Of a stretch of 64,000 nt of DNA, positions 1 to 64,000 are shown piece by piece (within the stretch, counting starts at the first letter, position 1; each line of letters starts with the position of its first letter). Location: NCBI GenBank assembly GCA_964019425.1, contig OZ025801.1, forward strand, positions 558,001 to 622,000, given 5' to 3'. The stretch comes from Flectonema sp. DT1601. Lineage: Eukaryota. The translations under genes were made by a program, and so were the position numbers. The notes below the pieces were generated by a model, which did no database searches, had not been told where the DNA came from, and saw only the letters and a program-made list of their open reading frames with translations.

Positions 1-996
1 TTTGGCTGTTGGTTGTCATCACTTCGAAAGATGATTTTTTTTTAAAAAAAAAGAAATTGTGTAGCCGTTTTTTTCAAAAACTGAGTTGTTTGACAGATAC
101 GATAATACTACCAATTTTTTTGGATATAAAGCGTGATCTCATTCAATTTTGTGTAAACGTTTTTATCACAAGTACGAAATGGGGTGGTTGTTGATCTAAT
201 TAATGAAGATAAATAAAAATAAAAAAAAAGTGACCTTTTTTTTTTTTATTGTTTTTTTCTTCCCCTTGAGAGAGAGAGAGAGAGAGAGGGTCATTCCTGA
301 CCTTACGGCTACCCCTCACAGCAACAGATGAATAATTATTTTGATTAAATATTGCTATTTTTCTATTTTATCCAAAAAAAAAAAAAAAATATATAATAGT
401 TTGATCTTACTTGTGTAAATTTTATCACAAGTACCAGACGACGAAGATAACAGTATTCTAATTTTTTTTTTTTTTTTGAATTTGTTTTGTTTTGTTTTTT
501 TTGTTGTCTTTTTTTTCGCTGTCACAAGTCCTAGACTCTTGTCCGATGTACTTTGACCCTAAAGCGAAGTATTCTAATTTTAAAAAAAGGGTTCGATCGA
601 CGAGATTATGTTTAGATAATTTAGTTTTGCCTTTTAAAACTATCACAGGCTGGCCGCGTCACTACACTGGTTGACCTTGACGCAAGCAAATTCAAGTAGC
701 GTGCACGTTCCCTGTTTTCATCCTTAAAAAAATAAGACAACTACCTTCAAGGTGTTGCACATTTTATAAGGAGACCAATAGGTAAGCTCTATAGAACTTG
801 AAACGCTTTTTTTTCTTTTTTTTTTTTTCTTTTTTTTTTTTGATCTATAGAAATGAGTACAGAGTAGAAAAGGATAATAAAAAACAATAATTGGAAGAAT
901 CAAAAAGTACAGCAATCAATTTCTTTTTTTTTCTTTCTTTTTTTTCTTTTTTTCCACAAAATGATAAAAAAAAAAGGGATGGGTGTTATCACAAGT

Positions 997-1130
997 AAAT
1001 CCATTCAGAATAGCCTTATACTTCGCTGAACGCAGACAAAAGTCCTGTCGCACGGGGAAAATAAATCATGACCATAAGAAATACCGGCTTTTCAATCTGA
1101 ATAGTTTTTTTTCTCCGAACACGTCGGTTC
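997..1130 (+). mobile_element. Short interspersed element family F1, copy
   Basis: ccattcagaat...aatctgaatagttt inverted pair plus ccgaacacgtcgg hairpin and A-run; aligns by eye to the other copies. Confidence 0.85.
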
Positions 1131-1406
1131 AAAAAAAAAAAAAAAAAAAAGTTCAGACAATTCATCATGATTGAAACAATGTAAGATAAGGAAGTCCAAT
1201 ACATTGCATACCTAGTATTAATAATTATCAGTCAATCAAAAAAAAGCAAAAAATCGTAGGACAACAAACAAGTTGGTTTCGGGCTAAGATTAAAAACAAT
1301 CTTTCTTCGGACCATTCCCCTTACCCAGCCCCTTCAGCGAAGAAAGTAAGGGGGACACTGCGGTGTCAGGCCTGTCCTACTCATCGCGTTTGCCCTTCTC
1401 AGCCTA

Positions 1407-1540
1407 ATTGAAACAATGTTAAGATAGATAGATAAGGAAGTCCAATACATTACATACTGTGCATCGCTGATACAGCAAACTAAAGAGCATCGGGTTAACT
1501 CCCTAGAGCTGCGAGGCAACTGCAACGTAATTAGACCCCC
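1407..1540. repeat. Dispersed repeat family F3 (also 1170-1210 partial and 46970-47073)
   Basis: Shared ctgatacagcaaactaaagagcatcgggttaactccc core and aagtc(c/g)aatacatt. Confidence 0.8.
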
Positions 1541-1947
1541 AAATCTTATTAGGATTGTTTTATTATAGCTTCGGCTGACGGGGCATAATGAACTATCGTC
1601 AGCTTTCAATAATATTTAAATGTACTAACCCAAAAATTTATAAAAATAAATAAAAAAAAGGGTTATGGTCCAAAATACACCAAAAAAAAGCCAACAAAAA
1701 GTGGCCCAAAATACACTAAACCTGTGACCTGGGGCTCCGGCTCTGACTGTGCACCCTGGGGTCCAACCAAAAATAATAAAATTTATTCCGCGAAGCAGCT
1801 GTGTATATCAGAGGAATGCTTACGAGGTTTTCAGTCATCATCCGATAACGCGATTGACATTTGATGTTTTTTGCTAGTTTTATAAATAATCAAGTCGATC
1901 AAAGAACCGTAATGACTTCAATTAAAACTAAATTTTTTTTTTTTTTT

Positions 1948-2113
1948 TGCATTTAACAAGTATTGTAAGAACGAAAAAGAATGTTGGGCAGCACACATAA
2001 ACCTCCTTTAGCTTTTTCAGTTTAAGTCGGTTCACGGTTTCGTGACACAAACAAAAAAATCACAGTTGTTATATTATTATTTTCTGTATAGTTGAAGATA
2101 AAGCCAATTCTTT
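1948..2113 (+). repeat. Dispersed repeat family F2, copy
   Basis: ~165 bp nearly identical in reverse complement to 15261-15431; partial copies at 20233-20310(+) and 26074-26181(-). Confidence 0.9.
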
Positions 2114-2557
2114 TTTTTCAGACCATTCCACTTACCCAGAAATGGTTTGTCAGTGCACGAATATGAAAGAATAAATATAACTTTTCGTCAGGTATTCTAT
2201 TTTAACTTTTTAGGAGGAAAAAAAAATCAAAAAAATATACGTTTTTCTCCAAAAACCTGAGACATTTACATTTTTTTTTTTTTTTAAAAAAAAAAAACAA
2301 GGGGGTTTTCTAAATAAGTCCGTCAATTCGAAAAACGACTAGACGAAAATTGTATAAAGAATTTCAGTCATATAAAAAAAAAAAAAAAAAAAAATCCTTG
2401 ACACCTATCACTGATGATATACTGAGTATTTTTGTGACGTCATCACAATAAAAAAAAAATAAATAAAATAAATCGTAATTAAAACCAAACCCAATACCAA
2501 TACCAATAGTTATAAAGGTTTCTAGTAACACTATCACCACCAGTCAGCTATTTCTGG

Positions 2558-5500
2558 CTACGTAGCAAAGCTATAAATTGACGTTCCACCTGTACTTGAT
2601 TTTCTTACCCACGTTTTTCGTTTATCTTTCATTGGCGATGCTTGAGGTGAAGCTAGAGGTAGCGGCTGGTTTTTTTTTTTTTTTTTTTTTTTTTTTCCCC
2701 CTATATTATTAGTATAACTCATTAAAAAAAAAAACACACAAACAACACTAACCAGCGTCTAAGAGAACAAATTAAAAAAAAACCATTCAGATTAACCTTA
2801 TATTTCGTTGAACGCAGCAGACAAAATCTTGTCGCACGGGGAAAAAAAATCATGACCATAAGAAATAATCGGTTTTCAATCTGAATAGTTTCTTCTCCGA
2901 CTACGTCGGTACAAAAAAAAAAAATACACACCTCTTGGAAAACTTTAATATCACAAAGTAAGTAACTTCCTCTAATTGTTCGGCTGTGAGCATCACGAAG
3001 AGGGCAGCTACGAATGCCAGATCGCATGCATGATAACGGGACTGATGTCTCACACACGAAAGATTCATTTTTTTTATTAAGTACTCGAAGAGTCACAATA
3101 GCGATCTCAGGGACTTTACTTTGAAGAATTAGAACCTCATTCCAAGTTGGATTAAAACCGTTTGAGTGAACAGACGCTGTTTTAATCGGATTTTTAGACG
3201 TGTCGTCACCAGGAACACTGGAGATCATCGCCTCAACGTACGGGTCAATCGTTCTCGCTGATTTTGGTAAGTTGCCTCCCTTTATAACTTTTATATGAAT
3301 TGTTGTAGTTCCAGTGTCTTGGTATGAGGCTCCAATAGCACGAAGCCATGGAGGCTTTAATATGTATCCACTGGAACCGTTGTCTTCAAATTTCACCTGA
3401 TTCAACCGTGTAGAGTAGTCTGGAGTTTGAAGGTTCAATGCAACAAATTGACTACCGCCAGCCCAGTATAGTTGTGGGTCAAAATTTGATGAATCGACTC
3501 TTGTTGCTCGGGGATATATTCTCGTACAGCAGATTTTATTGAGTTCTGCAAAGGGAACTCCCATTAACTCGTCAGCTTTACGTTCTTGAAGACTGATACA
3601 TTCATAAGGCTTTGCGTTAGGGATATGAATGGATGGATTGCCGTGATTAAGTTTATTAGCCATCAAATAAACACATCCACTCAGTGATGGAGCAACTGTT
3701 TTCTGAACAACAACAACGGGACCGTCACTACCTTCATTATCGCTTTCCGTGTTAACAAAAGCTGATACGTCATCCCCACCCCCAAGAAAGGTCGGAGATA
3801 AATACTGGATGCTAGTCTTTCTTGTAGTATTCATTCCTGTGCTTGGATTCATCATAGCAGCCTTAACTAGGATTCGTCCTCGTAATGCTTCAGGAGTGAA
3901 GGAAGGGTCGTTTAACTGAATTCCTGAATAAGCAATTGGTTCGTGTAGTTTGTTTCCAAATATATTTTTCATAACCCTCGCCATAATATCTTGTTGTGGT
4001 AACGAAGCGTGCACCTCTAGCGACAGTATCACAGGGTATGGTGATACAACAAATGCGTATTGATTTATAGTTTTTATAACTTCTGTAAAACTTATTTTCG
4101 TAGTCTTGGTATGGCCGTGAGTCACTATCGGTTCTTCCCTTCCATCCCAAATATCAATTTCTAGACAACGACACCCTCTAAGCAAGGCATACTTATACAT
4201 TAACGGACTGCTCTCACTTGTTAGTTGATCTCCAGAGAGATATGTGTTGTGAGAAGATGAGATGAAATAATTTGTTAGAGGTTTAGTCATATCTTGGTAA
4301 ACAGCTCCCTTCTTGTGATCAAACCAACTGTTTGCTGGAGAGCAAATATAACGTGAGAATTCAGGTAAGGAAAGAGACTGTGAATTCAGACCTGCTCCCC
4401 AGTCTTGAACTACTGCCTCAATCTGAGCAGTCGTAACATAATCACCTTGACGTGTTGAGTATCTATGTAATTGTGAACTTGTCATAACGTCTTGTCCACT
4501 TGTGATTGCATTAAAAATAGGTTTAATCGCAGAATCATCAAAAAGGTTTTCATAGAAATTTGTAAACTGCCTAAACCCTAACATCCCGTCATCATCCGCA
4601 TTTGCGTTGTATAAGTCTTTCAGTTCTGAATTAGTCATTGAGATGTTAAGTGGTCTGGTCATTTGTTTTATATTCGCGAGGCTTAGTCTTCCACATGAAT
4701 CTTTATCACATATAAAAAACAATTCAATAAGTCGAATTGCGTGATGTGCTGCAGCTAAAATAGTAGGTTCTTTCGAAAAATGTTTACTACGAAGATCTTC
4801 AACCACATCCATCATTGGTGAACACCACACTGGAATGCTTCTTGCAAGCACGTCGAATCGATGCCAAGCAGGCATGTCGTAGAGTGTTCCTATAGCTGCC
4901 TGAACTCGTATAGCAAGACCTTTCATTTGGTATACCTCCATGTTTGGTCGGAGTAGAAATGAAAAAACTTCTTTGACTTTAACGATTAATTTCACAACGA
5001 CAGGTGTCATTGGAACAGGTGAATACTGCACATCAATACTCGCTGTTTGAGACATTTCACTGAAGATATCAATATTTCCTTTTGACCTTCGACAACAACA
5101 TAAAAAACTTTTTAAAGTCTGAATCACTCCTCCTCCCCTCCAAAGAGCAGATGAGGGGATGTAATGCTGTTGATTTATACTGATAGTGTTTCTTAATCCA
5201 GCTGTGGTGTTGGAAAGGACACCTGAATTGTCAGCTTCTTGTATATCCTTGATTGTTCCAACAGGAACTTTAATCTTCTCAGCAGCTACAATGTAAGTAT
5301 CACCCTGTCGTATGTCACCCAGTAGTGTTCTCGCAAACGAACTGTCAGTCGGATGCGATGTCTCAGATGACGTACTTTCATTGTATAAGTTTGAAATATC
5401 ACCGTCATCTGAGCATTCCTCTGAAAAGCATTGAGCATCCCTGTCTAAAACTGCTTGAACAGCATCTTCCAGAACATGAGATGATAAACTAGTTTTATAT

Positions 5501-5958
5501 GAAGGTAATTGAAATGCTTTTTGACCAGGTCTTGGTGAAGTCTTACTTGGATTAGAAGTAAACAGAGTTGGGTGAACACTCAATGGGTTACTTGAATTCC
5601 TTCTCGGAGGAGACAATGACAATGGTTGAGGTGCAGAAGTTGAGAATGTTCGTTGCTCAAGCGGATGCGAAGACCGACGTTGCAAACCATCAAATAAAAG
5701 AGGTGGAGCTAGTCGTGGCATACAAACAGGTGCTGTAGCCAACCTACAAACAGGTGACAACACTTCTGGTGAACTGTCACTCGACGACGGAACCTCTAAC
5801 GGTGTTGGGGTCACATACTGAAGTAGTGATTCCAAAGTTGCTAATGGAGGAGAAGATATTCCATCTAGTCTTCCCTTTTTTGATTTAAAATTTATTTTCT
5901 CAGGTATAAATAATAATGGTTCACTCAGAGCTAGAATTGGTTTATTGTTCTCCGGCAT
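2558..5958 (-). CDS. Phosphoinositide-specific phospholipase C (EF-hand, X, Y, C2); two exons 5958-2932 and 2665-2558
   Basis: X-box SSHNTYL, GCRCLEIDIWDG and HGHT; Y-box RIYPRATRVDSSNFDP; C2 domain with NGFNPTWNE. The ORF-track tail runs into a repeat. A GAG|GTGTGT donor at 2931 and a CCAG| acceptor at 2666 give a clean 35-aa last exon (PLPLASPQ...YSFAT*). Confidence 0.93.
2780..2912 (+). mobile_element. F1 copy inside the PLC intron
   Basis: aaaccattcagatt...aatctgaatagttt cttct ccgactacgtcgg tac A-run. Confidence 0.9.
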
Positions 5959-6389
5959 ATCATTCTCTGGGGGGGTTTTCTGTATGGTTTTTTTTTAAAG
6001 GGAAAAAAATAATAATTCATACGAACAGTAAAAACATGTCAATTAGTAGGTTTCCCCCGTTCATAGAGAGATAAAGAAATAAGACAACCGCCGAAGAAAA
6101 AAAAGAAGAAAAAAAAAAAGAGACTGTCACAAGATTGTGGTGTTTATTTTTATTTTTCTTTCTTTTGCTTTTTTTTTTTTTTTTTCCGCATTACAAGTAG
6201 TATAGATAGTGTGCACAATTATTTTCTCGTTTTGACAATCAAATTCGCTAATATAAAAAATAAATTAAAAAATAATCAAAAAAAAAAAAGAATATAAAGA
6301 AATAAATATATAACGATAAACCATGGTTTTAGCACCCAATTTAAAAAATATAGGCTCAATACATCCTTTCTTTTTTTTTTTTTTTTTTT

Positions 6390-6940
6390 GTACCGACATA
6401 AGTCGGAGAAGAAACTACTCAGATTGAAAGCCGTTATTTCTTGTGGTCATGACATATTTCCCCGTGCGACAGGATTCTGTCCGCGTTCAGCAAAAGAAAA
6501 CTGTGTCTGGCATAAACCCCAACACTGTACTTCATTTGTCGGCTGCAGCAGGACGTGGGCCGCGAGTGCGAGGCCTCGAGGCGGCACAACGTCGGCTGAT
6601 TCAGTTTCGGAACAGTTGCACGTGGCGATGAGTGTTCTGTTGTCGTGGGATCTGGACATTATTTATTGAGTCGAGAGGCAGAGGTCTCGGACCGAGGGTT
6701 CAATCTCAACTCCACTGCGCTCGAGTACGTGAAATGGTCGCAAGCAGCACTGAGAAGCACATGATCGTAAAAGGCCAGATGCTGACTGAATACGTGAGAG
6801 GGCTAAAAAGAACCGGCGCGCTCCCACCGTTGCCAGGCGGTTCCAGTGGTGGAAGCGCGCCAGGTGGTACGCGCTTCAGACTGCGATGACCTTCCAATGT
6901 GCCTGTGTTCAACGAATTATATAGCTATTCCGTATGGTTT
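6390..6940 (-). mobile_element. Long F1 copy with ~420-bp GC-rich internal segment
   Basis: Hairpin end at 6390-6490 and degenerate opposite end (gttcaacgaattatatagctattccgtatggttt) at 6907-6940. Confidence 0.75.
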
Positions 6941-8154
6941 TTTATTTTCGTTTTTGCAACCAGAAAACTAAATCCCTGTTATTTGTGCCTAAGGAACTCA
7001 TACTACTGATATAAAACTTCGTACGCAACAGTGACAGGATAGGGGAAAGTAGAAATGCGACAACCAAAGTGATCATTTTTGGTGAATCCACAATCACTTT
7101 GGTGGGGGCATTGTTCCACTTTTCCAGCCCAGTCAACATTACACCGATATATCCGATTGGTCATTTTAATCCAACGTTGCTTGAAAATTATTACTTCACA
7201 ATTAGTTTGATACAAAAAAAAGAACGAAAAAAAAAAAAAAAAAAAGGAATCAACTATCACCTTCTGAGCAAAATATTTTTTTTTATGAGCGACAACCATG
7301 GCAATAATAACTGTGAGTAAATTGTAAAGATCGTACTTTCATTTCGCAGCTATTAGAAAAGGTACTCGGCCTAGTGGAGTGTACAATGAGACAGAAAAAA
7401 ACACCTGCCGTCATTAGAAATTATGTTCTTAATGTAAGAAACAAGACCACCAATTATCGAGAGAAAAATACGTCGTGGTTGATTGCGAAAAAAGAAAATT
7501 AAAATAAAATAATCCATCCACGCTTCGAGTTATCGCTTAGATACGTCTAAAGTGTTTTTTTTTTTTTTTTTTTTTTGTTTGTTTCTTAAAAAAAAAAAAA
7601 ACAAAAAAAAAACACGCGCGATTATTAACAGAACAATTGAACTAAACTTAGATTGCCTTTACTCACTTAAGTTATTTCACAGAAAAAAGAGAAAAAAAAA
7701 AAAAGGAAAGTGAAGAAGGCACCCTTCCCAATCGTCATTGGAAGCAATGGGGAGGGACGGACGTACGTATTCTATCATATAAAAAAAATATGAAAAAACA
7801 ATCGCATAGAAACAATTAAAAACAAATTATTTATTATTATTTATTTATTTATTTACGAAGCCTAGGAAGCCAAAAGCCAGGAAAAGCTCACAGAGTAACA
7901 GTTATATCGCTACCAGCAACCGTGAGACTCTCACAGACGATAAGAGACGTAGAATAACCTGGAACAAATGACTACCTAAACCCACCGTCCACGCGAGCAG
8001 ACAGTGTTAGAGACGGCTGATAACGCCAATTTTCGCCAAAGAGAGGGAGAACACGCCACATTAGATCAGAAAATAAGAAATAAAGTAATGATAAGTAATA
8101 GAAATGATACTAATAAATAAAATAAGAAATTACACTAGAGGAAAGAGACGTTCA

Positions 8155-11100
8155 TTATCTACCTCGGGGATTACTTCGCAGGAGGCGACTTAGGCGAGAG
8201 AGGAACTTAGAAAGCTTGGATTCCGACCAGCTAGGATTGACCAGCACATTAACCATAGAAAGGTCATCAATAACAACATTTAAATCGGTAGCTTTATAAG
8301 CGTTATCAATAAGTTCCATAACATATTTCTTCACATCAGAACCCAGTAGCGAGAAACTTGTCTTCCTTTCGATGTGTGTGATTAGTTTCTTCCTCACAAA
8401 AATACCCTGAAGCGGAAACTTCAACAACAACGGATTGTCAGATAACTCTTTAAGATGATTATCAAGCTTGCTGATCAATAACAACGTGAAAGGCTGCCAT
8501 TCGGTTCGAAAGAACATATCCAGAGATAGCTCATCATCAGGTGTCGGAAATCTCATGGTTTGCTTTACCAATTCCCTGGTCTCAACGCATTCAAGCAGCA
8601 GATGCTCAGTTGAGGTATCCTGAAAGCCACAGAACAGACAACATTTAAAGCCCGCGGTGACCCTCGGTAGCTTTACAAGCCTATGGTGAGAGGTTCGCAG
8701 ACGAGACAATTCTACCTCCTGCCCCCTAGTGAGACAGGGAAGGAAACGCTGAGGGCCAGATCCTAGAGTCGCTTTGCTGTATGAATGCGAAGAGTCCACA
8801 GTACCCATAGCCTTCCAATTTGCTTGTTTCTTAATACAACATTGAGCCATCCTGAAATCATACGGAGTTAGTTCAGGGTCAACTGATTGCAAGGCTGCCT
8901 TCTTTGCCAGTGTATCAGCCAGTTCATTCCCTGCAATGCCACAATGAGATGGGACATGCTGGAAAATCAACGGCCTATCAAGAAGCACTGAGCGTTCAAA
9001 AATCTCACAATTTGTTGATGATGACTGCCTGGATGGCCCCCTATGCAGGGAGGCAAGCGCCGACTGACAATCACTGAAAATATGAATCACGCCATGCGAA
9101 ACAACATGAAGATTCTCCTCTAGTAGTTCAAGGGCTGACAATAGTGCTAGTTGTTCTGCATTGTAAATCGTGAGGGACGGTTGGAACTTGGAGAGCTTCT
9201 CAATGACCTTGCCAGCAACTAGCAGAACAGCAGCCCCCCCACATAATAATCCCCGCTCCTCGTCATGGAAGACCGAGGCATCAGTGTAGACTTCAGCAAC
9301 ACACGGGGGCAGTTCATTGAGGGTCGTCATCGCCACAGCATACTTCTCCTCAGGTGTGTCAGTCTTGTCATAACCGCAGGACGTGTTTACAACCAAAGGA
9401 GGATGCTTCGACCACGGAGGGTACTGATGTGGCAGAACTTTCTGGGACCTAAGCTCTGACAGAGAAAATTCCGAGGAACAGGCTTCAACTCTAGTCTGCC
9501 ATGGTCTCTTCTTCTCACCACCGTTAAACAGCCTCCATGAAGGACATTCAGGTTGTCGCCTTAGCAAATCTTCATGAACTAGGGCAAGGAGCCTAGATAT
9601 CGTTTGTTGCAGCGGTGGAATTCGCGACTCAACTGTGAGCACCACATCCTTCGTCGAGAACGAGCAACCAGTGAGTCTTATCCGTAGATGACGCAAGCAC
9701 GCTTCGATCCGCTTGATCTGAGCATCAGACAAAAAGGGAGAAAAGGCCTTCAGTCCAAAGAACGCTCGAGATAACACTGCACCATCTACAAGCTGACGAA
9801 GGGTATCAGTTTTGACCTCATAGGCAGAGAACATTTTGAGTAAACCGCAACCAGCTCGAATTGTTTTCACAATCTTATCCACCTGTTCGTCGAAGCATAG
9901 CGAGTCATCAATGATAACTCCTAGGTATTTCGCGCTCCTGACACGTTTCAGCGGGATCGCTGCTTTCAGCCTGAACTCTTTGCTCTTACGAGCACAGGCC
10001 AGTCGGACAAAGTCAGAACGTCTCGTCACCGGGTAACCATCAATCTCCAGTGGCAGCAAAGCATCAGCGAGATCAAGAACTGCCCCTATTGATGGAGAAA
10101 GCTTCTCAGTGAGAGCACCGGCAGAGCCTGTAGGCATGTGTAACTCTTCAACAGACGATGGGAAGTAAAAGCGAGGTGCCCTACTCCATTCGACATCGGA
10201 GCCAGAGATGCGCTTACCAAAGGCAACGTACTCTGTTTTCTTCATGTTTACCTCCATCTTAGAGGAAACCATCCAACCTTCTATCTGAGAGATGACGGAC
10301 AGGCCCTTCGCTTCGATCCCATCTATCTTCTCATGTTGCAGAAACACGGCAAGATCATCAGCAAACAGAACACTGAGATCAGCATCACTTATTAGACCTG
10401 GCAGGGAGTCGACAAAGATCCGAAATAAGAGAGGACCAAGCACAGATCCTTGAGGGACCCCCTTCGTACACGATCTGGATCCATTATCTAATCCCAGAGA
10501 CAGACTCACATTTCTATCCGAAAGATAATTCGCAAGCCATTTAACATACGGAACCGGCAGGACAGCTACCAATCTATCAACGAGTATTTGATGATCCACG
10601 TTATCGAATGCCCCAGAGATATCAAAGAGGATGATCGCTCCATAACCATCATAGAGTTTCTGCACACCGGAAGCCGCATCCACCAATAGCGAGATGTTCT
10701 CTTCTACATTTCTGCCCGGCGTAAAACCAGACTGCCTAGGGTCCAACTTCCCCTCCAACAAATGTTCACATCGATTACCTACAAGCGACTCCAAGCACTT
10801 CGAAACAATTGACGTCAAAGAGATTGGTCTGTAAGAAGACGGAAGAAGCGGGTCACGATCCCCTCCCTTCGGAATTATTATCACCTTGGCCTTTTTCATG
10901 CAAGAGGGAAAGATACCCCTCCTGAAAGATAGCGAGGCGAGTCTAAGCAATAGTAGGAGCATACGGGGACCCAAGTTAAGCAGCATATTATTAGAAACAG
11001 AATCTAAACCAGACCCGTGGGAGGGAGTCAATGACTTCAGTACCGTGTATAACTCATGAATCGAAAAAGAACCACAGCTTGAGTCATCATAATCAGCAGG

Positions 11101-12318
11101 CTTCGAATCAGGAACTAATAACGGTGAGGATTTTGAATCACCAAAGAAATGGTCGAGTAAATCATCAGCAGCTACCGGAACTTCCTTCGAATTAGACCGA
11201 CCGCCCCTGAGTTCCCGCAGTTTGTCGAAGGCCCAGGCCGCTCCTTTTGAAGAACCAATTTTCGCAATAAGATCAGGTCTCAGCTTAGGTAATTTCTTCC
11301 TCCGCTTCGTATCAGATTTGAACCATTTGTTTGGAAGCGTTTCAATAGCCACCTCCTCAATTAGACTAATAAATTCACATCCAAGCTTGTTCACATTAGA
11401 CATCCCCTCCAAACGATGAGCTCGCGCTTCAGTTAGCACGCGAAATGAGACCCAGTGCTCATCCTCGAACTTGTTGTAGAACCAGCGGCGGTGAGCGGGA
11501 GTGGTAATTTGTGAGCAGCCCGGATATACCGAGATGTCAACCACTATTGGCGTGTGGTCGGACCCACTATCAGACGCACTGTACTGGTGTACATTCAACA
11601 CCTCAATATTGCTGTCGACAAGAAACAAATCAGGTGAAGTCTCTGAACAAGGTCTTGTATCCAGCGGAACATCGCAAATCTGCAGTCCATTTCCGTTAAT
11701 CCAATCAAGAACTGACAGACCTCGCGACGAACTACTTGTTGGAACCACCCTCGACCACGACCGATGGTGAGCATTGAAATCTCCACATACTACTTCACCG
11801 AAGACAACAGAGGTCGGCACCAAGAAATTCTGCGGAATATACACATTAGAAGACGTAATCGGACCGATGTCTGTCATTACCTCGACAACTAACACCTCAA
11901 ACGGTGAATTACGCTCAGTTGGATCCGATAATCTCCTGACCACAAGGGAGTCCCTGCAGAAAGTCGCCAGTCCACCACCGCGTTTTGCCTTGCCATCAAA
12001 ATTTAATCTGATTCTGTCCCTACGGAAGCAGGTGTATCCCTGAAGTTGAATCTGTTCATCAAGAACCAGATCAGTGAGCCAAGTTTCTTGAATATGGAGG
12101 ATGTCAGGATTAGCCGATTGAACGAGCCGTACCAGAGATTCATGGTGCTTTACCATCGACAGCGCATTCCAACTAAGTATTCTCAGCGGCGATATATCAG
12201 ACATCGGACCAGGGTGTCTCGGAAAACCACTACGATAGAGTTCCAGAAGCCCACTCACAGAATAATAGTACTCCAAGGACGGAGTCTTTCCCAATAAAGA
12301 GTCAATTGGAAGTGGTTG
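8155..12318 (-). CDS. LINE ORF2: AP endonuclease, reverse transcriptase, RNase H, CCHC finger
   Basis: APE: ILSWNA, IQETW, GDFNAH, SDH. RT: YRPISLTS, DISGAFD, GVPQGSVLGP, FADD, KYLGV. RNase H: YTDAS, SDCQSAL, HVPSHCGIAGNELAD. CxxC...HxxxxC finger. Frame is open up to the ORF1 stop; first ATG is at 12204. Confidence 0.95.
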   Translation of the reverse strand, partial: QPLPIDSLLGKTPSLEYYYSVSGLLELYRSGFPRHPGPMSDISPLRILSWNALSMVKHHESLVRLVQSANPDILHIQETWLTDLVLDEQIQLQGYTCFRRDRIRLNFDGKAKRGGGLATFCRDSLVVRRLSDPTERNSPFEVLVVEVMTDIGPITSSNVYIPQNFLVPTSVVFGEVVCGDFNAHHRSWSRVVPTSSSSRGLSVLDWINGNGLQICDVPLDTRPCSETSPDLFLVDSNIEVLNVHQYSASDSGSDHTPIVVDISVYPGCSQITTPAHRRWFYNKFEDEHWVSFRVLTEARAHRLEGMSNVNKLGCEFISLIEEVAIETLPNKWFKSDTKRRKKLPKLRPDLIAKIGSSKGAAWAFDKLRELRGGRSNSKEVPVAADDLLDHFFGDSKSSPLLVPDSKPADYDDSSCGSFSIHELYTVLKSLTPSHGSGLDSVSNNMLLNLGPRMLLLLLRLASLSFRRGIFPSCMKKAKVIIIPKGGDRDPLLPSSYRPISLTSIVSKCLESLVGNRCEHLLEGKLDPRQSGFTPGRNVEENISLLVDAASGVQKLYDGYGAIILFDISGAFDNVDHQILVDRLVAVLPVPYVKWLANYLSDRNVSLSLGLDNGSRSCTKGVPQGSVLGPLLFRIFVDSLPGLISDADLSVLFADDLAVFLQHEKIDGIEAKGLSVISQIEGWMVSSKMEVNMKKTEYVAFGKRISGSDVEWSRAPRFYFPSSVEELHMPTGSAGALTEKLSPSIGAVLDLADALLPLEIDGYPVTRRSDFVRLACARKSKEFRLKAAIPLKRVRSAKYLGVIIDDSLCFDEQVDKIVKTIRAGCGLLKMFSAYEVKTDTLRQLVDGAVLSRAFFGLKAFSPFLSDAQIKRIEACLRHLRIRLTGCSFSTKDVVLTVESRIPPLQQTISRLLALVHEDLLRRQPECPSWRLFNGGEKKRPWQTRVEACSSEFSLSELRSQKVLPHQYPPWSKHPPLVVNTSCGYDKTDTPEEKYAVAMTTLNELPPCVAEVYTDASVFHDEERGLLCGGAAVLLVAGKVIEKLSKFQPSLTIYNAEQLALLSALELLEENLHVVSHGVIHIFSDCQSALASLHRGPSRQSSSTNCEIFERSVLLDRPLIFQHVPSHCGIAGNELADTLAKKAALQSVDPELTPYDFRMAQCCIKKQANWKAMGTVDSSHSYSKATLGSGPQRFLPCLTRGQEVELSRLRTSHHRLVKLPRVTAGFKCCLFCGFQDTSTEHLLLECVETRELVKQTMRFPTPDDELSLDMFFRTEWQPFTLLLISKLDNHLKELSDNPLLLKFPLQGIFVRKKLITHIERKTSFSLLGSDVKKYVMELIDNAYKATDLNVVIDDLSMVNVLVNPSWSESKLSKFLSRLSRLLRSNPRGR

Positions 12319-14040
12319 TTAATTCCTCGAGTAGTCCCGTTTCTCATTCCGGTCAAGACGGTCAGCCATTTCAGACTTAGTAGCAGCAACAGAGTTAGCT
12401 CGTTGCCTACTTGAGACCGTCAGCCTCTGAGAACCCGATCCTTTATCGTTATTCAGGGTCTCAATCTCCTTTCGAAGACATCTATTCGCATCCCTCTCTT
12501 CAGCAAGGTCCTGCCGTAGACTCTTCACAGCAGCCGTTAGTTCAGTAACCTGCGATACCAATTTAGAAATGTCGGATTGTTGACAGTTGTACTGCGAAGG
12601 CGGTAGGGGCAGCTGCTGTTTGTTCGATTGTAGCGTCTGCAGATATTGCTGATTTTGCTGATTTTGCTGAGAAACAGGCGGTGGTGATAAATCAATTCCA
12701 ACAGATGGCGCAGCGTTAGGTTGACAGAGGTGAGGAAACTCGTCCAGGTCCATCTTATCGGGATTCTGCTTGCCGAGACCCACCTCTTTGATTGTGATCA
12801 TGTCATCACGAAGAATGATGAAGTTACTCTTGGGTTTCTCCTTGGCCACTACAATCATCTTAGGAAGCTCCTTTCTGCTCCTGTATCGAGCAACGACGTT
12901 AATCTCCCACCCTTGGTGAGCACAGACCTGCACTACTTCCAGCGAACTCATCGCATCAATTGCTCGGCTCCTCAAACAGAACTTGAGGCCTTCAGGTGGA
13001 GGCGGCAGTGCATTCTCACCCAGCTTCGATCGCACGTAATCTTCGTCGGTCTTCAGACACACAATCCCCAGCTTGCGTGAGTGGCGGTAGAACCTCAGAG
13101 GTAACCGGAGTTCACCGGCTAGCGATGAGGCTAACTTAAAATCCACCGTGAGCTGGATTGACGACCTGCACGGTGCTGTGTCTGCGAAATTCGGTACTGA
13201 TAAGAAGTACCCACCACTCCCACTTGCCCTTCTCAAGGCGTCAACAGCGTCTGCTGGCACCCTCATGTTCACAGACTTAACATGAGGGTCTGATTCCTTC
13301 TTGTTGGCAGGCCACAAGAGGTGCGGCTCGATGGGCATGTTCGTGACTGCTGTGTAGTAGTCAGAAGCCTTCTTGCACAACTCATTAGGTGAAGGTACCT
13401 TGTCGTTGGAGTGGAGCGCGTGGTGGTGGAACAATACCACTCGATTGTCACCGGCAGTCAGAGCGTCTCCACGGAAGAGGGTAGCTGGTTTCCCGGTTGA
13501 TACAATCCAACCGGTCCGATGTGTCAGGACACCGTCGTTTACCACCGCCGGGAACTGTATCTTCTTACCGCCCCCAGGGTTTTTCTTGCAAATTACCGAG
13601 AGGTTTGTTCCCGGTCGGAGTTTAATCATCGCATCTACATCAGAGGCCGTGCCCAGTGACACACCACACGTAATCGACGTGTTAAACACGCCTGACATCG
13701 AAATTATTGGAACAGACCAGTCATCATCACGGAGTTGGCAGTCCCACCGCTTCTCTTGCACATTCGGTAAATTAGTTGCTGCCTTCCCATCACATCGGAC
13801 CTCCTTCAGTCCACTAAACGAATTCAGCGCTTGAGCCGGCTCAGGCTTGCGCTTCACTACCTTGGGCCGCTTACCACGTACCCTCGTCCATTCCTCATTC
13901 ATCGGCGATAAATCCACCGATGGCTTCTCTCCCCCGTTGCGTTTAGTAACCCCCTTTACATTCAAACCCTTCTGCATCTCACCGAGCATGCCCACCATCT
14001 TCTCCAGCATCAGGCCAAATAGGCCTGGATCCAATGTCAT
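12319..14040 (-). CDS. LINE ORF1 (573 aa; Gln-rich stretch and C-terminal coiled coil)
   Basis: Long ORF directly upstream of and in frame with ORF2; ATG 20 nt after the SL relic; no obvious CCHC knuckle. Confidence 0.85.
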   Translation of the reverse strand: MTLDPGLFGLMLEKMVGMLGEMQKGLNVKGVTKRNGGEKPSVDLSPMNEEWTRVRGKRPKVVKRKPEPAQALNSFSGLKEVRCDGKAATNLPNVQEKRWDCQLRDDDWSVPIISMSGVFNTSITCGVSLGTASDVDAMIKLRPGTNLSVICKKNPGGGKKIQFPAVVNDGVLTHRTGWIVSTGKPATLFRGDALTAGDNRVVLFHHHALHSNDKVPSPNELCKKASDYYTAVTNMPIEPHLLWPANKKESDPHVKSVNMRVPADAVDALRRASGSGGYFLSVPNFADTAPCRSSIQLTVDFKLASSLAGELRLPLRFYRHSRKLGIVCLKTDEDYVRSKLGENALPPPPEGLKFCLRSRAIDAMSSLEVVQVCAHQGWEINVVARYRSRKELPKMIVVAKEKPKSNFIILRDDMITIKEVGLGKQNPDKMDLDEFPHLCQPNAAPSVGIDLSPPPVSQQNQQNQQYLQTLQSNKQQLPLPPSQYNCQQSDISKLVSQVTELTAAVKSLRQDLAEERDANRCLRKEIETLNNDKGSGSQRLTVSSRQRANSVAATKSEMADRLDRNEKRDYSRN

Positions 14041-14060
14041 AGTTGTTAATTATTGGAAAT

Positions 14061-14076
14061 CAATAAAGTACAGATA
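14061..14076 (-). other. Second, partial SL relic
   Basis: TATCTGTACTTTATTG = last 16 nt of the SL with one mismatch, 20 nt upstream of the ORF1 ATG. Confidence 0.85.
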
Positions 14077-14110
14077 TTAGCCTAATATTTCGTTGAACAC
14101 AAACGGAATC

Positions 14111-14148
14111 CAATAAAGTACAGAAACTGTAGCTTTAGAATCGTTGGT
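14111..14148 (-). other. Retro-copied spliced-leader exon (diplonemid type)
   Basis: Reverse complement ACCAACGATTCTAAAGCTACAGTTTCTGTACTTTATTG matches the euglenozoan SL 3' core CAGTTTCTGTACT(T/A)TATTG and, from memory, the diplonemid 5' part. Not followed by a GT donor, so not an SL RNA gene. Confidence 0.92.
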
Positions 14149-14599
14149 GGAAATAAAAAAGAATCGACAACTTTATTTTTTTTTACTTTTTTACTCACAT
14201 TTTTTTTTGTTTTGTGACGCAACCAGGTGCAAAATCCTAATAAAGGAATAGGTTAGGTTGCGCTGCCACAATTCTCTTTCTACCTAACAACGGGTTGTAG
14301 GTTTATAAAAATAAATAAAAAACGAAAGAAAATATAGAACACTGATTAAGACTCACAACCTCGTCGACTTTTTTTTTTTTTTTTTTTTAAAATGAAAAAT
14401 CTGTCGACCTCAGTCTGTTCCAATTAGTTTGAATTTCGAATGACAATCACGACGGGAGAAAGTCTCGGCAATGTTGATGCGTGTCATATTTTTTTTTTTG
14501 TTGTTGTTGTTTTGATCGTGCGCAACCAAAAAAACAATTTTGTAAAGTTTAAGGTAAACGTTTCTCTTTCAATCGTAAAACACGTTTTCGAGATGGAGA

Positions 14600-14672
14600 A
14601 GGGGGTGAAACTTTGACAATGTAAAAACAGTAACAACTTTAGGTATTAAAAAAACAAAATTAATATCAAAGC
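14600..14672 (+). repeat. Dispersed repeat family F4 (also 15113-15155 and 46202-46278; linked segment 15012-15058 resembles 46531-46580)
   Basis: Shared gggggtgaaactttgac...aaacagtaacaact...aaattaatatcaaa. Confidence 0.75.
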
Positions 14673-15260
14673 ACTTACCGAGATGGAGAAAGGGGAAAAA
14701 AAAAAAGAAAATCCACAAAAAAAATAGTTTCTGATACTCAGAACTACCTAATGTGTGACAGCAATCTGAGATATTCTCCAACAACACAATAATATGAAGA
14801 ATTCGAGAGTTCAATTATGTTCCTGACGTCATAAAAAACTAAAGAAGAAATAAAAAAACAACAAAAACAATGCAACTGCCCCCCAGTGGATGATGTCTCT
14901 CTCTCTCACTTAGCAATAGTACCAAAAAAAAAAAAAAAAAAAAGGGATAAATTGAATGTTTGAACATTTGCAAAAAAAAAAACACAACTGTTTTGTATCA
15001 TATTAACATAAAAACGATAATTTTAACATTCTGTTAAGGATACAGTGAACATAGCCTTTTTTTTTTTTTAAAGTAACTATTCAGGTTTTGAGAGTTTTCT
15101 ATATCCAAAAGGGGGGGGGTGATAGCTTTGACGACGTAGAAAACAGTAATAAACTTCATTATACTAAAATAAGGTAATAAGGGTTAAAAAAAGATGAGGA
15201 AAAAAAATGAAAAAAATTAGTTTATTATATAAGAGAGTGCACTAAATGAAAATAATATAA

Positions 15261-15431
15261 AAAGAATTGGCTTTATCTGCATCTATACAGAAAATAATAA
15301 TATAACAACTGTGATTTTTTTTGTTTGTGTCACGAAACCCCCCGTGAACCGACTTAAACTGATAAAGCTAAAGGAGGTTTACGTGTGCTGCCCAACATTC
15401 TTTTTCGTTCTTACAATACTTGTTAAATGCA
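15261..15431 (-). repeat. F2 copy
   Basis: Reverse complement of 1948-2113. Confidence 0.9.
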
Positions 15432-15892
15432 AAAAAAAAAGAAAGAAAGACAAAGTTTAGCTAAAAATAAAATTAGATATAATGTATTATACTCGTACAT
15501 AACTAAAATAATGTTAGTATAAGTATCCAGAAATCGTTGTCGAATCTGGTAATTCGGGGGGGGACTTGGATAAATAAATCAAGGTTAACACGCAACAAAT
15601 TAGACAAGAATCATTATAACTGGATTCTGTCCACACAAAATCGCATGCTTTAAATAAACTACCAGAGAAAGAAATGCTGTCAAGTCAAATTGACCCGGGG
15701 ACCACGCACTACAGGTTGAGCATCCCATGCCCTGCAGGTCGTTACAGCTTGAAAACATTAATGCATTAATGGGTAACCAATAAAAATTATCTGGGTGGGT
15801 AGTTACAGGGGTGAGAAAAAAAGAAAAGATAAATAACATGACAAGAATACGCTGGTTCGTAGCACACTACCAGCAAAGCCCATCCCATAAAC

Positions 15893-18800
15893 TTAGTTAT
15901 GGTTGGTTTGACTCAAAAGCAGGAAAGGTTCACAAGTCAACTGATGGATTTGCAAACCTCGACTTCCCGCAAACCATGTGCCTGCTTTCGTCGTACGCAT
16001 GCCACATCCACAACAAAAGTATATTCCAACGCAATTCAAGCAAACATTCCAATCACATGTTAAACTCTCACCTTTACAAGGGAGACGACATTCAAGTATT
16101 TGTCCAAAGAAATAATTTGAATCACATAAATCACAAAAAACTGGTTTATTAATGAGAACTATTTCAAGATCGTGACCTTGTGGGCAAGTGGTGGTTACAC
16201 CTTTTTGTTCTAACTCGGTATGTACTTTCATTGGAGAGAGCACCTTGCAGGATTTAGAATCTGTTTCATTGACGATACTTTTCGATAAGAATCTACTCGT
16301 TATGTCCTTTTCGTTTAAAACAAATAAAGGTAATATGATTTCTAAACCTCCTTCACGCAATTTATCAAAGAGTACCCCGGCTTCGTCAGGTAAGTTTTCA
16401 CTCTCCACATCAGTAAAGCCAGAACAGGTAACCAAATTAAACAGGCCATTGAGAATGACCTCAGTATACTCTATACACCAATCATTGATTACTGACCAAT
16501 CGTATGGCCCTAGTATTGGGAAAAAGTGCTCAGATGGAACATTTGCATGGTGCCCGAGTATGATGAACCCCCTGACAAGTAAAAAAGTAGACCGCGCGTC
16601 GGGAGCGACAAAGTAAGCGGAGTCTTTTTGCTCATAAGGGTCCATACTTAGGAAGAAAAAACTAACACCCAATACATTTGATAAGGCTTGTATGGCTGCA
16701 TGGTCTGCCCACACACCATCAAAACCCATTCCAAGTGCATATTCGTCGTAATTACCGAGTACAAAGTTTTTATATTTATCACTATACTCTACTAACTCAG
16801 CACTGGTGAATTCACGCAGCGTCGCTGCATCAAAGAAGTAAAAGATTTGTTTCGATACTGCTTCAAAGAAACAATTACCAAAACGGTTCACGTCTTCAGG
16901 GTAAAGACCAACTTCTTCCATATACCATATCGTGTGGTCAATTGTAAAGTAATCCACTTTTCCTTCTTGAACAATTGGTTCTTCTGGAATCAACACTACG
17001 GCTTTAGGCGGGTAAACAATAAACTGTCTTTCTTTTGGAAAATGGTAAGAGTGAGGGTTGTTTAATTTGCCAAAGACAACATGAACTAAAGAAAATAATC
17101 TCTTATATGTGGAATCGTAGGCTTTATAAAACTCATCGCAGAATTCACGAAAAGCAAATGCTACGTCTTGTTTCTTAAAACCTCTTTTCCACATTCTATA
17201 AAGTATAAATTCAAATTCAACAAAAAGATCAGGTAAATTATTACAAATCATTGCAGCTCTAAACATAGCACCTTTAACCACTCCTTTCGGTATAGACACT
17301 GGCATAGTTGAATTACTATGTACATATTGCAAAGGGCGAAAAGACCAATCCTTTCGGCTTATAGATAACCTGATAAACTTTCTCTTTTCCTTTGTTTCAA
17401 TTCTGATTCTTGCTCCCAAAAAGACTACGTGGTCTTCACTAATCGTAGTGTCTTTGTAGTCCATCTTGTAGATGCTTGGGGGTGGAGGCTCATGCCCCCA
17501 GCAAAGGAAGTCATCAATATAACGCACCATAGTGCTATAAATCTTTGCTTTTGGAGGGGTTAACGTATCAATGTATTTACTCTCACACTGATAGCAATAA
17601 AGGTTTGCTATTAAAGGGGAAGCATTACCACCCATTGGTATTCCTTTTGTTTGTCTATAACATTTTTTACTTCCGATCGGTTGAATTAATGAATAATCAA
17701 TACACATGTTGATATGTTCAATAACTTGTTCAACGGTAAGGTTTTTCGTCTTGGGTGGTTTCGTTTCGGTAAAAAAATATTCACTTTTTCCTTGCGAATG
17801 ACGCGTTAGGTACTTCAGTTTTTTGTAAGTAAAAGCTTCTTTCACAGCTGCCGCACATTGTTCTTTAAGATAGTCATGTGGTAAGTTGCTGTACATTGTA
17901 GTAAAATCAAAAGTTTTTGGTGGGGTGGAAGCGCTATAAATTGGGTATTTCCTTTTAATAGTTGTAATAACGTCGTCGACAGAATCAACAATGAAATATC
18001 TACGTACACCTGTACGAGCAAACTCTATACAATCTTTTATGTAAAGCACTTTGAGAATCGTTTTTAGAAAACCGACTACTTCCAACTGTACATCCGTCAT
18101 TATATTAGACAAACCTCTAGCCGATAGAGCTGCTATTGTCTCTACTTTTGTATCTTTCAAACGGTTGTCTTTTTCCAAAAACTCATTTAATTCATTACTT
18201 TTTTCTTTTTTCTTTTTATCTTTTTCTGAGGTATAAACTTCACATTTGGTGGACGTGCCAGCAATCCAACGTAGTCGGATGTCCGGTAATTTGTGCAATT
18301 TCAAATTACCATAAAGGTAGGGCACAGACCCTGAAAGTTTACTAAAATTTAATTTCTTTTTTGTCGCTTCCAAGTTTTTAAACATGTCCTCTTCTGCTAA
18401 AGAATAGGACGAAATTTCTTTTCTGAGTAATTGTAAATAAAGGGTTTTACACATTACGCCAACATCATGGCGGGCTTTATCAATTGGTAAAAACACAAAA
18501 TTTTCTTTTAAGTTAGCTAATTCCTGCCGTAAGCGATAAACAGTATTGTCTGCGGGCAGGGGTTGTAATAACAATAAATGAGATAACTTATTTTTAAGCC
18601 AGGAGTTGAGGTACCGTTCGTTTTGGTTCTGTTCCTCCACCGACTCTCCCTTAAGGCTTCGTCTTACTTTGTCCGTAAAAGTATCGATAGACAAATATAA
18701 TTCTTCTAAAATTTCCGTTTGCGGAGCATGCAAGCGAAACCATAAACCCAATTCGAATAGTTTACGTAGATCACCACTACAATTGAGGTTTGTCCAGTGA

Positions 18801-19153
18801 CCCACTAAATGTTCCTGAGATGATTTTTGTCCCTGTGTGGATCTCATCTCGTTACATTTGCAAATATCATCGGATATGTGTTCCTCATCAAGTTCGGTGA
18901 CAGAACTCATATTTAGAACAACAGATCCAACAGTTCTGCCTAAGGAAAAAGACACTTTAACAGGATCAAGAGAATTGAAAAAGTTTTTGAATAGTGCGTG
19001 TTTAAATACTGAACCAAAATTTAAATTCTTAAGAGAAGGGTGAACCATTCTAAGACAGAACCGGGGCCACGTAGAACGGGGAAAAATAAAAAATGGAGGG
19101 GAAATCGTAGGGCATCTGTCCTTCTCGCAACAGCTATTTTTACCCATGTACAA
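15893..19153 (-). CDS. Penelope-like element reverse transcriptase fused to OTU-family protease and zinc fingers
   Basis: PLE RT motifs PIDKA..VMCK..Y, YGNLKLHK.P..RWIAG, FDFTTMYSNLPH, QTKGIPMGGNASPLIANLY, RYIDD. OTU-like GNCFFEAVS...GVWADHAAIQALS...EHFFPI. C-terminal Cys clusters. Start uncertain (TTG; possible frameshift to 19296). Confidence 0.88.
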   Translation of the reverse strand: MYMGKNSCCEKDRCPTISPPFFIFPRSTWPRFCLRMVHPSLKNLNFGSVFKHALFKNFFNSLDPVKVSFSLGRTVGSVVLNMSSVTELDEEHISDDICKCNEMRSTQGQKSSQEHLVGHWTNLNCSGDLRKLFELGLWFRLHAPQTEILEELYLSIDTFTDKVRRSLKGESVEEQNQNERYLNSWLKNKLSHLLLLQPLPADNTVYRLRQELANLKENFVFLPIDKARHDVGVMCKTLYLQLLRKEISSYSLAEEDMFKNLEATKKKLNFSKLSGSVPYLYGNLKLHKLPDIRLRWIAGTSTKCEVYTSEKDKKKKEKSNELNEFLEKDNRLKDTKVETIAALSARGLSNIMTDVQLEVVGFLKTILKVLYIKDCIEFARTGVRRYFIVDSVDDVITTIKRKYPIYSASTPPKTFDFTTMYSNLPHDYLKEQCAAAVKEAFTYKKLKYLTRHSQGKSEYFFTETKPPKTKNLTVEQVIEHINMCIDYSLIQPIGSKKCYRQTKGIPMGGNASPLIANLYCYQCESKYIDTLTPPKAKIYSTMVRYIDDFLCWGHEPPPPSIYKMDYKDTTISEDHVVFLGARIRIETKEKRKFIRLSISRKDWSFRPLQYVHSNSTMPVSIPKGVVKGAMFRAAMICNNLPDLFVEFEFILYRMWKRGFKKQDVAFAFREFCDEFYKAYDSTYKRLFSLVHVVFGKLNNPHSYHFPKERQFIVYPPKAVVLIPEEPIVQEGKVDYFTIDHTIWYMEEVGLYPEDVNRFGNCFFEAVSKQIFYFFDAATLREFTSAELVEYSDKYKNFVLGNYDEYALGMGFDGVWADHAAIQALSNVLGVSFFFLSMDPYEQKDSAYFVAPDARSTFLLVRGFIILGHHANVPSEHFFPILGPYDWSVINDWCIEYTEVILNGLFNLVTCSGFTDVESENLPDEAGVLFDKLREGGLEIILPLFVLNEKDITSRFLSKSIVNETDSKSCKVLSPMKVHTELEQKGVTTTCPQGHDLEIVLINKPVFCDLCDSNYFFGQILECRLPCKGESLTCDWNVCLNCVGIYFCCGCGMRTTKAGTWFAGSRGLQIHQLTCEPFLLLSQTNHN

Positions 19154-19681
19154 AAAACGACGGTATTCCCAAGCATGTTATAATGATATTTTACGCGTTC
19201 GTCTTTCAACAAAATGTTGGGAACGAGACAAAAACACAACATGCCTCTGAGACCATCTAAGGAAAACTCAGAGAAAGAATTGGGACGGCTCTTCACAAAT
19301 CCTCGATACTACGTAAGCAAATTAGCGGAATATAGAACTTTAAAAAAAAAGAAAAGAAAAAAAAAAGGATCAGGTCACCCCAACTAAAAACATGATAATA
19401 TCAAACGTATTATCAGTTTTTTTTTTTTTTTTTTTTTAAAAACACCGATAAGGAGAACTGACTCCCGTTCAGCTGATAGTGAGACGTGTTGACAGTCGTC
19501 GTGTCAGTTACGTGGAGTGACGCTCCTTATGAAAATAAAACAAAAAAAAATTTTAAAAAAAAAAAGAAAAAATAAAAAAATCACTATTGTCAAATGTTTC
19601 TCAGAACCGTAGTCGTAGTTTAAAAATTTTTTTTGTTTGCGTCCAACAACAACGTGTTTAAAAAAAAACAATAACAATTTC

Positions 19682-19715
<34 letters not shown>

Positions 19716-20232
19716 CAAATCAAGAAAAAGACACCCGTTGAACACAACAACACAAGTTGTCTGAAGTGAAACTGCGAATGCCTATTAGTAAAAGCAAAGA
19801 AAAGTCAAAAAAAAAAAAAAAAATGATATTGTCCTGCCTTTTATAAAGTGTTAAGCCAGCTGCAAGAATCTCAAATCCATGCAGCCAGTTACACGAATAA
19901 AAACTCAACAGAAGAAGAAAAAAAATTGTATGCGTGATGCGTGTGTGAGTGGACAACTAAAACGGAGAAAGAAGAAGAAAAGAAATAACGAAAATAACAA
20001 AACTGATTTTACGAAATTGACGCAAGTAAGGATATCATCATCGGAGACACAACAAACTCTCTGCTGTTCAATAAGGAAGCAGACAACGTCTATAAACTAG
20101 TAAGTCACTTACAAATCATGTAAGAGCCAATATGTTCTCTATGCCTTCTTCAAAAGATTTCAGTGGCGTAGTATGCCCAACAGTTATGCGGCAACTCTCT
20201 CTCTCTCTCTCATTTTTTTTTTTTTTTTTTTT

Positions 20233-20310
20233 TGCATTTTAACAAAAGCATTATTAAGAGCACACATAAACCTCCTTTTAGCTTACTCGGTCTAAGCCGG
20301 TTCACGGTTT
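20233..20310 (+). repeat. F2 partial copy adjacent to a stop codon
   Basis: gcacacataaacctccttttagc...cggttcacggttt. Confidence 0.8.
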
Positions 20311-20315
20311 TTAAA

Positions 20316-22493
20316 TTAGTAGACAGCAATGGGAATGGTCTCAGCTGGAGGCAGTCCCGGAGGTCTTGTGAGAACCCACTGCGACATATCCAACTTGTCA
20401 ACATACTTGACTCCAAGTAACTCACCTGTCGTACCTTTAACCACAGCACAGAGCAGGCATATCAGTGATCTGATTGTTCCTTCTTCAGATGCCTCTAACA
20501 GCAGATCAAACTGAGAAGGTATTTTTATTGCAATTTTTAACTTTTCAACTGCTACATATTTTATTAAAGCCACCGGAACGCATCTCACTAATGCAGTTTT
20601 CGCTCCGAGGTATACCGCACGTGGTGTTACTACAAGAGAGCGATATGTTCGTTTTTTGTTGCAGCAAAGAAGGATGTTTGCCCAAACAATTTCAGGATTT
20701 CCTTGTTTATAAAGTGGATGAAAGAACTCTCTAACTGCAGTGTTTAGTTGGCTGTACGAAACGAATGGTAGTCCTGTATCTGCATCGTGATTACTTCGTT
20801 GTGAATTAGATCTTTGAAATGAAATGGGAACTTCTAATAAATCAGAAGCCGATGACGATAGTTGTTGAGGTGATGATTTGTGACTTGGGTGTCTTATCCC
20901 AAGATTGCTTGGTGATTTCGGAGATGGCAACCCATAATTTTTTTTATGATACTCATCGCAAACCCTCAAACTATTATCCGCCGGAGTGTCTGGAGTTCCT
21001 GACAACATTATCCTCAAGTCGGAAGGGTTAATCAGAGCCGGAGGAATGTTTTTTTGTTTCCTGACTGGCTCGACACTCACACCAGAAACAGAATCTTGCA
21101 GTGACCCAACTGACAGAGATGAGTTGTCATTTCTTTCTCTTTCTGAACATACGGAGGCATGACCTGCACACATCAAATCCAGAGTAACATCAACTGCCTT
21201 GGAATCAAGTGAATCACTTGGTATGTCTGGAATTGAATTACAATCACTGTCGCAATTTATTAATATTTCTCCTCCTTCGATATCCGAAAGCTGAGCACAC
21301 GCTGATAAGAAAGATTTGGCTTTCAATTCCGAAGGTGGATCCAACGTATGAAATAATAAGTTATTCCCATCTACTGTTTGGATGCTGCACCAAATTTTTT
21401 TATATATTGAGACTTTTTGAATTTCACAAACAGGTATAATATGAAATACGTTAGTAATGTCCAATGCGTCAACAATATAAAGCTGTAAAGGTGTTAGTAT
21501 AGCAACTGTGGACACTCCTGTTATTCCATTCTGTCTTAGAATGTTACCAACCCAAAGAATCGTCGGACTTTTATATGATGAGAATTGGTGTCTTATGTTT
21601 ATTGGTATTTCTGATTTCAGGATAGGACTATAAGGAGAAACAGGTAGTGTTTGAAGTATAGTTTCAGTACGTGATTGCTCCACTTGGGATACCTTTATGG
21701 GAATCAGTGGAGGAAAGGTAAACCCCGATGACTTGACGAGCCTCCCACGTAGCTGTCTCTTACTAACATGGATTGGTCGAAACATTGCTTCAAAAATCAT
21801 AATCAAACCCACAGTATCTTCTTTTAATATAATATCATACTCGAGCGGTATCCGAAAAAGCAATTCAGTTCCATTCCGGATGACGCATTTTATTTTGTCG
21901 AAACTTATGCATCTAGTAATTTTATTTCCAGAATCTTCAATATTTCCGATGTACATCGCGGTGTCAGTGATGATTAATGTTTTTTTTGAGTAAACAAGAT
22001 CAGTGGAATCATCCCTTCGAGAAATCCATCCCAACCAGAGAATCTGAGGAGTTCCTTTATTATACAAGATTGATAAGGCTGAGCTAAGGTTGTCTGGAAC
22101 TTTATCAGCGGGAAAATTCTGAATGCCGTGATCGGCTATGTATTCACTCGTTTTATACACCCTTAGAAGAGTCTGTAATAATAATGTTATCGACTCTTTC
22201 ACGGGTGTTACGATATATGATTGATTTCTATATGTGATTACTACATTGTGTTGTGAGCCGGTTATTGACGACACATCTGCCAGTTCGATTCTCTGTATGC
22301 ATGTTTTTTCAGAATCAAATAACACAATTTCTTCTTCTGATATTGCTACGTGTTCTGCTCCATTTCCGCCTTCAACGTCAGCTTCACCTGCCCAAACTAA
22401 ATTTCCTTTTATTGTTTTTAATACTTTGAATGGTATATCCCTGAGCTCCACGCAGTCGACAGACTGCGGCAACACCATTTCAGTGATCTGCAT
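20316..22493 (-). CDS. Hypothetical protein with repeated PH-like beta domains
   Basis: 725-aa ORF with a recurring 'P.I(L/V)W...L.(I/V)T..A.Y.G....RC(I/V)' module (3-4 copies). Confidence 0.8.
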   Translation of the reverse strand: MQITEMVLPQSVDCVELRDIPFKVLKTIKGNLVWAGEADVEGGNGAEHVAISEEEIVLFDSEKTCIQRIELADVSSITGSQHNVVITYRNQSYIVTPVKESITLLLQTLLRVYKTSEYIADHGIQNFPADKVPDNLSSALSILYNKGTPQILWLGWISRRDDSTDLVYSKKTLIITDTAMYIGNIEDSGNKITRCISFDKIKCVIRNGTELLFRIPLEYDIILKEDTVGLIMIFEAMFRPIHVSKRQLRGRLVKSSGFTFPPLIPIKVSQVEQSRTETILQTLPVSPYSPILKSEIPINIRHQFSSYKSPTILWVGNILRQNGITGVSTVAILTPLQLYIVDALDITNVFHIIPVCEIQKVSIYKKIWCSIQTVDGNNLLFHTLDPPSELKAKSFLSACAQLSDIEGGEILINCDSDCNSIPDIPSDSLDSKAVDVTLDLMCAGHASVCSERERNDNSSLSVGSLQDSVSGVSVEPVRKQKNIPPALINPSDLRIMLSGTPDTPADNSLRVCDEYHKKNYGLPSPKSPSNLGIRHPSHKSSPQQLSSSASDLLEVPISFQRSNSQRSNHDADTGLPFVSYSQLNTAVREFFHPLYKQGNPEIVWANILLCCNKKRTYRSLVVTPRAVYLGAKTALVRCVPVALIKYVAVEKLKIAIKIPSQFDLLLEASEEGTIRSLICLLCAVVKGTTGELLGVKYVDKLDMSQWVLTRPPGLPPAETIPIAVY

Positions 22494-23299
22494 TAGGGCG
22501 ATTGATTACCTTTGTGCTGACATCCATAAGTTGTAATTATTATTATTTTTTATTTTTTTTTTTGTAGTAGTACTGTACAGAAGTAGATTGATAAAAAAAA
22601 AAAAAAAAAAGACTTCGAATGCTCGTTGTAATCGCACCGCTAAAACAGACGTTCATGTTAGTTATTAGCGGGAAAAAAGAAGAAAAAAAAAAAAAAAAAC
22701 TTTTAAAAATTTGTGAGAAAGTCTCACATCCACAGGTTTACAGGTGAATCGAAAGCGATAAACACACGCCTTCAATTCTTACAATAAACGACAAGTGAAA
22801 AGTTTAAACAAAAGTTGCACCTTATGTAAACTATTTCCTTTTGTAGCTTATCCACGGGTACGACTTAGTTTTTAGTTTTAATTAGTTTTCAAAGGCAATA
22901 TAACTCCCTCCAACAATCCAGTCTTTTATCAATTTAAAAAAAATGGGAGAAAAAAAAGTAAGCAAAGCACAGTCTCAAAAGAGGGAGTTTTTATTTTATT
23001 TTTTTTTTTTTGGCCTTTAATTTCTTTTCAAAAAAAAAGAAAAAAAAACATTTGTTCAGTTTTTTAGTTTAGTGGTTTTTTTTTTTTTTTTTTTTTTCCA
23101 AATCCAGTCATTTGTCTCAACATAACAGCAAAAACAAAACAAAAAAAAATGTGGGATCGATCTAGTTGACCAAGAAAAACTCACTACATGTGTTTTTTAC
23201 AATGGGAAAGGCACTAGCAGAAAAGCTCAGCGGTCAAAAAGAAAAACTCATTGTCGTTGAGTTGAATAGCGATACTCCTACTCGAATACGAGTACCGTA

Positions 23300-24985
23300 T
23301 CAAGAATTCCCTTTCTTTTTCTTCACTACTTTGGGGCAGTATACTTTAGGATCAATTGCTGAGTGTCGTGATGGGTCTGACCAAAGCTTTGGGTTGATTC
23401 CGATATGCTGTGTTGTGTAGATTTATGATAGTTACTTAAAAAGAAATAACCACAAAAAAAAATAAGATAAACAAAACCATACTTGAAGTAACAACGTAGT
23501 TTGCAATGCAAGAATCTCCTCAAGAGCAGCGTGACCACCATCCCAGAACATTCCAATCTTTCCACGTCTGACAGCTTCTACATCACTTGGGTTTAGTATT
23601 GCTGCGGCGTGTCCTACCCTTGCAATGTGAGAAGCTATCTCCACCATTGAATACCTTTCAGTCAGGACTACAGCATGAGATAGACTGCTTTCAGCTTCCG
23701 TAAAGACTTTGTGAAAAGATTCAAAGTTCCTATCACTTCCGAATGTAGGCAATGATATAATTACAGCCTCAAATGAATATGCGTCTTTCAGCGACAGTTG
23801 TTCTGCCAATGCCTGTGCCCACAATTTAGGAACTTCTGCAAAACCACCTTTAAAGGCACCACATCCTATTGCACATAACACAGGGAAAGAAACATCTCTG
23901 CTTTGCATAACATGAAGAGTATGAGCCCAAACCAATCTCATTGTTTGTAGTAGAGGTTCTGTGTTTAAAGTGTTATCGTCGTTGATAAAACGACTTCGAT
24001 CAACAGCAGAGTATTTTAGATTTATACCAGGAATGGACACTGCCAGATATTTATTTTTACTATTCTTCATCGTTCGATAACTGTTGTCATATACTGAAAG
24101 AATCTCACCTGATACTGCTGTATACTGTGCCTCAGCTTGTTGGGCTTCTGATAATTGTGTTTCACAGAAAGGACCTCGTTTTACCATACCAAATATAGTG
24201 GATAAGGATGCGGATTGCATCAGTGATATTACTGTTGATTTATCAATTGAAAAGTCTCGGATGGTGAAGTTATCTTTTTTTAGTGATTCAACGTTTCCTG
24301 ATAGTGTAATTTTACAACTTGATTCAGATGTTTCTTGTTTATCTCTACCAAGTTGATGAAGGAATACTCTTACCGGTCCACGCATTCGAGTCGCAGCTGT
24401 TTCTAGTGGAATTCTTTCTATTTCACAAATTGCTACGGGAAGAGAATGGATTAGTTGGTTTGCGCTTTCTGATAACAAACCTGAACCTACGATCACTACA
24501 GCTTGAACTGGTGGTTGGGTAAGTGTGTCATCTAAATCCTCGTCTTCTAAAGCGATTATTGTATCTGTACTGAGCTGTAGTCGTTTGACTCCTGGAGGTG
24601 TTTCTCTTATAGTAGACACTGTTGAACCAATCGTAGATGATCTGGATTTTAGTAACATAGAGAGCTTTGGTCTTGGGTCAGGTGATTCACAGACACTTAC
24701 GTCATCAGCTTCACAGTCTTGACGAAGAACTGCTCTTACTTTGTTCTTGTCGTTGTGTCTTCTTTGAATCATTTCATCAATGTAGACTTTGTAGTCTCCG
24801 ACAGTAACGGTTTTTTGTCCTTTTTGATAAGAATTTTCAATCACATTGTTCTCTTTTTCTTTATATAATTTCCAAGCTTCTGGGTCTTCGTCGTCCAGGT
24901 CTTCGTGTTCCTTGAAATACCACATCCCTGATATGCCATCGCCGCTTCGTTTTTGTTTTTCTCCGGGTTTGGATTTCGCTGGCAT
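23300..24985 (-). CDS. WWE domain + macrodomain (PARG-like) protein; exons 24985-23483 and 23407-23300
   Basis: WWE: WYFKE..WKLY..IENSY..EMIQ..RAVLR. Macrodomain-type loop VLCAIGCGAF. CAA|GTATGG donor and ACACAG| acceptor restore LLLQ|HIGINPKLW. Confidence 0.78.
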
Positions 24986-25070
24986 TTTTTTTTTTTTTTT
25001 TTGGTTTTTTTTAGATGTTGGTATAGCCAGACGGATTCTGTTTTTTTCTGAATTGACGTTAAAATTTTTT

Positions 25071-25101
<31 letters not shown>

Positions 25102-26073
25102 CTTGCTGAGTTAGTATCCCGCTATCGATCACCTCAACGTGATAATTTATGGATTCCTATGAACAAAAAAAAGAACAAAAAAAAAAAAAACTCTTCAAAA
25201 ATCCGACTACTGCACCTTGCGATTCCCTCACAGTATCGCGTCGTGAGGTGACACTAAAGGGAAAAAGCATTTCCAGCAAAAAAAAATTCTCCCTTCCTTT
25301 TTTTTATTTTTTTATGGCAGTTTTGGGAAAGTCCTACTGTGATCAATATGATGCCAATGAAAAAAAAAAAAATAAATAAATAAATAAATAAAGCTCACCG
25401 ACGGTATTTGCATCGTAAATAAATATAAAAAATAAATTCAAAAAAAAAAAAAAAAAAAAACATAAATTCGTTTTTTAAGCGTTCCATGAAAAACAAAACT
25501 CTAAGTATTATAAAGGACTTGGAAAGATTCAGAACAAAATCGTCTGAGGGAAAAAAAGAAGAAAAAAATTATCCACTCCACGCTGATCGAGGGGAGTGAA
25601 TGCAGACCAAAAGCGTTAAAATAATAATAGTATCACAGTATGAGACTACAAGCGTTAAAGAATTGAATCAGGGGTTGTCATTGTGTTGAATTCGTTTTTA
25701 TTTTTTATTTTTTATTTTGATATCTTTCTCAAACTTCGAAAAACCCCAAAATTTTGGAACAGTTTTTTTTTTTTAAAATAAAAAATAAAAATAAAAACAA
25801 AATCAACTACCATTGACATCTGAGCGTTTGAAGGGAAAAAAAAAGAGAAAAAAAAAGAAGGGAAAAACAGGTGATTCCTACCTTGCCTTGCTAAGGAAAA
25901 AAAAATCGATAGTCGAAAAAAAAAAAAAAAAAAAAAAAAGTTTGTTGCTGCGCAAAAGAGCCAGATAAAAGAATCCAAGACAGCGTACATAAGAAGAATT
26001 AATTCGCAAAAAGTAAGTCTTACGTAGACCATGAGATAGATAAGTTGTTTGTTGTAAAAAAAAGAAAGGTTAG

Positions 26074-26181
26074 TTTTTTGTGTCACGAAACCGTGAACCG
26101 ACCTTAAACTGATAATAAAGCTAAAGGAGGTTTACGTGTGCTGCCAAACATTCTTTTTTCTTACAATACTTGCTAAATGCA
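26074..26181 (-). repeat. F2 partial copy
   Basis: tgtcacgaaaccgtgaaccg...aaaggaggtttacgtgtgctgcc. Confidence 0.85.
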
Positions 26182-26551
26182 AAAAAAAAAAAAAAAAAAA
26201 CTAATTAAAAAAAATGAGAAATCTCCAACCATTTCTCAAAACATATGTAAGTTCGAATCCCTGTCAATGATATTTCTTTTCACAAATATAATATGCTCCA
26301 CTCGAAAAAAATAAAAAAAATAAAATCGGGGAACATATAAATCAAATGCAACTAAGACTGTCGTATAAACAAAGAGATGCATTCCACACCAGAAGGGAAT
26401 GCATAACTTACTACTACTGATAGTCATTAAAGTACCCGACTAAGACAGAAAGTCATCCAATCAAAATAATTCATTCCACGCTAGTGGGGAATAGATTACC
26501 CTGATTGCCTTTCGTCACAATATCATGAATGGACTTCAATCAAAGGAATAA

Positions 26552-27642
26552 TCAGACGAAAATTGCAAGAAGTGACATCCCAGAAAATCCCATCAAACAT
26601 GCAAAAAACTTAGTCTTAATACGAGCTCCTACCATTTCCTCAGGCAGTAATTCCATTAGGGAAATGTACATAAAGGTTCCGGAACCTACTGCTTGACAAA
26701 CTGCTGCGACTAAGTCAACTGAGCTCATCGCTAGAAAGTTTGATATAATAACACCCAACAGAGCACCAGCTGGAGTCATAAATGCGAAGAATAAGGCATA
26801 GGTAACGATTGTCTTTGAGGGTACCTTTGATTTAACGAAGGCAACTCCAAGAGAGAATGCAGCTAAAAACTTGTGAGACAATATAGCGACAGCCATCGCC
26901 GCAATCGATCCTTCTCTTTGAGCTGTTCCCAATGCGATTCCTTCGACGATGCTGTGAAATGAAAGTACGCAAAGAAGAATGATTGCAACCCAAAGACCTG
27001 ATTCTCTCTCACTGTATGAGAGGTCACAAGGATCTTCACTGTCAGCTCTCGGGTCTTGTTGGATATGATGTTTCGCAAAGGTTAACCCTGACTCCAATCC
27101 TTCTCTAAACGACCTAGAATTGTAAGACACGTGATGATGATGTTGTTTAACATTACAGCTTTTATGTGATGAAGAAAGCTCTGACTCCCAAACACCTGGT
27201 TCTTCAATTGGGGAATCTGTTGGTGAACACGGATCGGAGTTACCTCCACGAACACCATGAACACCATGACAGTTGTTTGAAGGGGAGTGAGTCACTCCGA
27301 GTTTACCTATGATTGCTTCGTGAGGCCCAACAACAACTTTTTCAAAGAATAAAACAAACATTAATCCGGTACAACAGAGTAGATTCGCAATCGGGAACTC
27401 CATATAAAGTGAAAGAGTACCAGCAGAGTCAGGTAACAAGTGACAGAATGCCACTGACAAGATCACTCCCGCAGCCGCACAACTTGCTATAGATAGAGTC
27501 ACTTTATTAGCAGCGAATCGTATTGGAAATAACACTCCAAAAAATCCTGTTATCAATATCAATACGATTATGACACCTTTTAAATGATTTTCCAATTCCA
27601 TTCCAACTACAGCAACTCCCAAAGCAGCAGAGTCATATGCCG

Positions 27643-27646
<4 letters not shown>
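26552..27646 (-). CDS. ZIP-family zinc/iron transporter
   Basis: HLLPDS, His-rich loop, LSFHSIVEGIALG, ILSHK, GTFMYI; about 8 hydrophobic segments. Confidence 0.95.
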
Positions 27647-27676
<30 letters not shown>

Positions 27677-27908
27677 CTAAGGACTATAACACAAAAACCA
27701 TATGATGCTTAATTTAGACTTTTCAGAAGTAAACTTATCAGGGGTTTCAAAAAGCCTCATGGGGCTGGTGGTAAACATCTCTAAAAGGGAATGTGTGTCA
27801 TACCTGCAAACAATAAAACCAAATTAATAATTACAAGAAAGATAATAACATAAAAATAAAACACGGCGTGGGTAAAGAGTTAAGTTACACTAAAATTTAT
27901 TTTACTTA

Positions 27909-27942
<34 letters not shown>

Positions 27943-28274
27943 CCTTTCCATCTTATTTTTTTTCTTTTTTTTTTTTTTTTTTTCAGTTTGTCGATATAAG
28001 GTTATTCTGTAACCTAGTTGCCTTCTCTATTGCGACTCGATTTAACAAAAAGCATTATCGTGTCAACAAAAAGCTGCTACCACACCGGTGTTTGGCAACA
28101 ATTACTTAGTTTTTAGAGGTGAACAGGAAAAAAAAAGCAAGAAAAGATGAACCTGTTCACCACACTATGTGTCTCGCTCTAACTATTTAAAAAGGGAATA
28201 ACATAACACCACGGACGGGGAAAAGGGCCATTCGGGAGGTGCCATAACGCCAACCATAAAGCGACGGAGGGCAT

Positions 28275-29349
28275 TCAATCTAATCGGTTCTTTACTTCTC
28301 TAATGGTAACGCCTTCTTCAGTCATGACCTGTGGTGGGGTTTTTTTTTTTTTTTTTTTTTTTTCGTTTATACTTGTTCCTCTTTTTAATTTAAGTTTTCA
28401 CCATGCTTCGTATGGGTGTGTTCTCCGAAAACTCAACACCCATCTGCAGTCTCCGAGTCATCGCACGAGATACGCAGCCCAGCAAAAAGTAGATAGTTGC
28501 TTTTGGGCCTCCAAAAAACTGCTGAGTGCCTCAAACTTTGCAAATGTGACCTTCATTGTGACTACTTCTCCCTTTAGTTTCACCAACGAGAAAACGGGAG
28601 AAAACACGGAGGACAAAACAGAACGAATTGTCGGCTCAGTTATATTTCCTTCCATTCAAAAAAAGTGTGGATGTAAAGAACAAAAAAAAAAAAAAAAAAG
28701 AAAAAAAGGATAACGCCGCCCACAATCTTTTTTTCACTCGTAAAAAAAAACCTAGTTTTTCAATTACAAAAAAAATAAAAAATCATACAGCTACAGAACA
28801 CCCCCAACCAGCAAGACAGTCACGGTCAAGTCCAGCCAACATCGCCTGAGCGGTAACATGAAAGAGATCGTCGGGTTGCAAGTTAGGTTGAAAGAGTGAT
28901 TCCGCAACACCGATAAGTGTTTCTGCAGTGGTTCCAGAGGCTCCGATTTCAGTTGCCTCCGAAAGTGCTCCTATACCATCCATGGTAACGAGATATGGAT
29001 CACCATTTTCTTTTAAACCTCCAACTAGTGGCTGTACCATGTACCCCCCAAACCTTTTTCCGTACAACATGTTCGATATCATACAAGCTGCAGCCTCTAC
29101 CGGCATATCTCTTTCTTCTCTAAGTTTAAATAATTTCATACGAAATTGGATTCTCGCCAGTAATGTTTTATTGTCAGTGTCTAAACCAGCCAGTCCAACG
29201 AAAACCTTTGGCCCAATTCTGTGAAATTTTACGTTTTTTTTGGAAATTGAATTTGACTGAGATCCCAATCGGTGATCACTGCAGAACGAGATGCATTTTT
29301 CACCCAAGACTGACAATACAGCACCACCCGAGTACTCCGCTATACCCAT
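28275..29349 (-). CDS. PSMB3: 20S proteasome subunit beta-3; exons 29349-28789 and 28328-28275
   Basis: MGIAEYSGG, SD.RLG.Q, LY.KRFG.Y, DRDCLAGWG. The spliced last exon VMTEEGVTIREVKNRLD* matches the typical beta-3 C-terminus. Confidence 0.93.
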
Positions 29350-30368
29350 ATTGCTTTTTTGGTAAACCCTTTTTTTTGTAATTAGTAATTTTGATGAAGT
29401 TAAACATTTCATGGAACAAAAACAACAAGGAATCTTCAATGGGAACATTCACAATTCATATTGAGTTTCATTTCCTGTGATAGATTGAAAAATAATTTTA
29501 AGAAAAATAACAATTTTTTTTTTTTTTTTTTTTTTTTTTTGATAAAAATAATTTTGCTCAACAAGAAGAAGAAAAAGAAAGAAGAAAAAAAAAGAGAAAA
29601 AAAAAAAAAAAACCAGTCGCACAAAAGCAACCTGAGTACTTACAAGTACGCAGGCGGGTAATGAGTTGCTGGTCTTTTTGGGGGTAAAATGAAGGACCGG
29701 ATAAAAAGGAAGAAAGGAAGCCGCAAAAGAAAAAAAAGAGAAAAAGAAACAACGTATCAGAGAGAAGGTAAACCGGGAAATTAAGTGTACGCTGGTACTC
29801 CTTACTACGAAAAAAAAAAAGAAAGGGGAAAAAAAAAACAGTAATACCGCATTTATAACCAACAGAGTACCAGGGGAAAATATCTACCTGAAGCACTTAT
29901 TGCCGAATAAAAAAACCACAGCAACAGTGATTTTATTACAGTTTCCCCTTCGCTCAATTTTTTTTTTTCTTTCTTTTTAAAAAAGTAAAACTTTTTGTTG
30001 TCTCAAGGGTCACAACCATACTCAATCTGCGATCGAAACACAGAATGGGAAATGACAACACATTTTTTTATTTTTTTTCTCTCTTTTTTTTTTTTTTTTT
30101 TTTGTTGTTCTTCAACGAAATAGTTAATAAGGGGGAAAAAAAAAGAAGAAAAAAAACAGAACCATAAAAACGTAGTAACGTACACGTCATTTTCCCGAAT
30201 TACTTACCTTCACAAGGGGGTTGAGAGGGGAAAGGGGAAAAAAGAAAAAAGAAAAAAGAAGAAGAACGATTTTTTAAAAAAAAATAGAACAGGAAAATAA
30301 GAATAAGTAAAAAAAAACTGGTGAATAAGATTAAACGCTTGTGGCACATACTGAAGTGTGCCTCAACG

Positions 30369-30399
<31 letters not shown>

Positions 30400-32920
30400 T
30401 CGAGGAAGCGGGAATTGAACTTAATACTTTTTTTTCAGCATCATTGCAGGCAGAACTACAACGAACCCTTACTGCTGCAGTAATGCGAGCTGAGGGAAGA
30501 AAAAAAAAAAAAAAAAGAGGAGAAAACTGAAAGCTTTGTTTATGCCTTCAATGTGCACAATAATTTCCAGTAATTATGGGGAAAACAAATCACGTCGTCC
30601 CCCGGAATACCAGGTTTTTTTTTTGCTTCCTCAATACTTGTTGTTAACACGAAGAAAGAGAGGAGGGAAAGAAAAAAAAAAAAGAAACTGAAATTCTGAA
30701 ACAAGTAAACCGTAACATGAATCAACCCAACAAACCTTCTCGTGACAATGACCAGTGAAGCACAAAGAACGCACGAGTGAAAACTTTCATATAAAGAAGA
30801 TAACCTCTCACAAACAAAAGAAAAAGTTTAGGATTGTGGCAGTAGCCTAATTCTAAGGTTTTCCACAAGCCAACGTGTCTTCCACCAGACAAAACGTCAG
30901 CTGGAAGACGACAAGAGTATAAAAAGAATCAAAGAGGGGTTAACTGCTTTGAGCATACCTATATAACGATATAAATATATGGATTGTCAAATGTGAACTA
31001 ATATAAGCAATTAGTAATTTTATGAGACGGTGACCTGAAAAAAATAATTACACCGAAAAAAAAAAACACACACACATAAACACAGTCGAGGTGCAGCTTA
31101 GCACAAAACATTATTGCTGCACATAACCAGTGACGTGACTACGGGTTGTTGTACTTTAGAAAGCACCGGAATTATTTGAGCGAGTGCTAAGAAACAAAAA
31201 AAAAAAGACAAAACATCAGGCAACATGAGGTAACTGTGTCTGTTCATCGGTCAAACAAAAACAAAAAAAAAAGATTAAATGAAATAAAATAAAAACTCTC
31301 ATTGGACCACAGGACACGCTGAGAGCTCTGAGGGAGTAGTAGTCGTGTGAACTTAAAAACGCAATCCAGTATGGGAATAGTAAAAAAAACAGATAAAAGC
31401 GATGACAAGACTACCATCCACGTCTGTGAATCGTCTCTCGTCTACAGAGGGAAAAGAATAAAAAAGAAACAACGGCAAAGAGCAAAATAACCAGAACAAA
31501 AAAGAAAAAAAGAAAGGGGGAAAAAAGACACCTAATCCATCCTTAGCCTTGTTCCCAAAGGAGGAAGGGAATACAGCAACTACCTTTATTCCATCCTCGA
31601 CAAGTAAAAAAACCACGGAGGAGAAAAAATGTTGGCTGTAGAACACAGCTATACCTATATAGGGAACACAAAAAATACCATCTCGGAAAATAGAAAATTG
31701 AAGGACTTTTTTTTTTTTTTTTTAGAAGAAAGGAAAAAAAAAAAAAAAAACGACAAAGCCAATACCGCACCTCATATCGACTGACGAAGAGAGATCGTAA
31801 GAAGAATAGTAGGAATCGACTTTTTAATTTTATAGGAGTTTTTTTAATAATTTAGAAAAAAAAAAAAAAAAAGAAAAAAAAAGGTTGTGAAAGAAGCCTC
31901 AAGCCTGCATAACCATTAATAATAACTGGCATACAATACAATACAAACACACTAAGCTTTGCAGTTTTTTTTTTTTTTTTTTTCATTTAATTTGTTTGCC
32001 ACGCTATCAAAATGCATATGTTAAGTTGTCATATGTACGGTTAGTTCTGAGTGCCGTCACCCAGTCTGTATAGAGACAGACCAAACGGATAATGCGACAC
32101 TCACTCTCACTGATCAGTAAGAAAACAAAAAAAAAAAAGGTGAAAGAAAAATAATGGAAAGGAAAAAAAAAAGGCAAAACAAGAGCTTTTTTTTCCTCCA
32201 TAACCTTTTTTTTTTTTTTTTTTTCATCGCCGATCGCAATTAAAAAATTATGGGGAGAAAAAAAAAAAAAAAAAAAAAAATATAAATAAATTAAAAAAAA
32301 AAAACACAACAGAGTATTGTTTTCTCACCGACTAAGAGAGAAACACATCTCAAAGTTAATTGCAATGGGGTTTTTAAGCGCTTGTTTGCTAACAAAAATT
32401 AAAACACACTCAATTAATCATTAACCAGATGTATGTACGTAAACCAGTACTTAGTGTACTCCTTATAATTTTTAATTATTACTTATTATAAAATATTATA
32501 TTTTTGTTGTGGTATTGTTGTGTGTGAGTGATCAAGTGATGCACACCGAGGAAAGAACAATCCAAAATAAAGCTGATAGGGAGCTGAGAGAGAGAGATGG
32601 TGAATAACAATAACAAAACACGAGCAAAGTATAAGAAACTATCCACATTAGAAGCTTGAGGTCTTTTCGTACATACAAAAAAAAAAAAAAAAAAAAACCT
32701 TATTCCCAATTATGTTTTTTTTTTTTTTTTTTTTTTTTTGCGCTGAAGTAATGAATAACACAGCAAAAAATATACAGTTTCTTGCCAAGAACACACAAAA
32801 TACTTAAGGCGGCAAACAATATTTTTATTTGTGTGTCTACCCAACTGAAGACGAACAGAATTACTCACTTTTTTTTTTCCTTCTTTATAAAACATGTAAA
32901 AAAGAAAAAAAAATAAATGA

Positions 32921-33067
32921 AAACCGTTCAAGTCAAGCCTTATTTTTTTTTATGTTGATCGCAGACAGTGATACTGAAAGACCAGGGAAAATAGATTACT
33001 TTTTGACCATAAATAAATAAACGGCTTTTAATCTGAATTAGTTTTCTTTTACCGACTTTGTCGGTGT
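32921..33067 (+). mobile_element. F1 copy (subfamily B)
   Basis: aagcctta...tttgaccataaataaataaacggc...aatctgaattagttt...accgactttgtcggt. Confidence 0.8.
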
Positions 33068-33295
33068 AAAAAAGAAAAAATAATAATTATAATATATAAA
33101 AACAACATTTCATGAAGTCGTTTAACACGCCAGCATTAATTAGGTAATTTCTTATTATTATTATTATTATTTTTTTTTTTATTTTTTTTTTTTTTTTTTG
33201 CTTCTTCAAGTTATTCAACAAGTTTTCACAACAAAAAGTAACTTTATTTATTATTTATTTATTTTTATTTTTTTCAAAAAAAAAAAAAAAAAAAA

Positions 33296-33322
33296 GGAAA
33301 GGAAAGGAAAGGAAAGGAAAGG
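33296..33322. repeat. (GGAAA)n microsatellite
   Basis: Five full tandem units. Confidence 0.9.
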
Positions 33323-34510
33323 TTATTATATTGCAGTCCTATATCTGCCCACGAAATCTCTTTTGTGACTACACTCGTTATTATCTTCGAATGAAATCAT
33401 TATTTTTATTCACTTATTTGTTTATTTATTTTTTTGCACAAAAAATATCAATCTTTTTTTTTTTTTTTTTTAAATCCTCTCGTTTCCAAATTATTTTCAA
33501 TAAAACATAACAGGCAGGAGGGTAGTAAATTAGAAAGCACCAGTAAAAATATATGAGAATAGGGAAGAAGAAAAAAATGGGGGGGGAAACAAGAAAAAAC
33601 TCACGACGCAAAGCAAAAATATGAGGGGAAAAAAAAAAGGCGGCAAAAAAAAATGGGGGAAATTTTGTGAAGTTTGGGAGATTAGGAAATATAGTTTCTT
33701 TTGTCACGGAACCTTAACGAAACAGAAGGGGTGTGTTTTTTGTTTTTTTTTTTTTTTTTTTTCTTTCTTCTTATTTTTTTTTTTCCCCACAAATAGACCT
33801 TAAATTTGTGCTCTGAAATAACGTTGTATAACTTCGTTCTATCGTCGTTTTTTTTTGTGTTTTTTCATTTTTTTTTATTTTTTTTTATTACATTCCATCA
33901 GTGTATTTTGGGGTCTCCTTTTTTTTCTCCCAAAAAAAAAAAAAAAAAAAAATTCCCACATAAGGAAAGGCCATCTAGCTAAACCCTGTCTGCACAGGAT
34001 TTGACTTGCTTCTGTCAAATAAAGCCAACTTGTATCCTGTAAGTCTTGTTAACAGTAGATCTATCCTGACCTCTGTAATCTTGTAGATTCAGCACCCCCA
34101 ACTTAAGCTGGGTTTAGGATTCCGCTGCGCTGGATAGTGATGTAGTTATGGCACTGGAGCGCAACGTCAGCAAAATTCTGATTAGAAATCCACACGCTTG
34201 ACTGAGACAACTCACCCCTCCCAGATAATCATCTCTGGAAACAGTTGGTCATCAATGGTGTGGAGAACGAATCCTTATCTTCAGGAACTTCAGAACGGAG
34301 AATACTCGATCAGCCTTAACTGATGTTACCAGCAATAAACAGGAGATATGCTAAGTGCACTCATCTTTGTCTGACTGCGTTGTGATATTCTGTAGCAGCT
34401 TCCACCAGAGCAACTAGATTTATTTATTTTTATTTTTTTTTTTTGGAGAATTTTAGGCCGAAATCCCCATACACCACATCCCATCTCGCACACAATTTTT
34501 TTTTTTTTAA

Positions 34511-36238
34511 CCCTCTAATAAGAGGCCAAAAACCCTGTTTTTGAGAAAAATCGAAAAATTTGACAAAGGGGAAAAGGGGTGTGGGGAAAAATACAAAAAA
34601 ATTACAGGGTGAAAGACACCCCCCCGCGCATTGAAAAAAAACTGAGGTCAGCCCGCAAGGGGGCCAAAATAACTTGAGAAAATGCAACAACAGCCTAAAA
34701 AAACACTGTTACTTAGGACCCCTGGGTTCGCTTTGATTTTGGCAATGTTGTAGGAGTAGAGTGCTTCCGTTTCATGTTTTTCGGTGGGATATGATTGTGT
34801 GTAGCAAAGGTATGGTTGTTGCAAACAGGGGCTGAATACTTGTCAATATTTTCGTGATATTGTTCGAAGCAGGGATCCATGCATAAGAAAACCTCGCTTT
34901 TTGAACAAGAAATCGATGACCTTACTTTTTTTGAGAACAAATCCGTGAACTGCAGTCCCCAAAAATACCGAATTTTCGTAGGTAGTGACATTTTGTGTGA
35001 GTTTGGTGTGTTCCGTGATCAATAAGTTGAGAACATAGCCTCTTTTTGAACTGAGCATATGTCCCGACGTCTTTTTCAGACTTCTTTTGGAGGGTGAAAA
35101 CATTGAAGATAGAAATCTCTAACAAGTAGTGAAAGACTTTCAGGGTCCAGCGTTTTGTCATCAGAGTTCTTCTTGCCTTCCCCCTGATACCGTCTACGAG
35201 GTCAACACCACCCATCAGTTTGTTGTACTGATGGATCTGTACCAGTAAGTCGATGGTCACTTTTTGATAGATTTCCTTATTTTAGTCCATCACGTGGCTG
35301 TCTCATAATTCTCCTCGAGAGGCAATGTGCTGAAGACATGTACTTCTTTTGGATTGTTCCTGAATTTATGTGATGCACATTGTGCTAGGACTGAAAGTAC
35401 GAGGCAGAGAACTTCTCCACCCGTCCCTGCGCCTCCGCCTTATTAATCTCGGACCATTTGGGAACTATTGTTTCCCAAAAGCTGCGGATTTTGTAGAGCT
35501 TGTCAGTAGGTACGGGGTTGGTGACAGTGTAAAACTTTAGATTGGTTCGAATTTAGAGGAACCGATCTCAGGAAGCGAAGTGGGGTGTGTACGCCGGGTC
35601 TGATGTACCGTTCCTGTAATCTTAGGGTAATCTGAGATATTTGGCTTATCACAGAGACCCACGAGGATATTGAGTCCTAAAGAGAGTTTGAGTTCAGCTA
35701 CGTTAAGATTGAGTGCCTAGTTGTTGCTGCAGTGCGAAATCATCTCATCACCTTTGGGGTGAACACAAGTTCAAATTTCTGCAGTTCCTTCATCAATTTC
35801 AGGTCTGACATGTTCTGCAAGGACCGCCGAAACGTGTGTCGTCTTACCTTGGTGATTTTCTTGCTCCATTTCAGAGGGGAAATGCTTGGCTCTATTGTAC
35901 TCTTTTCATCGCTCGAAGAAGACTCAGGAGCACCCGAATCTGGGATAGGTGACCCTACTGAATCATTTTCGATGGAAATAGCTTTAGGGATTTTAATTTT
36001 TGGCTGAAAACATGGGATAGTCATGGGCAACCTGGCTAAGACTGTTCCCAGTGCAGAAAAAAAAAAATGAACTTTTTCTCAGAAAAAGCTGGTGATTTTT
36101 GCAGCACGATCCCACATAAAATTTGTCGTTTTTTGGCAGCTCTGGCTCCACCCTTGTACTCACAAGGTACATTTTTCCCCTTTGTCAAAAAAAAAAAAAC
36201 GCGAAAGGCCACTATAGTGGCCTTCAGGGCTTAAAGGG
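34511..36238 (-). mobile_element. Internally deleted piggyBac DNA transposon
   Basis: TTAA|CCCT...AGGG|TTAA ends; 17-bp subterminal inverted repeats tttgacaaaggggaaaa (34559-34575) and ttttcccctttgtcaaa (36173-36189). Confidence 0.9.
34843..36030 (-). pseudogene. piggyBac transposase remnant
   Basis: YNKLMGGVDLVD...KRW..KVF.YLL, DKLYKIR and Cys-rich end LC.DPCFEQYH, broken by stops and frameshifts; central catalytic region appears missing. Confidence 0.88.
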
Positions 36239-37072
36239 TTAAATTTTTTTTTATTATTATTTTTTTAACAAGTCCCAAGGCATTCCTTCATCGCATTATA
36301 TTAGATTACCTTGTTTCTTTTTTCTTTTCTTTTTTTGTTAATTTTCTTTTTTTTTTTTTTTTTTTTTCTTCTTCTTCTTCTTAAACATCCGAAGAATTCA
36401 CCAAGAAGTATATTTCATCTCCGAGTAAAACTAGTAGAGCAAAGATACGATGAAAAGAGAGGGGCACGAACCAACAAACTGGCTGACATGAAACAGAAAT
36501 ACCAATAAAAAACATCGACATGGTAAACGTCGGTCAGCCGCAGAACTCTGATCACTGAACTGTGTCAATCAAACACTGAAAACCCAAATCGGGTATCTCG
36601 ACAACAGAAACAATAACTATCAGAGGGACTTGTTGGTAATTTAAAAAAAAAAAAAAAAAGAGAAGGGAAGGTTCATATAAGGAGATATCAAAGAGAGAAA
36701 GAAAAGAAAAAAACAAAAGAGGCGATTACTTAAATCGTATTCATTATACACCTTCCATGATAAAACATCTCTGATAAAGACACCCACGTTTATATTCAAA
36801 CTAGAATATATAGGTTTCAGAAGACCTGTATCGAGTTGCAATATTGACAGTTTTTTTTTTTCTTCCTCTTTTCCATTTGCCATTCAAAGGGAAAAAATTC
36901 GTTCTTCTCGATTTTCGTTCGGGTAGGTGGTAGGTGTTTGTTCACGAAAACCATAATCCAGTTGCAACTGTGAAAGTTAGAGAGGACTACGCGTGCTGCC
37001 ATTATTATTATTTATTTTTTTTTTTTCTCTTACAAATTCTTTTTGTTTAGGACGAAAAGAAAATCGAAGGGG

Positions 37073-37112
<40 letters not shown>

Positions 37113-37397
37113 CAAAAAAGTTTTCTGTTTCCAGAACATAAAAAGTAAAATATTTTCGCGCGTAAGCCAAAGGGCTTGTTGACCCTCCCGTAGGGTCATT
37201 TTGAAGGAAAAATCAACCGAGAAAACTAGCGAGGTATGGTTAAGTACACAATAACGTCACTGGTATCGGGCTCCTGTACATCTCCTCAACTGCTTTTTCA
37301 ACTGTGAGCATCAGTCTTCTCTTCTGATTATCAGAAAGGGAAAAAGAAATTGTAAATATAAAAAAAATTTACAAAAAAAAAAAAAAGAAAACGAATG

Positions 37398-38825
37398 CTA
37401 CAAGACGCTAACAACATATAAATTTCCAAACAAGTCACCCATGGCAACCTTTTGACATCCGGGTGTTATTTTAGTTATTGGTGATCGAGTAGATATGCAG
37501 TGAAATTCTACACCGTCTTCGAGAGTGAGAAGCTGAACGATTCTGTCAGTGCGGCCTAACATAATTAGTCCACCCGGGGCGAATGATGCACAGGTGTGTC
37601 TAACAGAGGGAGCTGGATTTTTGCGAGCGCCCATGGAGAGCACCTTTGGGATTGTTCCTTCGTGAATCTCTCCTCCTCCCAGTACCCGCGCCCATTTTGG
37701 GACCATTGTCTCACTGTCCCATGCGGCAACTGTACGTTCATCGCATGTTATTATCTTAGAACCGTCTGGTGAATAGCACATACTTCTTATTGGTGTGCTG
37801 TGACCTTCGATTTGATGAACTTCTTCACCACTCCTACTCTCAAAGATTGCTATCCTTCCTTCATTACTTCCACAAGCAACGAACTTTCCACTTGGACTGA
37901 ATGCGAGAGAGCAGATGGTTCCAGGAGATCCGTCGTATTTTGTAACTAGCCGACCGTTCATTTCAAAGACGAGAACGCAGCCGTTGGTGCCGCCTTCGTC
38001 ATCAAACATCTCGACACCAACAGCAAGAAGTTTAGAACATGGGGACATTCTGACTAGAATCATCCGAACTTCACCTTGTTCATCTTCAGAGAATGTCATT
38101 GTTTTTTTAACACGGAATGTATTCATATCCCATACGAGAACTGCTTCCATTCTGTGGACCGTTGCGAGTAATGCTCCGTCGACTGTGAATGAAGCATCAA
38201 CTGCGCTATCAAAACATTCTCGTCTACGACCGTCTAATGATCCACATATTACTTGTTGTCGAACATCTGTTACTCTAGCACTTGATTCGTTAGATCCGAT
38301 TGAAGCATCAGTGCTGACTAATAGCCAGTCGTTTGGAGAGAGAACAGCAACTCTAATTGATTTAGGATGTCCTTTAATCATTGTTACGTTAATTCGTTTT
38401 ACTCTAGCTGGTCGAGACCTTTTAGTTAGTAGTCCAGTAATGTCTATTGCATCTTCTGCTGCAGTGACTTCTGTTATTGTATCATCGTTCATCCCGAGGT
38501 GGACTTTGCCGAAATCGGTTTGGATCGCAACAGGTATCCTGCCTGGTTCTTTTGGTATTATTCGTTGTCCAGTAATTAGTTCCCAGAGAGCTCTTCTAGT
38601 ATCGACTTCGTCGTCGGGTATGTCTCCAAGCTTTACTCCCTTTCTATATTTCATAACCAAACTACTTGTAGTAAATTTAGGTTCCGCAGCAATCTCATCA
38701 GCCTGCACTACTACTTCGGCTTCCTCTGTTGGTGGAGGTCCTTTCTTCCCATCGTGCTTTTCTTCTTCCTTTGTTTCCAGGTACTTGTCACTTCTCTTGA
38801 CGTCGGAACTGGCGCCACATCCCAT
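37398..38825 (-). CDS. WD40-repeat protein with N-terminal dual-acylation motif
   Basis: Start MGCGASS (Gly2/Cys3); repeats LVWD, SLAFSPSG, GHSTPIRSMCYSPDG, AAWD. Confidence 0.88.
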   Translation of the reverse strand: MGCGASSDVKRSDKYLETKEEEKHDGKKGPPPTEEAEVVVQADEIAAEPKFTTSSLVMKYRKGVKLGDIPDDEVDTRRALWELITGQRIIPKEPGRIPVAIQTDFGKVHLGMNDDTITEVTAAEDAIDITGLLTKRSRPARVKRINVTMIKGHPKSIRVAVLSPNDWLLVSTDASIGSNESSARVTDVRQQVICGSLDGRRRECFDSAVDASFTVDGALLATVHRMEAVLVWDMNTFRVKKTMTFSEDEQGEVRMILVRMSPCSKLLAVGVEMFDDEGGTNGCVLVFEMNGRLVTKYDGSPGTICSLAFSPSGKFVACGSNEGRIAIFESRSGEEVHQIEGHSTPIRSMCYSPDGSKIITCDERTVAAWDSETMVPKWARVLGGGEIHEGTIPKVLSMGARKNPAPSVRHTCASFAPGGLIMLGRTDRIVQLLTLEDGVEFHCISTRSPITKITPGCQKVAMGDLFGNLYVVSVL

Positions 38826-39295
38826 TCTACTGGGAGTCTTTGGAAAGGGGGGGAAAAAAATGAATAATATTTTTTTTTTTTGTATCACATATGCAATTCA
38901 GGCTCGATTAAAAAAAACACCTCGTTAATGAGGTGAACGTGCACTATATTTTGTGTTTGTTCGTTTGTTTTTTTTTCGTTCTCTCTTCGAAGGGGTCTAC
39001 TGAAAAGTTAATTTCATAGACTATAACCAAACAGAGAATTAACGCTTCTTAAGCTAACAGTAACTAAACAGAGAACTAACTAGCTTCTTAATTAACTTAA
39101 GAAAAGAAAAAAGAGTGCAATTTTTTTTTTATTTTTTTTTTGAGTTCTCTCAGTTAGGCAAGATTTCCTTCCGACAGATGCACCCAGAATAAAACAGAGA
39201 AAAAAAAAAAAAAAAAGTAAACAAAAAGATAGTATACCTCAAGCAAAAGGAGAGAGGAAAAATAAATATAAAAAAAACTACAATACAAGATTTGG

Positions 39296-40190
39296 TCAGA
39301 TGTCAACATCGTAAATGTACTCACGAATGTCCTCTTGAGCAGCAGGAGGATGTATGTCGTGTAATTCAGGTATGGAATCATATAAGGCGGCGTTATCGTC
39401 ATGAACAGCCCAGGCTCTGGCGAGGGTTGAGTTAGGCAATCTCTGCATTAAGTTATCAGTTTCTAAATCGTTCATTAATTTATCCCATTCACGAACCCAA
39501 TGTCTCGAAGTATCACGTTTTGATGTTTGTCGATATTTTGGACTGTCCCGAGTTGGTTTTATTTTTTGAGGTTTTCGATCGCTGACACGCCTACCTGACT
39601 TCGTACTACGCTCAGTTGGTTCATAAACGGTAGAGACTTCACGAAGATCACCGTAGCTGGAACTGCAATGTGTGTGAGCTCCTGAATTGATTCCGCACGT
39701 TGGACACCTGCCTTTGAGAGCTTTATCACCAAAGATTACTTTTAGATCCTCGTCACTGAACCTATTTAGCTTTCCTGCGTATTGATTTAGCTGTCGGAGT
39801 CTACCAGCTGAAAACGATACCGATGATGGTTTCTTTCTTAACGATGATGACCTCGAGGAAACATCAGAATAGCTAGAAGAAGCTGCATACGTTGCAACTG
39901 GTGGAGACTGCGGTGGAATCGGAGGTGGCTTTATTAATTTCACGTAAACAGCTCCTCCGGATTTTAAATTTTCATCCTTCGGTTTCTTATTAAGACTGAT
40001 CGGTCTTCCACACCTACCATTATCACTGACGCATAATTGGTATCCATCAAACCCAGTTGTTATATGATTAATATTTAATATTCTCCTTAGCGTTGCTAAC
40101 TGTCCCTCAAACCCGAGGGATTTCCCGTTATCGACGGTCCAAATGAGACCGTTCTTGCTGTCTGTCTGTTTTAGTTTTTCTGAATAACTA
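39296..40190 (-). CDS. Hypothetical protein (probably 3' exon; 5' end unresolved)
   Basis: ~300 open codons with coding-like composition; the ORF-track start lies in an F1 repeat, which is likely intronic. Confidence 0.65.
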
Positions 40191-40195
40191 TAATA

Positions 40196-40287
40196 ACTTT
40201 TTTTATATTTCGTTGAAACGCAGACGGAATCCTGTCGCAACGGGATCAGCTTTCAATCTGAATAGTTTCTTCTGACTACATCTGTAC
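40196..40287 (+). mobile_element. Degenerate F1 copy
   Basis: ttatatttcgttgaaacgcagacggaatcctgtcgc...aatctgaatagtttcttctgactacatctgtac. Confidence 0.8.
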
Positions 40288-40676
40288 AAAAAAAAGGCGC
40301 ACTATTGGCGCTTCAGGGGATTGTTTGGCAAGTAGCCTGTCACAGATCAGCGGCCTGCCAGCTGAAGTTATTCCTGACACGGGGTCGATCAGCGCAGGAA
40401 ATGTCAGTTAATAAACCCTATCCCCCAAAAAAAAAAAATAGAAAGGGAAATAGAAATACCTTCACAGCATTAATTACCGATGGGTCACCAGTCACTTTCA
40501 GGATCATTTTTTTTTTTTTTGCTTAACCCTTTATACCTGTCGAGTAGGGAAGGCAGTTTACCATATCAACATAGAAAGAAAATAACAATTAAAAAAAAAA
40601 CAGTAATACAATCGGTTAGGCAATTATTATAATGAAAAAGGAAAAATGAAAATGAAAAAAAAAAAAAATGTGTAAA

Positions 40677-42242
40677 TTATCCTTCATCAGCACGCGCCTG
40701 ATCTTTTCCCCAAGTGGTTAGATTGTTGTTTAGGTCAGAGTAGGCTGCTCTTACCTTGCGGATTCTGTGAGTCAAGAGTACTTTAACTTCAGCCATAGGG
40801 ATGATTGCTCTTAGGTTAATTATAACTGAGCAAGTGTACGACGACAATACTACCCAAGTAGCTAATATCGTTATTGAGATTTTTTCAGAATTGTAACGAG
40901 CAAAGGCAGTTGACTGTTTCACAGCATGTAGAACAATCAACCTCTTTCCATAAATATCAATAATATGAACGTCAACGAAATAAGCCTCACCGTCAGAATC
41001 ATCTATTGAGAATGAAAGGAAATCTCCAACAACATTTTGTGTCATGACTGCCTTTTCAAATGAGTCGTACGATCCGTATTCTTTTAGTATTTTTACACCT
41101 AATAAATAAACATATTTATCACTGCTCTCGTGAGGATATATTCTTGTTATGTTGTTGGACATGATTGGTGCTCGCAATGAACTTCCGAATAGCAATCCTG
41201 TTTCACTGAATGAGCAAATCTTATTATCAGCGTCGGTTGTACTACACCCTGATGGTAGAGGTAGGCCTCCTTTGCAATGGTTACACATGTTGTTAATTTC
41301 ATAATCGATTGAGATGGGTGCATGATTACCTTGAATTGGTGATGCTCCCAACAAGACTGTTTTATGACCAGGAGAGAAGATATGACTTGAAAGTTGATCT
41401 TCAATCTCTGACAAAGGAATGAATACGCCAGCTGCGTTAGTGTAATTTTGATCAGTCAATCCCCTAACACATGCAATGCCCGGATTTAAGACTGATTTCA
41501 CTGACGGAAAACTAAAAACTGTAGTCCAATTCACTTGCAATGGATTGGTCCAGTTCTGGACCATAGTAGTGAAAGCTTGATCTCTTAGCTGCCATTCATG
41601 ATTTCTAAATGATGTATTTTCATATTCAATGACGTCCCTAAAACCGACAGCAGCTATCGTTTCAACAGAAACATTAACAGCAAACAACAACAAATTGTAA
41701 GACAGAAACGGAGCTGAAACGTCTTTCATTTTTTTTAAATTATCAGGTGTCGCGTGGTTCAATGTTATATTTTTCTGAACAATCTTGTGATACAAAACAT
41801 TTGATACGTACAAAGGTTGGACAAAGAGAGTTTCTAACACACTGCCTATCGAATAAGACTCTCGCTCTCGTAGGATGAGCGCGAGTTCTCCACTGGTTTC
41901 ATGCATGGCTTGGATGCAGGCAGCAGTAGTTGAAAACCCAGCAATCAAAACAATAAAACTAGATATCGTTAACATCATCTTCACAATGACGGATCTTCTG
42001 CTTATTTTACAATTCCATCCAAGTTCACGTTTTTCATTAGAACAGCCGGCGCAGGTGTCGTATCCGCATTCTTCACAAGCTCCAAACGAACTATTTTCAC
42101 AAATCATACCTCCGCAAACATCACATTGCCTCTCATTATTATAGGCAATCAGATCACTCAGTGGATGACCAGCAGGACATTTTCCAATTAAGTTTTCGTT
42201 GTCTACTTCGTACTCTGAAGTTGATCTTTTCTTACGTGTCAT
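40677..42242 (-). CDS. Two-TM receptor-like protein with N-terminal Cys-rich finger
   Basis: CPAGH..CDVC..C..CGYDTC..C, then a TM segment, a ~340-aa extracellular-like region with many N-x-S/T sites, a second TM and a short tail. Confidence 0.75.
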   Translation of the reverse strand: MTRKKRSTSEYEVDNENLIGKCPAGHPLSDLIAYNNERQCDVCGGMICENSSFGACEECGYDTCAGCSNEKRELGWNCKISRRSVIVKMMLTISSFIVLIAGFSTTAACIQAMHETSGELALILRERESYSIGSVLETLFVQPLYVSNVLYHKIVQKNITLNHATPDNLKKMKDVSAPFLSYNLLLFAVNVSVETIAAVGFRDVIEYENTSFRNHEWQLRDQAFTTMVQNWTNPLQVNWTTVFSFPSVKSVLNPGIACVRGLTDQNYTNAAGVFIPLSEIEDQLSSHIFSPGHKTVLLGASPIQGNHAPISIDYEINNMCNHCKGGLPLPSGCSTTDADNKICSFSETGLLFGSSLRAPIMSNNITRIYPHESSDKYVYLLGVKILKEYGSYDSFEKAVMTQNVVGDFLSFSIDDSDGEAYFVDVHIIDIYGKRLIVLHAVKQSTAFARYNSEKISITILATWVVLSSYTCSVIINLRAIIPMAEVKVLLTHRIRKVRAAYSDLNNNLTTWGKDQARADEG

Positions 42243-42618
42243 GGTTGGTTCTTCTTATGGTAAATTAAGAGAGGAATCGATTCATTATTCTTTTTTTGTT
42301 GTTGTTGTTTTTGCTTGAAAGAAATAAAACATATCAAAAGAAAGGTTGTGCGAGTGGAAAAAAAACGTGAGTTATTATTATTTTTTTATTTTTTTCCCCA
42401 TCCTTCTCATTGCACACGTTCGAATAAGGCAATCTCAGATAAGATGTTGTGTATTGTTACATGTTATTGTGACAATTTGAAGAAGGGAAGAAAAAAAAAA
42501 GAAAAAAATGTTAAGAGTCGGGGATTGAACTTGAAGCGATCTCCAAACATCACAAGTTGGAAAAAATAACCACCAAGGAAATAATAACTGTGGCTGGGAT
42601 AGTGGAATTTTCTTACAT

Positions 42619-43295
42619 CATAGATGGAAGTGCCCTCCAAATTTGGAGGGCGCCTGGTGAAAATCAGCCACAAAAATTTGTAGGGCCAAAATAGGGCGCT
42701 GGAGGGCGCTTTTTTAATTAAATTTAATATAATGCCGAGCTCATTTTGACACACCCCTGCCCTCAGCGAGGGTCGAATCGCATCTTATTTGACTTTTCTC
42801 CGGTTCGCCCGATCAAATGCGTCTCTGGGATATCAGTTTACTTGCCACCAGTAAATTTCTTTTTTTTCTCACAAGGTACCGTGAAGACCGGCCTATTAAC
42901 AGGTTAGCAGGAACGCACTCTCCCTCCTCTTGAATCCCTCTATATTCGACTCGGTGCCTTCTGCGGGCTAATCAGCTCCTTGCAGATCTGGGATGCATCG
43001 TCCACTGAAATGAGTTTCAGCTTCAGGGTTTGCAGCAGGCTCCGGAAGCTCTCAAGGAGTAGCCCATTGTTTTTGCCATTGTTGACCGTCGAACCATTAC
43101 CTGGAGGTCTCGGGTTCGAACCCCGTGACACCCTTTTTTCTCTTTTTCGAAAGACTGCCAAGCATGTCAAAAACAGTTTTTTTGGCTAGTAATAAAAAAG
43201 GTAAAAAAAAAGCGCCCTCCAAAATAATATTTATATTAAAAGCGCCCTACAAGAGCCCTACACGCCCTCCAAATTGTAGGGCACTTCCATCTATG
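42619..43295. mobile_element. Non-autonomous TIR DNA transposon (MITE), 677 bp
   Basis: Perfect 18-bp TIR CATAGATGGAAGTGCCCT (extends imperfectly to ~33 bp), 6-bp TSD TTACAT (42613-42618 and 43296-43301), subterminal gccct(c/a)c repeats. Confidence 0.95.
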
Positions 43296-43302
43296 TTACA
43301 TA

Positions 43303-43335
<33 letters not shown>

Positions 43336-43496
43336 ATAACTTTTTTGTTAAAAAACAAATCACCTGTAACAAGGACAGTGATATTTTTTTTTATAAAATG
43401 AGGGATGTTGAACAGTCAAGTTAAAAACTTCCTCATAATAATTCTTTTTTTTATATTTTCTTTTTTTTGTTTTTGTTTGTTTGCCCTAAACAATTC

Positions 43497-44852
43497 TCAG
43501 AGCTCCTCGTCTTGCTCTTCGCTTATCCTCCGTTCTTTATTTTTATTCTTCTTTTCTTGGTTTCGATCTCTCGCTTGCTGTAACATCGTTTTCGCTGTCA
43601 CGATCACAGACTCTAAAATTAACTTTTGTTGCAACCGATACTTTACGATTGCCAACTCTTCAACGTCAGTTATACCTTCATCAAGAAGTTGCTTATCTTC
43701 ACTTGAAGTGGTTTCAAATAATTGTAATTCCTCTTTGAGAATTTTTGCAGCATATTTCATAGTCGCTATTTCGTTATTTGCGCAATAAAGAAGTTTCTTA
43801 TAAGACATCGACGTACCGTATTTTAAACATGGTTTTGCCTTCGACGGTTTTACTGAGAGCACAGCAGAAAATAATAAAACAGGTTCGGATAGTTCGTCTT
43901 TGTGAAGACAAACTGAGGTTTGTGTTTTTGAGGTTTTTAAGAAATCAAGTTTGCGAGAATAAAGTTCGATATCAGGAGTTAAGTATCTTTGTAATTGAAA
44001 TTTGTAGCATTCGTATGGATTAGCGTCAGGAACGAAACCATGATGTTGAAAATAAATAGCGTTAGTGTTATCACCATAGCTTTCAAAGACTTGATTATTC
44101 TGTGCTACATTTCTATCTGATTTTACAATCGCATCACCGTTCGTTAACAGACTGTGGTATGTTAAGAATTTCTGGCTTCGCATACCTTTATACTTAGTCC
44201 AGTCAAAGCTGAGATCTTCATCATCTAATGCGTGATTAAACATTCCAGCAACCGGAATAAGGTATTCCTCCCCCTGTAGGTGCCATGCTCTCGTTGACAA
44301 CACTCCTCTTGCCCATAAGTAATCATCAAAAGCAATGTCTTCGCCAAGGAGTTTCTCAAGCATAACCCATGTGTGTTTTGTTTCTTTTAAGTTTGTTGCA
44401 GCGGCTTTTCTCGCATCTTCAGGCTCTATAGACGCAAGTCGATCATTGCTGTATTGTAGCGGTGTATAAAATTTCTCAGGTAACATTCTAAGCCAAACGT
44501 AAAATCTGCTGCTTGAATCTTTTTTTCTCTCACTAATTAACCACCACACCAATAATTCGTGATTCGTAAGGGATTTTGATAGTTGCTGGACATAGTACCA
44601 TTTTCTAACGTTTTCTCCAGAGATGACCCATTGAGATGGGATGCGCAAGACTACTTCGCCTTTGCTGATATCTCTCGTCGCAAATAATCCTAACCCCCAA
44701 TTACTGTTACGGACTTCCATGGCAGTATTTTCAGAAGCCATGCTCTGATACCACTCCTTGAAATCGTGTAGCGATTCTTCTGTTTTCTCACTGTTTGCGA
44801 CTACTGTTGTGAATGCAGCTAGCGCTACAGTCAACCATTTCATGGTTGTCAT
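43497..44852 (-). CDS. SET-domain methyltransferase (Rubisco-LSMT/SETD3-like) with signal peptide
   Basis: GLGLFATRDI, TRAW, LIPVAGMFNH, QVFESYG..N..YFQHHGFV..NPY; hydrophobic N-terminus; ends QDEEL. Confidence 0.9.
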   Translation of the reverse strand: MTTMKWLTVALAAFTTVVANSEKTEESLHDFKEWYQSMASENTAMEVRNSNWGLGLFATRDISKGEVVLRIPSQWVISGENVRKWYYVQQLSKSLTNHELLVWWLISERKKDSSSRFYVWLRMLPEKFYTPLQYSNDRLASIEPEDARKAAATNLKETKHTWVMLEKLLGEDIAFDDYLWARGVLSTRAWHLQGEEYLIPVAGMFNHALDDEDLSFDWTKYKGMRSQKFLTYHSLLTNGDAIVKSDRNVAQNNQVFESYGDNTNAIYFQHHGFVPDANPYECYKFQLQRYLTPDIELYSRKLDFLKTSKTQTSVCLHKDELSEPVLLFSAVLSVKPSKAKPCLKYGTSMSYKKLLYCANNEIATMKYAAKILKEELQLFETTSSEDKQLLDEGITDVEELAIVKYRLQQKLILESVIVTAKTMLQQARDRNQEKKNKNKERRISEEQDEEL

Positions 44853-45831
44853 TTTTTTTTTTTTTTTTCTTTTATTCGAAAGAAACGAAGTTAAACAGCT
44901 GCTTTCTTACAGACTTTACGACCGTGGAAGAAACACTCAAACGCATGACCTGTTCAAACGAAAAAAGAATAATAAATAATATTTACAACAACAGTGAAGA
45001 CAACCAACAAACTGCAAAGGCAAGGCAGGTTTTTTTTTTTTTTTTTTAAAAGAAAAATGAATCAGGAAAACAAATAACCAGACAATAGAACATAGTGATT
45101 TCCCCCCTTAGGAAAAAGAAGGAGGGAAGGAAGTTGAAAAAGAAAGTGAACAAAATAAAAGCATTTCAAGATGCTGCTTTGACGAATGTAGGAAAAAGGG
45201 AGAAGCACCTCTATTCAGTGCAGTGCATAAGAGATCTCGCATCAGCAAAGAAACGCGTTTTGCAACAGTCCCAATTAGAGAAGCTTTCTTTTTTTTTTTT
45301 TTTTTTTTTTTTTTTCCACCTGGTGATGAATGTCTTCGAAGCAGACAATTTATATAACAGTTTTATTTTTTTATTTTTATATTTTTTTTTTTCGCACGTC
45401 TTGGAAGTTAGAAAGAGATAATTGCTTACCCTTTTTCTTAACTTCAATTTACTTTTTTTTTTTCTTTTTTTTTTTAAGTCCAAGAGAAAGATGATCATTA
45501 CTATGATGAAAAATGCCCTTCTCTCATTCACCTCTCAAAAAATAACGACTTTTCCCCTCAAAGTCACATAAAAGTGTTTTTAGCAACTAGTAGATAAAAA
45601 TAAAAAAAAATAATAAGGCAATCAGTGAAAAAAAAAGAAGAAGAAAAAAAAACACTACAGAGAAAAGACACGCAAAAACGCAGTAGTAAAAAAAAATTAA
45701 ATAAAAAAAAAAACAGCAAAACGCATGTAAGAAAGGGAGGTTTTAGTCATTTTTATTTTTTTTTTTTTCCCTTCCATCCTCGGAATGAGTGAGATAAAGA
45801 CTTAAACACCTCGGTTTTCCGGGTGTATCAA

Positions 45832-45862
<31 letters not shown>

Positions 45863-46694
45863 CTCTTTTCTCGTTAAAGCAGTAATAGATTGCCACCAAA
45901 CAGAGTAAGCAATAACACGTTTACCACTACTGTGCCCTGGGAAAAAAAAAAAAAAAAAAAAAAAGAAACCCCTCTCTGCCCATTATATTATCTCTTATTG
46001 TTCTCCGTATGACCATCAATAGAAGACACCCTCGTAATTTTTGGGGATTAGTTGACACTTTTCAAAAAAGTCTTTCGTTGCAGAGAAGGGACGTGCACAC
46101 CCCACACTAGTGGACAGCTCTTTTTTTTTTTTTTTTTTTTTCCACTTGAAATTTAAAAACTTAAAAATTTAAAAAAACTAATAAAAGAGAGGAAAAAAAA
46201 AAGGGGGTGAAACTTTGACTATGTAAAAAAAAACAGTAACAACTATTAGGTGTTAATACGAAATTAATATCAAATACTTGTTTGTAGTTGTTAATCAAAG
46301 AAAAGGAGAAAAGGGAAGGAGAAGGACTCGAAGTTATTTCTCGAAGGATTCCCTTTTTTGGATCGCAAGAGTAAAAATCCCTAAAAAAAAAAAGGCAGGA
46401 GGTAGAAAACAGCTTCGATGGTAACAAACGACTTGAGGGGAAGAATTGAATTGCGGGTTTTTTTTTTTTTTTTAAAAAATTTCAGCTTTATTTTAAGCAA
46501 CAAAAAAAAATTGAAAAAAAAAAAAAAAAAAAACGATAATTTGACAATCTGTTAACGATACAGCGAAAAGACTTTAGCTTTTTTTTTTTTTTATAATAAG
46601 AAACTGAAGCACCGGGTATGTATGCTTATGTGTTCAGTCATTCGTGTTACCGCACATCCTCTGGGTCTTTGCAAATATCTGAATTTTAGAAAAA

Positions 46695-46833
46695 AACTTT
46701 CAGATAAGCCTTATACTTTGTTGATCGGCGACAGTATTTCTACCGCACAGGGGAAATAGATAACATTTTGACCATAAATAAATAAACGGCTATTTTAATC
46801 TGAATAGTTTTCTTCTACCGACTTCGTCGGTGC
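46695..46833 (+). mobile_element. F1 copy (subfamily B)
   Basis: ttcagataagcc...aatctgaatagttt...accgacttcgtcggt. Confidence 0.85.
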
Positions 46834-46969
46834 ATTGAAACACCTTTTTTTTTTTTTTTTTTAAATTATCCTATGTAATTCCCATGTTAAGTCTAACTTG
46901 AAGTGAACCAATGGAAGTTTATTAAACTGACATTCCACCATTTCTGGTTGAACGCTTCGTAGAGATGGA

Positions 46970-47073
46970 CTAGATAAAGAAGTCGAATACATTGCGTGCT
47001 GAGCATCTCTGATACAGCAAACTAAAGAGCATCGGGTTAACTCCCCAGAGCTACGAAGCAATGTAATTAAACC
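46970..47073. repeat. F3 copy
   Basis: Matches 1430-1535. Confidence 0.8.
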
Positions 47074-47767
47074 TTTGTTAACTAAAAAAAAGAAATAAAA
47101 AAAAAGAAGAAAAAAAGAAAAAAAAAAGGCAGCCTGCTGTAGATAACAAAAAGATATAAAAAAAAAAAAATAATTATAAAAAAAAAAAAAAAAAAAAAAA
47201 GAACGTTCATCACAAAGAGCAACGAAAATAACAGTTTTTTAACCAAACAAAAAAAATTGGGGGTTTTGTGGAAAAAAAAAAAAAAAAAAAATGATTTAGA
47301 AAAAAAATTCCTTTTTCAGGAAAAGGGTTTTAAAGTAGCTAGGTTTTAATAGCTATCAGTCAATCATATAAAAAATCAAATGCAAATAAACACTAGTGGG
47401 GGTCAATTAGTTTTGTAATCCAACGTTGCTGTATATTTTGAGTGCTCTAAGAGGTAACTCACAGCAACAGAGGACCCAATCCGTAACCGTTTCCGAAGGC
47501 TGGAGCATGGATTGTTGAGTTAGTTTGAAATAAAGGAAAATTAGCTTTTTTTTTTTTCTTTTTAATTTTTTAGTTTTAAGTACACTCTTGAGGTTGGCGT
47601 CTTGCATTTTTTTTTTTTTTTTTCCCGCAACCAATCTCATTTAATCACTAGTTTGTCTCAAAGAGTAAAAAACCTTTCAGATCAGTTTTTTTGAAATAAC
47701 CAACTGCACTCATACATTCACTTAGCTAAGCATCACATTGCGAGTTGAATCAGTGAGTAGAATATCA

Positions 47768-47883
47768 AAACTATTCAGATTAGCCTTATATTTCATTGAA
47801 CGCAGACAAAATCCTGTCGCACGGGGAAAATAAGAAATATCGGCTTTCAATCTGAATAGTTTCTTCTCCGACTACGTCGGCAC
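47768..47883 (+). mobile_element. F1 copy with perfect 14-bp inverted repeats
   Basis: aaactattcagatt / aatctgaatagttt, then ccgactacgtcgg. Confidence 0.92.
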
Positions 47884-47949
47884 AAAAAAAAAAAAAAAAA
47901 AAAAAAAAAAACTTAAAAATTAAAAAATCGTTCAAATACTTTATTATTT

Positions 47950-48038
47950 ATTAATCGCTGACAGTAGAAAAACATTTGACCATAAATAAATAAACAGATT
48001 TTAATCTGAATAGTTTCTTCTACCGACTTTGTCGATGC
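47950..48038 (+). mobile_element. Truncated F1 copy (subfamily B)
   Basis: tttgaccataaataaataaac...aatctgaatagttt...ccgactttgtcg. Confidence 0.8.
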
Positions 48039-48673
48039 AAAAAAAAAACTAAATAGTAACAATAATAATTTATTCTCGCGCCTGTTGCCTTTTTTTTTTT
48101 TTTTTTTTTTCTTGTCACACACAACCATAACATAAAAAAGATACACAACCAACAAATTAAACGAGGCGTTCTACGAACTTTCTAAGGGGATTGCGCCTTC
48201 AGTATGCGTCTGCGATGATCCTAAATCTCCCACGCTGACGCATTAAACCAAGGCAGTGTCACCCTTCTTAAGGAGACTGTGTACGCCTTCAGTAAGAGCG
48301 AGCCAATAGCAAGATATGCACACTACACTGACGCATTAAACGAGTCTGATTGGTATCCGCCAACCTATCTTGAAGAAGATGGGAAACCTTTTTAACTGAC
48401 GTCAATGCTTAGTAGGCGCGAGTCATGATCATTTGTACACATCGGCCCCCGAGCTGGGGGTCGTCGTGATTTAGATCGATAAATTGATTATTCTTGTTCT
48501 GATTAGCTTTTGAATACCAAAATAAATATACTCAGAGAGTCTTTCATATTTTAGAATAGCCAGCCAACAATGAAAAAAAAAAGAAGAAAAAAAAAAAAAA
48601 AAGACCATAGATATGACTACACTTACATAACGAATATCGTCAGTATTAAGTACTCAGGGGAGGGGAGAGAGAG

Positions 48674-48705
<32 letters not shown>

Positions 48706-49287
48706 CCATTTGTAAACCTGATCAATAAAAGACCTACGCAAGATTGTATAACACGGGAGCCTATACCTATATCTTAATAGACTCCGTTTGTAGCATTCTG
48801 TTGTCAAAACAAACAACACTCCTTTTACACCCACGCACAAAGGGAGGTTTTCCATTAGCCGTTGTAAGCGACGGAGTTATATAAAAAAAAGAAAATAATA
48901 ACAATAATAAAAATTTTGGCAACACACAGCAACAGAATGAAAAAAAAGGAAAAGAAAAAAAACTTTCAACATATTATAACTGACTTATATAAAAAAAACA
49001 AAACAGAAATAGAACCGTCTGGAAAAGTGAGGGATGGAGATGCGATTTTTTTTTTTTTTTTTTTTTTGCTTTTTTTTTTTTTTAATTTATCGAAGTAAAA
49101 ACACACAAAGTTTTCACGTTTATTCATTCAGCCTTCGCCATTGCGGAAGCGACTTTTTTTTTTTTTTTTTTTTTTTTTCTTCTTATACACTTTGATAAGA
49201 TAAAAAAAACTCTAGACCTACCTCCCCCCAAGAAAAAAAAAAAAAAGCAATGCAACAATATCCAAATATTTTCAAAAATGAATACTG

Positions 49288-52200
49288 CTACCTGTCAGTA
49301 TCACTATCCATTGAATTTTCAGATGAAGCCGAGTCCTTAATCTCAAGAGTGACACTAGCAGTAGTTCCAATTGCTGAAGAAACTATTCGATTTATATTAT
49401 CACTTGCTTCACTGGTATCACGTTGGATATCTGTTGGTGGCAGTGGAGGTGGAGGAATAAGAAGCTCTGGAGGCGGACTCGGTGGTTCACTCGGCGGAGG
49501 CGAAGGCACCTCCGATAAATCAGGTGAAATAGTTCTCAAATCCCTTTCCATTCCACAACTAGATCCTGGTAAAACTGGTGGTGACAATGGGTTATTCCCC
49601 GGGGTACTTAAATAATGACTTGACACTGATCTGATGTCTTGAGGCACATGTTCTTGTGATCTCATTCTCTGTGCCGCATGTGCCATAGTCAGTACAGCCT
49701 TTAGTGTGTTGCCTCCTGAATTTTGAAAATTCAAACGAGCTACTCTCCCTCTCCATAAACTTTGAATTTTCATAGCAGCAAGAGATTGAGAAACATCCAC
49801 ACAACTGTCTGATGGAATTTCGAAAGGAACAATTTCACTCCAACGCTTATCAAAACCTGCTTTTATATCAGCAGGCAGGGTAATCTCACTGGCAGTCACT
49901 TCCTTATTAAGTAACACTGTGCAACACCGTAGAATAACATTTCTAAATGCAACTTTTCCATCAGCAGTTTCGTACAAACCACCAACTATTTGTGCCAAGT
50001 CTTTTGGTCGTTTCGCACCTCCCAAACCTAAAGGCGGTGGTACCGATCTCAAGAACCCAGGCAGACGCGTAGTTGCAATTGTAGCTGTTCCACTGGGATC
50101 GTAGACTTTCCACTTATTCATGAACCCGTGTACATCCATAACAGTTAGTAGATTATCCTCCTCTGCTTGTGCAGTAAAGAAGTCCTCCAAGATGACGGCA
50201 ATTATTAAGTTTAATATAATAAATGTTCCCAAAAGCATGAAAGAAACAAAATAAAAAGGAGCACCATAAGGTGATCCACAGCTGTCTAATTGCGGATCAC
50301 AGCTGGGTTCAGTACTGACTTGACAGTCGTGTAGAATTCCCTGCCAAGCTTCTCCAGTAGTCATTCTGACTAATAAAAGCATCGCGTTCTTGAAATCGTC
50401 GAAATTCGCTTGATCTGAGAGATATTTTCCTCTTTGCATTTTTCCGAAAATTTTAACTCCGACGACGGCGTACAAGAAAATCAAAATCAGAAGCAATCCA
50501 GCCACATTAACCAAACCAGGAAGGGACAACATCAGCGTTCTGATCAACGTTCGAATACCTTTCGCAATTCGTACTGCTCGAAGTAGCCTTGCAAGACGAA
50601 GGACTCTGAATAATGATAAAGCAGGTCCAGTAACTAGCAATCCAACACAGGTGATAACAAAAACGCTAAAGTCGAATTTGTCCCAATGGTCTTGAAAATA
50701 CCCTCTTGGAGACATAGCGATGCATTTCAACACGACTTCAAGACCAAACAAAGACACGAATGAGACATTAACTATGTACAAAGCGTTATCCCATTCCTTT
50801 GATTGACCAGAGTGTTCTAATCCCATAGCGATAGTGTTTAGCATAATACAAGTCATTATGAATGTATCAAATCTCTTATGGAGGATTGCTCGATGGAGAG
50901 CTAGTCTGAATGAACCAAGATCTGCCTGTCTATGAAAAGGTTTAACATTAGCTGTAACAACTGAAAGGATTTCTTTCCATTCGGTTTGTTCAGGTGAGAG
51001 TGCAGTGTTGTTGTTCGCTTCTAATATCCTTTGTTGACGATCATATTTATCTACCAACACACCAGTAAATAAATTTACCAAAAAGAAAGCACCGACGACA
51101 ATAAACACAACGAAATACAGTGCCATCAGCGGTTGGTGATTTCTTTCACCAGAATATCCTTCTTCGGTAGCGTCAATTCCCATGTTAGTCACTTCAATCC
51201 AACCCTCGAGGGTTGCTATTTCAAACAGCGTTAGAACAGCACTTCCCAAATTATCGAAGTTACTCGGATGAGCTTGCCATCTAAAACCTGCTTCGTTACA
51301 CGATGCAATATTAGTATAAGCTGGTTTATCACCCCAGAGTATGTTGGTGCATGCTCCAAATTTTCCAGCAAAAAAATGAACCCCAGTAATACCGAATATC
51401 GTGAGAATCATAATCGATAAGATAAAAACGTGTGACAGAGACGGGATAGCAGCCATGAGAGACTCCAAAACTAGTCTCATTCCTCTTATTTTAGAAACTG
51501 CTCTGAGTGGTCGAAGCGATCTCATCATTCTGACGACTTCAAAAACATCGACAGCACTCTTACTAGTTCCCATTAGATTTAAAGTAACGGTTGTTATACC
51601 GCATATTACAATAAAGAAGTCAAGACGATTCCAAGGGTCTCTTCTTAAATACGATCCCGGACTCGCAATAAAACCATAAGCGATGATCTTAAGAAGGGAT
51701 TCAAACGTAAATAACGACGTCACGACGATGTCGAAGATTGATAGAATCCTTGGAAGTTTGGTATCAGGAGCGGCAATGGGATTCTCAAGTGTCAGAGTCG
51801 CTGATGAAAATAAAACGACGACAATAACGATTGCTTCGAACGTACGGGATTCGCAAACTTTACGAAGTTTTGATCGCAGAACACTATCTGAAGGAAGATA
51901 CATGAAAGACGATAACTGTTGTGAATCTTCTCGTTGCTGAATCCCTCCATTACAATACGACTGATATTCTATTCTGGGAGGCATTGCACTTTGATTAACA
52001 TCTTCATCTAACGGTATTATTTTATCAACCCCAGAAAGAACAGATGAACTTCTCGCTTGTGACAATGTCGGTATCTGGAGTTCTATATTTCTAAGTCTTT
52101 CCAGAGCCTCACTTTGTTTTAATTTTTCTTGTTTTGCTAACTCTGATACCCGTTCCCATAGCTGATGGCCTTCTTGAGCACTTCCAACAGCGCAAGATGA

Positions 52201-54852
52201 CAATAATTTCTGAACATGTGTTTCAATAACTTCGCTGTCACCGTTAGGTTCGTCTAATATATTTACTCTGTCGATACCCGTCGTAGTTCGTAACAGTTCC
52301 TCAGCTACCTTCAGACAAGTATCATTAATTTCAACTTGCTCTGGCTCTCTGCTGTACGTAGACTCTCGTCTTCTCCCCGTCTCTGGTCCTTTTCCTTGAA
52401 TACGATTATTTCTGTAGCAGCAGCATAAAGATGATAGAAATGATGGTAGCTGTCTCTCAGGTGGTTTTTCCTGAGGGTCTTCATCGTTTTCTGTGACTGA
52501 TGCGAGTCCGCTGAATAAAACAGCAACGAACAGATTAAGAACCATATAATTACCAATAACAACTAAGGTTGTGAAATAAAGCGCTGCTGCATTGCTGGAA
52601 CCGCGCATTCCATTATACATCACGAGATTCCAGTCCTCTGCCGTTACAATTTTGAAAACCGTGAGAAGTGATTCCCACAAAGTATCAAAATTTTCACGTG
52701 GAACATGCGTGCATCCAACCGTCTCATTTACCACAGTGAGGGTGTCCACGTCAAGACCGCAAAAATGTCCTCCAAAAAATTGCATTCCCAACAACGCATA
52801 TATAAAAATTACTAACAATAACAAAACAGTTAAAACCGAAGCTCCTACTAAGGAACGTTCTAGCGTCTTAGTGAACTTGTATAGCTCTGGAAACTGACGT
52901 AGGAATCTCATTAGTCGAAATGATCGAAAAGAACTTGCACCAACCGTACCAGATATAACAAACAAGTCTAAAAGAGAAACGATTACAATAATCAAATCAA
53001 ATATGTTGAATCTATCTCCAATGAACTCCTTTCTAGACAGGGTTAAGACTTTTGCCAACGACTCAGCTAAAAATATAAAAGTAAAAACGTAATTCGAAGC
53101 GTGTTGCAATTTTGTTAAACTTTCTGGTTGATCAGCGAACCTCGTCATTAAAACGATCGTATTTAAAAATATCAAAGCCATAATTATCCAAGTGAACCTC
53201 GGATTAAGAACAATGATCCTCAGACGGAATCTAAAAGCATCAAACATCACTCTAAATCGACTCTTTTCACTCGACTCTGTATCCTGAGACACCGGCACAT
53301 CAACAGCACATGTTAGTTGCACTTGCGAAGATGCAATTTTCCGTAGTTCATCTTGAATCCGAAGGGATTCTACCTCCCTAAACGTTGCTTCATTTTGATG
53401 CTCGTTTTGAACTTTTACATTCCCCTCAAAAGACGTATTGATGATCGCAAGTGTTAAGTTTATTATAAAAAAAGTTCCAACCATAATAATGAATATAAAA
53501 TACAGCGACGCAAAAGGTGTCGTCGCATCGACAACGTGGTACATCGTTTCCGTCCATCCTTCTAAAGTTAGAGCCGTGAAGAGAGTTAGAAATGCCATTC
53601 CAATATTATCAAAAGAAGTTTTTCCATTCCCAGGATTTTGAAAATGAACACATTCATATCCCCAAGGACATTTATAGCTGTATAACCGATCAAAATTCGA
53701 CGTGCAAACTCGTCGTTGGATTTCTATTTCCGGTGGAGATTTAGACATATCAAAACATCTCGTGGATAACTGTCCTCTCCATAATCTAACAGCCATGATT
53801 CCCATAATTAATAAGAATGACGTGTAAAGGAGCATCACATCTGCTAGTTGAGGTACAGAGTTCACAAGTGAATTCATTATAATGTGAACTTGTTTAAATT
53901 TTGAAGCTGCTCTGAGTGGTCGGAGAAGTCTGAGGGCTCGAAGACCGCTGATTGCTCCTCCATTGCTGCCTTCTGTCCCGCTTGCTAATTCATAAATAAT
54001 AGTGATGGCAGCAGATATGACTATGATTCCGTCCAGAACGTTCCATGGATCCCTCATATAAGAGAATGAATTTTCATACAATCCAACACTTAAAATTTTC
54101 AACCCCATTTCAATTGCAAAACAACCAGCGAAAACGTATTCAGATCGAAAGCTCATTTGATTTCGTATCGAACTATTATCCGTATCAGTCGGGTCTTCAA
54201 GAGCTAAGAAGACACAATTTAATAAAATCAATGCAAGAACAATTCTATTAAAAGCCCTTGATTCAATAATAGCTATCAAATCCTGTCTCCATTTAGGTAA
54301 TGAGTGTCGTTCACCTACCATAGTACGAAGGTATTTAAAAGCTTCGACATGACACGCTTGATCGTTGACTAACTTACAAACTTCTGGAGCGACATGAAAT
54401 TGAGCAGCATTTCTAAGATATGGTTGGAAATCAGAATTTGATGCTCCGTCAGGTCTTCGGGTGATCAGAGCAGCGGAAGACCTCCGTCGACGATTCGGAG
54501 GAGGTGAAATAATTGATAGCCTCTCAGCTTTGTCACCAACACCCACAGGATCGAACGAACTAGATAACACTGGACTACTTATATACGAAGGCAGTGGAGA
54601 TATTGACGGATTCTGCTTCCATCTGGCAGTTGACGGCGATCGCTTTCTTCGTTGATGAACTTTTCTTCTCACCTCAGAACTTGCTGACAAACTCGGAGGA
54701 CTAACAATCCCATCACATGCTGATGATGATGAAAGATCACTCTCACAACATGAACTCACAGGTGCTGATAGCAGAGAAGTCTTTTGCTGAAAGGGAATAG
54801 TCGATAGTTGTGGAGGTAGCCCATTGGCGTTCACTCCGTCGTCATTTTCCAT
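49288..54852 (-). CDS. Four-domain voltage-gated calcium channel alpha-1 subunit
   Basis: Four S4 Arg arrays; pore loops TLEGW, TAEDW, TLEGW, TGEAW (EEEE filter); EF-like W..YDP and IQ motif KIQSLWRG. Confidence 0.96.
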   Translation of the reverse strand: MENDDGVNANGLPPQLSTIPFQQKTSLLSAPVSSCCESDLSSSSACDGIVSPPSLSASSEVRRKVHQRRKRSPSTARWKQNPSISPLPSYISSPVLSSSFDPVGVGDKAERLSIISPPPNRRRRSSAALITRRPDGASNSDFQPYLRNAAQFHVAPEVCKLVNDQACHVEAFKYLRTMVGERHSLPKWRQDLIAIIESRAFNRIVLALILLNCVFLALEDPTDTDNSSIRNQMSFRSEYVFAGCFAIEMGLKILSVGLYENSFSYMRDPWNVLDGIIVISAAITIIYELASGTEGSNGGAISGLRALRLLRPLRAASKFKQVHIIMNSLVNSVPQLADVMLLYTSFLLIMGIMAVRLWRGQLSTRCFDMSKSPPEIEIQRRVCTSNFDRLYSYKCPWGYECVHFQNPGNGKTSFDNIGMAFLTLFTALTLEGWTETMYHVVDATTPFASLYFIFIIMVGTFFIINLTLAIINTSFEGNVKVQNEHQNEATFREVESLRIQDELRKIASSQVQLTCAVDVPVSQDTESSEKSRFRVMFDAFRFRLRIIVLNPRFTWIIMALIFLNTIVLMTRFADQPESLTKLQHASNYVFTFIFLAESLAKVLTLSRKEFIGDRFNIFDLIIVIVSLLDLFVISGTVGASSFRSFRLMRFLRQFPELYKFTKTLERSLVGASVLTVLLLLVIFIYALLGMQFFGGHFCGLDVDTLTVVNETVGCTHVPRENFDTLWESLLTVFKIVTAEDWNLVMYNGMRGSSNAAALYFTTLVVIGNYMVLNLFVAVLFSGLASVTENDEDPQEKPPERQLPSFLSSLCCCYRNNRIQGKGPETGRRRESTYSREPEQVEINDTCLKVAEELLRTTTGIDRVNILDEPNGDSEVIETHVQKLLSSCAVGSAQEGHQLWERVSELAKQEKLKQSEALERLRNIELQIPTLSQARSSSVLSGVDKIIPLDEDVNQSAMPPRIEYQSYCNGGIQQREDSQQLSSFMYLPSDSVLRSKLRKVCESRTFEAIVIVVVLFSSATLTLENPIAAPDTKLPRILSIFDIVVTSLFTFESLLKIIAYGFIASPGSYLRRDPWNRLDFFIVICGITTVTLNLMGTSKSAVDVFEVVRMMRSLRPLRAVSKIRGMRLVLESLMAAIPSLSHVFILSIMILTIFGITGVHFFAGKFGACTNILWGDKPAYTNIASCNEAGFRWQAHPSNFDNLGSAVLTLFEIATLEGWIEVTNMGIDATEEGYSGERNHQPLMALYFVVFIVVGAFFLVNLFTGVLVDKYDRQQRILEANNNTALSPEQTEWKEILSVVTANVKPFHRQADLGSFRLALHRAILHKRFDTFIMTCIMLNTIAMGLEHSGQSKEWDNALYIVNVSFVSLFGLEVVLKCIAMSPRGYFQDHWDKFDFSVFVITCVGLLVTGPALSLFRVLRLARLLRAVRIAKGIRTLIRTLMLSLPGLVNVAGLLLILIFLYAVVGVKIFGKMQRGKYLSDQANFDDFKNAMLLLVRMTTGEAWQGILHDCQVSTEPSCDPQLDSCGSPYGAPFYFVSFMLLGTFIILNLIIAVILEDFFTAQAEEDNLLTVMDVHGFMNKWKVYDPSGTATIATTRLPGFLRSVPPPLGLGGAKRPKDLAQIVGGLYETADGKVAFRNVILRCCTVLLNKEVTASEITLPADIKAGFDKRWSEIVPFEIPSDSCVDVSQSLAAMKIQSLWRGRVARLNFQNSGGNTLKAVLTMAHAAQRMRSQEHVPQDIRSVSSHYLSTPGNNPLSPPVLPGSSCGMERDLRTISPDLSEVPSPPPSEPPSPPPELLIPPPPLPPTDIQRDTSEASDNINRIVSSAIGTTASVTLEIKDSASSENSMDSDTDR

Positions 54853-55297
54853 TTAAACAACTAAACATCTATTTGGCTGCACAACTTCAAACAAACTGCT
54901 GGCCTCAGTAACCTCTGACTACTCTCTTACTCGTTTTCTTCTTATTTATTTTTTTTTTTCTGTGTAGAAAAAAAACATAAATTAAAAGTATTACAATTTT
55001 TTTTTTTTTTTAAAGAACAAAACGTAAGTCGTGTTTCATTCCGTCGATTTCTCATCAACTCTTTTCGTATGTCTCTCTTCTTCTTTTTTTTAAAAAAAAA
55101 CTTAACTTTTTGAACCAATCGTTAAACATAAGAGAAAAACTTAAAAATTAAGTCCGAAACAAAAGAGCTGCAATCTATAGAATACAGGCAATGCGATGTT
55201 CTTTCCCAAGTAGGAGACGGAATAGTTAGGATAAGAAAACCAAACTGCTACGGTAACTCCATGTCGTGTCGGAGTGTAATTACAAAGCAAATCCATT

Positions 55298-55900
55298 CTA
55301 CCACATCAGATCAACAGGTCGAGGTATGTGAGGTATACGAGACATTAATTCATATTCTTCAGGGACTAAGAATTCCTCATCATCGACAATCAAACCATCA
55401 GCAGGAGATAGATCAGGAAGACTCATTACCATAGGTAGTTCTGATGGAGGTTGTGGTGGTGGTGATGGCGGAGGCGCCGATATCATTGAAAACGATCCCT
55501 GTTGAGGAGGCTGTCTGCCTCCATTCCTGGACAAATTCTTATTTTGAAATTGATTTTGCTGCCGACCGACAAGTTCAAATCCCTGTCTCATCCCCATCAT
55601 CGATTGCATCAACACATCATTTATATTATGCCGTACTCCATACTGGTTAAATAGCTGTGCGACATCCTGAAGAAGTGTACCGCCTCGAGGTAGATTTAAT
55701 GATTTATCTATGTCTGGAAACATTAAGAATCCTTGATAAGGATTATATTCAGCCATCTCAAACGGTTGTCGTAATACGTCGTTCTTTGAATAAACACATT
55801 TACCTTTTGCATATCCTTGAAGGATAATTTCACCACCATGATCGGTGTCTGCACTGAATGGTTCGATAAAACGAATTACGGGAACTTGATTGTGTCTCAT
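55298..55900 (-). CDS. Hypothetical protein, Pro-rich C-terminus
   Basis: 200-aa ORF starting MRHNQ after an A-run. Confidence 0.75.
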   Translation of the reverse strand: MRHNQVPVIRFIEPFSADTDHGGEIILQGYAKGKCVYSKNDVLRQPFEMAEYNPYQGFLMFPDIDKSLNLPRGGTLLQDVAQLFNQYGVRHNINDVLMQSMMGMRQGFELVGRQQNQFQNKNLSRNGGRQPPQQGSFSMISAPPPSPPPQPPSELPMVMSLPDLSPADGLIVDDEEFLVPEEYELMSRIPHIPRPVDLMW

Positions 55901-56341
55901 TCTTGTTTTTTTTTTTTTTTTTTTTCTTGTACTTGCACCTTGCAAAAATAGAATAAAAAAAAAACTATACTTTTTTTTTCTGCTATATTGAATCGTGTGC
56001 CATTAGTTTTTTTTTTTACAACATACTGTATTGTAACCTGTTTTTGGTAGAAAAATAAATTTAAAAAAAAGAAACAGCTACTGGCTAACATTAAATTCAT
56101 ATGTTCTATTTTTTTTTCTAAATGGTACAGGACACAATTTTGACACATCCGATCAGTTTTTTTTTTTTTTTTTTTTTTCTAACCGGGAAGAAAACACATG
56201 TTAGTACAGTTCTGTTACTTTTCTCAGAGAGCAATAAATTACAACGAGGGCTAGGATAAGAAATGCGCCTGCCGTGGGTGGAGTAGAATTTTGATAGTCC
56301 AGAACAGTACTTTTGTTTTCTGACTACCCAGAAAAAACACG

Positions 56342-57976
56342 TCAGGAGGCAACTCGTACTTGACTACCAATTTTCTCAGATAGAATTCGACGGCAGTTAT
56401 TCAAACCCCAAATAACTTGTTGTGTGCTTACCCGAAGTCTTTTACTTTGTTCTTCTTCACGCTGTCGGTTTTCAGCTTTCGATGTACTCAATTCTATCCC
56501 ATCTTGGTTGTTTTGAAGTGACAAGGCTTCACTAACAGATCGACTTTTTGACAGCATCTCAGACTTTTAAACTTCTATTCAAACGTATTCAAGTTCTCGT
56601 TGATTCGAATAATTATAATTCTGATCATCTAAATTAACATTAATACCTGACGGAATATAAACACCCATCTGACTCGCTGTTATCGGATCAACATATGGAA
56701 GTGATGCCGTCAGTTTCGAGTTTAAAACTGTAATGCTATCTCGAAGTCGATTTCGTCTTTTTTTAAACAACTCATGTGATTTATGAGGAGTGCTAGAAAG
56801 TCGGAATTTCGGTTTTCTATTTGGAACGAATGCTTGCATGCGAAGAGATGTTGCGATTGACTCGACCTCATAAGGATCATTTAAGTCTATAGAGCCACCA
56901 ATTATACACCATAATAACTCATGTGAGAATAGAGATTTTGAACCTGAAGAAGTTAGTTTTGAGACAACCTGTTCTTTCCAATTAACTTCACGAGATTCGA
57001 TAATACTTAGTGTCGATCGTCTTAAGACTTCATCTGCGACAAATGGAGATGAACCCTCTCGTCCTGAAACAGCGATTTTGATACAAGGCCTGTTAGGAAA
57101 TTGAACCGAGAGGTCAGGAGTGTCACTGCCACATTCCCAAACTTGATTCCAATAGTCACTCTCATGAGATAATAGCTGAATCTGTAATTTTCTTGGATTA
57201 GAATTAATTGGAAACCAAACAGCGATAACACTCCCTTGTTTGTGTGAAAGCGATATTTCTTTTTCTGAAATTCGAAGAACCTCAGCAATATAACTCTTTA
57301 AAAACTGAAGACCCCCATCAGTATCAAGCCTTATCGTATTATCAGTTATTTTAATATTCGTATGACCAAAATACCGCACCTTACCAACGACCATAGCATC
57401 GACGACACCCGAATGATCGTTCATTCCAAAGAGAGTTCGATGTTTTTTTGATTGTTTGAATTTTGGATGAGTGACAAGCAGGTTAGATTTTAATTTTATA
57501 TTGTCATGGAGGATCTTTATTTCAACTCTTGACGACACCGTTACACAAAGTATTAAATCACACCAACAAGGATCACTCGAGTCCTCTATCGAACCGACGT
57601 CAACATGAATACCTAATTGCAAATCATTTTCTAATGGAAGCCATGATTCTGGTATTGGCATCTTTGGCATTGTCTCTAAGGTTGTATTTCCTGAGTAGCA
57701 TGTTGTTAAACGAATTAATTGTAAACTTCTAATAGTAACCGCAGAGTCAAGCGCATCCCACCAAAGACTCTCTTGAAGTTCGATTGGGAGACGACCGATG
57801 GCATCTTCAACAATTTTAGGACCACCTTCGACCCAAAACCCGGAGTATCCCAACCATCCATCAGCCTCTTCTCCAGTTCCTAAGAGAGAACTGAGTAGTT
57901 CCATTTCTGGTGTTCCAACTCCAGAAGCAACTAATTTAGAGAGTCGTTCTGCTTCATTATACAGTAAAGTAGTCAT
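56342..57976 (-). CDS. Hypothetical protein (465 aa, possibly extended through a 21-nt intron)
   Basis: Long ORF 57976-56579 plus in-frame downstream ORF 56557-56342. Confidence 0.7.
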
Positions 57977-58362
57977 CTGTGTGCGTTAGGGTTTATGTTT
58001 GTTTGTTTGTTTTTATCCATTCATTTTTTTTTTTAGAGTATTCGCTGAGTTGAAAAGAAATACATGATATGTATTCTCAGATGGAAACTATTTTTCTAAC
58101 GGAAGCCTCCATCCAAGTCAGGCGCATCCCATTAAAGGACTCTTTTTTTGTCTCATCCGTGTGCTGCAAATTGCATGTGAGATAAAATAATAATAAAATC
58201 AACTAACAAGAATACCAAAACTCTGACTGCCTCATCTGATGGTAATCAGAGCAACTGAAAAAAAATCTCAAAAATTTTTTTTTTGAGAATGGCATTACTC
58301 GATTCGACACCTACCACTTGGATTAGGATTAGTTATAAATACGATTTATCTGTTAGTTTGTT

Positions 58363-58394
<32 letters not shown>

Positions 58395-58520
58395 CAATTA
58401 CATTATAAAAAACTGTTACCACTTCCCCTTTTTTTACAAAACAAAAATTTAAAAAAGAACAATATTATTCTTTTCTTTTTTTTTTTCTTTTTTTCAAAAA
58501 AAAAAAAAAAAAAAAAAAAA

Positions 58521-58613
58521 AAACCATTCAGATTAGCCTTATATTCCGCTGTCACAACGAGAGACCACAAAATATCAGCTTTCAATCTGAATAGTTTTCC
58601 GACTACGTCGGTA
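58521..58613 (+). mobile_element. Internally shortened F1 copy
   Basis: aaaccattcagatt...aatctgaatagtttt ccgactacgtcgg tac. Confidence 0.88.
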
Positions 58614-59038
58614 CCAACAAAGTTTTTTTTTTTTTAAAAAAAGAGGAGGAACATTCCAAATACCATTGATAAGATATCAGTAAAACTGTCTTTCTTCATT
58701 GAGATGGTGAGTAGCACCACACAATATAACACGAGAAATTAACAAAAAATCTGTTCTTTTTTTTTTTTTCTTTTGCCTGATAATTAGCACTTTATCAAAT
58801 ACATAACATGCAGTAAAGCTCGCATGTAAGACTAAAAAAATCAGATTTTATGCTTTCCCAATGTTGCAAGATGGAGTAGCACCACGCAATGCAACACCAG
58901 AAATTAACAAATTTATTCTCCAGTTGCCTTATGAGACAACAAAACACTTCTCAGCAACGTTCGCACGTGGGACTAAAAAAAGAAAATCAGATCTTCGATT
59001 TTGAGAAGGTTAGCAAATACAAAAAGAGAGGAAAAAAT

Positions 59039-59893
59039 TTAAACATCAAAATCTTCATGGAGGTCAACATCTGTAGGAGAAGGTGATTTCAATGCCGACG
59101 GTGTTGGTGTTGAAGAAAGTTGTAGATCACTACTACAATAACATATACTCATATCATCGTAAGTTGGATGTTCATTTGACCGATGAGGATTAAACCATAA
59201 GTCGTTAGCCTGTCCTGGATTGCTTTCACGGTAATGACATCCGTGAGGACGTTTAAAACCGAATCTTTCCATGTTAAGAGATGCTTTTTGAGAACCAAGA
59301 TGCAACCATCTCGATGCTGCCTCACATATTTCCATAGTTTTGATTTTAGAACATCCCAGTTCTGAACAACTTTCTTTGTGGGATACGAAGTACTTCGGCA
59401 TTAGATTTTCTAAAGTAATTTCACACTTGCAAATTGGATACGTCTGTCCAGATCCCCACATGAGACCAGATTCTTGACAACCAACAGGACATTTCCCGGC
59501 GTATAACTCAACCGTGTTGCGTCTTAATAGGAGTTCGTCTGTTGCTTTCTTTATTTTATGCCAATGGCGGTTGGGGATACCAGCGTTTGCGACGTCTTCT
59601 TCGGTAGCTTCACTGATGAATAACGGTTTGTCGAGGCCGTAGTTTATTAGTACTTTTTTATACTGAACTTGACCAGAATCAGTTAATATTTTAGTCAAAT
59701 CCTCTTCTTTGAATCTCGCTGTTCTTCTCGCGGAGGTCATCCTCCTCGATTTCATAAGAAACTCACCATTTCCCTCGTTCACTAAATAACAAGCGAGGGT
59801 TGTTGCGAATACAACCATTAGCGAAAACGTTATCAAGGGACCCTTTCCTATTGTTATTGTTTTTACATCCCCCATTGAGTTTATCCGTAACAT
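59039..59893 (-). CDS. Single-TM protein with SAM-like domain and Cys-rich C-terminal module
   Basis: N-terminal TM; SAM-like L..SG..QY...L...G....ISEATEEDV...GI...H..KI; Cys-rich C..I.T...C.AA..L.L...P.GC. Confidence 0.7.
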   Translation of the reverse strand: MLRINSMGDVKTITIGKGPLITFSLMVVFATTLACYLVNEGNGEFLMKSRRMTSARRTARFKEEDLTKILTDSGQVQYKKVLINYGLDKPLFISEATEEDVANAGIPNRHWHKIKKATDELLLRRNTVELYAGKCPVGCQESGLMWGSGQTYPICKCEITLENLMPKYFVSHKESCSELGCSKIKTMEICEAASRWLHLGSQKASLNMERFGFKRPHGCHYRESNPGQANDLWFNPHRSNEHPTYDDMSICYCSSDLQLSSTPTPSALKSPSPTDVDLHEDFDV

Positions 59894-60445
59894 TTTAGTT
59901 AGGAGAGTTCTGTTTGTTTATTAAACTAAAGATAAAAGAAAAAAAGAGAGTTAAGCAATAAGTAAAACGACACTCAAAATCTGTTTATTTGTTTGCTTGT
60001 GTTTTTTTTATGTAATCTTAAGTTAGAAATTTTGGTAGTTTTGAAAAACTAAAGATAATTACACTGATCTTGTTAGTTTTGAGAATTCGAAAAAAAAAAA
60101 AAAAGTATATATCTGAAAGAAAGAAAAAAGCAAAGAAAAGTTGTAAGTGAATCCATGTTGCCTCATGGAAGTTTAGTTTATTTTATTTTATTTTTGTTGT
60201 TTGTTGATTGTAGAAGCCATAACAATGTTAAGTACTATCACCGACAACAATAAACAAAAAAAACAAAAACGTAAGGGGAAAGAAAAGAAAAAAACGACGC
60301 AACGACGCAGTAAAATAAGTTGGGTAGTCAACAACCAATCGCAAAGAACAGATAAAAAAACATAAAAAAGCAACAACACACACGCGCACACATATCATGT
60401 GTGATAAATAAATAAGATTGAAAAAAGAAAACAACGACTCTCTTT

Positions 60446-61096
60446 TTATAATTTTGACTTCTTCTTACCATGAAGATGTTGGAGAAGGAAATTAATAGTT
60501 TGTGATATTGCTTTTGGAGAGACAGAACGAGAAGGTTTCTCGCAGGACTTAAACAAAACATCTCTGAACCCGAACTCTCTCAGCTTACGTTCTACATTCC
60601 GACCTGATTTTATAGTAGCAACTCGATCAAGGTCACCGTGAAGTAGTAGTATTGGAGTCTGGTAATGATGTGGTGATAGAGGATTACTCTTCTTTGGTTT
60701 TTTAAAAAACGAAGACATGCAAACGACAGCAACTGGCGGCACCTCCATACTCAACGAAGCCAACGTGACTGCGCCACCCTGACTGAAACCAACGATGGCT
60801 AAATTACTGCACCTAACCCTCTCCGTCTCGATTAACTGTTTTACTAAATGTAATCCGTCGCTCGGCATTTGCTCATTAAGAACATACCACATGGGAATAC
60901 CCTGTTCGTTGAGAGGTGCGGTGGGGATCACAAAACGTGTTTCTGGCATTCTCAAGGACATCGTTTGTATTATTTCATACCACAATAAAGCACTAGTTCC
61001 GTATCCATATAGCATAATACATGTTGATGTGTGATTATGTCCTTCACAGGGACCTATCTCTTCAATAGAAATTATTTCACGAGATTGAGTGGACAT
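60446..61096 (-). CDS. Acyl-protein thioesterase/carboxylesterase paralog, catalytic His apparently lost, PTS1
   Basis: FVIPTAP, GFSQGG, HGDLD; KPSRSV where the paralog has LPHSV; ends SKL. Confidence 0.88.
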   Translation of the reverse strand: MSTQSREIISIEEIGPCEGHNHTSTCIMLYGYGTSALLWYEIIQTMSLRMPETRFVIPTAPLNEQGIPMWYVLNEQMPSDGLHLVKQLIETERVRCSNLAIVGFSQGGAVTLASLSMEVPPVAVVCMSSFFKKPKKSNPLSPHHYQTPILLLHGDLDRVATIKSGRNVERKLREFGFRDVLFKSCEKPSRSVSPKAISQTINFLLQHLHGKKKSKL

Positions 61097-61396
61097 TTTT
61101 AACTCTGTGTTGGAATTATGATGTGAAAAAAAAGTCAATTTCAGTTCTTCAAAAAAAAAAAAAAAAAAAAAAAAAATTGTTGGCACAAGACAACAGATAG
61201 TGAGAAATAATTTTTCGAATCGGTTTTTTCCCGATGATTTCATACGTCATTTTTGGCTCATTTTTTAAAAACTTACAGATCCACCCAGAAACGTATACTA
61301 CGGTCACGGCCTTGTGTGGCTTTTTTTTGTAGTCAGGCAAGGCATCGAAGTCTGGTGTGCTTGATGCCTTGAAAGTATAATAAAAATATCAAACTA

Positions 61397-62068
61397 CTAC
61401 AACTTACTCTTATCACTGTTGTTATGAATCAAGTACTGAAGTAAGAAACCAACAACATCATTTATAACGTCAGGTGACACAGAGTGAGGAAGATCATAAG
61501 ACTTGAAAGAGACATTTGTAAATCCACAACTTGACAGCTTCGAAACAGAATTCTTGCCGGACTTGAACTTAACAACATCATCAAGAGTACCATGAGTTAT
61601 TAGAATGGGTGTTGCAGTAGTAGTCTTCGATAAGGATGATAAATATTTTAAAGGCGGTTTAGTAAAGAACGCTGACATAGAAACAGCGGCTGCAATTGGA
61701 AAGTCTCCGAACAATGATGCGAGAGTAACTGCGCCACCCTGACTAAACCCAATCACAGCCAGATTAGAACAGATGGCTGTTTCCATTTCTATTAGCGGAG
61801 AGAGTATGTCTAAGGCATTTGTAGGACTCTCTTTTTCAAAATCAAACCAACTATTAACACCTATCTTACTGACAGGTGCCGTAGGTATCACAAATCGAAC
61901 CGTAGGTAATCGTACAGACATTTCTCTTACTATCTCATACCAACCAACAGAACTATCACCGAAGCCGTGTAATACAAAACATGTGGCATTGTGTTCACTG
62001 CCTTCACATGGTCCTATCCAAATAGTTTTTGTAGCCTTGTCAATGGCCTCTCTTGGTGCTCCACTCAT
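61397..62068 (-). CDS. Acyl-protein thioesterase/lysophospholipase-like, PTS1
   Basis: LHGFGDS, GFSQGG, HGTLDDVV, LPHSV triad motifs; ends SKL. Confidence 0.93.
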   Translation of the reverse strand: MSGAPREAIDKATKTIWIGPCEGSEHNATCFVLHGFGDSSVGWYEIVREMSVRLPTVRFVIPTAPVSKIGVNSWFDFEKESPTNALDILSPLIEMETAICSNLAVIGFSQGGAVTLASLFGDFPIAAAVSMSAFFTKPPLKYLSSLSKTTTATPILITHGTLDDVVKFKSGKNSVSKLSSCGFTNVSFKSYDLPHSVSPDVINDVVGFLLQYLIHNNSDKSKL

Positions 62069-62141
62069 ACTGTGAGGTCTGTTTTATGATGAAATAAAAT
62101 GAAGTTTTTCTTTTATAAAAGAAAAAAAAAAAAAAAAAAAT

Positions 62142-63077
62142 TCATATTCCCCAAGGGATGTCGACGTCCATATCCATATCATCTTCCTTATCAGAATCGA
62201 CATAAGGATTCATTACGAGGTATTCATCTGCTGTTGAGTCTTCTTCTATTGATTGACTAGACTGTTTAATATTATTCCATACCCGTTCTGGTAGAAACTC
62301 TTTCTTCCTTAGGATAAGAGTCGTGTACAGCTCCATCAACTGTTTCTCACAAGGTGCTATTTTAGTACTGTTTCTCCAAACACCGTAGGAGTGGAGAAGT
62401 TTAGAATGAGGATGGACGTCGAAGTATGTGTACACGAACTCAACAACGTTGATACAGGATACTACTTCGAATCCTGCAGCCTCGCATAGTCGTAGGAAAA
62501 CACTTAAGTTCAGAAGGGTTAAGTTTTCAAATTTTGAACACCCTCCCACAGTTAATGACAACGGTCCCATTCGTTCATTTGATGCTGAATCAGAGTCGTT
62601 GTCGTTGTCGTGTAGCGAGAGTGTGAAAAGTTGATTTTGGAAAGTTCCATTCTTTCCTTCAACTTTAATTCTCCTATAAATCGCACCACTGTCAAGTAAC
62701 GTTGTAAACAGTAGTCCGTTGTCACGTATCCTCGATCTCATTTCGTTAAGAAACTTTTTCGCAAAATCTTTCTCTCCCAATTTTAGCATTACGGTGTCAC
62801 TTGTACAACCAACGACATCACATGAAGGAGGGAGAGAGGTCATTGATGTCCATCCATCACTTTTTCGTTTTTTTGCGGCACTACTCGCACCCTCAGACAC
62901 TGACGAGTCTTCACTATGAAACCAATGAATAGAAGAAATACATTCTCCTACTCTGACGTATTTCCCAACGTGATTTCCATCTGTCTCATAGTCTACAACA
63001 ACTGCTTGTTTTAAATCCGTGATACATCGTTGGACCAATAGTTCTTTTGTCCAACTAACCACACCTGCTGTTTGCAT
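62142..63077 (-). CDS. mRNA cap guanine-N7 methyltransferase-like protein (divergent)
   Basis: W.KELL, FL.EM..RI.DNGL.FTT..DSG.IY, NQLFTLS, L.NL..F..LC..AGFE and ELY..LI..K resemble the RNMT/Abd1 family; SAM-binding glycine motif not evident. Confidence 0.6.
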   Translation of the reverse strand: MQTAGVVSWTKELLVQRCITDLKQAVVVDYETDGNHVGKYVRVGECISSIHWFHSEDSSVSEGASSAAKKRKSDGWTSMTSLPPSCDVVGCTSDTVMLKLGEKDFAKKFLNEMRSRIRDNGLLFTTLLDSGAIYRRIKVEGKNGTFQNQLFTLSLHDNDNDSDSASNERMGPLSLTVGGCSKFENLTLLNLSVFLRLCEAAGFEVVSCINVVEFVYTYFDVHPHSKLLHSYGVWRNSTKIAPCEKQLMELYTTLILRKKEFLPERVWNNIKQSSQSIEEDSTADEYLVMNPYVDSDKEDDMDMDVDIPWGI

Positions 63078-63388
63078 GTTTTCTTTATTCCAAATGACTG
63101 CGTGTTAGGCGTATCATATTATGTGAACCTGTATTAGTGAGATTGTGGTGAGATGTGTTCACATTATTACACAACGAAATGTTATTTTTTTTTTTATAAA
63201 AAAAAAAACAACATTTCAACAGACGGGTTGGGGGAATTCTCTTTTCGTCTTACCAACCTGCGACAGGTGGAATGCTGTCGGAGTTGAGTGTAAATCAGAT
63301 ATATACCAACCTAATCATAATAACGACCTACCAAAGGACGTGTGTAATGACGTGACGTGTCTAAAGAATACCCTTCAGGTAAGAAAAG

Positions 63389-63602
63389 CTATTTCTTTGT
63401 CTGTTTAGCATCCATCATTTTCCTGTTTTTTTTTTTTTTTTTTTGAGTCTTAAGAACGAAAAAAAAAAAAAAAAAAAAAAAAAGAGAGAAACCATACTTA
63501 TTAAGCACAAGTGTGTATTCTGGTGTAGTTTGCTTGTGAACCAATCCCAGAGGATCAACGACGTTCGCAAGAACCCCAAGAAGACTCATCTCCCCTGAGG
63601 TC
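63389..63602 (-). CDS. Small spliced ORF or last exons of a gene entering from the right; 75-nt intron 63423-63497
   Basis: GTATGG donor and A19-CAG acceptor; spliced product MSLLGV...LNKKMMDAKQTKK*. Confidence 0.45.
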
Positions 63603-64000
63603 CTGTTACAAGAAAATATAAAATCGCAACCTACATTAATTACTTTGAGTGTCTAATTTTATTGATAGACGTCTAGAGAGACCTTACTTTCACAACTAAC
63701 TAGTCTGGTGAAAAAAGAAAAGAAGATAAATTATCATAACAAGCCATGTCACTCTCTCTCAAATAAGATAACCCGTAAGGGTCTCTTTTAACGAACGTAA
63801 TAATATTTCTAGTGAACGTATTCCAGTACTCGGTAGTCATTGTCTGCTTCCAATACATTTCCCGTAGTCATCGTGTTGCATGTTGTCTTTGGACAGCTGC
63901 CTTTCTTAGCACCTATCGTATGTTTATATGTTTTTATCCAACTAACTTTCTTTGAATCCCATTGAGAACACCAGTTCCCATTTAGTGTGTGGTACCAATT

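What the first reader, a model, noticed from the sequence alone, without database searches (positions are those of the whole stretch)
12295..12324. ORF1 and ORF2 in frame, separated by one TAA in a CARYYA readthrough context
Seen: ...AAT TAA CAA CCA CTT CCA ATT GAC TCT TTA TTG..., and the frame stays open for the whole of ORF2. Known: stop-CARYYA is the tobamovirus-type readthrough signal, usually with UAG. CAACCA fits it exactly. LINE ORF2 is normally made by reinitiation or coupling. Inference: programmed readthrough sets the ORF1:ORF2 ratio, as in some retroviral gag-pol genes.
Basis: partly seen in the sequence, partly recalled or inferred. Interest (0 to 1): 0.75.

Follow-up and report, generated by a model that had tools for sequence, protein, structure and literature searches.

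The report
Leaky stop before 2A in LINE
In a jumping gene likely from a marine diplonemid protist, the two genes lie in one reading frame, split by one stop codon with a virus-type leaky-stop signal, and the gap encodes a worn 2A-like peptide with no start codon, so the copying enzyme is likely made by ribosomes running through that stop, which is untested.

Summary
Observation confirmed (minus strand): ORF1 ends in TAA at 12321-12319, then CAACCA (CARYYA, about 1 in 600 by chance), 38 open codons without ATG, then ORF2 (endonuclease, RT, RNase H). The stop is family-wide: 9 of 9 ORF1 sequences that reach it end there. The host is probably a diplonemid (spliced leader matches 38 of 39 bases).

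Its last 30 codons align without gaps to the 2A (StopGo) leader of a sister family (shuffle p at most 1e-5), though the core is degenerate (GFPRHPGP). An AUG-less coding leader behind a leaky-context stop fits readthrough.

Against: ORF2 has its own ATG right after PGP. A TTG sits opposite the sister family's Met. UAA is the least leaky stop. One decayed copy (inferred stop TAG) has a 2-base indel in the spacer that puts an overlapping ATG in frame. No DNA of sister families and no RNA could be obtained.

Readthrough about 0.45; reinitiation, overlap-start or trans-splicing routes together about 0.5. New variant of a known kind, directly testable.

The parts
14111..14149 (-). Retro-copied spliced leader at the element's 5' end (Diplonema type)
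   Evidence: 38 of 39 bases match the Diplonema sp. leader in the PMC3795323 supplement; followed by GA, not the GT of an SL RNA gene intron
14061..14073 (-). Second, 13-base spliced-leader relic just 5' of ORF1
   Evidence: the only 2 matches in the window, 0.09 expected by chance
12319..14040 (-). ORF1, 573 aa; predicted RRM-like domains (about aa 198-286 and 349-423) and a long helix (aa 482-532, probable coiled coil)
   Evidence: no Pfam hit; model pLDDT 61.7; best RRM matches Z 7.2-7.7, middling
12345..12347 (-). Out-of-frame ATG inside the end of ORF1; it opens a short frame here but is in frame with the spacer in one decayed copy
   Evidence: P0137
12319..12321 (-). ORF1 stop TAA
   Evidence: same end in 9 of 9 family sequences that reach it
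12313..12318 (-). CAACCA, exact CARYYA hexamer
12205..12318 (-). 38-codon in-frame spacer without ATG
12205..12294 (-). 30-codon 2A-derived leader, homologous to the sister-family leader; its first codon TTG (12294-12292) lies opposite the sister's Met
   Evidence: 10 of 30 identical, no gaps, p at most 1e-5; rank 1 of 52,750 peptides
12205..12228 (-). Degenerate StopGo core GFPRHPGP
   Evidence: profile score 5.6 against at least 23.4 for the training peptides
8155..12204 (-). ORF2 from its own ATG, 1349 aa: APE endonuclease (about 12177-11554), RT (about 10875-9943), RNase H (about 9294-8893), Cys/His finger (about 8643-8587)
   Evidence: finger read from the sequence
7827..7855 (-). (TAAA/TAA)n 3' tail of the element

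Best explanation
This is an intact two-gene LINE retrotransposon, likely of a diplonemid, in which a small share of ribosomes likely read through the ORF1 stop (TAA-CAACCA) into an AUG-less, 2A-derived coding leader and so likely make ORF2 protein at a low ratio to ORF1 protein. Shown: the frame, the stop, the hexamer, the family-wide position of the stop, the homology of the spacer to a 2A leader, and the lack of an AUG in it. Inferred: that the spacer is still translated and that entry is by stop suppression. Because the StopGo core is degenerate, the readthrough product here is more likely a fused ORF1-ORF2 protein of about 1960 residues than a cleanly released ORF2 protein. In sister families with good cores the same route would release free ORF2 protein (inferred; their junction DNA was not seen).
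For: (1) Exact CARYYA after the stop, about 1 in 609 by chance; 0 of 59 distant LINE loci have it. (2) The stop is fixed in 9 of 9 family ORF1 sequences that reach it, and a 31%-identical ORF1 from the diplonemid Flectonema neradi ends at nearly the same aligned place. (3) The last 30 spacer codons align without gaps to the leader of sister family P0158: 10 of 30 identical, 0 of 100,000 shuffles reach the score, p = 1e-5 even without the 8 core residues; ORF2 bodies are 41-42% identical. Neutral DNA would hardly keep this, so the spacer is or recently was translated, yet it has no ATG. (4) In a diverged copy the stop must be TAG if P0199 and P0137 are one copy, and the one-change solution keeps CARYYA. 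(5) In two sister families every listed ORF2 protein that carries the N-terminal region is called from a Met inside the endonuclease domain (4 of 4 and 5 of 5), a hint of AUG-independent entry in this clade. (6) The ATG at 12204 has a C at -3, and its upstream 60 bases are less AT-rich (0.48) than those of all 17 other gene starts compared (0.62-0.85). (7) UAA in the TMV context is read through in plants (PMC2754532).
Against: (1) ORF2 has an ATG right after PGP that gives a complete endonuclease domain; 4 contigs are called from it. (2) Copy P0137 has a net 2-base deletion in the first spacer codons, which breaks the ORF1 frame and puts the overlapping ATG 12347 in frame; the copy also has two large internal deletions, so this may be decay or assembly error. 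(3) TTG 12294 lies exactly opposite the sister family's Met, as a lost or near-cognate start would. (4) UAA is much less leaky than UAG or UGA before CARYYA in human cells (PMC4132726). (5) No stimulatory RNA structure (z +0.49, -0.51, -1.12). (6) The 2A core departs at three tested positions; non-conservative changes of the Glu were inactive or nearly so in other LINEs (PMC3708506). (7) One sister family (4 of 4) and part of another (3 of 9) have a Met ahead of their 2A. (8) Inner-Met starts may be a gene-caller artefact. (9) The finding was flagged because of the hexamer, among very many junctions scanned.
Confidence: 0.45

Rival explanations
1. ORF2 protein is made by termination-reinitiation, as proposed for mammalian L1, starting at ATG 12204 or at the near-cognate TTG 12294. 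The 2A leader is a recent relic or is entered at TTG, and CARYYA is chance.
For: ATG 12204 gives a whole endonuclease domain. TTG 12294 is opposite the sister's Met, 24 bases after the stop. The 2A core is degenerate. L1 has a 63-base spacer and proposed reinitiation, and caliciviral reinitiation tolerates non-AUG starts (PMC5972666).
Against: It needs the in-frame position and the 1-in-609 hexamer both by chance. A gap-free, stop-free 30-codon leader on a long RT branch (0.57 against 0.13-0.22 for sisters) argues for continued translation. Weak context of the ATG.
Confidence: 0.25
2. The family's ancestral ORF2 began at the overlapping ATG 12347 with a 46-residue 2A leader. A recent 2-base insertion in the window's subfamily shifted the leader into the ORF1 frame by accident, and ATG 12204 rescues ORF2.
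For: P0137 reads from ATG 12347 into the spacer. A 2A about 40-80 residues from the ORF2 start is the usual layout (PMC3708506).
Against: Seen in 1 of the 15 listed cluster members, a copy with large deletions. The near-identical intact copies are not called from that ATG. CARYYA remains chance. 10 of 25 members could not be seen.
Confidence: 0.15
3. A second trans-splicing event adds the spliced leader at an AG in or before the spacer and gives a separate ORF2 mRNA read from ATG 12204.
For: The element carries a spliced leader at its 5' end. Essentially all Diplonema mRNAs are trans-spliced (PMC10161547). Five AG sites lie in the spacer. A hidden promoter explained reporter signal at the Tca2 junction (PMC2194720 abstract).
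Against: No strong pyrimidine tract: longest run 6 against 8-50 for the 17 other starts; best 19 of 30 before an AG, tied for lowest with 2 of 16 other genes. It does not explain the coding leader or the hexamer.
Confidence: 0.1
4. The TAA is a copy-specific nonsense mutation or an assembly error in a single fused ORF.
For: Some distant LINEs have 330-510 open codons ahead of the endonuclease. ORF1-2A-ORF2 fusions are reported in a pseudoscorpion (PMC13405545).
Against: 9 of 9 sequences end at the same codon, one with a different inferred stop codon. No fused form among the hits.
Confidence: 0.02

Closest known systems
Type I (tobamovirus) stop-CARYYA readthrough, TMV replicase
   Same: One in-frame stop followed by an exact CARYYA hexamer, with a polymerase downstream and no RNA structure needed.
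   Different: The stop is UAA, not UAG; the 5' codon is AAT, not CAA; activity is unmeasured; the host is a euglenozoan retrotransposon; an AUG follows 38 codons later.
2A-bearing APE-type LINEs: L1Tc and ingi of trypanosomes, Ingi-1_AC, CR1/L2/Rex1/Crack elements (Odon et al. 2013, PMC3708506)
   Same: 2A-like peptide just before the APE domain; APE, RT and RNase H as in L1Tc; HPGP variants occur in 20% of L1Tc copies.
   Different: Ingi-clade elements lack ORF1 and, in trypanosomes, start with Pr77 and are unspliced. This element has a 573-aa ORF1, a spliced leader at its 5' end, an AUG-less leader in frame with ORF1 and a degenerate core.
Gag-stop-pol retroelements: Moloney MLV (PMC5009743) and Candida Tca2 (PMC2194720); SIRE1 env readthrough (recalled, not read)
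   Same: Structural gene and polymerase gene in one frame, split by one stop.
   Different: Those are LTR elements or retroviruses. MLV needs a pseudoknot. Tca2's flanking sequence gave no readthrough in yeast.
Mammalian L1 and silkworm SART1 ORF2 translation (PMC5972666)
   Same: Bicistronic LINE RNA with a short spacer and an ORF2 AUG.
   Different: They use termination-reinitiation or a UAAUG overlap; no 2A leader or leaky-stop hexamer is described in the passages read.

Membership tests
Type I stop-CARYYA readthrough | Single in-frame stop between two coding regions | tested here: met
Type I stop-CARYYA readthrough | CARYYA at +4 to +9 | tested here: met
   CAACCA
Type I stop-CARYYA readthrough | Stop is UAG (typical) | tested here: not met
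   TAA here; TAG inferred in one other copy; UAA also works in the TMV context in plants
Type I stop-CARYYA readthrough | Stop, hexamer and frame conserved across relatives | tested here: inconclusive
   Stop position 9 of 9; hexamer inferred for 1 copy only; frame broken in that copy; no junction DNA for sister families
Type I stop-CARYYA readthrough | Measured hexamer-dependent readthrough | not testable with these tools
   Needs a reporter, ribosome profiling or mass spectrometry
Active 2A/StopGo peptide | Core (D/G/C/N)(V/I)ExNPGP or a listed single variant | tested here: not met
   GFPRHPGP differs at p13, p14 and p16 (consensus from PMC12846837)
Active 2A/StopGo peptide | Position just before the APE domain, with a hydrophobic upstream tract | tested here: met
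   10 residues before SWN; sisters 4 and 8; homology to the sister leader
Active 2A/StopGo peptide | Skipping activity | not testable with these tools
   Needs a dual reporter
APE-type non-LTR retrotransposon | ORF2 with APE and RT, and a simple-repeat 3' tail | tested here: met
   PF03372, PF14529, PF00078; tail 7855-7827
APE-type non-LTR retrotransposon | Target-site duplication | tested here: inconclusive
   Only an 8-base T-rich match, not at the tail end
Ingi clade | APE, RT, RNase H with an N-terminal 2A | tested here: met
   (2A degenerate)
Ingi clade | Single ORF, no ORF1 | tested here: not met
   573-aa ORF1 with homologues in sister families
Ingi clade | RT phylogeny groups it with L1Tc and ingi | not testable with these tools
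   No named ingi references among the fetched proteins; the tree shows only a 100/100 clade with three sister families

The most novel reading that the evidence does not exclude
A diplonemid LINE lineage couples two viral-type recoding steps in tandem: leaky stop-CARYYA readthrough of the ORF1 stop sets the dose, and a StopGo peptide 38 codons later, with a non-canonical core that still works on diplonemid ribosomes, frees ORF2 protein from ORF1. No ORF2 start codon is then needed.
Probability: 0.15. Interest if true: 0.85.

Novelty: new variant of a known kind. Interest (0 to 1): 0.6.

Why it matters
How LINEs translate ORF2 from a two-gene RNA is a long-standing open question (stated so in PMC3708506 and PMC3894237). 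Reinitiation, stop-start overlap and IRES routes are discussed there; readthrough is not, in the parts I read. This junction is a compact, testable case of a gag-pol-like route in a non-LTR element. It could also explain why some elements keep both an ORF1 and a 2A. A natural series of 2A cores in related families (GDVERNPGP, GVHPNPGP, GFPRHPGP) offers StopGo variants from a euglenozoan. If readthrough fails, the case still shows a 2A leader decaying once an AUG takes over.

Tried and rejected
No genome is held for this window, so copies could not be read as DNA. Sequencing runs: no RNA holder listed; contigs of 4 runs did not cover 12283-12358, so the stop and hexamer were not seen independently; X1 matches 12205-12282 without change. 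Scans for related DNA gave only distant LINEs (best segments 22-45% identity): 78 loci in metagenome contigs, 2 in genome contigs, none in viral contigs; the ORF1 alignment was too diverse to scan with. None of the 80 loci held an ORF1 homologue or the leader core. The search for short ORF2 fragments gave 1 protein, not covering the spacer; the Flectonema ORF2 was not found. A repeat cluster look-up listed the same 15 of 25 members. RNA structure around the stop: none significant (best z -1.76, upstream of the stop). Rfam: only low-complexity chance hits. Atlas search on ORF1: hits at most 0.80, uninformative. Foldseek on the ORF1 model: nothing at E 0.001 or better. A non-standard genetic code was rejected: the 19 long minus-strand frames end in all three stop codons and run up to 1854 codons without one. 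An idea that the 18 bases after PGP are a recent insertion was dropped because this linker is 4, 8 and 10 residues in three families. A likeness of the spacer's CTTTATTG to the leader's 3' end is within chance. Earlier-findings look-ups by sequence, place and one word set were blank. The Diplonema genome supplements held none of the four search terms.
Full report
Observation. On the minus strand, ORF1 (ATG 14040, 573 aa) ends in TAA at 12321-12319, followed by CAACCA and an open frame to 8155. The hexamer fits CARYYA exactly. Its chance at a given stop is about 1 in 609, and 5 of 3147 minus-strand stop triplets in the window have it. A 38-codon stop-free stretch is not unusual by itself (0.14 to 0.17). 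The spacer holds no ATG; the first one is at 12204.

The element and its host. ORF2 carries APE endonuclease, RT and RNase H domains and a Cys/His finger. A (TAAA)n tail lies at 7855-7827. ORF1 has no Pfam hit. Its model (pLDDT 61.7) shows RRM-like domains at middling Z (7.2-7.7) and a long helix. The element begins with a 39-base stretch matching the Diplonema sp. spliced leader at 38 of 39 bases, with a second relic before ORF1. The closest non-family ORF1 homologue comes from Flectonema neradi (that it is a diplonemid is recalled). Of the 22 frames of 150 codons or more, 19 lie on the minus strand, including all above 370 codons, as in Diplonema gene clusters (PMC10161547). The host is therefore probably a diplonemid with the standard code.

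The stop is family-wide. Thirteen ORF1 sequences of this family were examined, the window's own included. Four break off earlier; 9 of the 9 that reach the C-terminal region end in DYSRN. The Flectonema homologue (31% identical) ends at nearly the same aligned place. No fused ORF1-ORF2 protein appeared among the hits, though 10 of 25 members of the ORF2 cluster could not be listed.

The spacer is coding. Four related ORF2 families were found (28-43% identity), probably in the same assembly as judged by shared contig lengths. Three form a 100/100 clade with this element on a 59-row RT tree built from 58 of the fetched proteins. Two related families show a 2A peptide before the endonuclease: LLRSGVHPNPGP (P0158) and LLKAGDVERNPGP (P0181). 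The window's spacer ends in LYRSGFPRHPGP. Its last 30 codons align without gaps to the P0158 leader, 10 of 30 identical; 0 of 100,000 shuffles reach the score, and p is 1e-5 without the 8 core residues. The match to P0181 is weak outside the core (p 0.2). A profile from 24 2A-like peptides among the hits ranks the spacer end first of 52,750 peptides in the window, but at 5.6 bits against at least 23.4 for held-out training peptides, and at rank 398 without the PGP columns. So the leader is 2A-derived and its core is degenerate. Single G12, H14 or H16 variants can be active in natural contexts (PMC12846837), but this core departs at three positions, and non-conservative Glu changes were inactive or nearly so in other LINEs (PMC3708506).

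How ribosomes could enter the leader. There is no ATG in it, so the options are readthrough, a near-cognate start, or no entry at all. For readthrough: the frame, the hexamer, and its absence from 59 of 59 distant LINE loci with an upstream in-frame stop. Of 18 distant loci with a long upstream ORF, none has CARYYA after its stop. In two sister families all listed proteins with the N-terminal region start at a Met inside the endonuclease domain (4 of 4, 5 of 5), which hints at AUG-independent entry but may reflect the gene caller. In a third family 4 of 4, and in the more distant family 3 of 9, have a Met before the 2A. The ATG at 12204 has C at -3 and a less AT-rich upstream region than the 17 other starts compared.

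The one informative diverged copy cuts both ways. P0199 and P0137 share a contig length and probably come from one deleted copy. P0199 ends at the usual codon, and P0137 reads the overlapping frame with Ser where the window has Asn. The stop must then be TAG, and the one-change solution keeps CARYYA. The same copy has a net 2-base deletion early in the spacer, which breaks the ORF1 frame and puts ATG 12347 in frame with the leader. It also has two large internal deletions, so the indel may be decay or an assembly error; it may also be the ancestral state.

Further evidence against. ATG 12204 yields a complete endonuclease domain. TTG 12294 lies opposite the sister's Met. UAA is much less leaky than UAG or UGA before CARYYA in human cells (PMC4132726), although it is read through in the TMV context in plants (PMC2754532). 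No RNA structure follows the stop. A trans-spliced ORF2 mRNA is possible in this host, but the pyrimidine tract is weak. The finding was also flagged because of the hexamer, which weakens the chance figure.

Verdict on mechanism. My rough weighing, which is inference and not a computed result: readthrough into the 2A-derived leader 0.45, most likely giving a fused protein here; reinitiation at ATG 12204 or TTG 12294 0.25; an ancestral overlapping start with a recent accidental frame 0.15; separate trans-splicing 0.10; copy-specific nonsense 0.02.

Comparison with what is known. It works like tobamovirus type I readthrough and gag-stop-pol retroelements, but membership is unproven because activity and cross-family conservation are untested. 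It resembles ingi/L1Tc in domains and 2A position but fails the single-ORF criterion (PMC3708506, PMC5814959). Elements with both ORF1 and 2A are described as rare, and ORF1-2A-ORF2 fusions are reported (PMC13405545). Six searches listed no paper on LINE ORF2 made by readthrough or on readthrough followed by StopGo; most hits were seen only as listings, and subscription journals are not covered. Two unchecked notes of this scan report in-frame LINE junctions in probable dinoflagellates; they are leads, not support.

Papers seen. PMC3708506: parts 1-4 of 6. PMC3894237: parts 1-2 of 3. PMC12846837: passages and one discussion section. PMC3795323: passages and supplement rows. PMC10161547: passages and a blank supplement search. 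PMC2194720: abstract. PMC4132726, PMC5009743, PMC5972666, PMC13517186, PMC2754532, PMC13405545, PMC5814959 and 10.64898/2026.09.24.754024: passages. SIRE1 readthrough is recalled only. Supplements of the two 2026 2A screens were not seen and may hold activity data for similar cores.

Noticed in passing
window 14149-14111 and 14073-14061 (-): The element starts with a full spliced leader and carries a second leader relic, which suggests it is trans-spliced from host polycistronic RNA and recycled through mRNA, unlike the unspliced, Pr77-driven L1Tc.
   Followed up: partly
window 15893-19177 (-): A second retroelement-like ORF (1094 codons) with a divergent RT below the Pfam cut-off, Penelope-like by motifs (label recalled), and a C-terminal OTU-like domain; Pfam showed no endonuclease.
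   Followed up: no
window 28788-28329 (-): A 460-base GTATGA...CAG intron in the proteasome beta-3 gene; splicing restores a 204-aa protein. The other long frames in the window run uninterrupted.
   Followed up: yes
window 14051-14042 and 12324-12315 (-): The 10-mer AATTAACAAC occurs both just before the ORF1 ATG and across the ORF1 stop, so the first ATG is also preceded by an out-of-frame TAA-CAACTA. Unexplained; it may be chance.
   Followed up: no
proteins P0158, P0181, P0011, P0167: Related LINE families give a natural series of 2A cores from canonical (GDVERNPGP) through GVHPNPGP to degenerate; the window's family has the longest RT branch of its clade.
   Followed up: partly
L068:2274-2280 and L041: L068 has a 530-codon ORF ending TAA directly followed in frame by the ORF2 ATG; L041 has a canonical 2A in an AUG-less open stretch before the endonuclease.
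   Followed up: no
window 60446-62083 (-): Two tandem phospholipase/carboxylesterase genes; a four-domain ion channel gene lies at 49288-54852.
   Followed up: no

Follow-up and report, generated by a model that had tools for sequence, protein, structure and literature searches.

SLACS, CZAR, and CRE elements carry a restriction-like endonuclease instead of an APE endonuclease. LINEs of the I group (the I factor and its kin) have two ORFs, the domain order APE-RT-RNase H-CCHC, and a tail of TAA repeats. Chimeric retrogenes of the U6/L1 type are flanked as a whole by one target-site duplication (TSD), the captured RNA being joined by its 3′ end. In dinoflagellates and Perkinsus, recycled (retroposed) mRNAs have left relics of the spliced leader (SL) in the genome, a pattern interpreted as the outcome of repeated trans-splicing and retroposition (PMC6050394, PMC12014239, PMC3942190). 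The trypanosomatid LINEs L1Tc/ingi start with the 77-nt Pr77, a promoter and HDV-like ribozyme, and their RNA is unspliced (PMC1874656, PMC4035085, PMC5814959), a mode of transcription called general for trypanosomatid LINEs by the authors (PMC1874656; PMC4035085). In Diplonema papillatum, where genes form one-way clusters and essentially all mRNAs carry the SL, both LINE and SLACS ORFs have been listed (PMC10161547). The term "spliced leader" is absent from seven supplementary files of that work, and neither these files nor the portion of the text searched describe SL-headed elements. The searched text of two further papers (PMC11613528, PMC4558846) contains nothing bearing on SL-headed LINEs. 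No description of such a LINE in Euglenozoa was found in the literature searched, a scope that leaves out most subscription papers and the repeat databases.

We analyzed a 64-kb stretch of DNA (hereafter, the window), which is AT-rich, eukaryotic, and encodes ordinary eukaryotic proteins. The minus strand carries 18 of the 19 ORFs of at least 150 aa, which fits a one-way gene cluster with a LINE inserted in the direction of the cluster (Table 1). The LINE has an APE endonuclease and an RT in one ORF (N-terminal Exo_endo_phos domain, E = 3.5e-13), intact catalytic motifs, and a simple-repeat 3′ tail, as expected of an APE-type LINE, and neither ORF1 nor ORF2 has frameshifts. A single-sequence structure prediction of ORF1 gave a mean pLDDT of 31, too low for use.

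Table 1. Positions of the LINE, of the pieces of its 5′ head, and of the copies of the host repeat in the window
Feature	Positions	Strand	Remarks
5′ flank pyrimidine tract	14149..14163	-	abuts outer SL; ends in ATTTCC (14154-14149)
Outer SL	14111..14148	-	SL nt 2-39, exact, 38 nt; followed by GA, not GT
Host-repeat fragment	14075..14110	-	36 nt; starts directly after the pyrimidine tract and AG of the repeat
Inner SL remnant	14061..14074	-	SL nt 26-39, exact (14 nt); followed by AT, not GT
Leader from inner SL to ORF1 ATG	14041..14060	-	20 nt; ATTTCC (14060-14055), then AATAATT (14054-14048)
ORF1	12319..14040	-	573 aa; ATG at 14040; no Pfam family; C-terminal coiled-coil-like stretch
Link between ORF1 and ORF2	12205..12321	-	single in-frame TAA, CAA CCA, 38 open codons to a degenerate 2A-like motif; frame shared with ORF2
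ORF2	8155..12204	-	1349 aa; APE endonuclease, RT, RNase H, CX2CX8HX4C knuckle; catalytic motifs present
3′ untranslated region	7856..8154	-	
3′ tail	7826..7855	-	TAAA and TAA units
Closest intact host-repeat copy	47767..47884	-	
Host-repeat copies, same orientation	997-1131, 2779-2913, 32921-33068, 40201-40288, 46692-46834, 47939-48039, 58520-58614	-	
Host-repeat copy, opposite orientation	6389-6500		

The two ORFs are in one frame and separated by a single stop codon, and the CAA CCA behind it matches the CARYYA read-through context. Were this stop read through, one capped RNA could, from the sequence, give both products. The 2A-like motif, compared with the consensus of PMC5814959, is degenerate in the window and clearer in the sister family P0004, and an NPGP or HPGP motif occurs in 17 of 120 hits. 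A 10-bp direct repeat almost exactly flanks ORF1 (14051-14042 and 12324-12315 on the minus strand; 9 of 20000 shuffles). We rejected a candidate SL relic ahead of ORF2: it is an 8-nt match reached in 80 of 20000 shuffles, it lies in an open frame, and the same 8-mer occurs 7 times on the minus strand.

Eight sequences make up the ORF1 cluster; the six that were compared range from 547/570 to 573/573 identical residues, and one ORF1 sequence with 572/573 identity is present on 4 contigs. The ORF2 cluster has 25 members, on contigs of up to 1.37 Mb. Judging from these clusters, which lie on long contigs of differing length, the LINE family is young, dispersed, and multicopy. Two sister families, P0003 and P0004 (clusters of 15 and 10), with 43-44% identity, were found on comparable long contigs. 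In a quick RT tree with 120 rows (119 hits used), the LINE and these two families fall into one long-branch group with support of 100. The LINE did not group with T. cruzi L1Tc in this tree: P0067, which is of the L1Tc type, is one of 18 rows forming a starred set to which the LINE does not belong, a result of the quick tree only and with the LINE on a long branch. With the I group it has in common the two ORFs, the domain order, and the TAA tail; the tree has no named I-group reference. It differs from the I group in having no evident 5′ UTR with an internal promoter, no CCHC knuckles in ORF1, and both ORFs in one frame with a single stop. Searches of ORF1 against metagenome contigs gave 79 pattern hits, none of them confirmed, and ORF2 matched 9 distant RT loci in viral contigs (23-31% identity). 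No SL-headed LINE was found among the 57 SL-bearing loci of public viral and metagenome contigs, where tblastn returned nothing. The window also has a second, unrelated RT ORF of 1084 aa (15893-19147, minus strand), with a weak RVT_1 match, an OTU-like protease domain, and a Cys-rich end, which by its motifs is presumably Penelope-like; no endonuclease family matched it and no SL lies ahead of it.

The 5′ end of the LINE consists, on the minus strand, of an SL, a piece of a host repeat, the 3′ end of another SL, and a short leader before the ATG. The initial annotation had described precisely this order, with neither SL followed by GT, and every piece was recovered in place. The first A of the SL is absent, with C in its place, so that 38 of the 39 nt of a Diplonema-type exon are present. 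The piece fits positions 2-39 of the SL consensus published for Diplonema sp. (PMC3795323, supplement file 1, row 47) and is unlike the SLs of trypanosomatids (PMC3795323, Table 1) and prokinetoplastids (PMC7859406). A scan of metagenome contigs for the SL gave 45 loci with 47 matches. The exact 38-mer is present in 43 of these loci, and 32 of the 47 matches are directly followed by GT, as in SL-RNA genes. In addition, a 72-nt contig of sequencing run X1 reads A, the 38-mer, and GT; the run is probably a mixed sample, and its SL gene need not be that of the host. Taken together, the published consensus, the metagenome loci with SL and GT, and the contig of run X1 indicate that the 38-mer is a working SL, in agreement with its initial identification as an SL. 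From its leader sequence, the host is most likely a diplonemid. Neither SL of the head has the GT donor and intron of an SL-RNA gene behind it. Among contigs of prokaryote genomes, the scan gave two SL loci, one an SL gene and the other an SL-like contig start; the diplonemid-type SL-RNA gene of locus L058 lies in a contig filed under a bacterial MAG, a likely contamination.

Given the intergenic composition, the 38-mer has a chance of about 1e-22 per site, and the exact 14-mer of the inner remnant one of 2e-8 per site, or about 1e-6 over a stretch of 60 nt. When up to 2 mismatches are allowed, a 15-nt SL pattern matches the window only twice, both times in the LINE head, a result that is weak on its own as 6 of 100 shuffles also reach 2 matches. 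The inner remnant ends at the exact end of the SL exon, 20 nt ahead of the ATG. If 14076-14075 are counted, it corresponds to SL nt 24-39 with one mismatch (15/16) and the repeat piece shrinks to 34 nt (14110-14077). The remnant had been said to start right after the internal AG of the SL, which is the case when this mismatch is accepted; the exact match covers 14 nt only. As an explanation of the head the internal AG fails, because splicing there would put the fresh SL directly before the remnant, with no repeat piece in between.

The middle piece is 29/36 identical to the repeat copy at 47813 on the minus strand (local score of 40, compared with at most 31 in 60 shuffles), and it matches a profile of the 9 other copies with E = 0.005. 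The outer SL is joined to it at a conserved AG preceded by a pyrimidine run in 7 of the 8 repeat copies that cover this position, the eighth being shifted by one base. A join behind any AG would be expected by chance in about 7% of the cases, given 8 AGs in a repeat copy of 118 nt. Since the SL is joined exactly behind the conserved AG of the repeat, the SL and the repeat piece together have the form of a trans-spliced RNA. The earlier description of the middle piece as repeat sequence is supported. Pyrimidine tract and AG lie on the transcribed strand in the 8 of 9 copies that share one orientation. We rejected the reading in which the middle and inner pieces are a single complete SL that has decayed: equal scores were reached by 1588 of 20000 shuffles and by 3605 of 60272 intergenic windows, and the middle piece is a repeat fragment. 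The reading of the 5′ flank as a third, older SL was also discarded, as 1077 of 30136 windows score equally well.

The repeat itself is 120-150 bp long and non-coding; it folds into a small hairpin plus a long stem (z of -4.8 and -4.3 in two copies) and has T/A runs at both ends; it may be MITE-, Helitron-, or SINE-like. One copy, at 6389-6941, is apparently interrupted by some 400 bp of DNA that is richer in GC and has no evident ORF. The window has other short dispersed repeats, one family at 1935-2115, 15259-15444, 26074-26204, and 20214-20310, and another at 14599-14670 and 46201-46274.

The 108 nt of the head are fully accounted for by the SL, the repeat piece, the SL remnant, and the leader, which leaves no room for a block like Pr77. 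Its folding is no stronger than that of shuffles (z = -0.27), no Rfam family matched over 5900-20300 at gathering level, and an antisense frame of 77 aa across the head matched no protein. The first AG behind the pyrimidine tract of the flank falls within the SL copy itself (14134-14133). Between 14284 and the ATG there are 12 AGs, and the one with the most pyrimidine-rich upstream sequence (21/30) is inside the outer SL. With its best-placed AG in this position, the RNA of this LINE copy is predicted to splice within its own leader. The evidence on the 5′ end comes from this one copy. The contigs of run X1 match parts of both ORFs with at least 99% identity and lack 12942-13985 and the head junctions; none of its 5 records bridges any junction of the head.

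The comparison with recycled mRNAs of dinoflagellates and Perkinsus is close in that a genomic SL without intron precedes an ORF and is itself followed by the remnant of an older SL; an intronless SL at the 5′ end of an ORF-bearing insert, the mark of an SL-recycled retrocopy, is indeed what we find. The passengers there are host genes, whereas here we have an autonomous LINE in a euglenozoan. In those mRNAs, moreover, the relic is cut at the internal AG of the SL and directly follows the new SL, whereas in the LINE 34-36 nt of repeat lie between the two. By analogy, the head of the LINE seems to work as dinoflagellate mRNA recycling applied to the LINE itself. With L1Tc/ingi, the LINE shares the APE, RT, and RNase H domains of a non-LTR element, a host with polycistronic transcription and trans-splicing, and, in degenerate form, a candidate 2A-like motif before the enzymatic part. 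Yet, L1Tc/ingi elements have one ORF, C2H2 fingers, and TSDs of 7-11 bp (PMC1874656, PMC4035085, PMC5814959), whereas in the LINE of the window ORF1 is separate, the knuckle is of the CCHC type, the tail consists of TAA units, and the head lacks a Pr77-like start, as judged from composition, folding, and Rfam. In our assessment, the LINE belongs to neither the L1Tc/ingi nor the SLACS group. Finally, as in U6/L1 chimeras, a piece of unrelated RNA is fused to the 5′ side of a LINE sequence, but here no TSD encloses the chimera, and it is at a trans-splice acceptor that the captured piece begins.

There is no ordinary TSD around the segment from the SL to the tail, nor when a longer 3′ end, a 3′ transduction, or a start further upstream is allowed, and the last 6 nt of the 5′ flank recur nowhere downstream of the tail. 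The ATTTCC ahead of the outer SL is identical to the 6 nt behind the inner SL; with 2 nt of slack allowed, 71 of 29621 intergenic sites drawn at random show such a match. The AATAATT that follows behind the inner SL recurs at 7831-7825, across the boundary between tail and flank. Joined together, the end of the 5′ flank and the 3′ boundary equal the 13 nt behind the inner SL, a match shown by none of the 29621 control sites; for the 7-nt half the control is overly stringent, since AATAAT is part of the tail itself. A candidate 7-bp TSD for the LINE exists only if the LINE starts at 14047.

The simplest account of an intronless SL that extends to nt 2 ahead of an intact LINE is that it marks the end of a cDNA made on SL-capped RNA. 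Similarly, the inner remnant, which stops where the exon does and lies 20 nt ahead of the ATG, suggests that the RNA of the element was capped at that point on an earlier occasion. Hence, the RNA of the LINE was very probably SL-trans-spliced and copied up to its cap, a claim that does not depend on the number of rounds of retroposition. To the more specific proposal that the head records two SL-capped rounds, the first of which left a parent truncated in its SL and landed in a copy of the repeat, we give an even chance. In the first round, an element RNA with the SL joined to the 20-nt leader would have been reverse-transcribed only 14-16 nt into the SL, and this truncated parent would have joined, via TCTG, a host-repeat copy 36 nt behind the pyrimidine tract and AG of the repeat. 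In the second, read-through transcription of a one-way gene cluster would cross the parent, and trans-splicing at the AG of the repeat would give an RNA made of SL, 36 nt of repeat, SL remnant, and LINE. Copying of this chimeric RNA would then extend to SL nt 2, and the product would enter a T-rich tract with the same orientation as the cluster. Host read-through would thereby serve as the promoter, trans-splicing would set the 5′ end of the LINE, and the element would pick up the host sequence between the borrowed acceptor and its own start. The splicing of the RNA, the order of the events, and the lack of an internal promoter are what we infer from the layout of the head.

We favor two rounds because they involve only ordinary steps, namely 5′ truncation, short homology, and a borrowed acceptor, and a truncated parent in a repeat copy is a simpler route than those offered by the initial annotation. 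The exactness of the inner remnant over 14 nt fits a recent truncation. The outer SL is exact over 38 nt and lacks GT, where 32 of the 47 metagenome matches have it. The TCTG, the first four bases of the inner remnant, is found at the position of the join in 5 of 6 covering repeat copies. This part of the proposed microhomology is sound, but 2 additional bases are present at the join in the window, which is therefore not clean and counts against the two rounds. Four of the five copies with TCTG have AAT behind it. This AAT is similar to the TAA tail and to the present 3′ boundary, as expected of a target site primed by the tail, a weak resemblance drawn from two sites. The absence of an ordinary TSD also counts against two rounds, as does the parent locus not having been seen, and the 6- and 7-nt direct repeats have to be treated as chance or as target preference. 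Published precedents speak against an SL-capped template as well: the RNAs of L1Tc/ingi in trypanosomatids do not undergo splicing (PMC1874656), and in nematodes the SL1 site of the LTR element Cer1 is bypassed in its genomic-length RNA (PMC3315495).

The same TCTG could have served within a single round, in which the RT, having reached SL nt 26 on an SL-capped LINE RNA, switched to a second SL-capped RNA made from the repeat and ended at its cap. The RNA of the element would still be capped, and the chimera would be peculiar to this copy and its offspring. We consider this rather unlikely, though it is the foremost rival: the TCTG is rightly placed in most covering copies, the SL lies behind an AG, RNAs of this kind should exist given the acceptors on the transcribed strand, and the RT of L1Tc switches templates in vitro (PMC5814959). 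The jump would, however, have to reach an internal position of an unrelated RNA, and it meets the same 2 extra bases and leaves the direct repeats unexplained. Truncated insertion with short homology, by comparison, is a common LINE 5′ junction. The direct repeats are better served if the LINE starts 7 nt before its ATG with AATAATT as its 7-bp TSD, and if the 88 nt from SL to SL are a separate or co-captured retro-insert with ATTTCC as its own TSD of 6-7 bp. The LINE RNA would then not need to be SL-capped. Removing both pieces restores a clean, continuous T-rich site, the two duplications are perfect and of similar length, the control sites given above rarely or never match, and no other TSD is present. 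We nevertheless regard this as improbable, since it requires an RNA that ends exactly at the end of the SL exon, or priming inside another mRNA, together with a template switch and either two insertions separated by 6 nt or a single event with several jumps. In addition, truncation of the LINE would have had to stop only 7 nt ahead of its ATG, the TAA tail by itself almost supplies the 7-nt half, and no AG lies ahead of ATTTCC here, so the inner junction cannot have arisen from this locus.

Two other explanations have much lower probability. A consensus in which the heads of two copies were merged, with 6 nt duplicated, would be in line with the existence of near-identical LINE copies and with the lack of bridging records in run X1. 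Such an artefact is very improbable: every junction is biologically placed (behind the AG of the repeat or at the end of the SL exon), both ORFs are intact in frame, and a merged consensus would still imply another copy with such a head. Insertion into an SL-RNA gene, in the fashion of SLACS, CZAR, and CRE, is suggested by the mere presence of a retrotransposon beside SL sequence in a euglenozoan and by the SLACS-like RTs annotated in D. papillatum (PMC10161547). We regard it as practically excluded, and the distinction from these elements drawn at the outset is upheld. CZAR and SLACS split the mini-exon between nt 11 and 12 within SL genes (PMC5814959), whereas the LINE of the window has a whole exon at its 5′ side, none at its 3′ side, and no GT intron; the flanks contradict an SL-gene context, only 2 SL matches exist in the 64 kb, and the endonuclease is of the APE type.

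The scan for the SL also revealed copies outside retrotransposons. The giant-virus-like contig IMGVR_UViG_3300046534_001516 (237,777 bp; loci L001-L004 and L008) has the same SL without GT ahead of genes, in 6 copies (4 exact, 2 variant) placed 18-19 nt behind a promoter-like AAAA(T)TGA motif. Genes for an A32 ATPase, a UDG, a SNF2-type helicase, and a Mre11/Rad50-like protein lie near the giant-virus-like SL loci. The same geometry of SL and motif is found in 14 of the 47 metagenome matches (14 loci among L013-L057), and L007 is also giant-virus-like. From their sequences, these contigs point to cis-encoded leaders and to diplonemid hosts. Locus L011, likewise giant-virus-like, has a different euglenozoan SL type, with the motif 44 nt away, and at L036 a viral-type SL copy seems to be interrupted by about 20 extra bases. 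At the start of the contig of locus L026, tandem SLs (a 3′ part, then nt 3-39) precede a gene of the NUBPL/Nbp35 type (299 aa, 56% GC); this may reflect a host gene recycled through its SL in another diplonemid, or a library artefact. RT activity on SL-capped RNA could be a route by which giant viruses of such hosts gained an SL behind their promoters.

At every new site, a LINE has to rebuild its 5′ end and find a promoter. Known euglenozoan LINEs do so with the Pr77 promoter/ribozyme and avoid trans-splicing; copying of SL-capped RNA, if true, would be the opposite solution. Tentatively, and with somewhat more doubt than confidence, the whole family may lack promoter and ribozyme and run on host polycistronic transcription and SL trans-splicing. 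It would insert behind T-rich tracts, its own retroposed SL would supply AG acceptors, host sequence would be captured at its 5′ end whenever an upstream acceptor is borrowed, and ORF1 and ORF2 would be made from one capped RNA through read-through and a 2A-like skip. If SL-capped copying is true, SL recycling, so far described for genes of dinoflagellates and Perkinsus in the literature searched, also takes place in Euglenozoa, and each LINE 5′ end is a readable record of past insertion sites. In contrast to the related elements of trypanosomes, a LINE copied from leader-capped RNA could dispense with its own promoter.

Follow-up and report, generated by a model that had tools for sequence, protein, structure and literature searches.

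The repeat SIRE of Trypanosoma cruzi, itself derived from the retroelement VIPER, reportedly provides ribosomal P2-beta genes with a new acceptor for trans-splicing, as is said to have been shown on cDNA. The accessible parts of PMC4006747 and PMC2323293 do not state an acceptor role for SIRE. In dinoflagellate retrogenes, according to the accessible parts of PMC5585692 and PMC6050394, repeated relicts of the spliced leader (SL), most commonly spaced about 30 bp apart, mark repeated retroposition. Here we analyse a 64-kb stretch of eukaryotic DNA (the window; 37% GC, estimated by eye from its profile), which carries a LINE whose leader holds an SL remnant, a piece of the ~130-bp repeat F1 and a near-full SL, in that order, and from this order we infer the history discussed below. 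The locus resembles the recycled genes of dinoflagellates (Symbiodinium) in having an SL without its intron and a shortened SL tens of bases downstream, as expected after two retroposition rounds, with a spacing of 36 nt as against the 30 bp most frequent in Symbiodinium. Unlike the dinoflagellate cases, it carries an SL of 39 nt of Euglenozoan type, it has a LINE as the unit that is recycled, and the spacer is traceable to a named repeat and reveals the AG that was used. F1 and SIRE, as the latter is reported, are alike in that a short interspersed repeat supplies an AG for SL addition in a euglenozoan, and differ in that F1 is DNA-element-like, serves a LINE rather than host genes and is read in this role from a DNA fossil. 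The novelty of this case lies in its lineage and in the readable origin of its spacer. Where every mRNA receives an SL, a retroposed copy is left without its acceptor and persists only when the landing site supplies one; because the spacer belongs to a recognisable repeat, the locus preserves, base by base, which AG served. Beyond dinoflagellates, SL recycling would also take in a diplonemid-like euglenozoan and a LINE that is still young. Among the matches listed for diplonemids, retrotransposons and the SL, judged by title and the opening of the abstract, none concerned an SL-capped LINE.

Table 1. Features of the LINE and its 5' junction, F1 copies in the window, and loci with an intronless SL exon (window coordinates unless loci are named)
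Feature	Position	Strand	Remarks
SL1, DNA copy of the SL exon, 38/39 nt	14111..14148	-	first A absent, no SL intron behind; identical to exon of 28 SL RNA genes
F1 piece, 35-nt right arm	14076..14110	-	begins directly after CAG of intact copies; profile positions 87-122
SL2, one extra A and final 14 nt of SL	14061..14075	-	TCTG common to F1 and SL at the joint (microhomology)
LINE's own 20-nt leader, SL2 to ORF1 ATG	14041..14060	-	
LINE ORF1, 573 aa, no Pfam family	12319..14040	-	99.8% identical to P0137; TAA then CAA CCA at end
LINE ORF2, in frame with ORF1: AP endonuclease, reverse transcriptase, RNase H	8155..12318	-	first Met 12204, 2A-like HPGP ahead
(TAAA)n-type 3' tail	7826..7855	-	boundary inferred from one copy
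F1, full length	997..1133	-	CAG followed by GACT at hairpin apex
F1, full length	2779..2915	-	apex CAA (AG lost here); between GT and TAG at end of phospholipase C frame, likely intron
F1, opposite orientation	6387..6940	+	left part 6387-6495, ~400 bp other DNA, right end 6899-6940
F1, diverged subfamily	32920..33071	-	
F1, internal deletion	40202..40290	-	first 8 nt after AG same as junction fragment
F1, diverged subfamily	46692..46836	-	
F1, best end-to-end match to fragment	47767..47886	-	29/35 nt; long hairpin, z=-4.8
F1, diverged subfamily	47924..48042	-	apex deleted
F1	58519..58617	-	CAG kept, bases behind CAG lost
Virus-like contigs with intronless SL exon behind promoter-like motif, before ATG	L004, L005, L009, L010, L017, L018, L022-L024, L031, L034, L040, L042, L043, L045-L048, L051, L052		

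On the minus strand, SL1 is followed by the F1 piece, a single A (14075), the SL2 remnant (14074-14061), 20 nt and the ATG at 14040 (Table 1). A profile of the nine other F1 copies, from which the fragment was excluded, matches 14111-14076 at model positions 87-122 (E=0.0017), and the 35-nt spacer reaches a best local score of 40 against the rest of the window, where shuffled spacers reach at most 31 (60 of 60 shuffles); both results bear out a preliminary description of this DNA, in which the spacer between the two SLs had been recognised as F1 strand. The three copies cited there do read GCGACAG followed by GATT, as was claimed; as a copy-wide state the reading holds less well, CAG followed by GA being present in just four of all nine copies. 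That the SL is joined exactly after this AG agrees with the position of the homologous CAG, within the limit that the joining G is common to both sides: the final G of the SL and the G of F1's AG are one letter, and the junction alone would permit a 1-nt overlap. Where F1 meets SL2, the two share TCTG with one or two extra bases, and several parses are possible. The preliminary description had missed that the F1 piece is part of the LINE leader and that SL recycling accounts for the piece.

The SL sequence itself was found in 44 metagenome loci, in 28 of which it is followed by a GT donor, as in SL RNA genes, and because of these 28 continuations we regard SL1 as a true SL exon that ends at the splice donor. 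The bases after the two window copies are GA and AT, not GT, and a reading of these copies as SL RNA (mini-exon) genes was rejected for want of a GT donor and an SL intron. As in retrocopies with recycled SL relicts, the SL ends at an exon boundary directly upstream of a coding unit, with the ATG 20 nt past SL2, and the shorter relict SL2 (14 nt) lies downstream of the near-complete SL1 (38 nt). The leader type 'Euglenozoa 14' is one that we take to be diplonemid. The window's SL differs at two positions from the 'Euglenozoa 14' leader as given in the accessible part of PMC3795323. All 19 annotated long frames of the window lie on the minus strand and some are interrupted by GT-AG introns, which fits the introns and co-oriented, SL-spliced genes described for Diplonema in the accessible part of PMC10161547. 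We also note a contig end (locus L014) at which two head-to-tail SL copies precede a 5' leader and an ATG, through either a recycled SL or cDNA concatenation. Directly ahead of the present LINE copy lies a T-rich tract (14149-14165, minus strand); the first AGs downstream of it fall within SL1, of which one more round of splicing should leave no more than a short relict.

The LINE behind the second SL is intact, young and dispersed: its protein clusters hold 25 and 8 members, and full-length members are 99.8-99.9% identical in ORF2 and 95.5-99.8% identical in ORF1. A region of ~300 nt separates ORF2 from the TAAA-type tail. With an AP endonuclease, a reverse transcriptase, a simple 3' tail and many dispersed copies, the element is an APE-type non-LTR retrotransposon, and it resembles those with RNase H, presumably the Ingi/L1Tc- and I-like clades, in having AP endonuclease, reverse transcriptase, RNase H, a 2A-like motif before the endonuclease and a short tandem tail. 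It differs from these relatives, of which the nearest named ones are 25-30% identical, in its separate 573-aa ORF1 without Pfam match and in the host SL at its start. The ORF1 stop TAA is followed by CAA CCA, presumably a readthrough-type stop context, and by 38 open codons ending in a 2A-like HPGP (12204-12321, minus strand) that aligns by eye with the NPGP of the relative P0003; this arrangement suggests that ORF2 may be reached by readthrough of the ORF1 stop. The LINE is absent from the first 48 SL-bearing loci fetched, and its ORF1 patterns were unmatched in viral contigs. A second retroelement-like frame of 1094 aa with weak reverse-transcriptase and OTU matches is present at 15893-19177 (minus strand), for which we would guess a Penelope-like affiliation, and in front of it no SL remnant was seen.

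BLAST and profile searches located nine F1 copies in the 64 kb besides the junction fragment; a weak tenth match (54131-54180, E=0.027) lies inside a long coding frame and was excluded from the nine. No F1 copy beyond the short search seed was found in 109 fetched loci. The apex reads CAG followed by GA in four of the nine copies, CAA in one and CAG without the following bases in one; in two diverged copies a YAG lies close by but in different surroundings, and one copy lacks the segment. The copy at 2779-2915, the sole full-length one with the apex AG changed to AA, occupies most of a probable short phospholipase C intron. The copy at 6387-6940 may be a longer form of the family, or one that has captured foreign DNA or received an insertion; its ~400-bp insert is GC-richer and has no Pfam match below E=0.2.

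Non-autonomous Helentrons of the HINE/DINE-1 type are described in the accessible part of PMC4067079 as non-coding, with subterminal inverted repeats of 12-15 bp that lie unequally far from the two ends, a short terminal palindrome, T-rich flanks on both sides and no evident duplication. F1 is likewise non-coding and has asymmetric inverted repeats of ~14 bp, one at an end and the other ~25 nt in, a short palindrome at one end, and T-runs that flank most copies on both sides. It departs from HINE/Helentron in that its palindrome occupies the 5' end of the T-flanked strand instead of the 3' end, and for this reason we call it HINE-like only: judged from its sequence, F1 is built like a rolling-circle-like DNA element, without assignment to HINE/Helentron. 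No Rep/Helicase partner was found among the 19 long frames and six short frames scanned in the window, and Rfam gave no matches at gathering score. Classification as a SINE was rejected on account of homopolymer runs at both ends and inverted repeats, with neither a single tail nor promoter signs; the apparent SINE-like A-tail is the target-site T-run read on the other strand. Since F1 is not a SINE, the term 'antisense', which the preliminary description had applied to its strand on that presumption, is meaningless here. Fold-back is strong in one copy (z=-4.8), and two truncated copies folded no better than shuffles. In the predicted fold, CAG closes an apical hairpin stem of which GATT is the loop, and the G of the AG is predicted to be paired with a probability of 0.69-0.99 in all five copies folded.

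The SL1 end coincides with the exon end of the 28 SL RNA genes, and the F1 piece starts right after the homologous CAG. One event of trans-splicing at the internal AG of F1 best fits this exact exon end and exact post-AG start, and we consider it very likely that such splicing happened once; to this extent the earlier proposal that F1 is trans-spliced there stands. AG occurs at 37 of 695 F1 positions, and by a hand estimate (AG frequency multiplied by ~1/39 for the SL end) about 1 in 700 joins made without splicing would hit both boundaries. This estimate, together with the ordinary genomic flanks and the intact element, makes it decidedly improbable that splicing at F1 played no part and that two reverse-transcriptase jumps, or an assembly chimera, placed a complete SL ahead of the F1 arm via a 1-nt overlap at the hairpin loop, even though the junction borders the apical loop, where a pause would be plausible, and the joining G is common to SL and F1. 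A jump through the 4-nt GATT that occurs both at the SL joint of the LINE itself and in the F1 loop was rejected, as it predicts one G where two are present.

How the spliced F1 arm came to lie ahead of SL2 is less certain, and we lean towards a full recycling route, in which the LINE was copied into F1, regained an SL at F1's AG and was retroposed again. In a first step, the copying of an SL-capped LINE mRNA into a genomic F1 would have ended after 14 nt of the SL, with the joint to F1 formed at the common TCTG. The resulting 5'-truncated copy, which had no acceptor of its own, would have been transcribed within a polycistronic unit, and because its own acceptor had been lost, the SL would have been added at the nearest usable upstream AG, that of F1's CAG 35 nt away. 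The re-spliced mRNA would then have been retroposed to the present site; being intact and young, the LINE could retropose twice. Such a route requires neither a promoter nor a separate RNA from F1, nor any small capped RNA. The route is supported by the common minus-strand orientation of the 19 of 19 long frames and of 8 of 9 F1 copies. Homologous F1 copies have an AG at the place where the younger SL now stands, exactly so in four of the nine. Against it stand the single junction, the predicted pairing of the AG's G, which should hinder acceptor use, and the absence of a target-site duplication beside both LINE ends (the longest adjacent match is 5-8 nt, within chance, with a 95th percentile of 9) and of any F1 remainder behind the LINE tail. 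Target-site duplications are not universal among LINEs.

The F1-SL2 joint, with its extra bases and several parses, also tells against recycling, and a template switch would give the same sequence. Reverse transcriptase at the SL of the LINE mRNA would then have jumped at TCTG to a separate SL-capped RNA that starts at F1's AG, yielding the chimera in one round. The 4-nt microhomology at this joint and the missing target-site duplication suit such a jump, and chimeric LINE retrocopies such as U6-L1 are known; 5'-truncated LINE insertions, however, also join by microhomology, and the second RNA would have to be met exactly at the homologous spot. Recycling, moreover, has a direct precedent with similar spacing in the accessible part of PMC5585692. 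We regard the template switch as rather unlikely; it, too, still needs splicing at F1's AG.

The preliminary description had gone further and proposed that F1 copies in general are spliced there, and that the family may seed SL acceptors or give rise to small capped RNAs; in its strong form this would make F1 a portable acceptor throughout the family, with routine splicing at the apex AG. Its observation that this F1 strand mostly lies on the gene-coding (minus) strand was confirmed for 8 of the 9 full-scoring copies in the window (one-sided p 0.02 against 0.5 and 0.044 against a T-run share of 0.56; the T-run supply on the coding strand, which sets the expectation for strand bias, is 48-58%). 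The bias weakens to 5 of 6 (p 0.11-0.18) when clustered copies are counted once, and to 8 of 10 (p 0.055-0.11) with the weak tenth match included. A family-wide role is further favoured by the one fossil junction and by a pyrimidine-rich stretch ahead of CAG in full-length copies. As regards the features of a SIRE-type acceptor, the AG is present, but the upstream pyrimidine share is ordinary, ranking between the 46th and the 86th percentile among 1368 minus-strand AGs in non-coding DNA, and is lowest in the copy with the fragment's first 8 nt (40202..40290). CAG followed by GA is seen in just four of nine copies, F1 shows no SINE-like single tail or promoter signs, and the AG belongs to the hairpin stem; because it closes that stem, its conservation can be explained without splicing. 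F1 should be transcribed by virtue of its position in co-oriented gene units alone, and according to the accessible part of PMC5832876, organisms with trans-splicing commonly make occasional use of cryptic AGs.

On the evidence of one junction we do not regard F1 as a general acceptor, and a family-wide role appears quite unlikely; it can hold together with recycling, and the locus would matter much more if F1 were a general supplier of acceptors. It is likewise doubtful, though conceivable, that the LINE family lives by borrowing acceptors: new copies start at the SL and lose their own splice site, and the abundant F1, oriented with the coding strand, would be a portable acceptor cassette that keeps LINE copies, perhaps host genes too, expressible. 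If this were true, one transposon would license another through the host's trans-splicing machinery.

The same SL occurs in virus-like contigs (Table 1). The exact SL is not followed by GT in 18 of 48 loci (14 of 44 metagenome, 4 of 4 viral), and in those 18 the motif AAAA(T/A)TGA ends 18-19 nt ahead of the SL and an ATG follows 8-68 nt after it; none of the 28 gene-type loci is of this motif class, the classes being defined as exclusive. Among the exact-core SL sites of the motif type, five belong to a single viral contig of 237,777 bp, and another is on a contig that bears a giant-virus genome label. We take the motif to be the giant-virus early promoter, and the SL in these contigs, as far as their sequences go, points to giant viruses of putatively diplonemid-like hosts, marine and freshwater. 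No paper joining giant virus, spliced leader and early promoter was found. A viral-promoter origin of SL1 was rejected, the motif of the virus-like contigs being absent upstream of SL1. In one further locus (L055) the leader is of kinetoplastid type, and the motif is absent at the 18-19 nt distance.

The window contains other repeats, among them a small family in both orientations (1949-2110, 15264-15430, 20259-20310 and 26077-26180) and further small families or inverted pairs (1422-1519/46963-47061, 14599-14670/46201-46274 and 42619-42652/43263-43295). Two tandem phospholipase/carboxylesterase paralogues are present at 60446-62083 on the minus strand.
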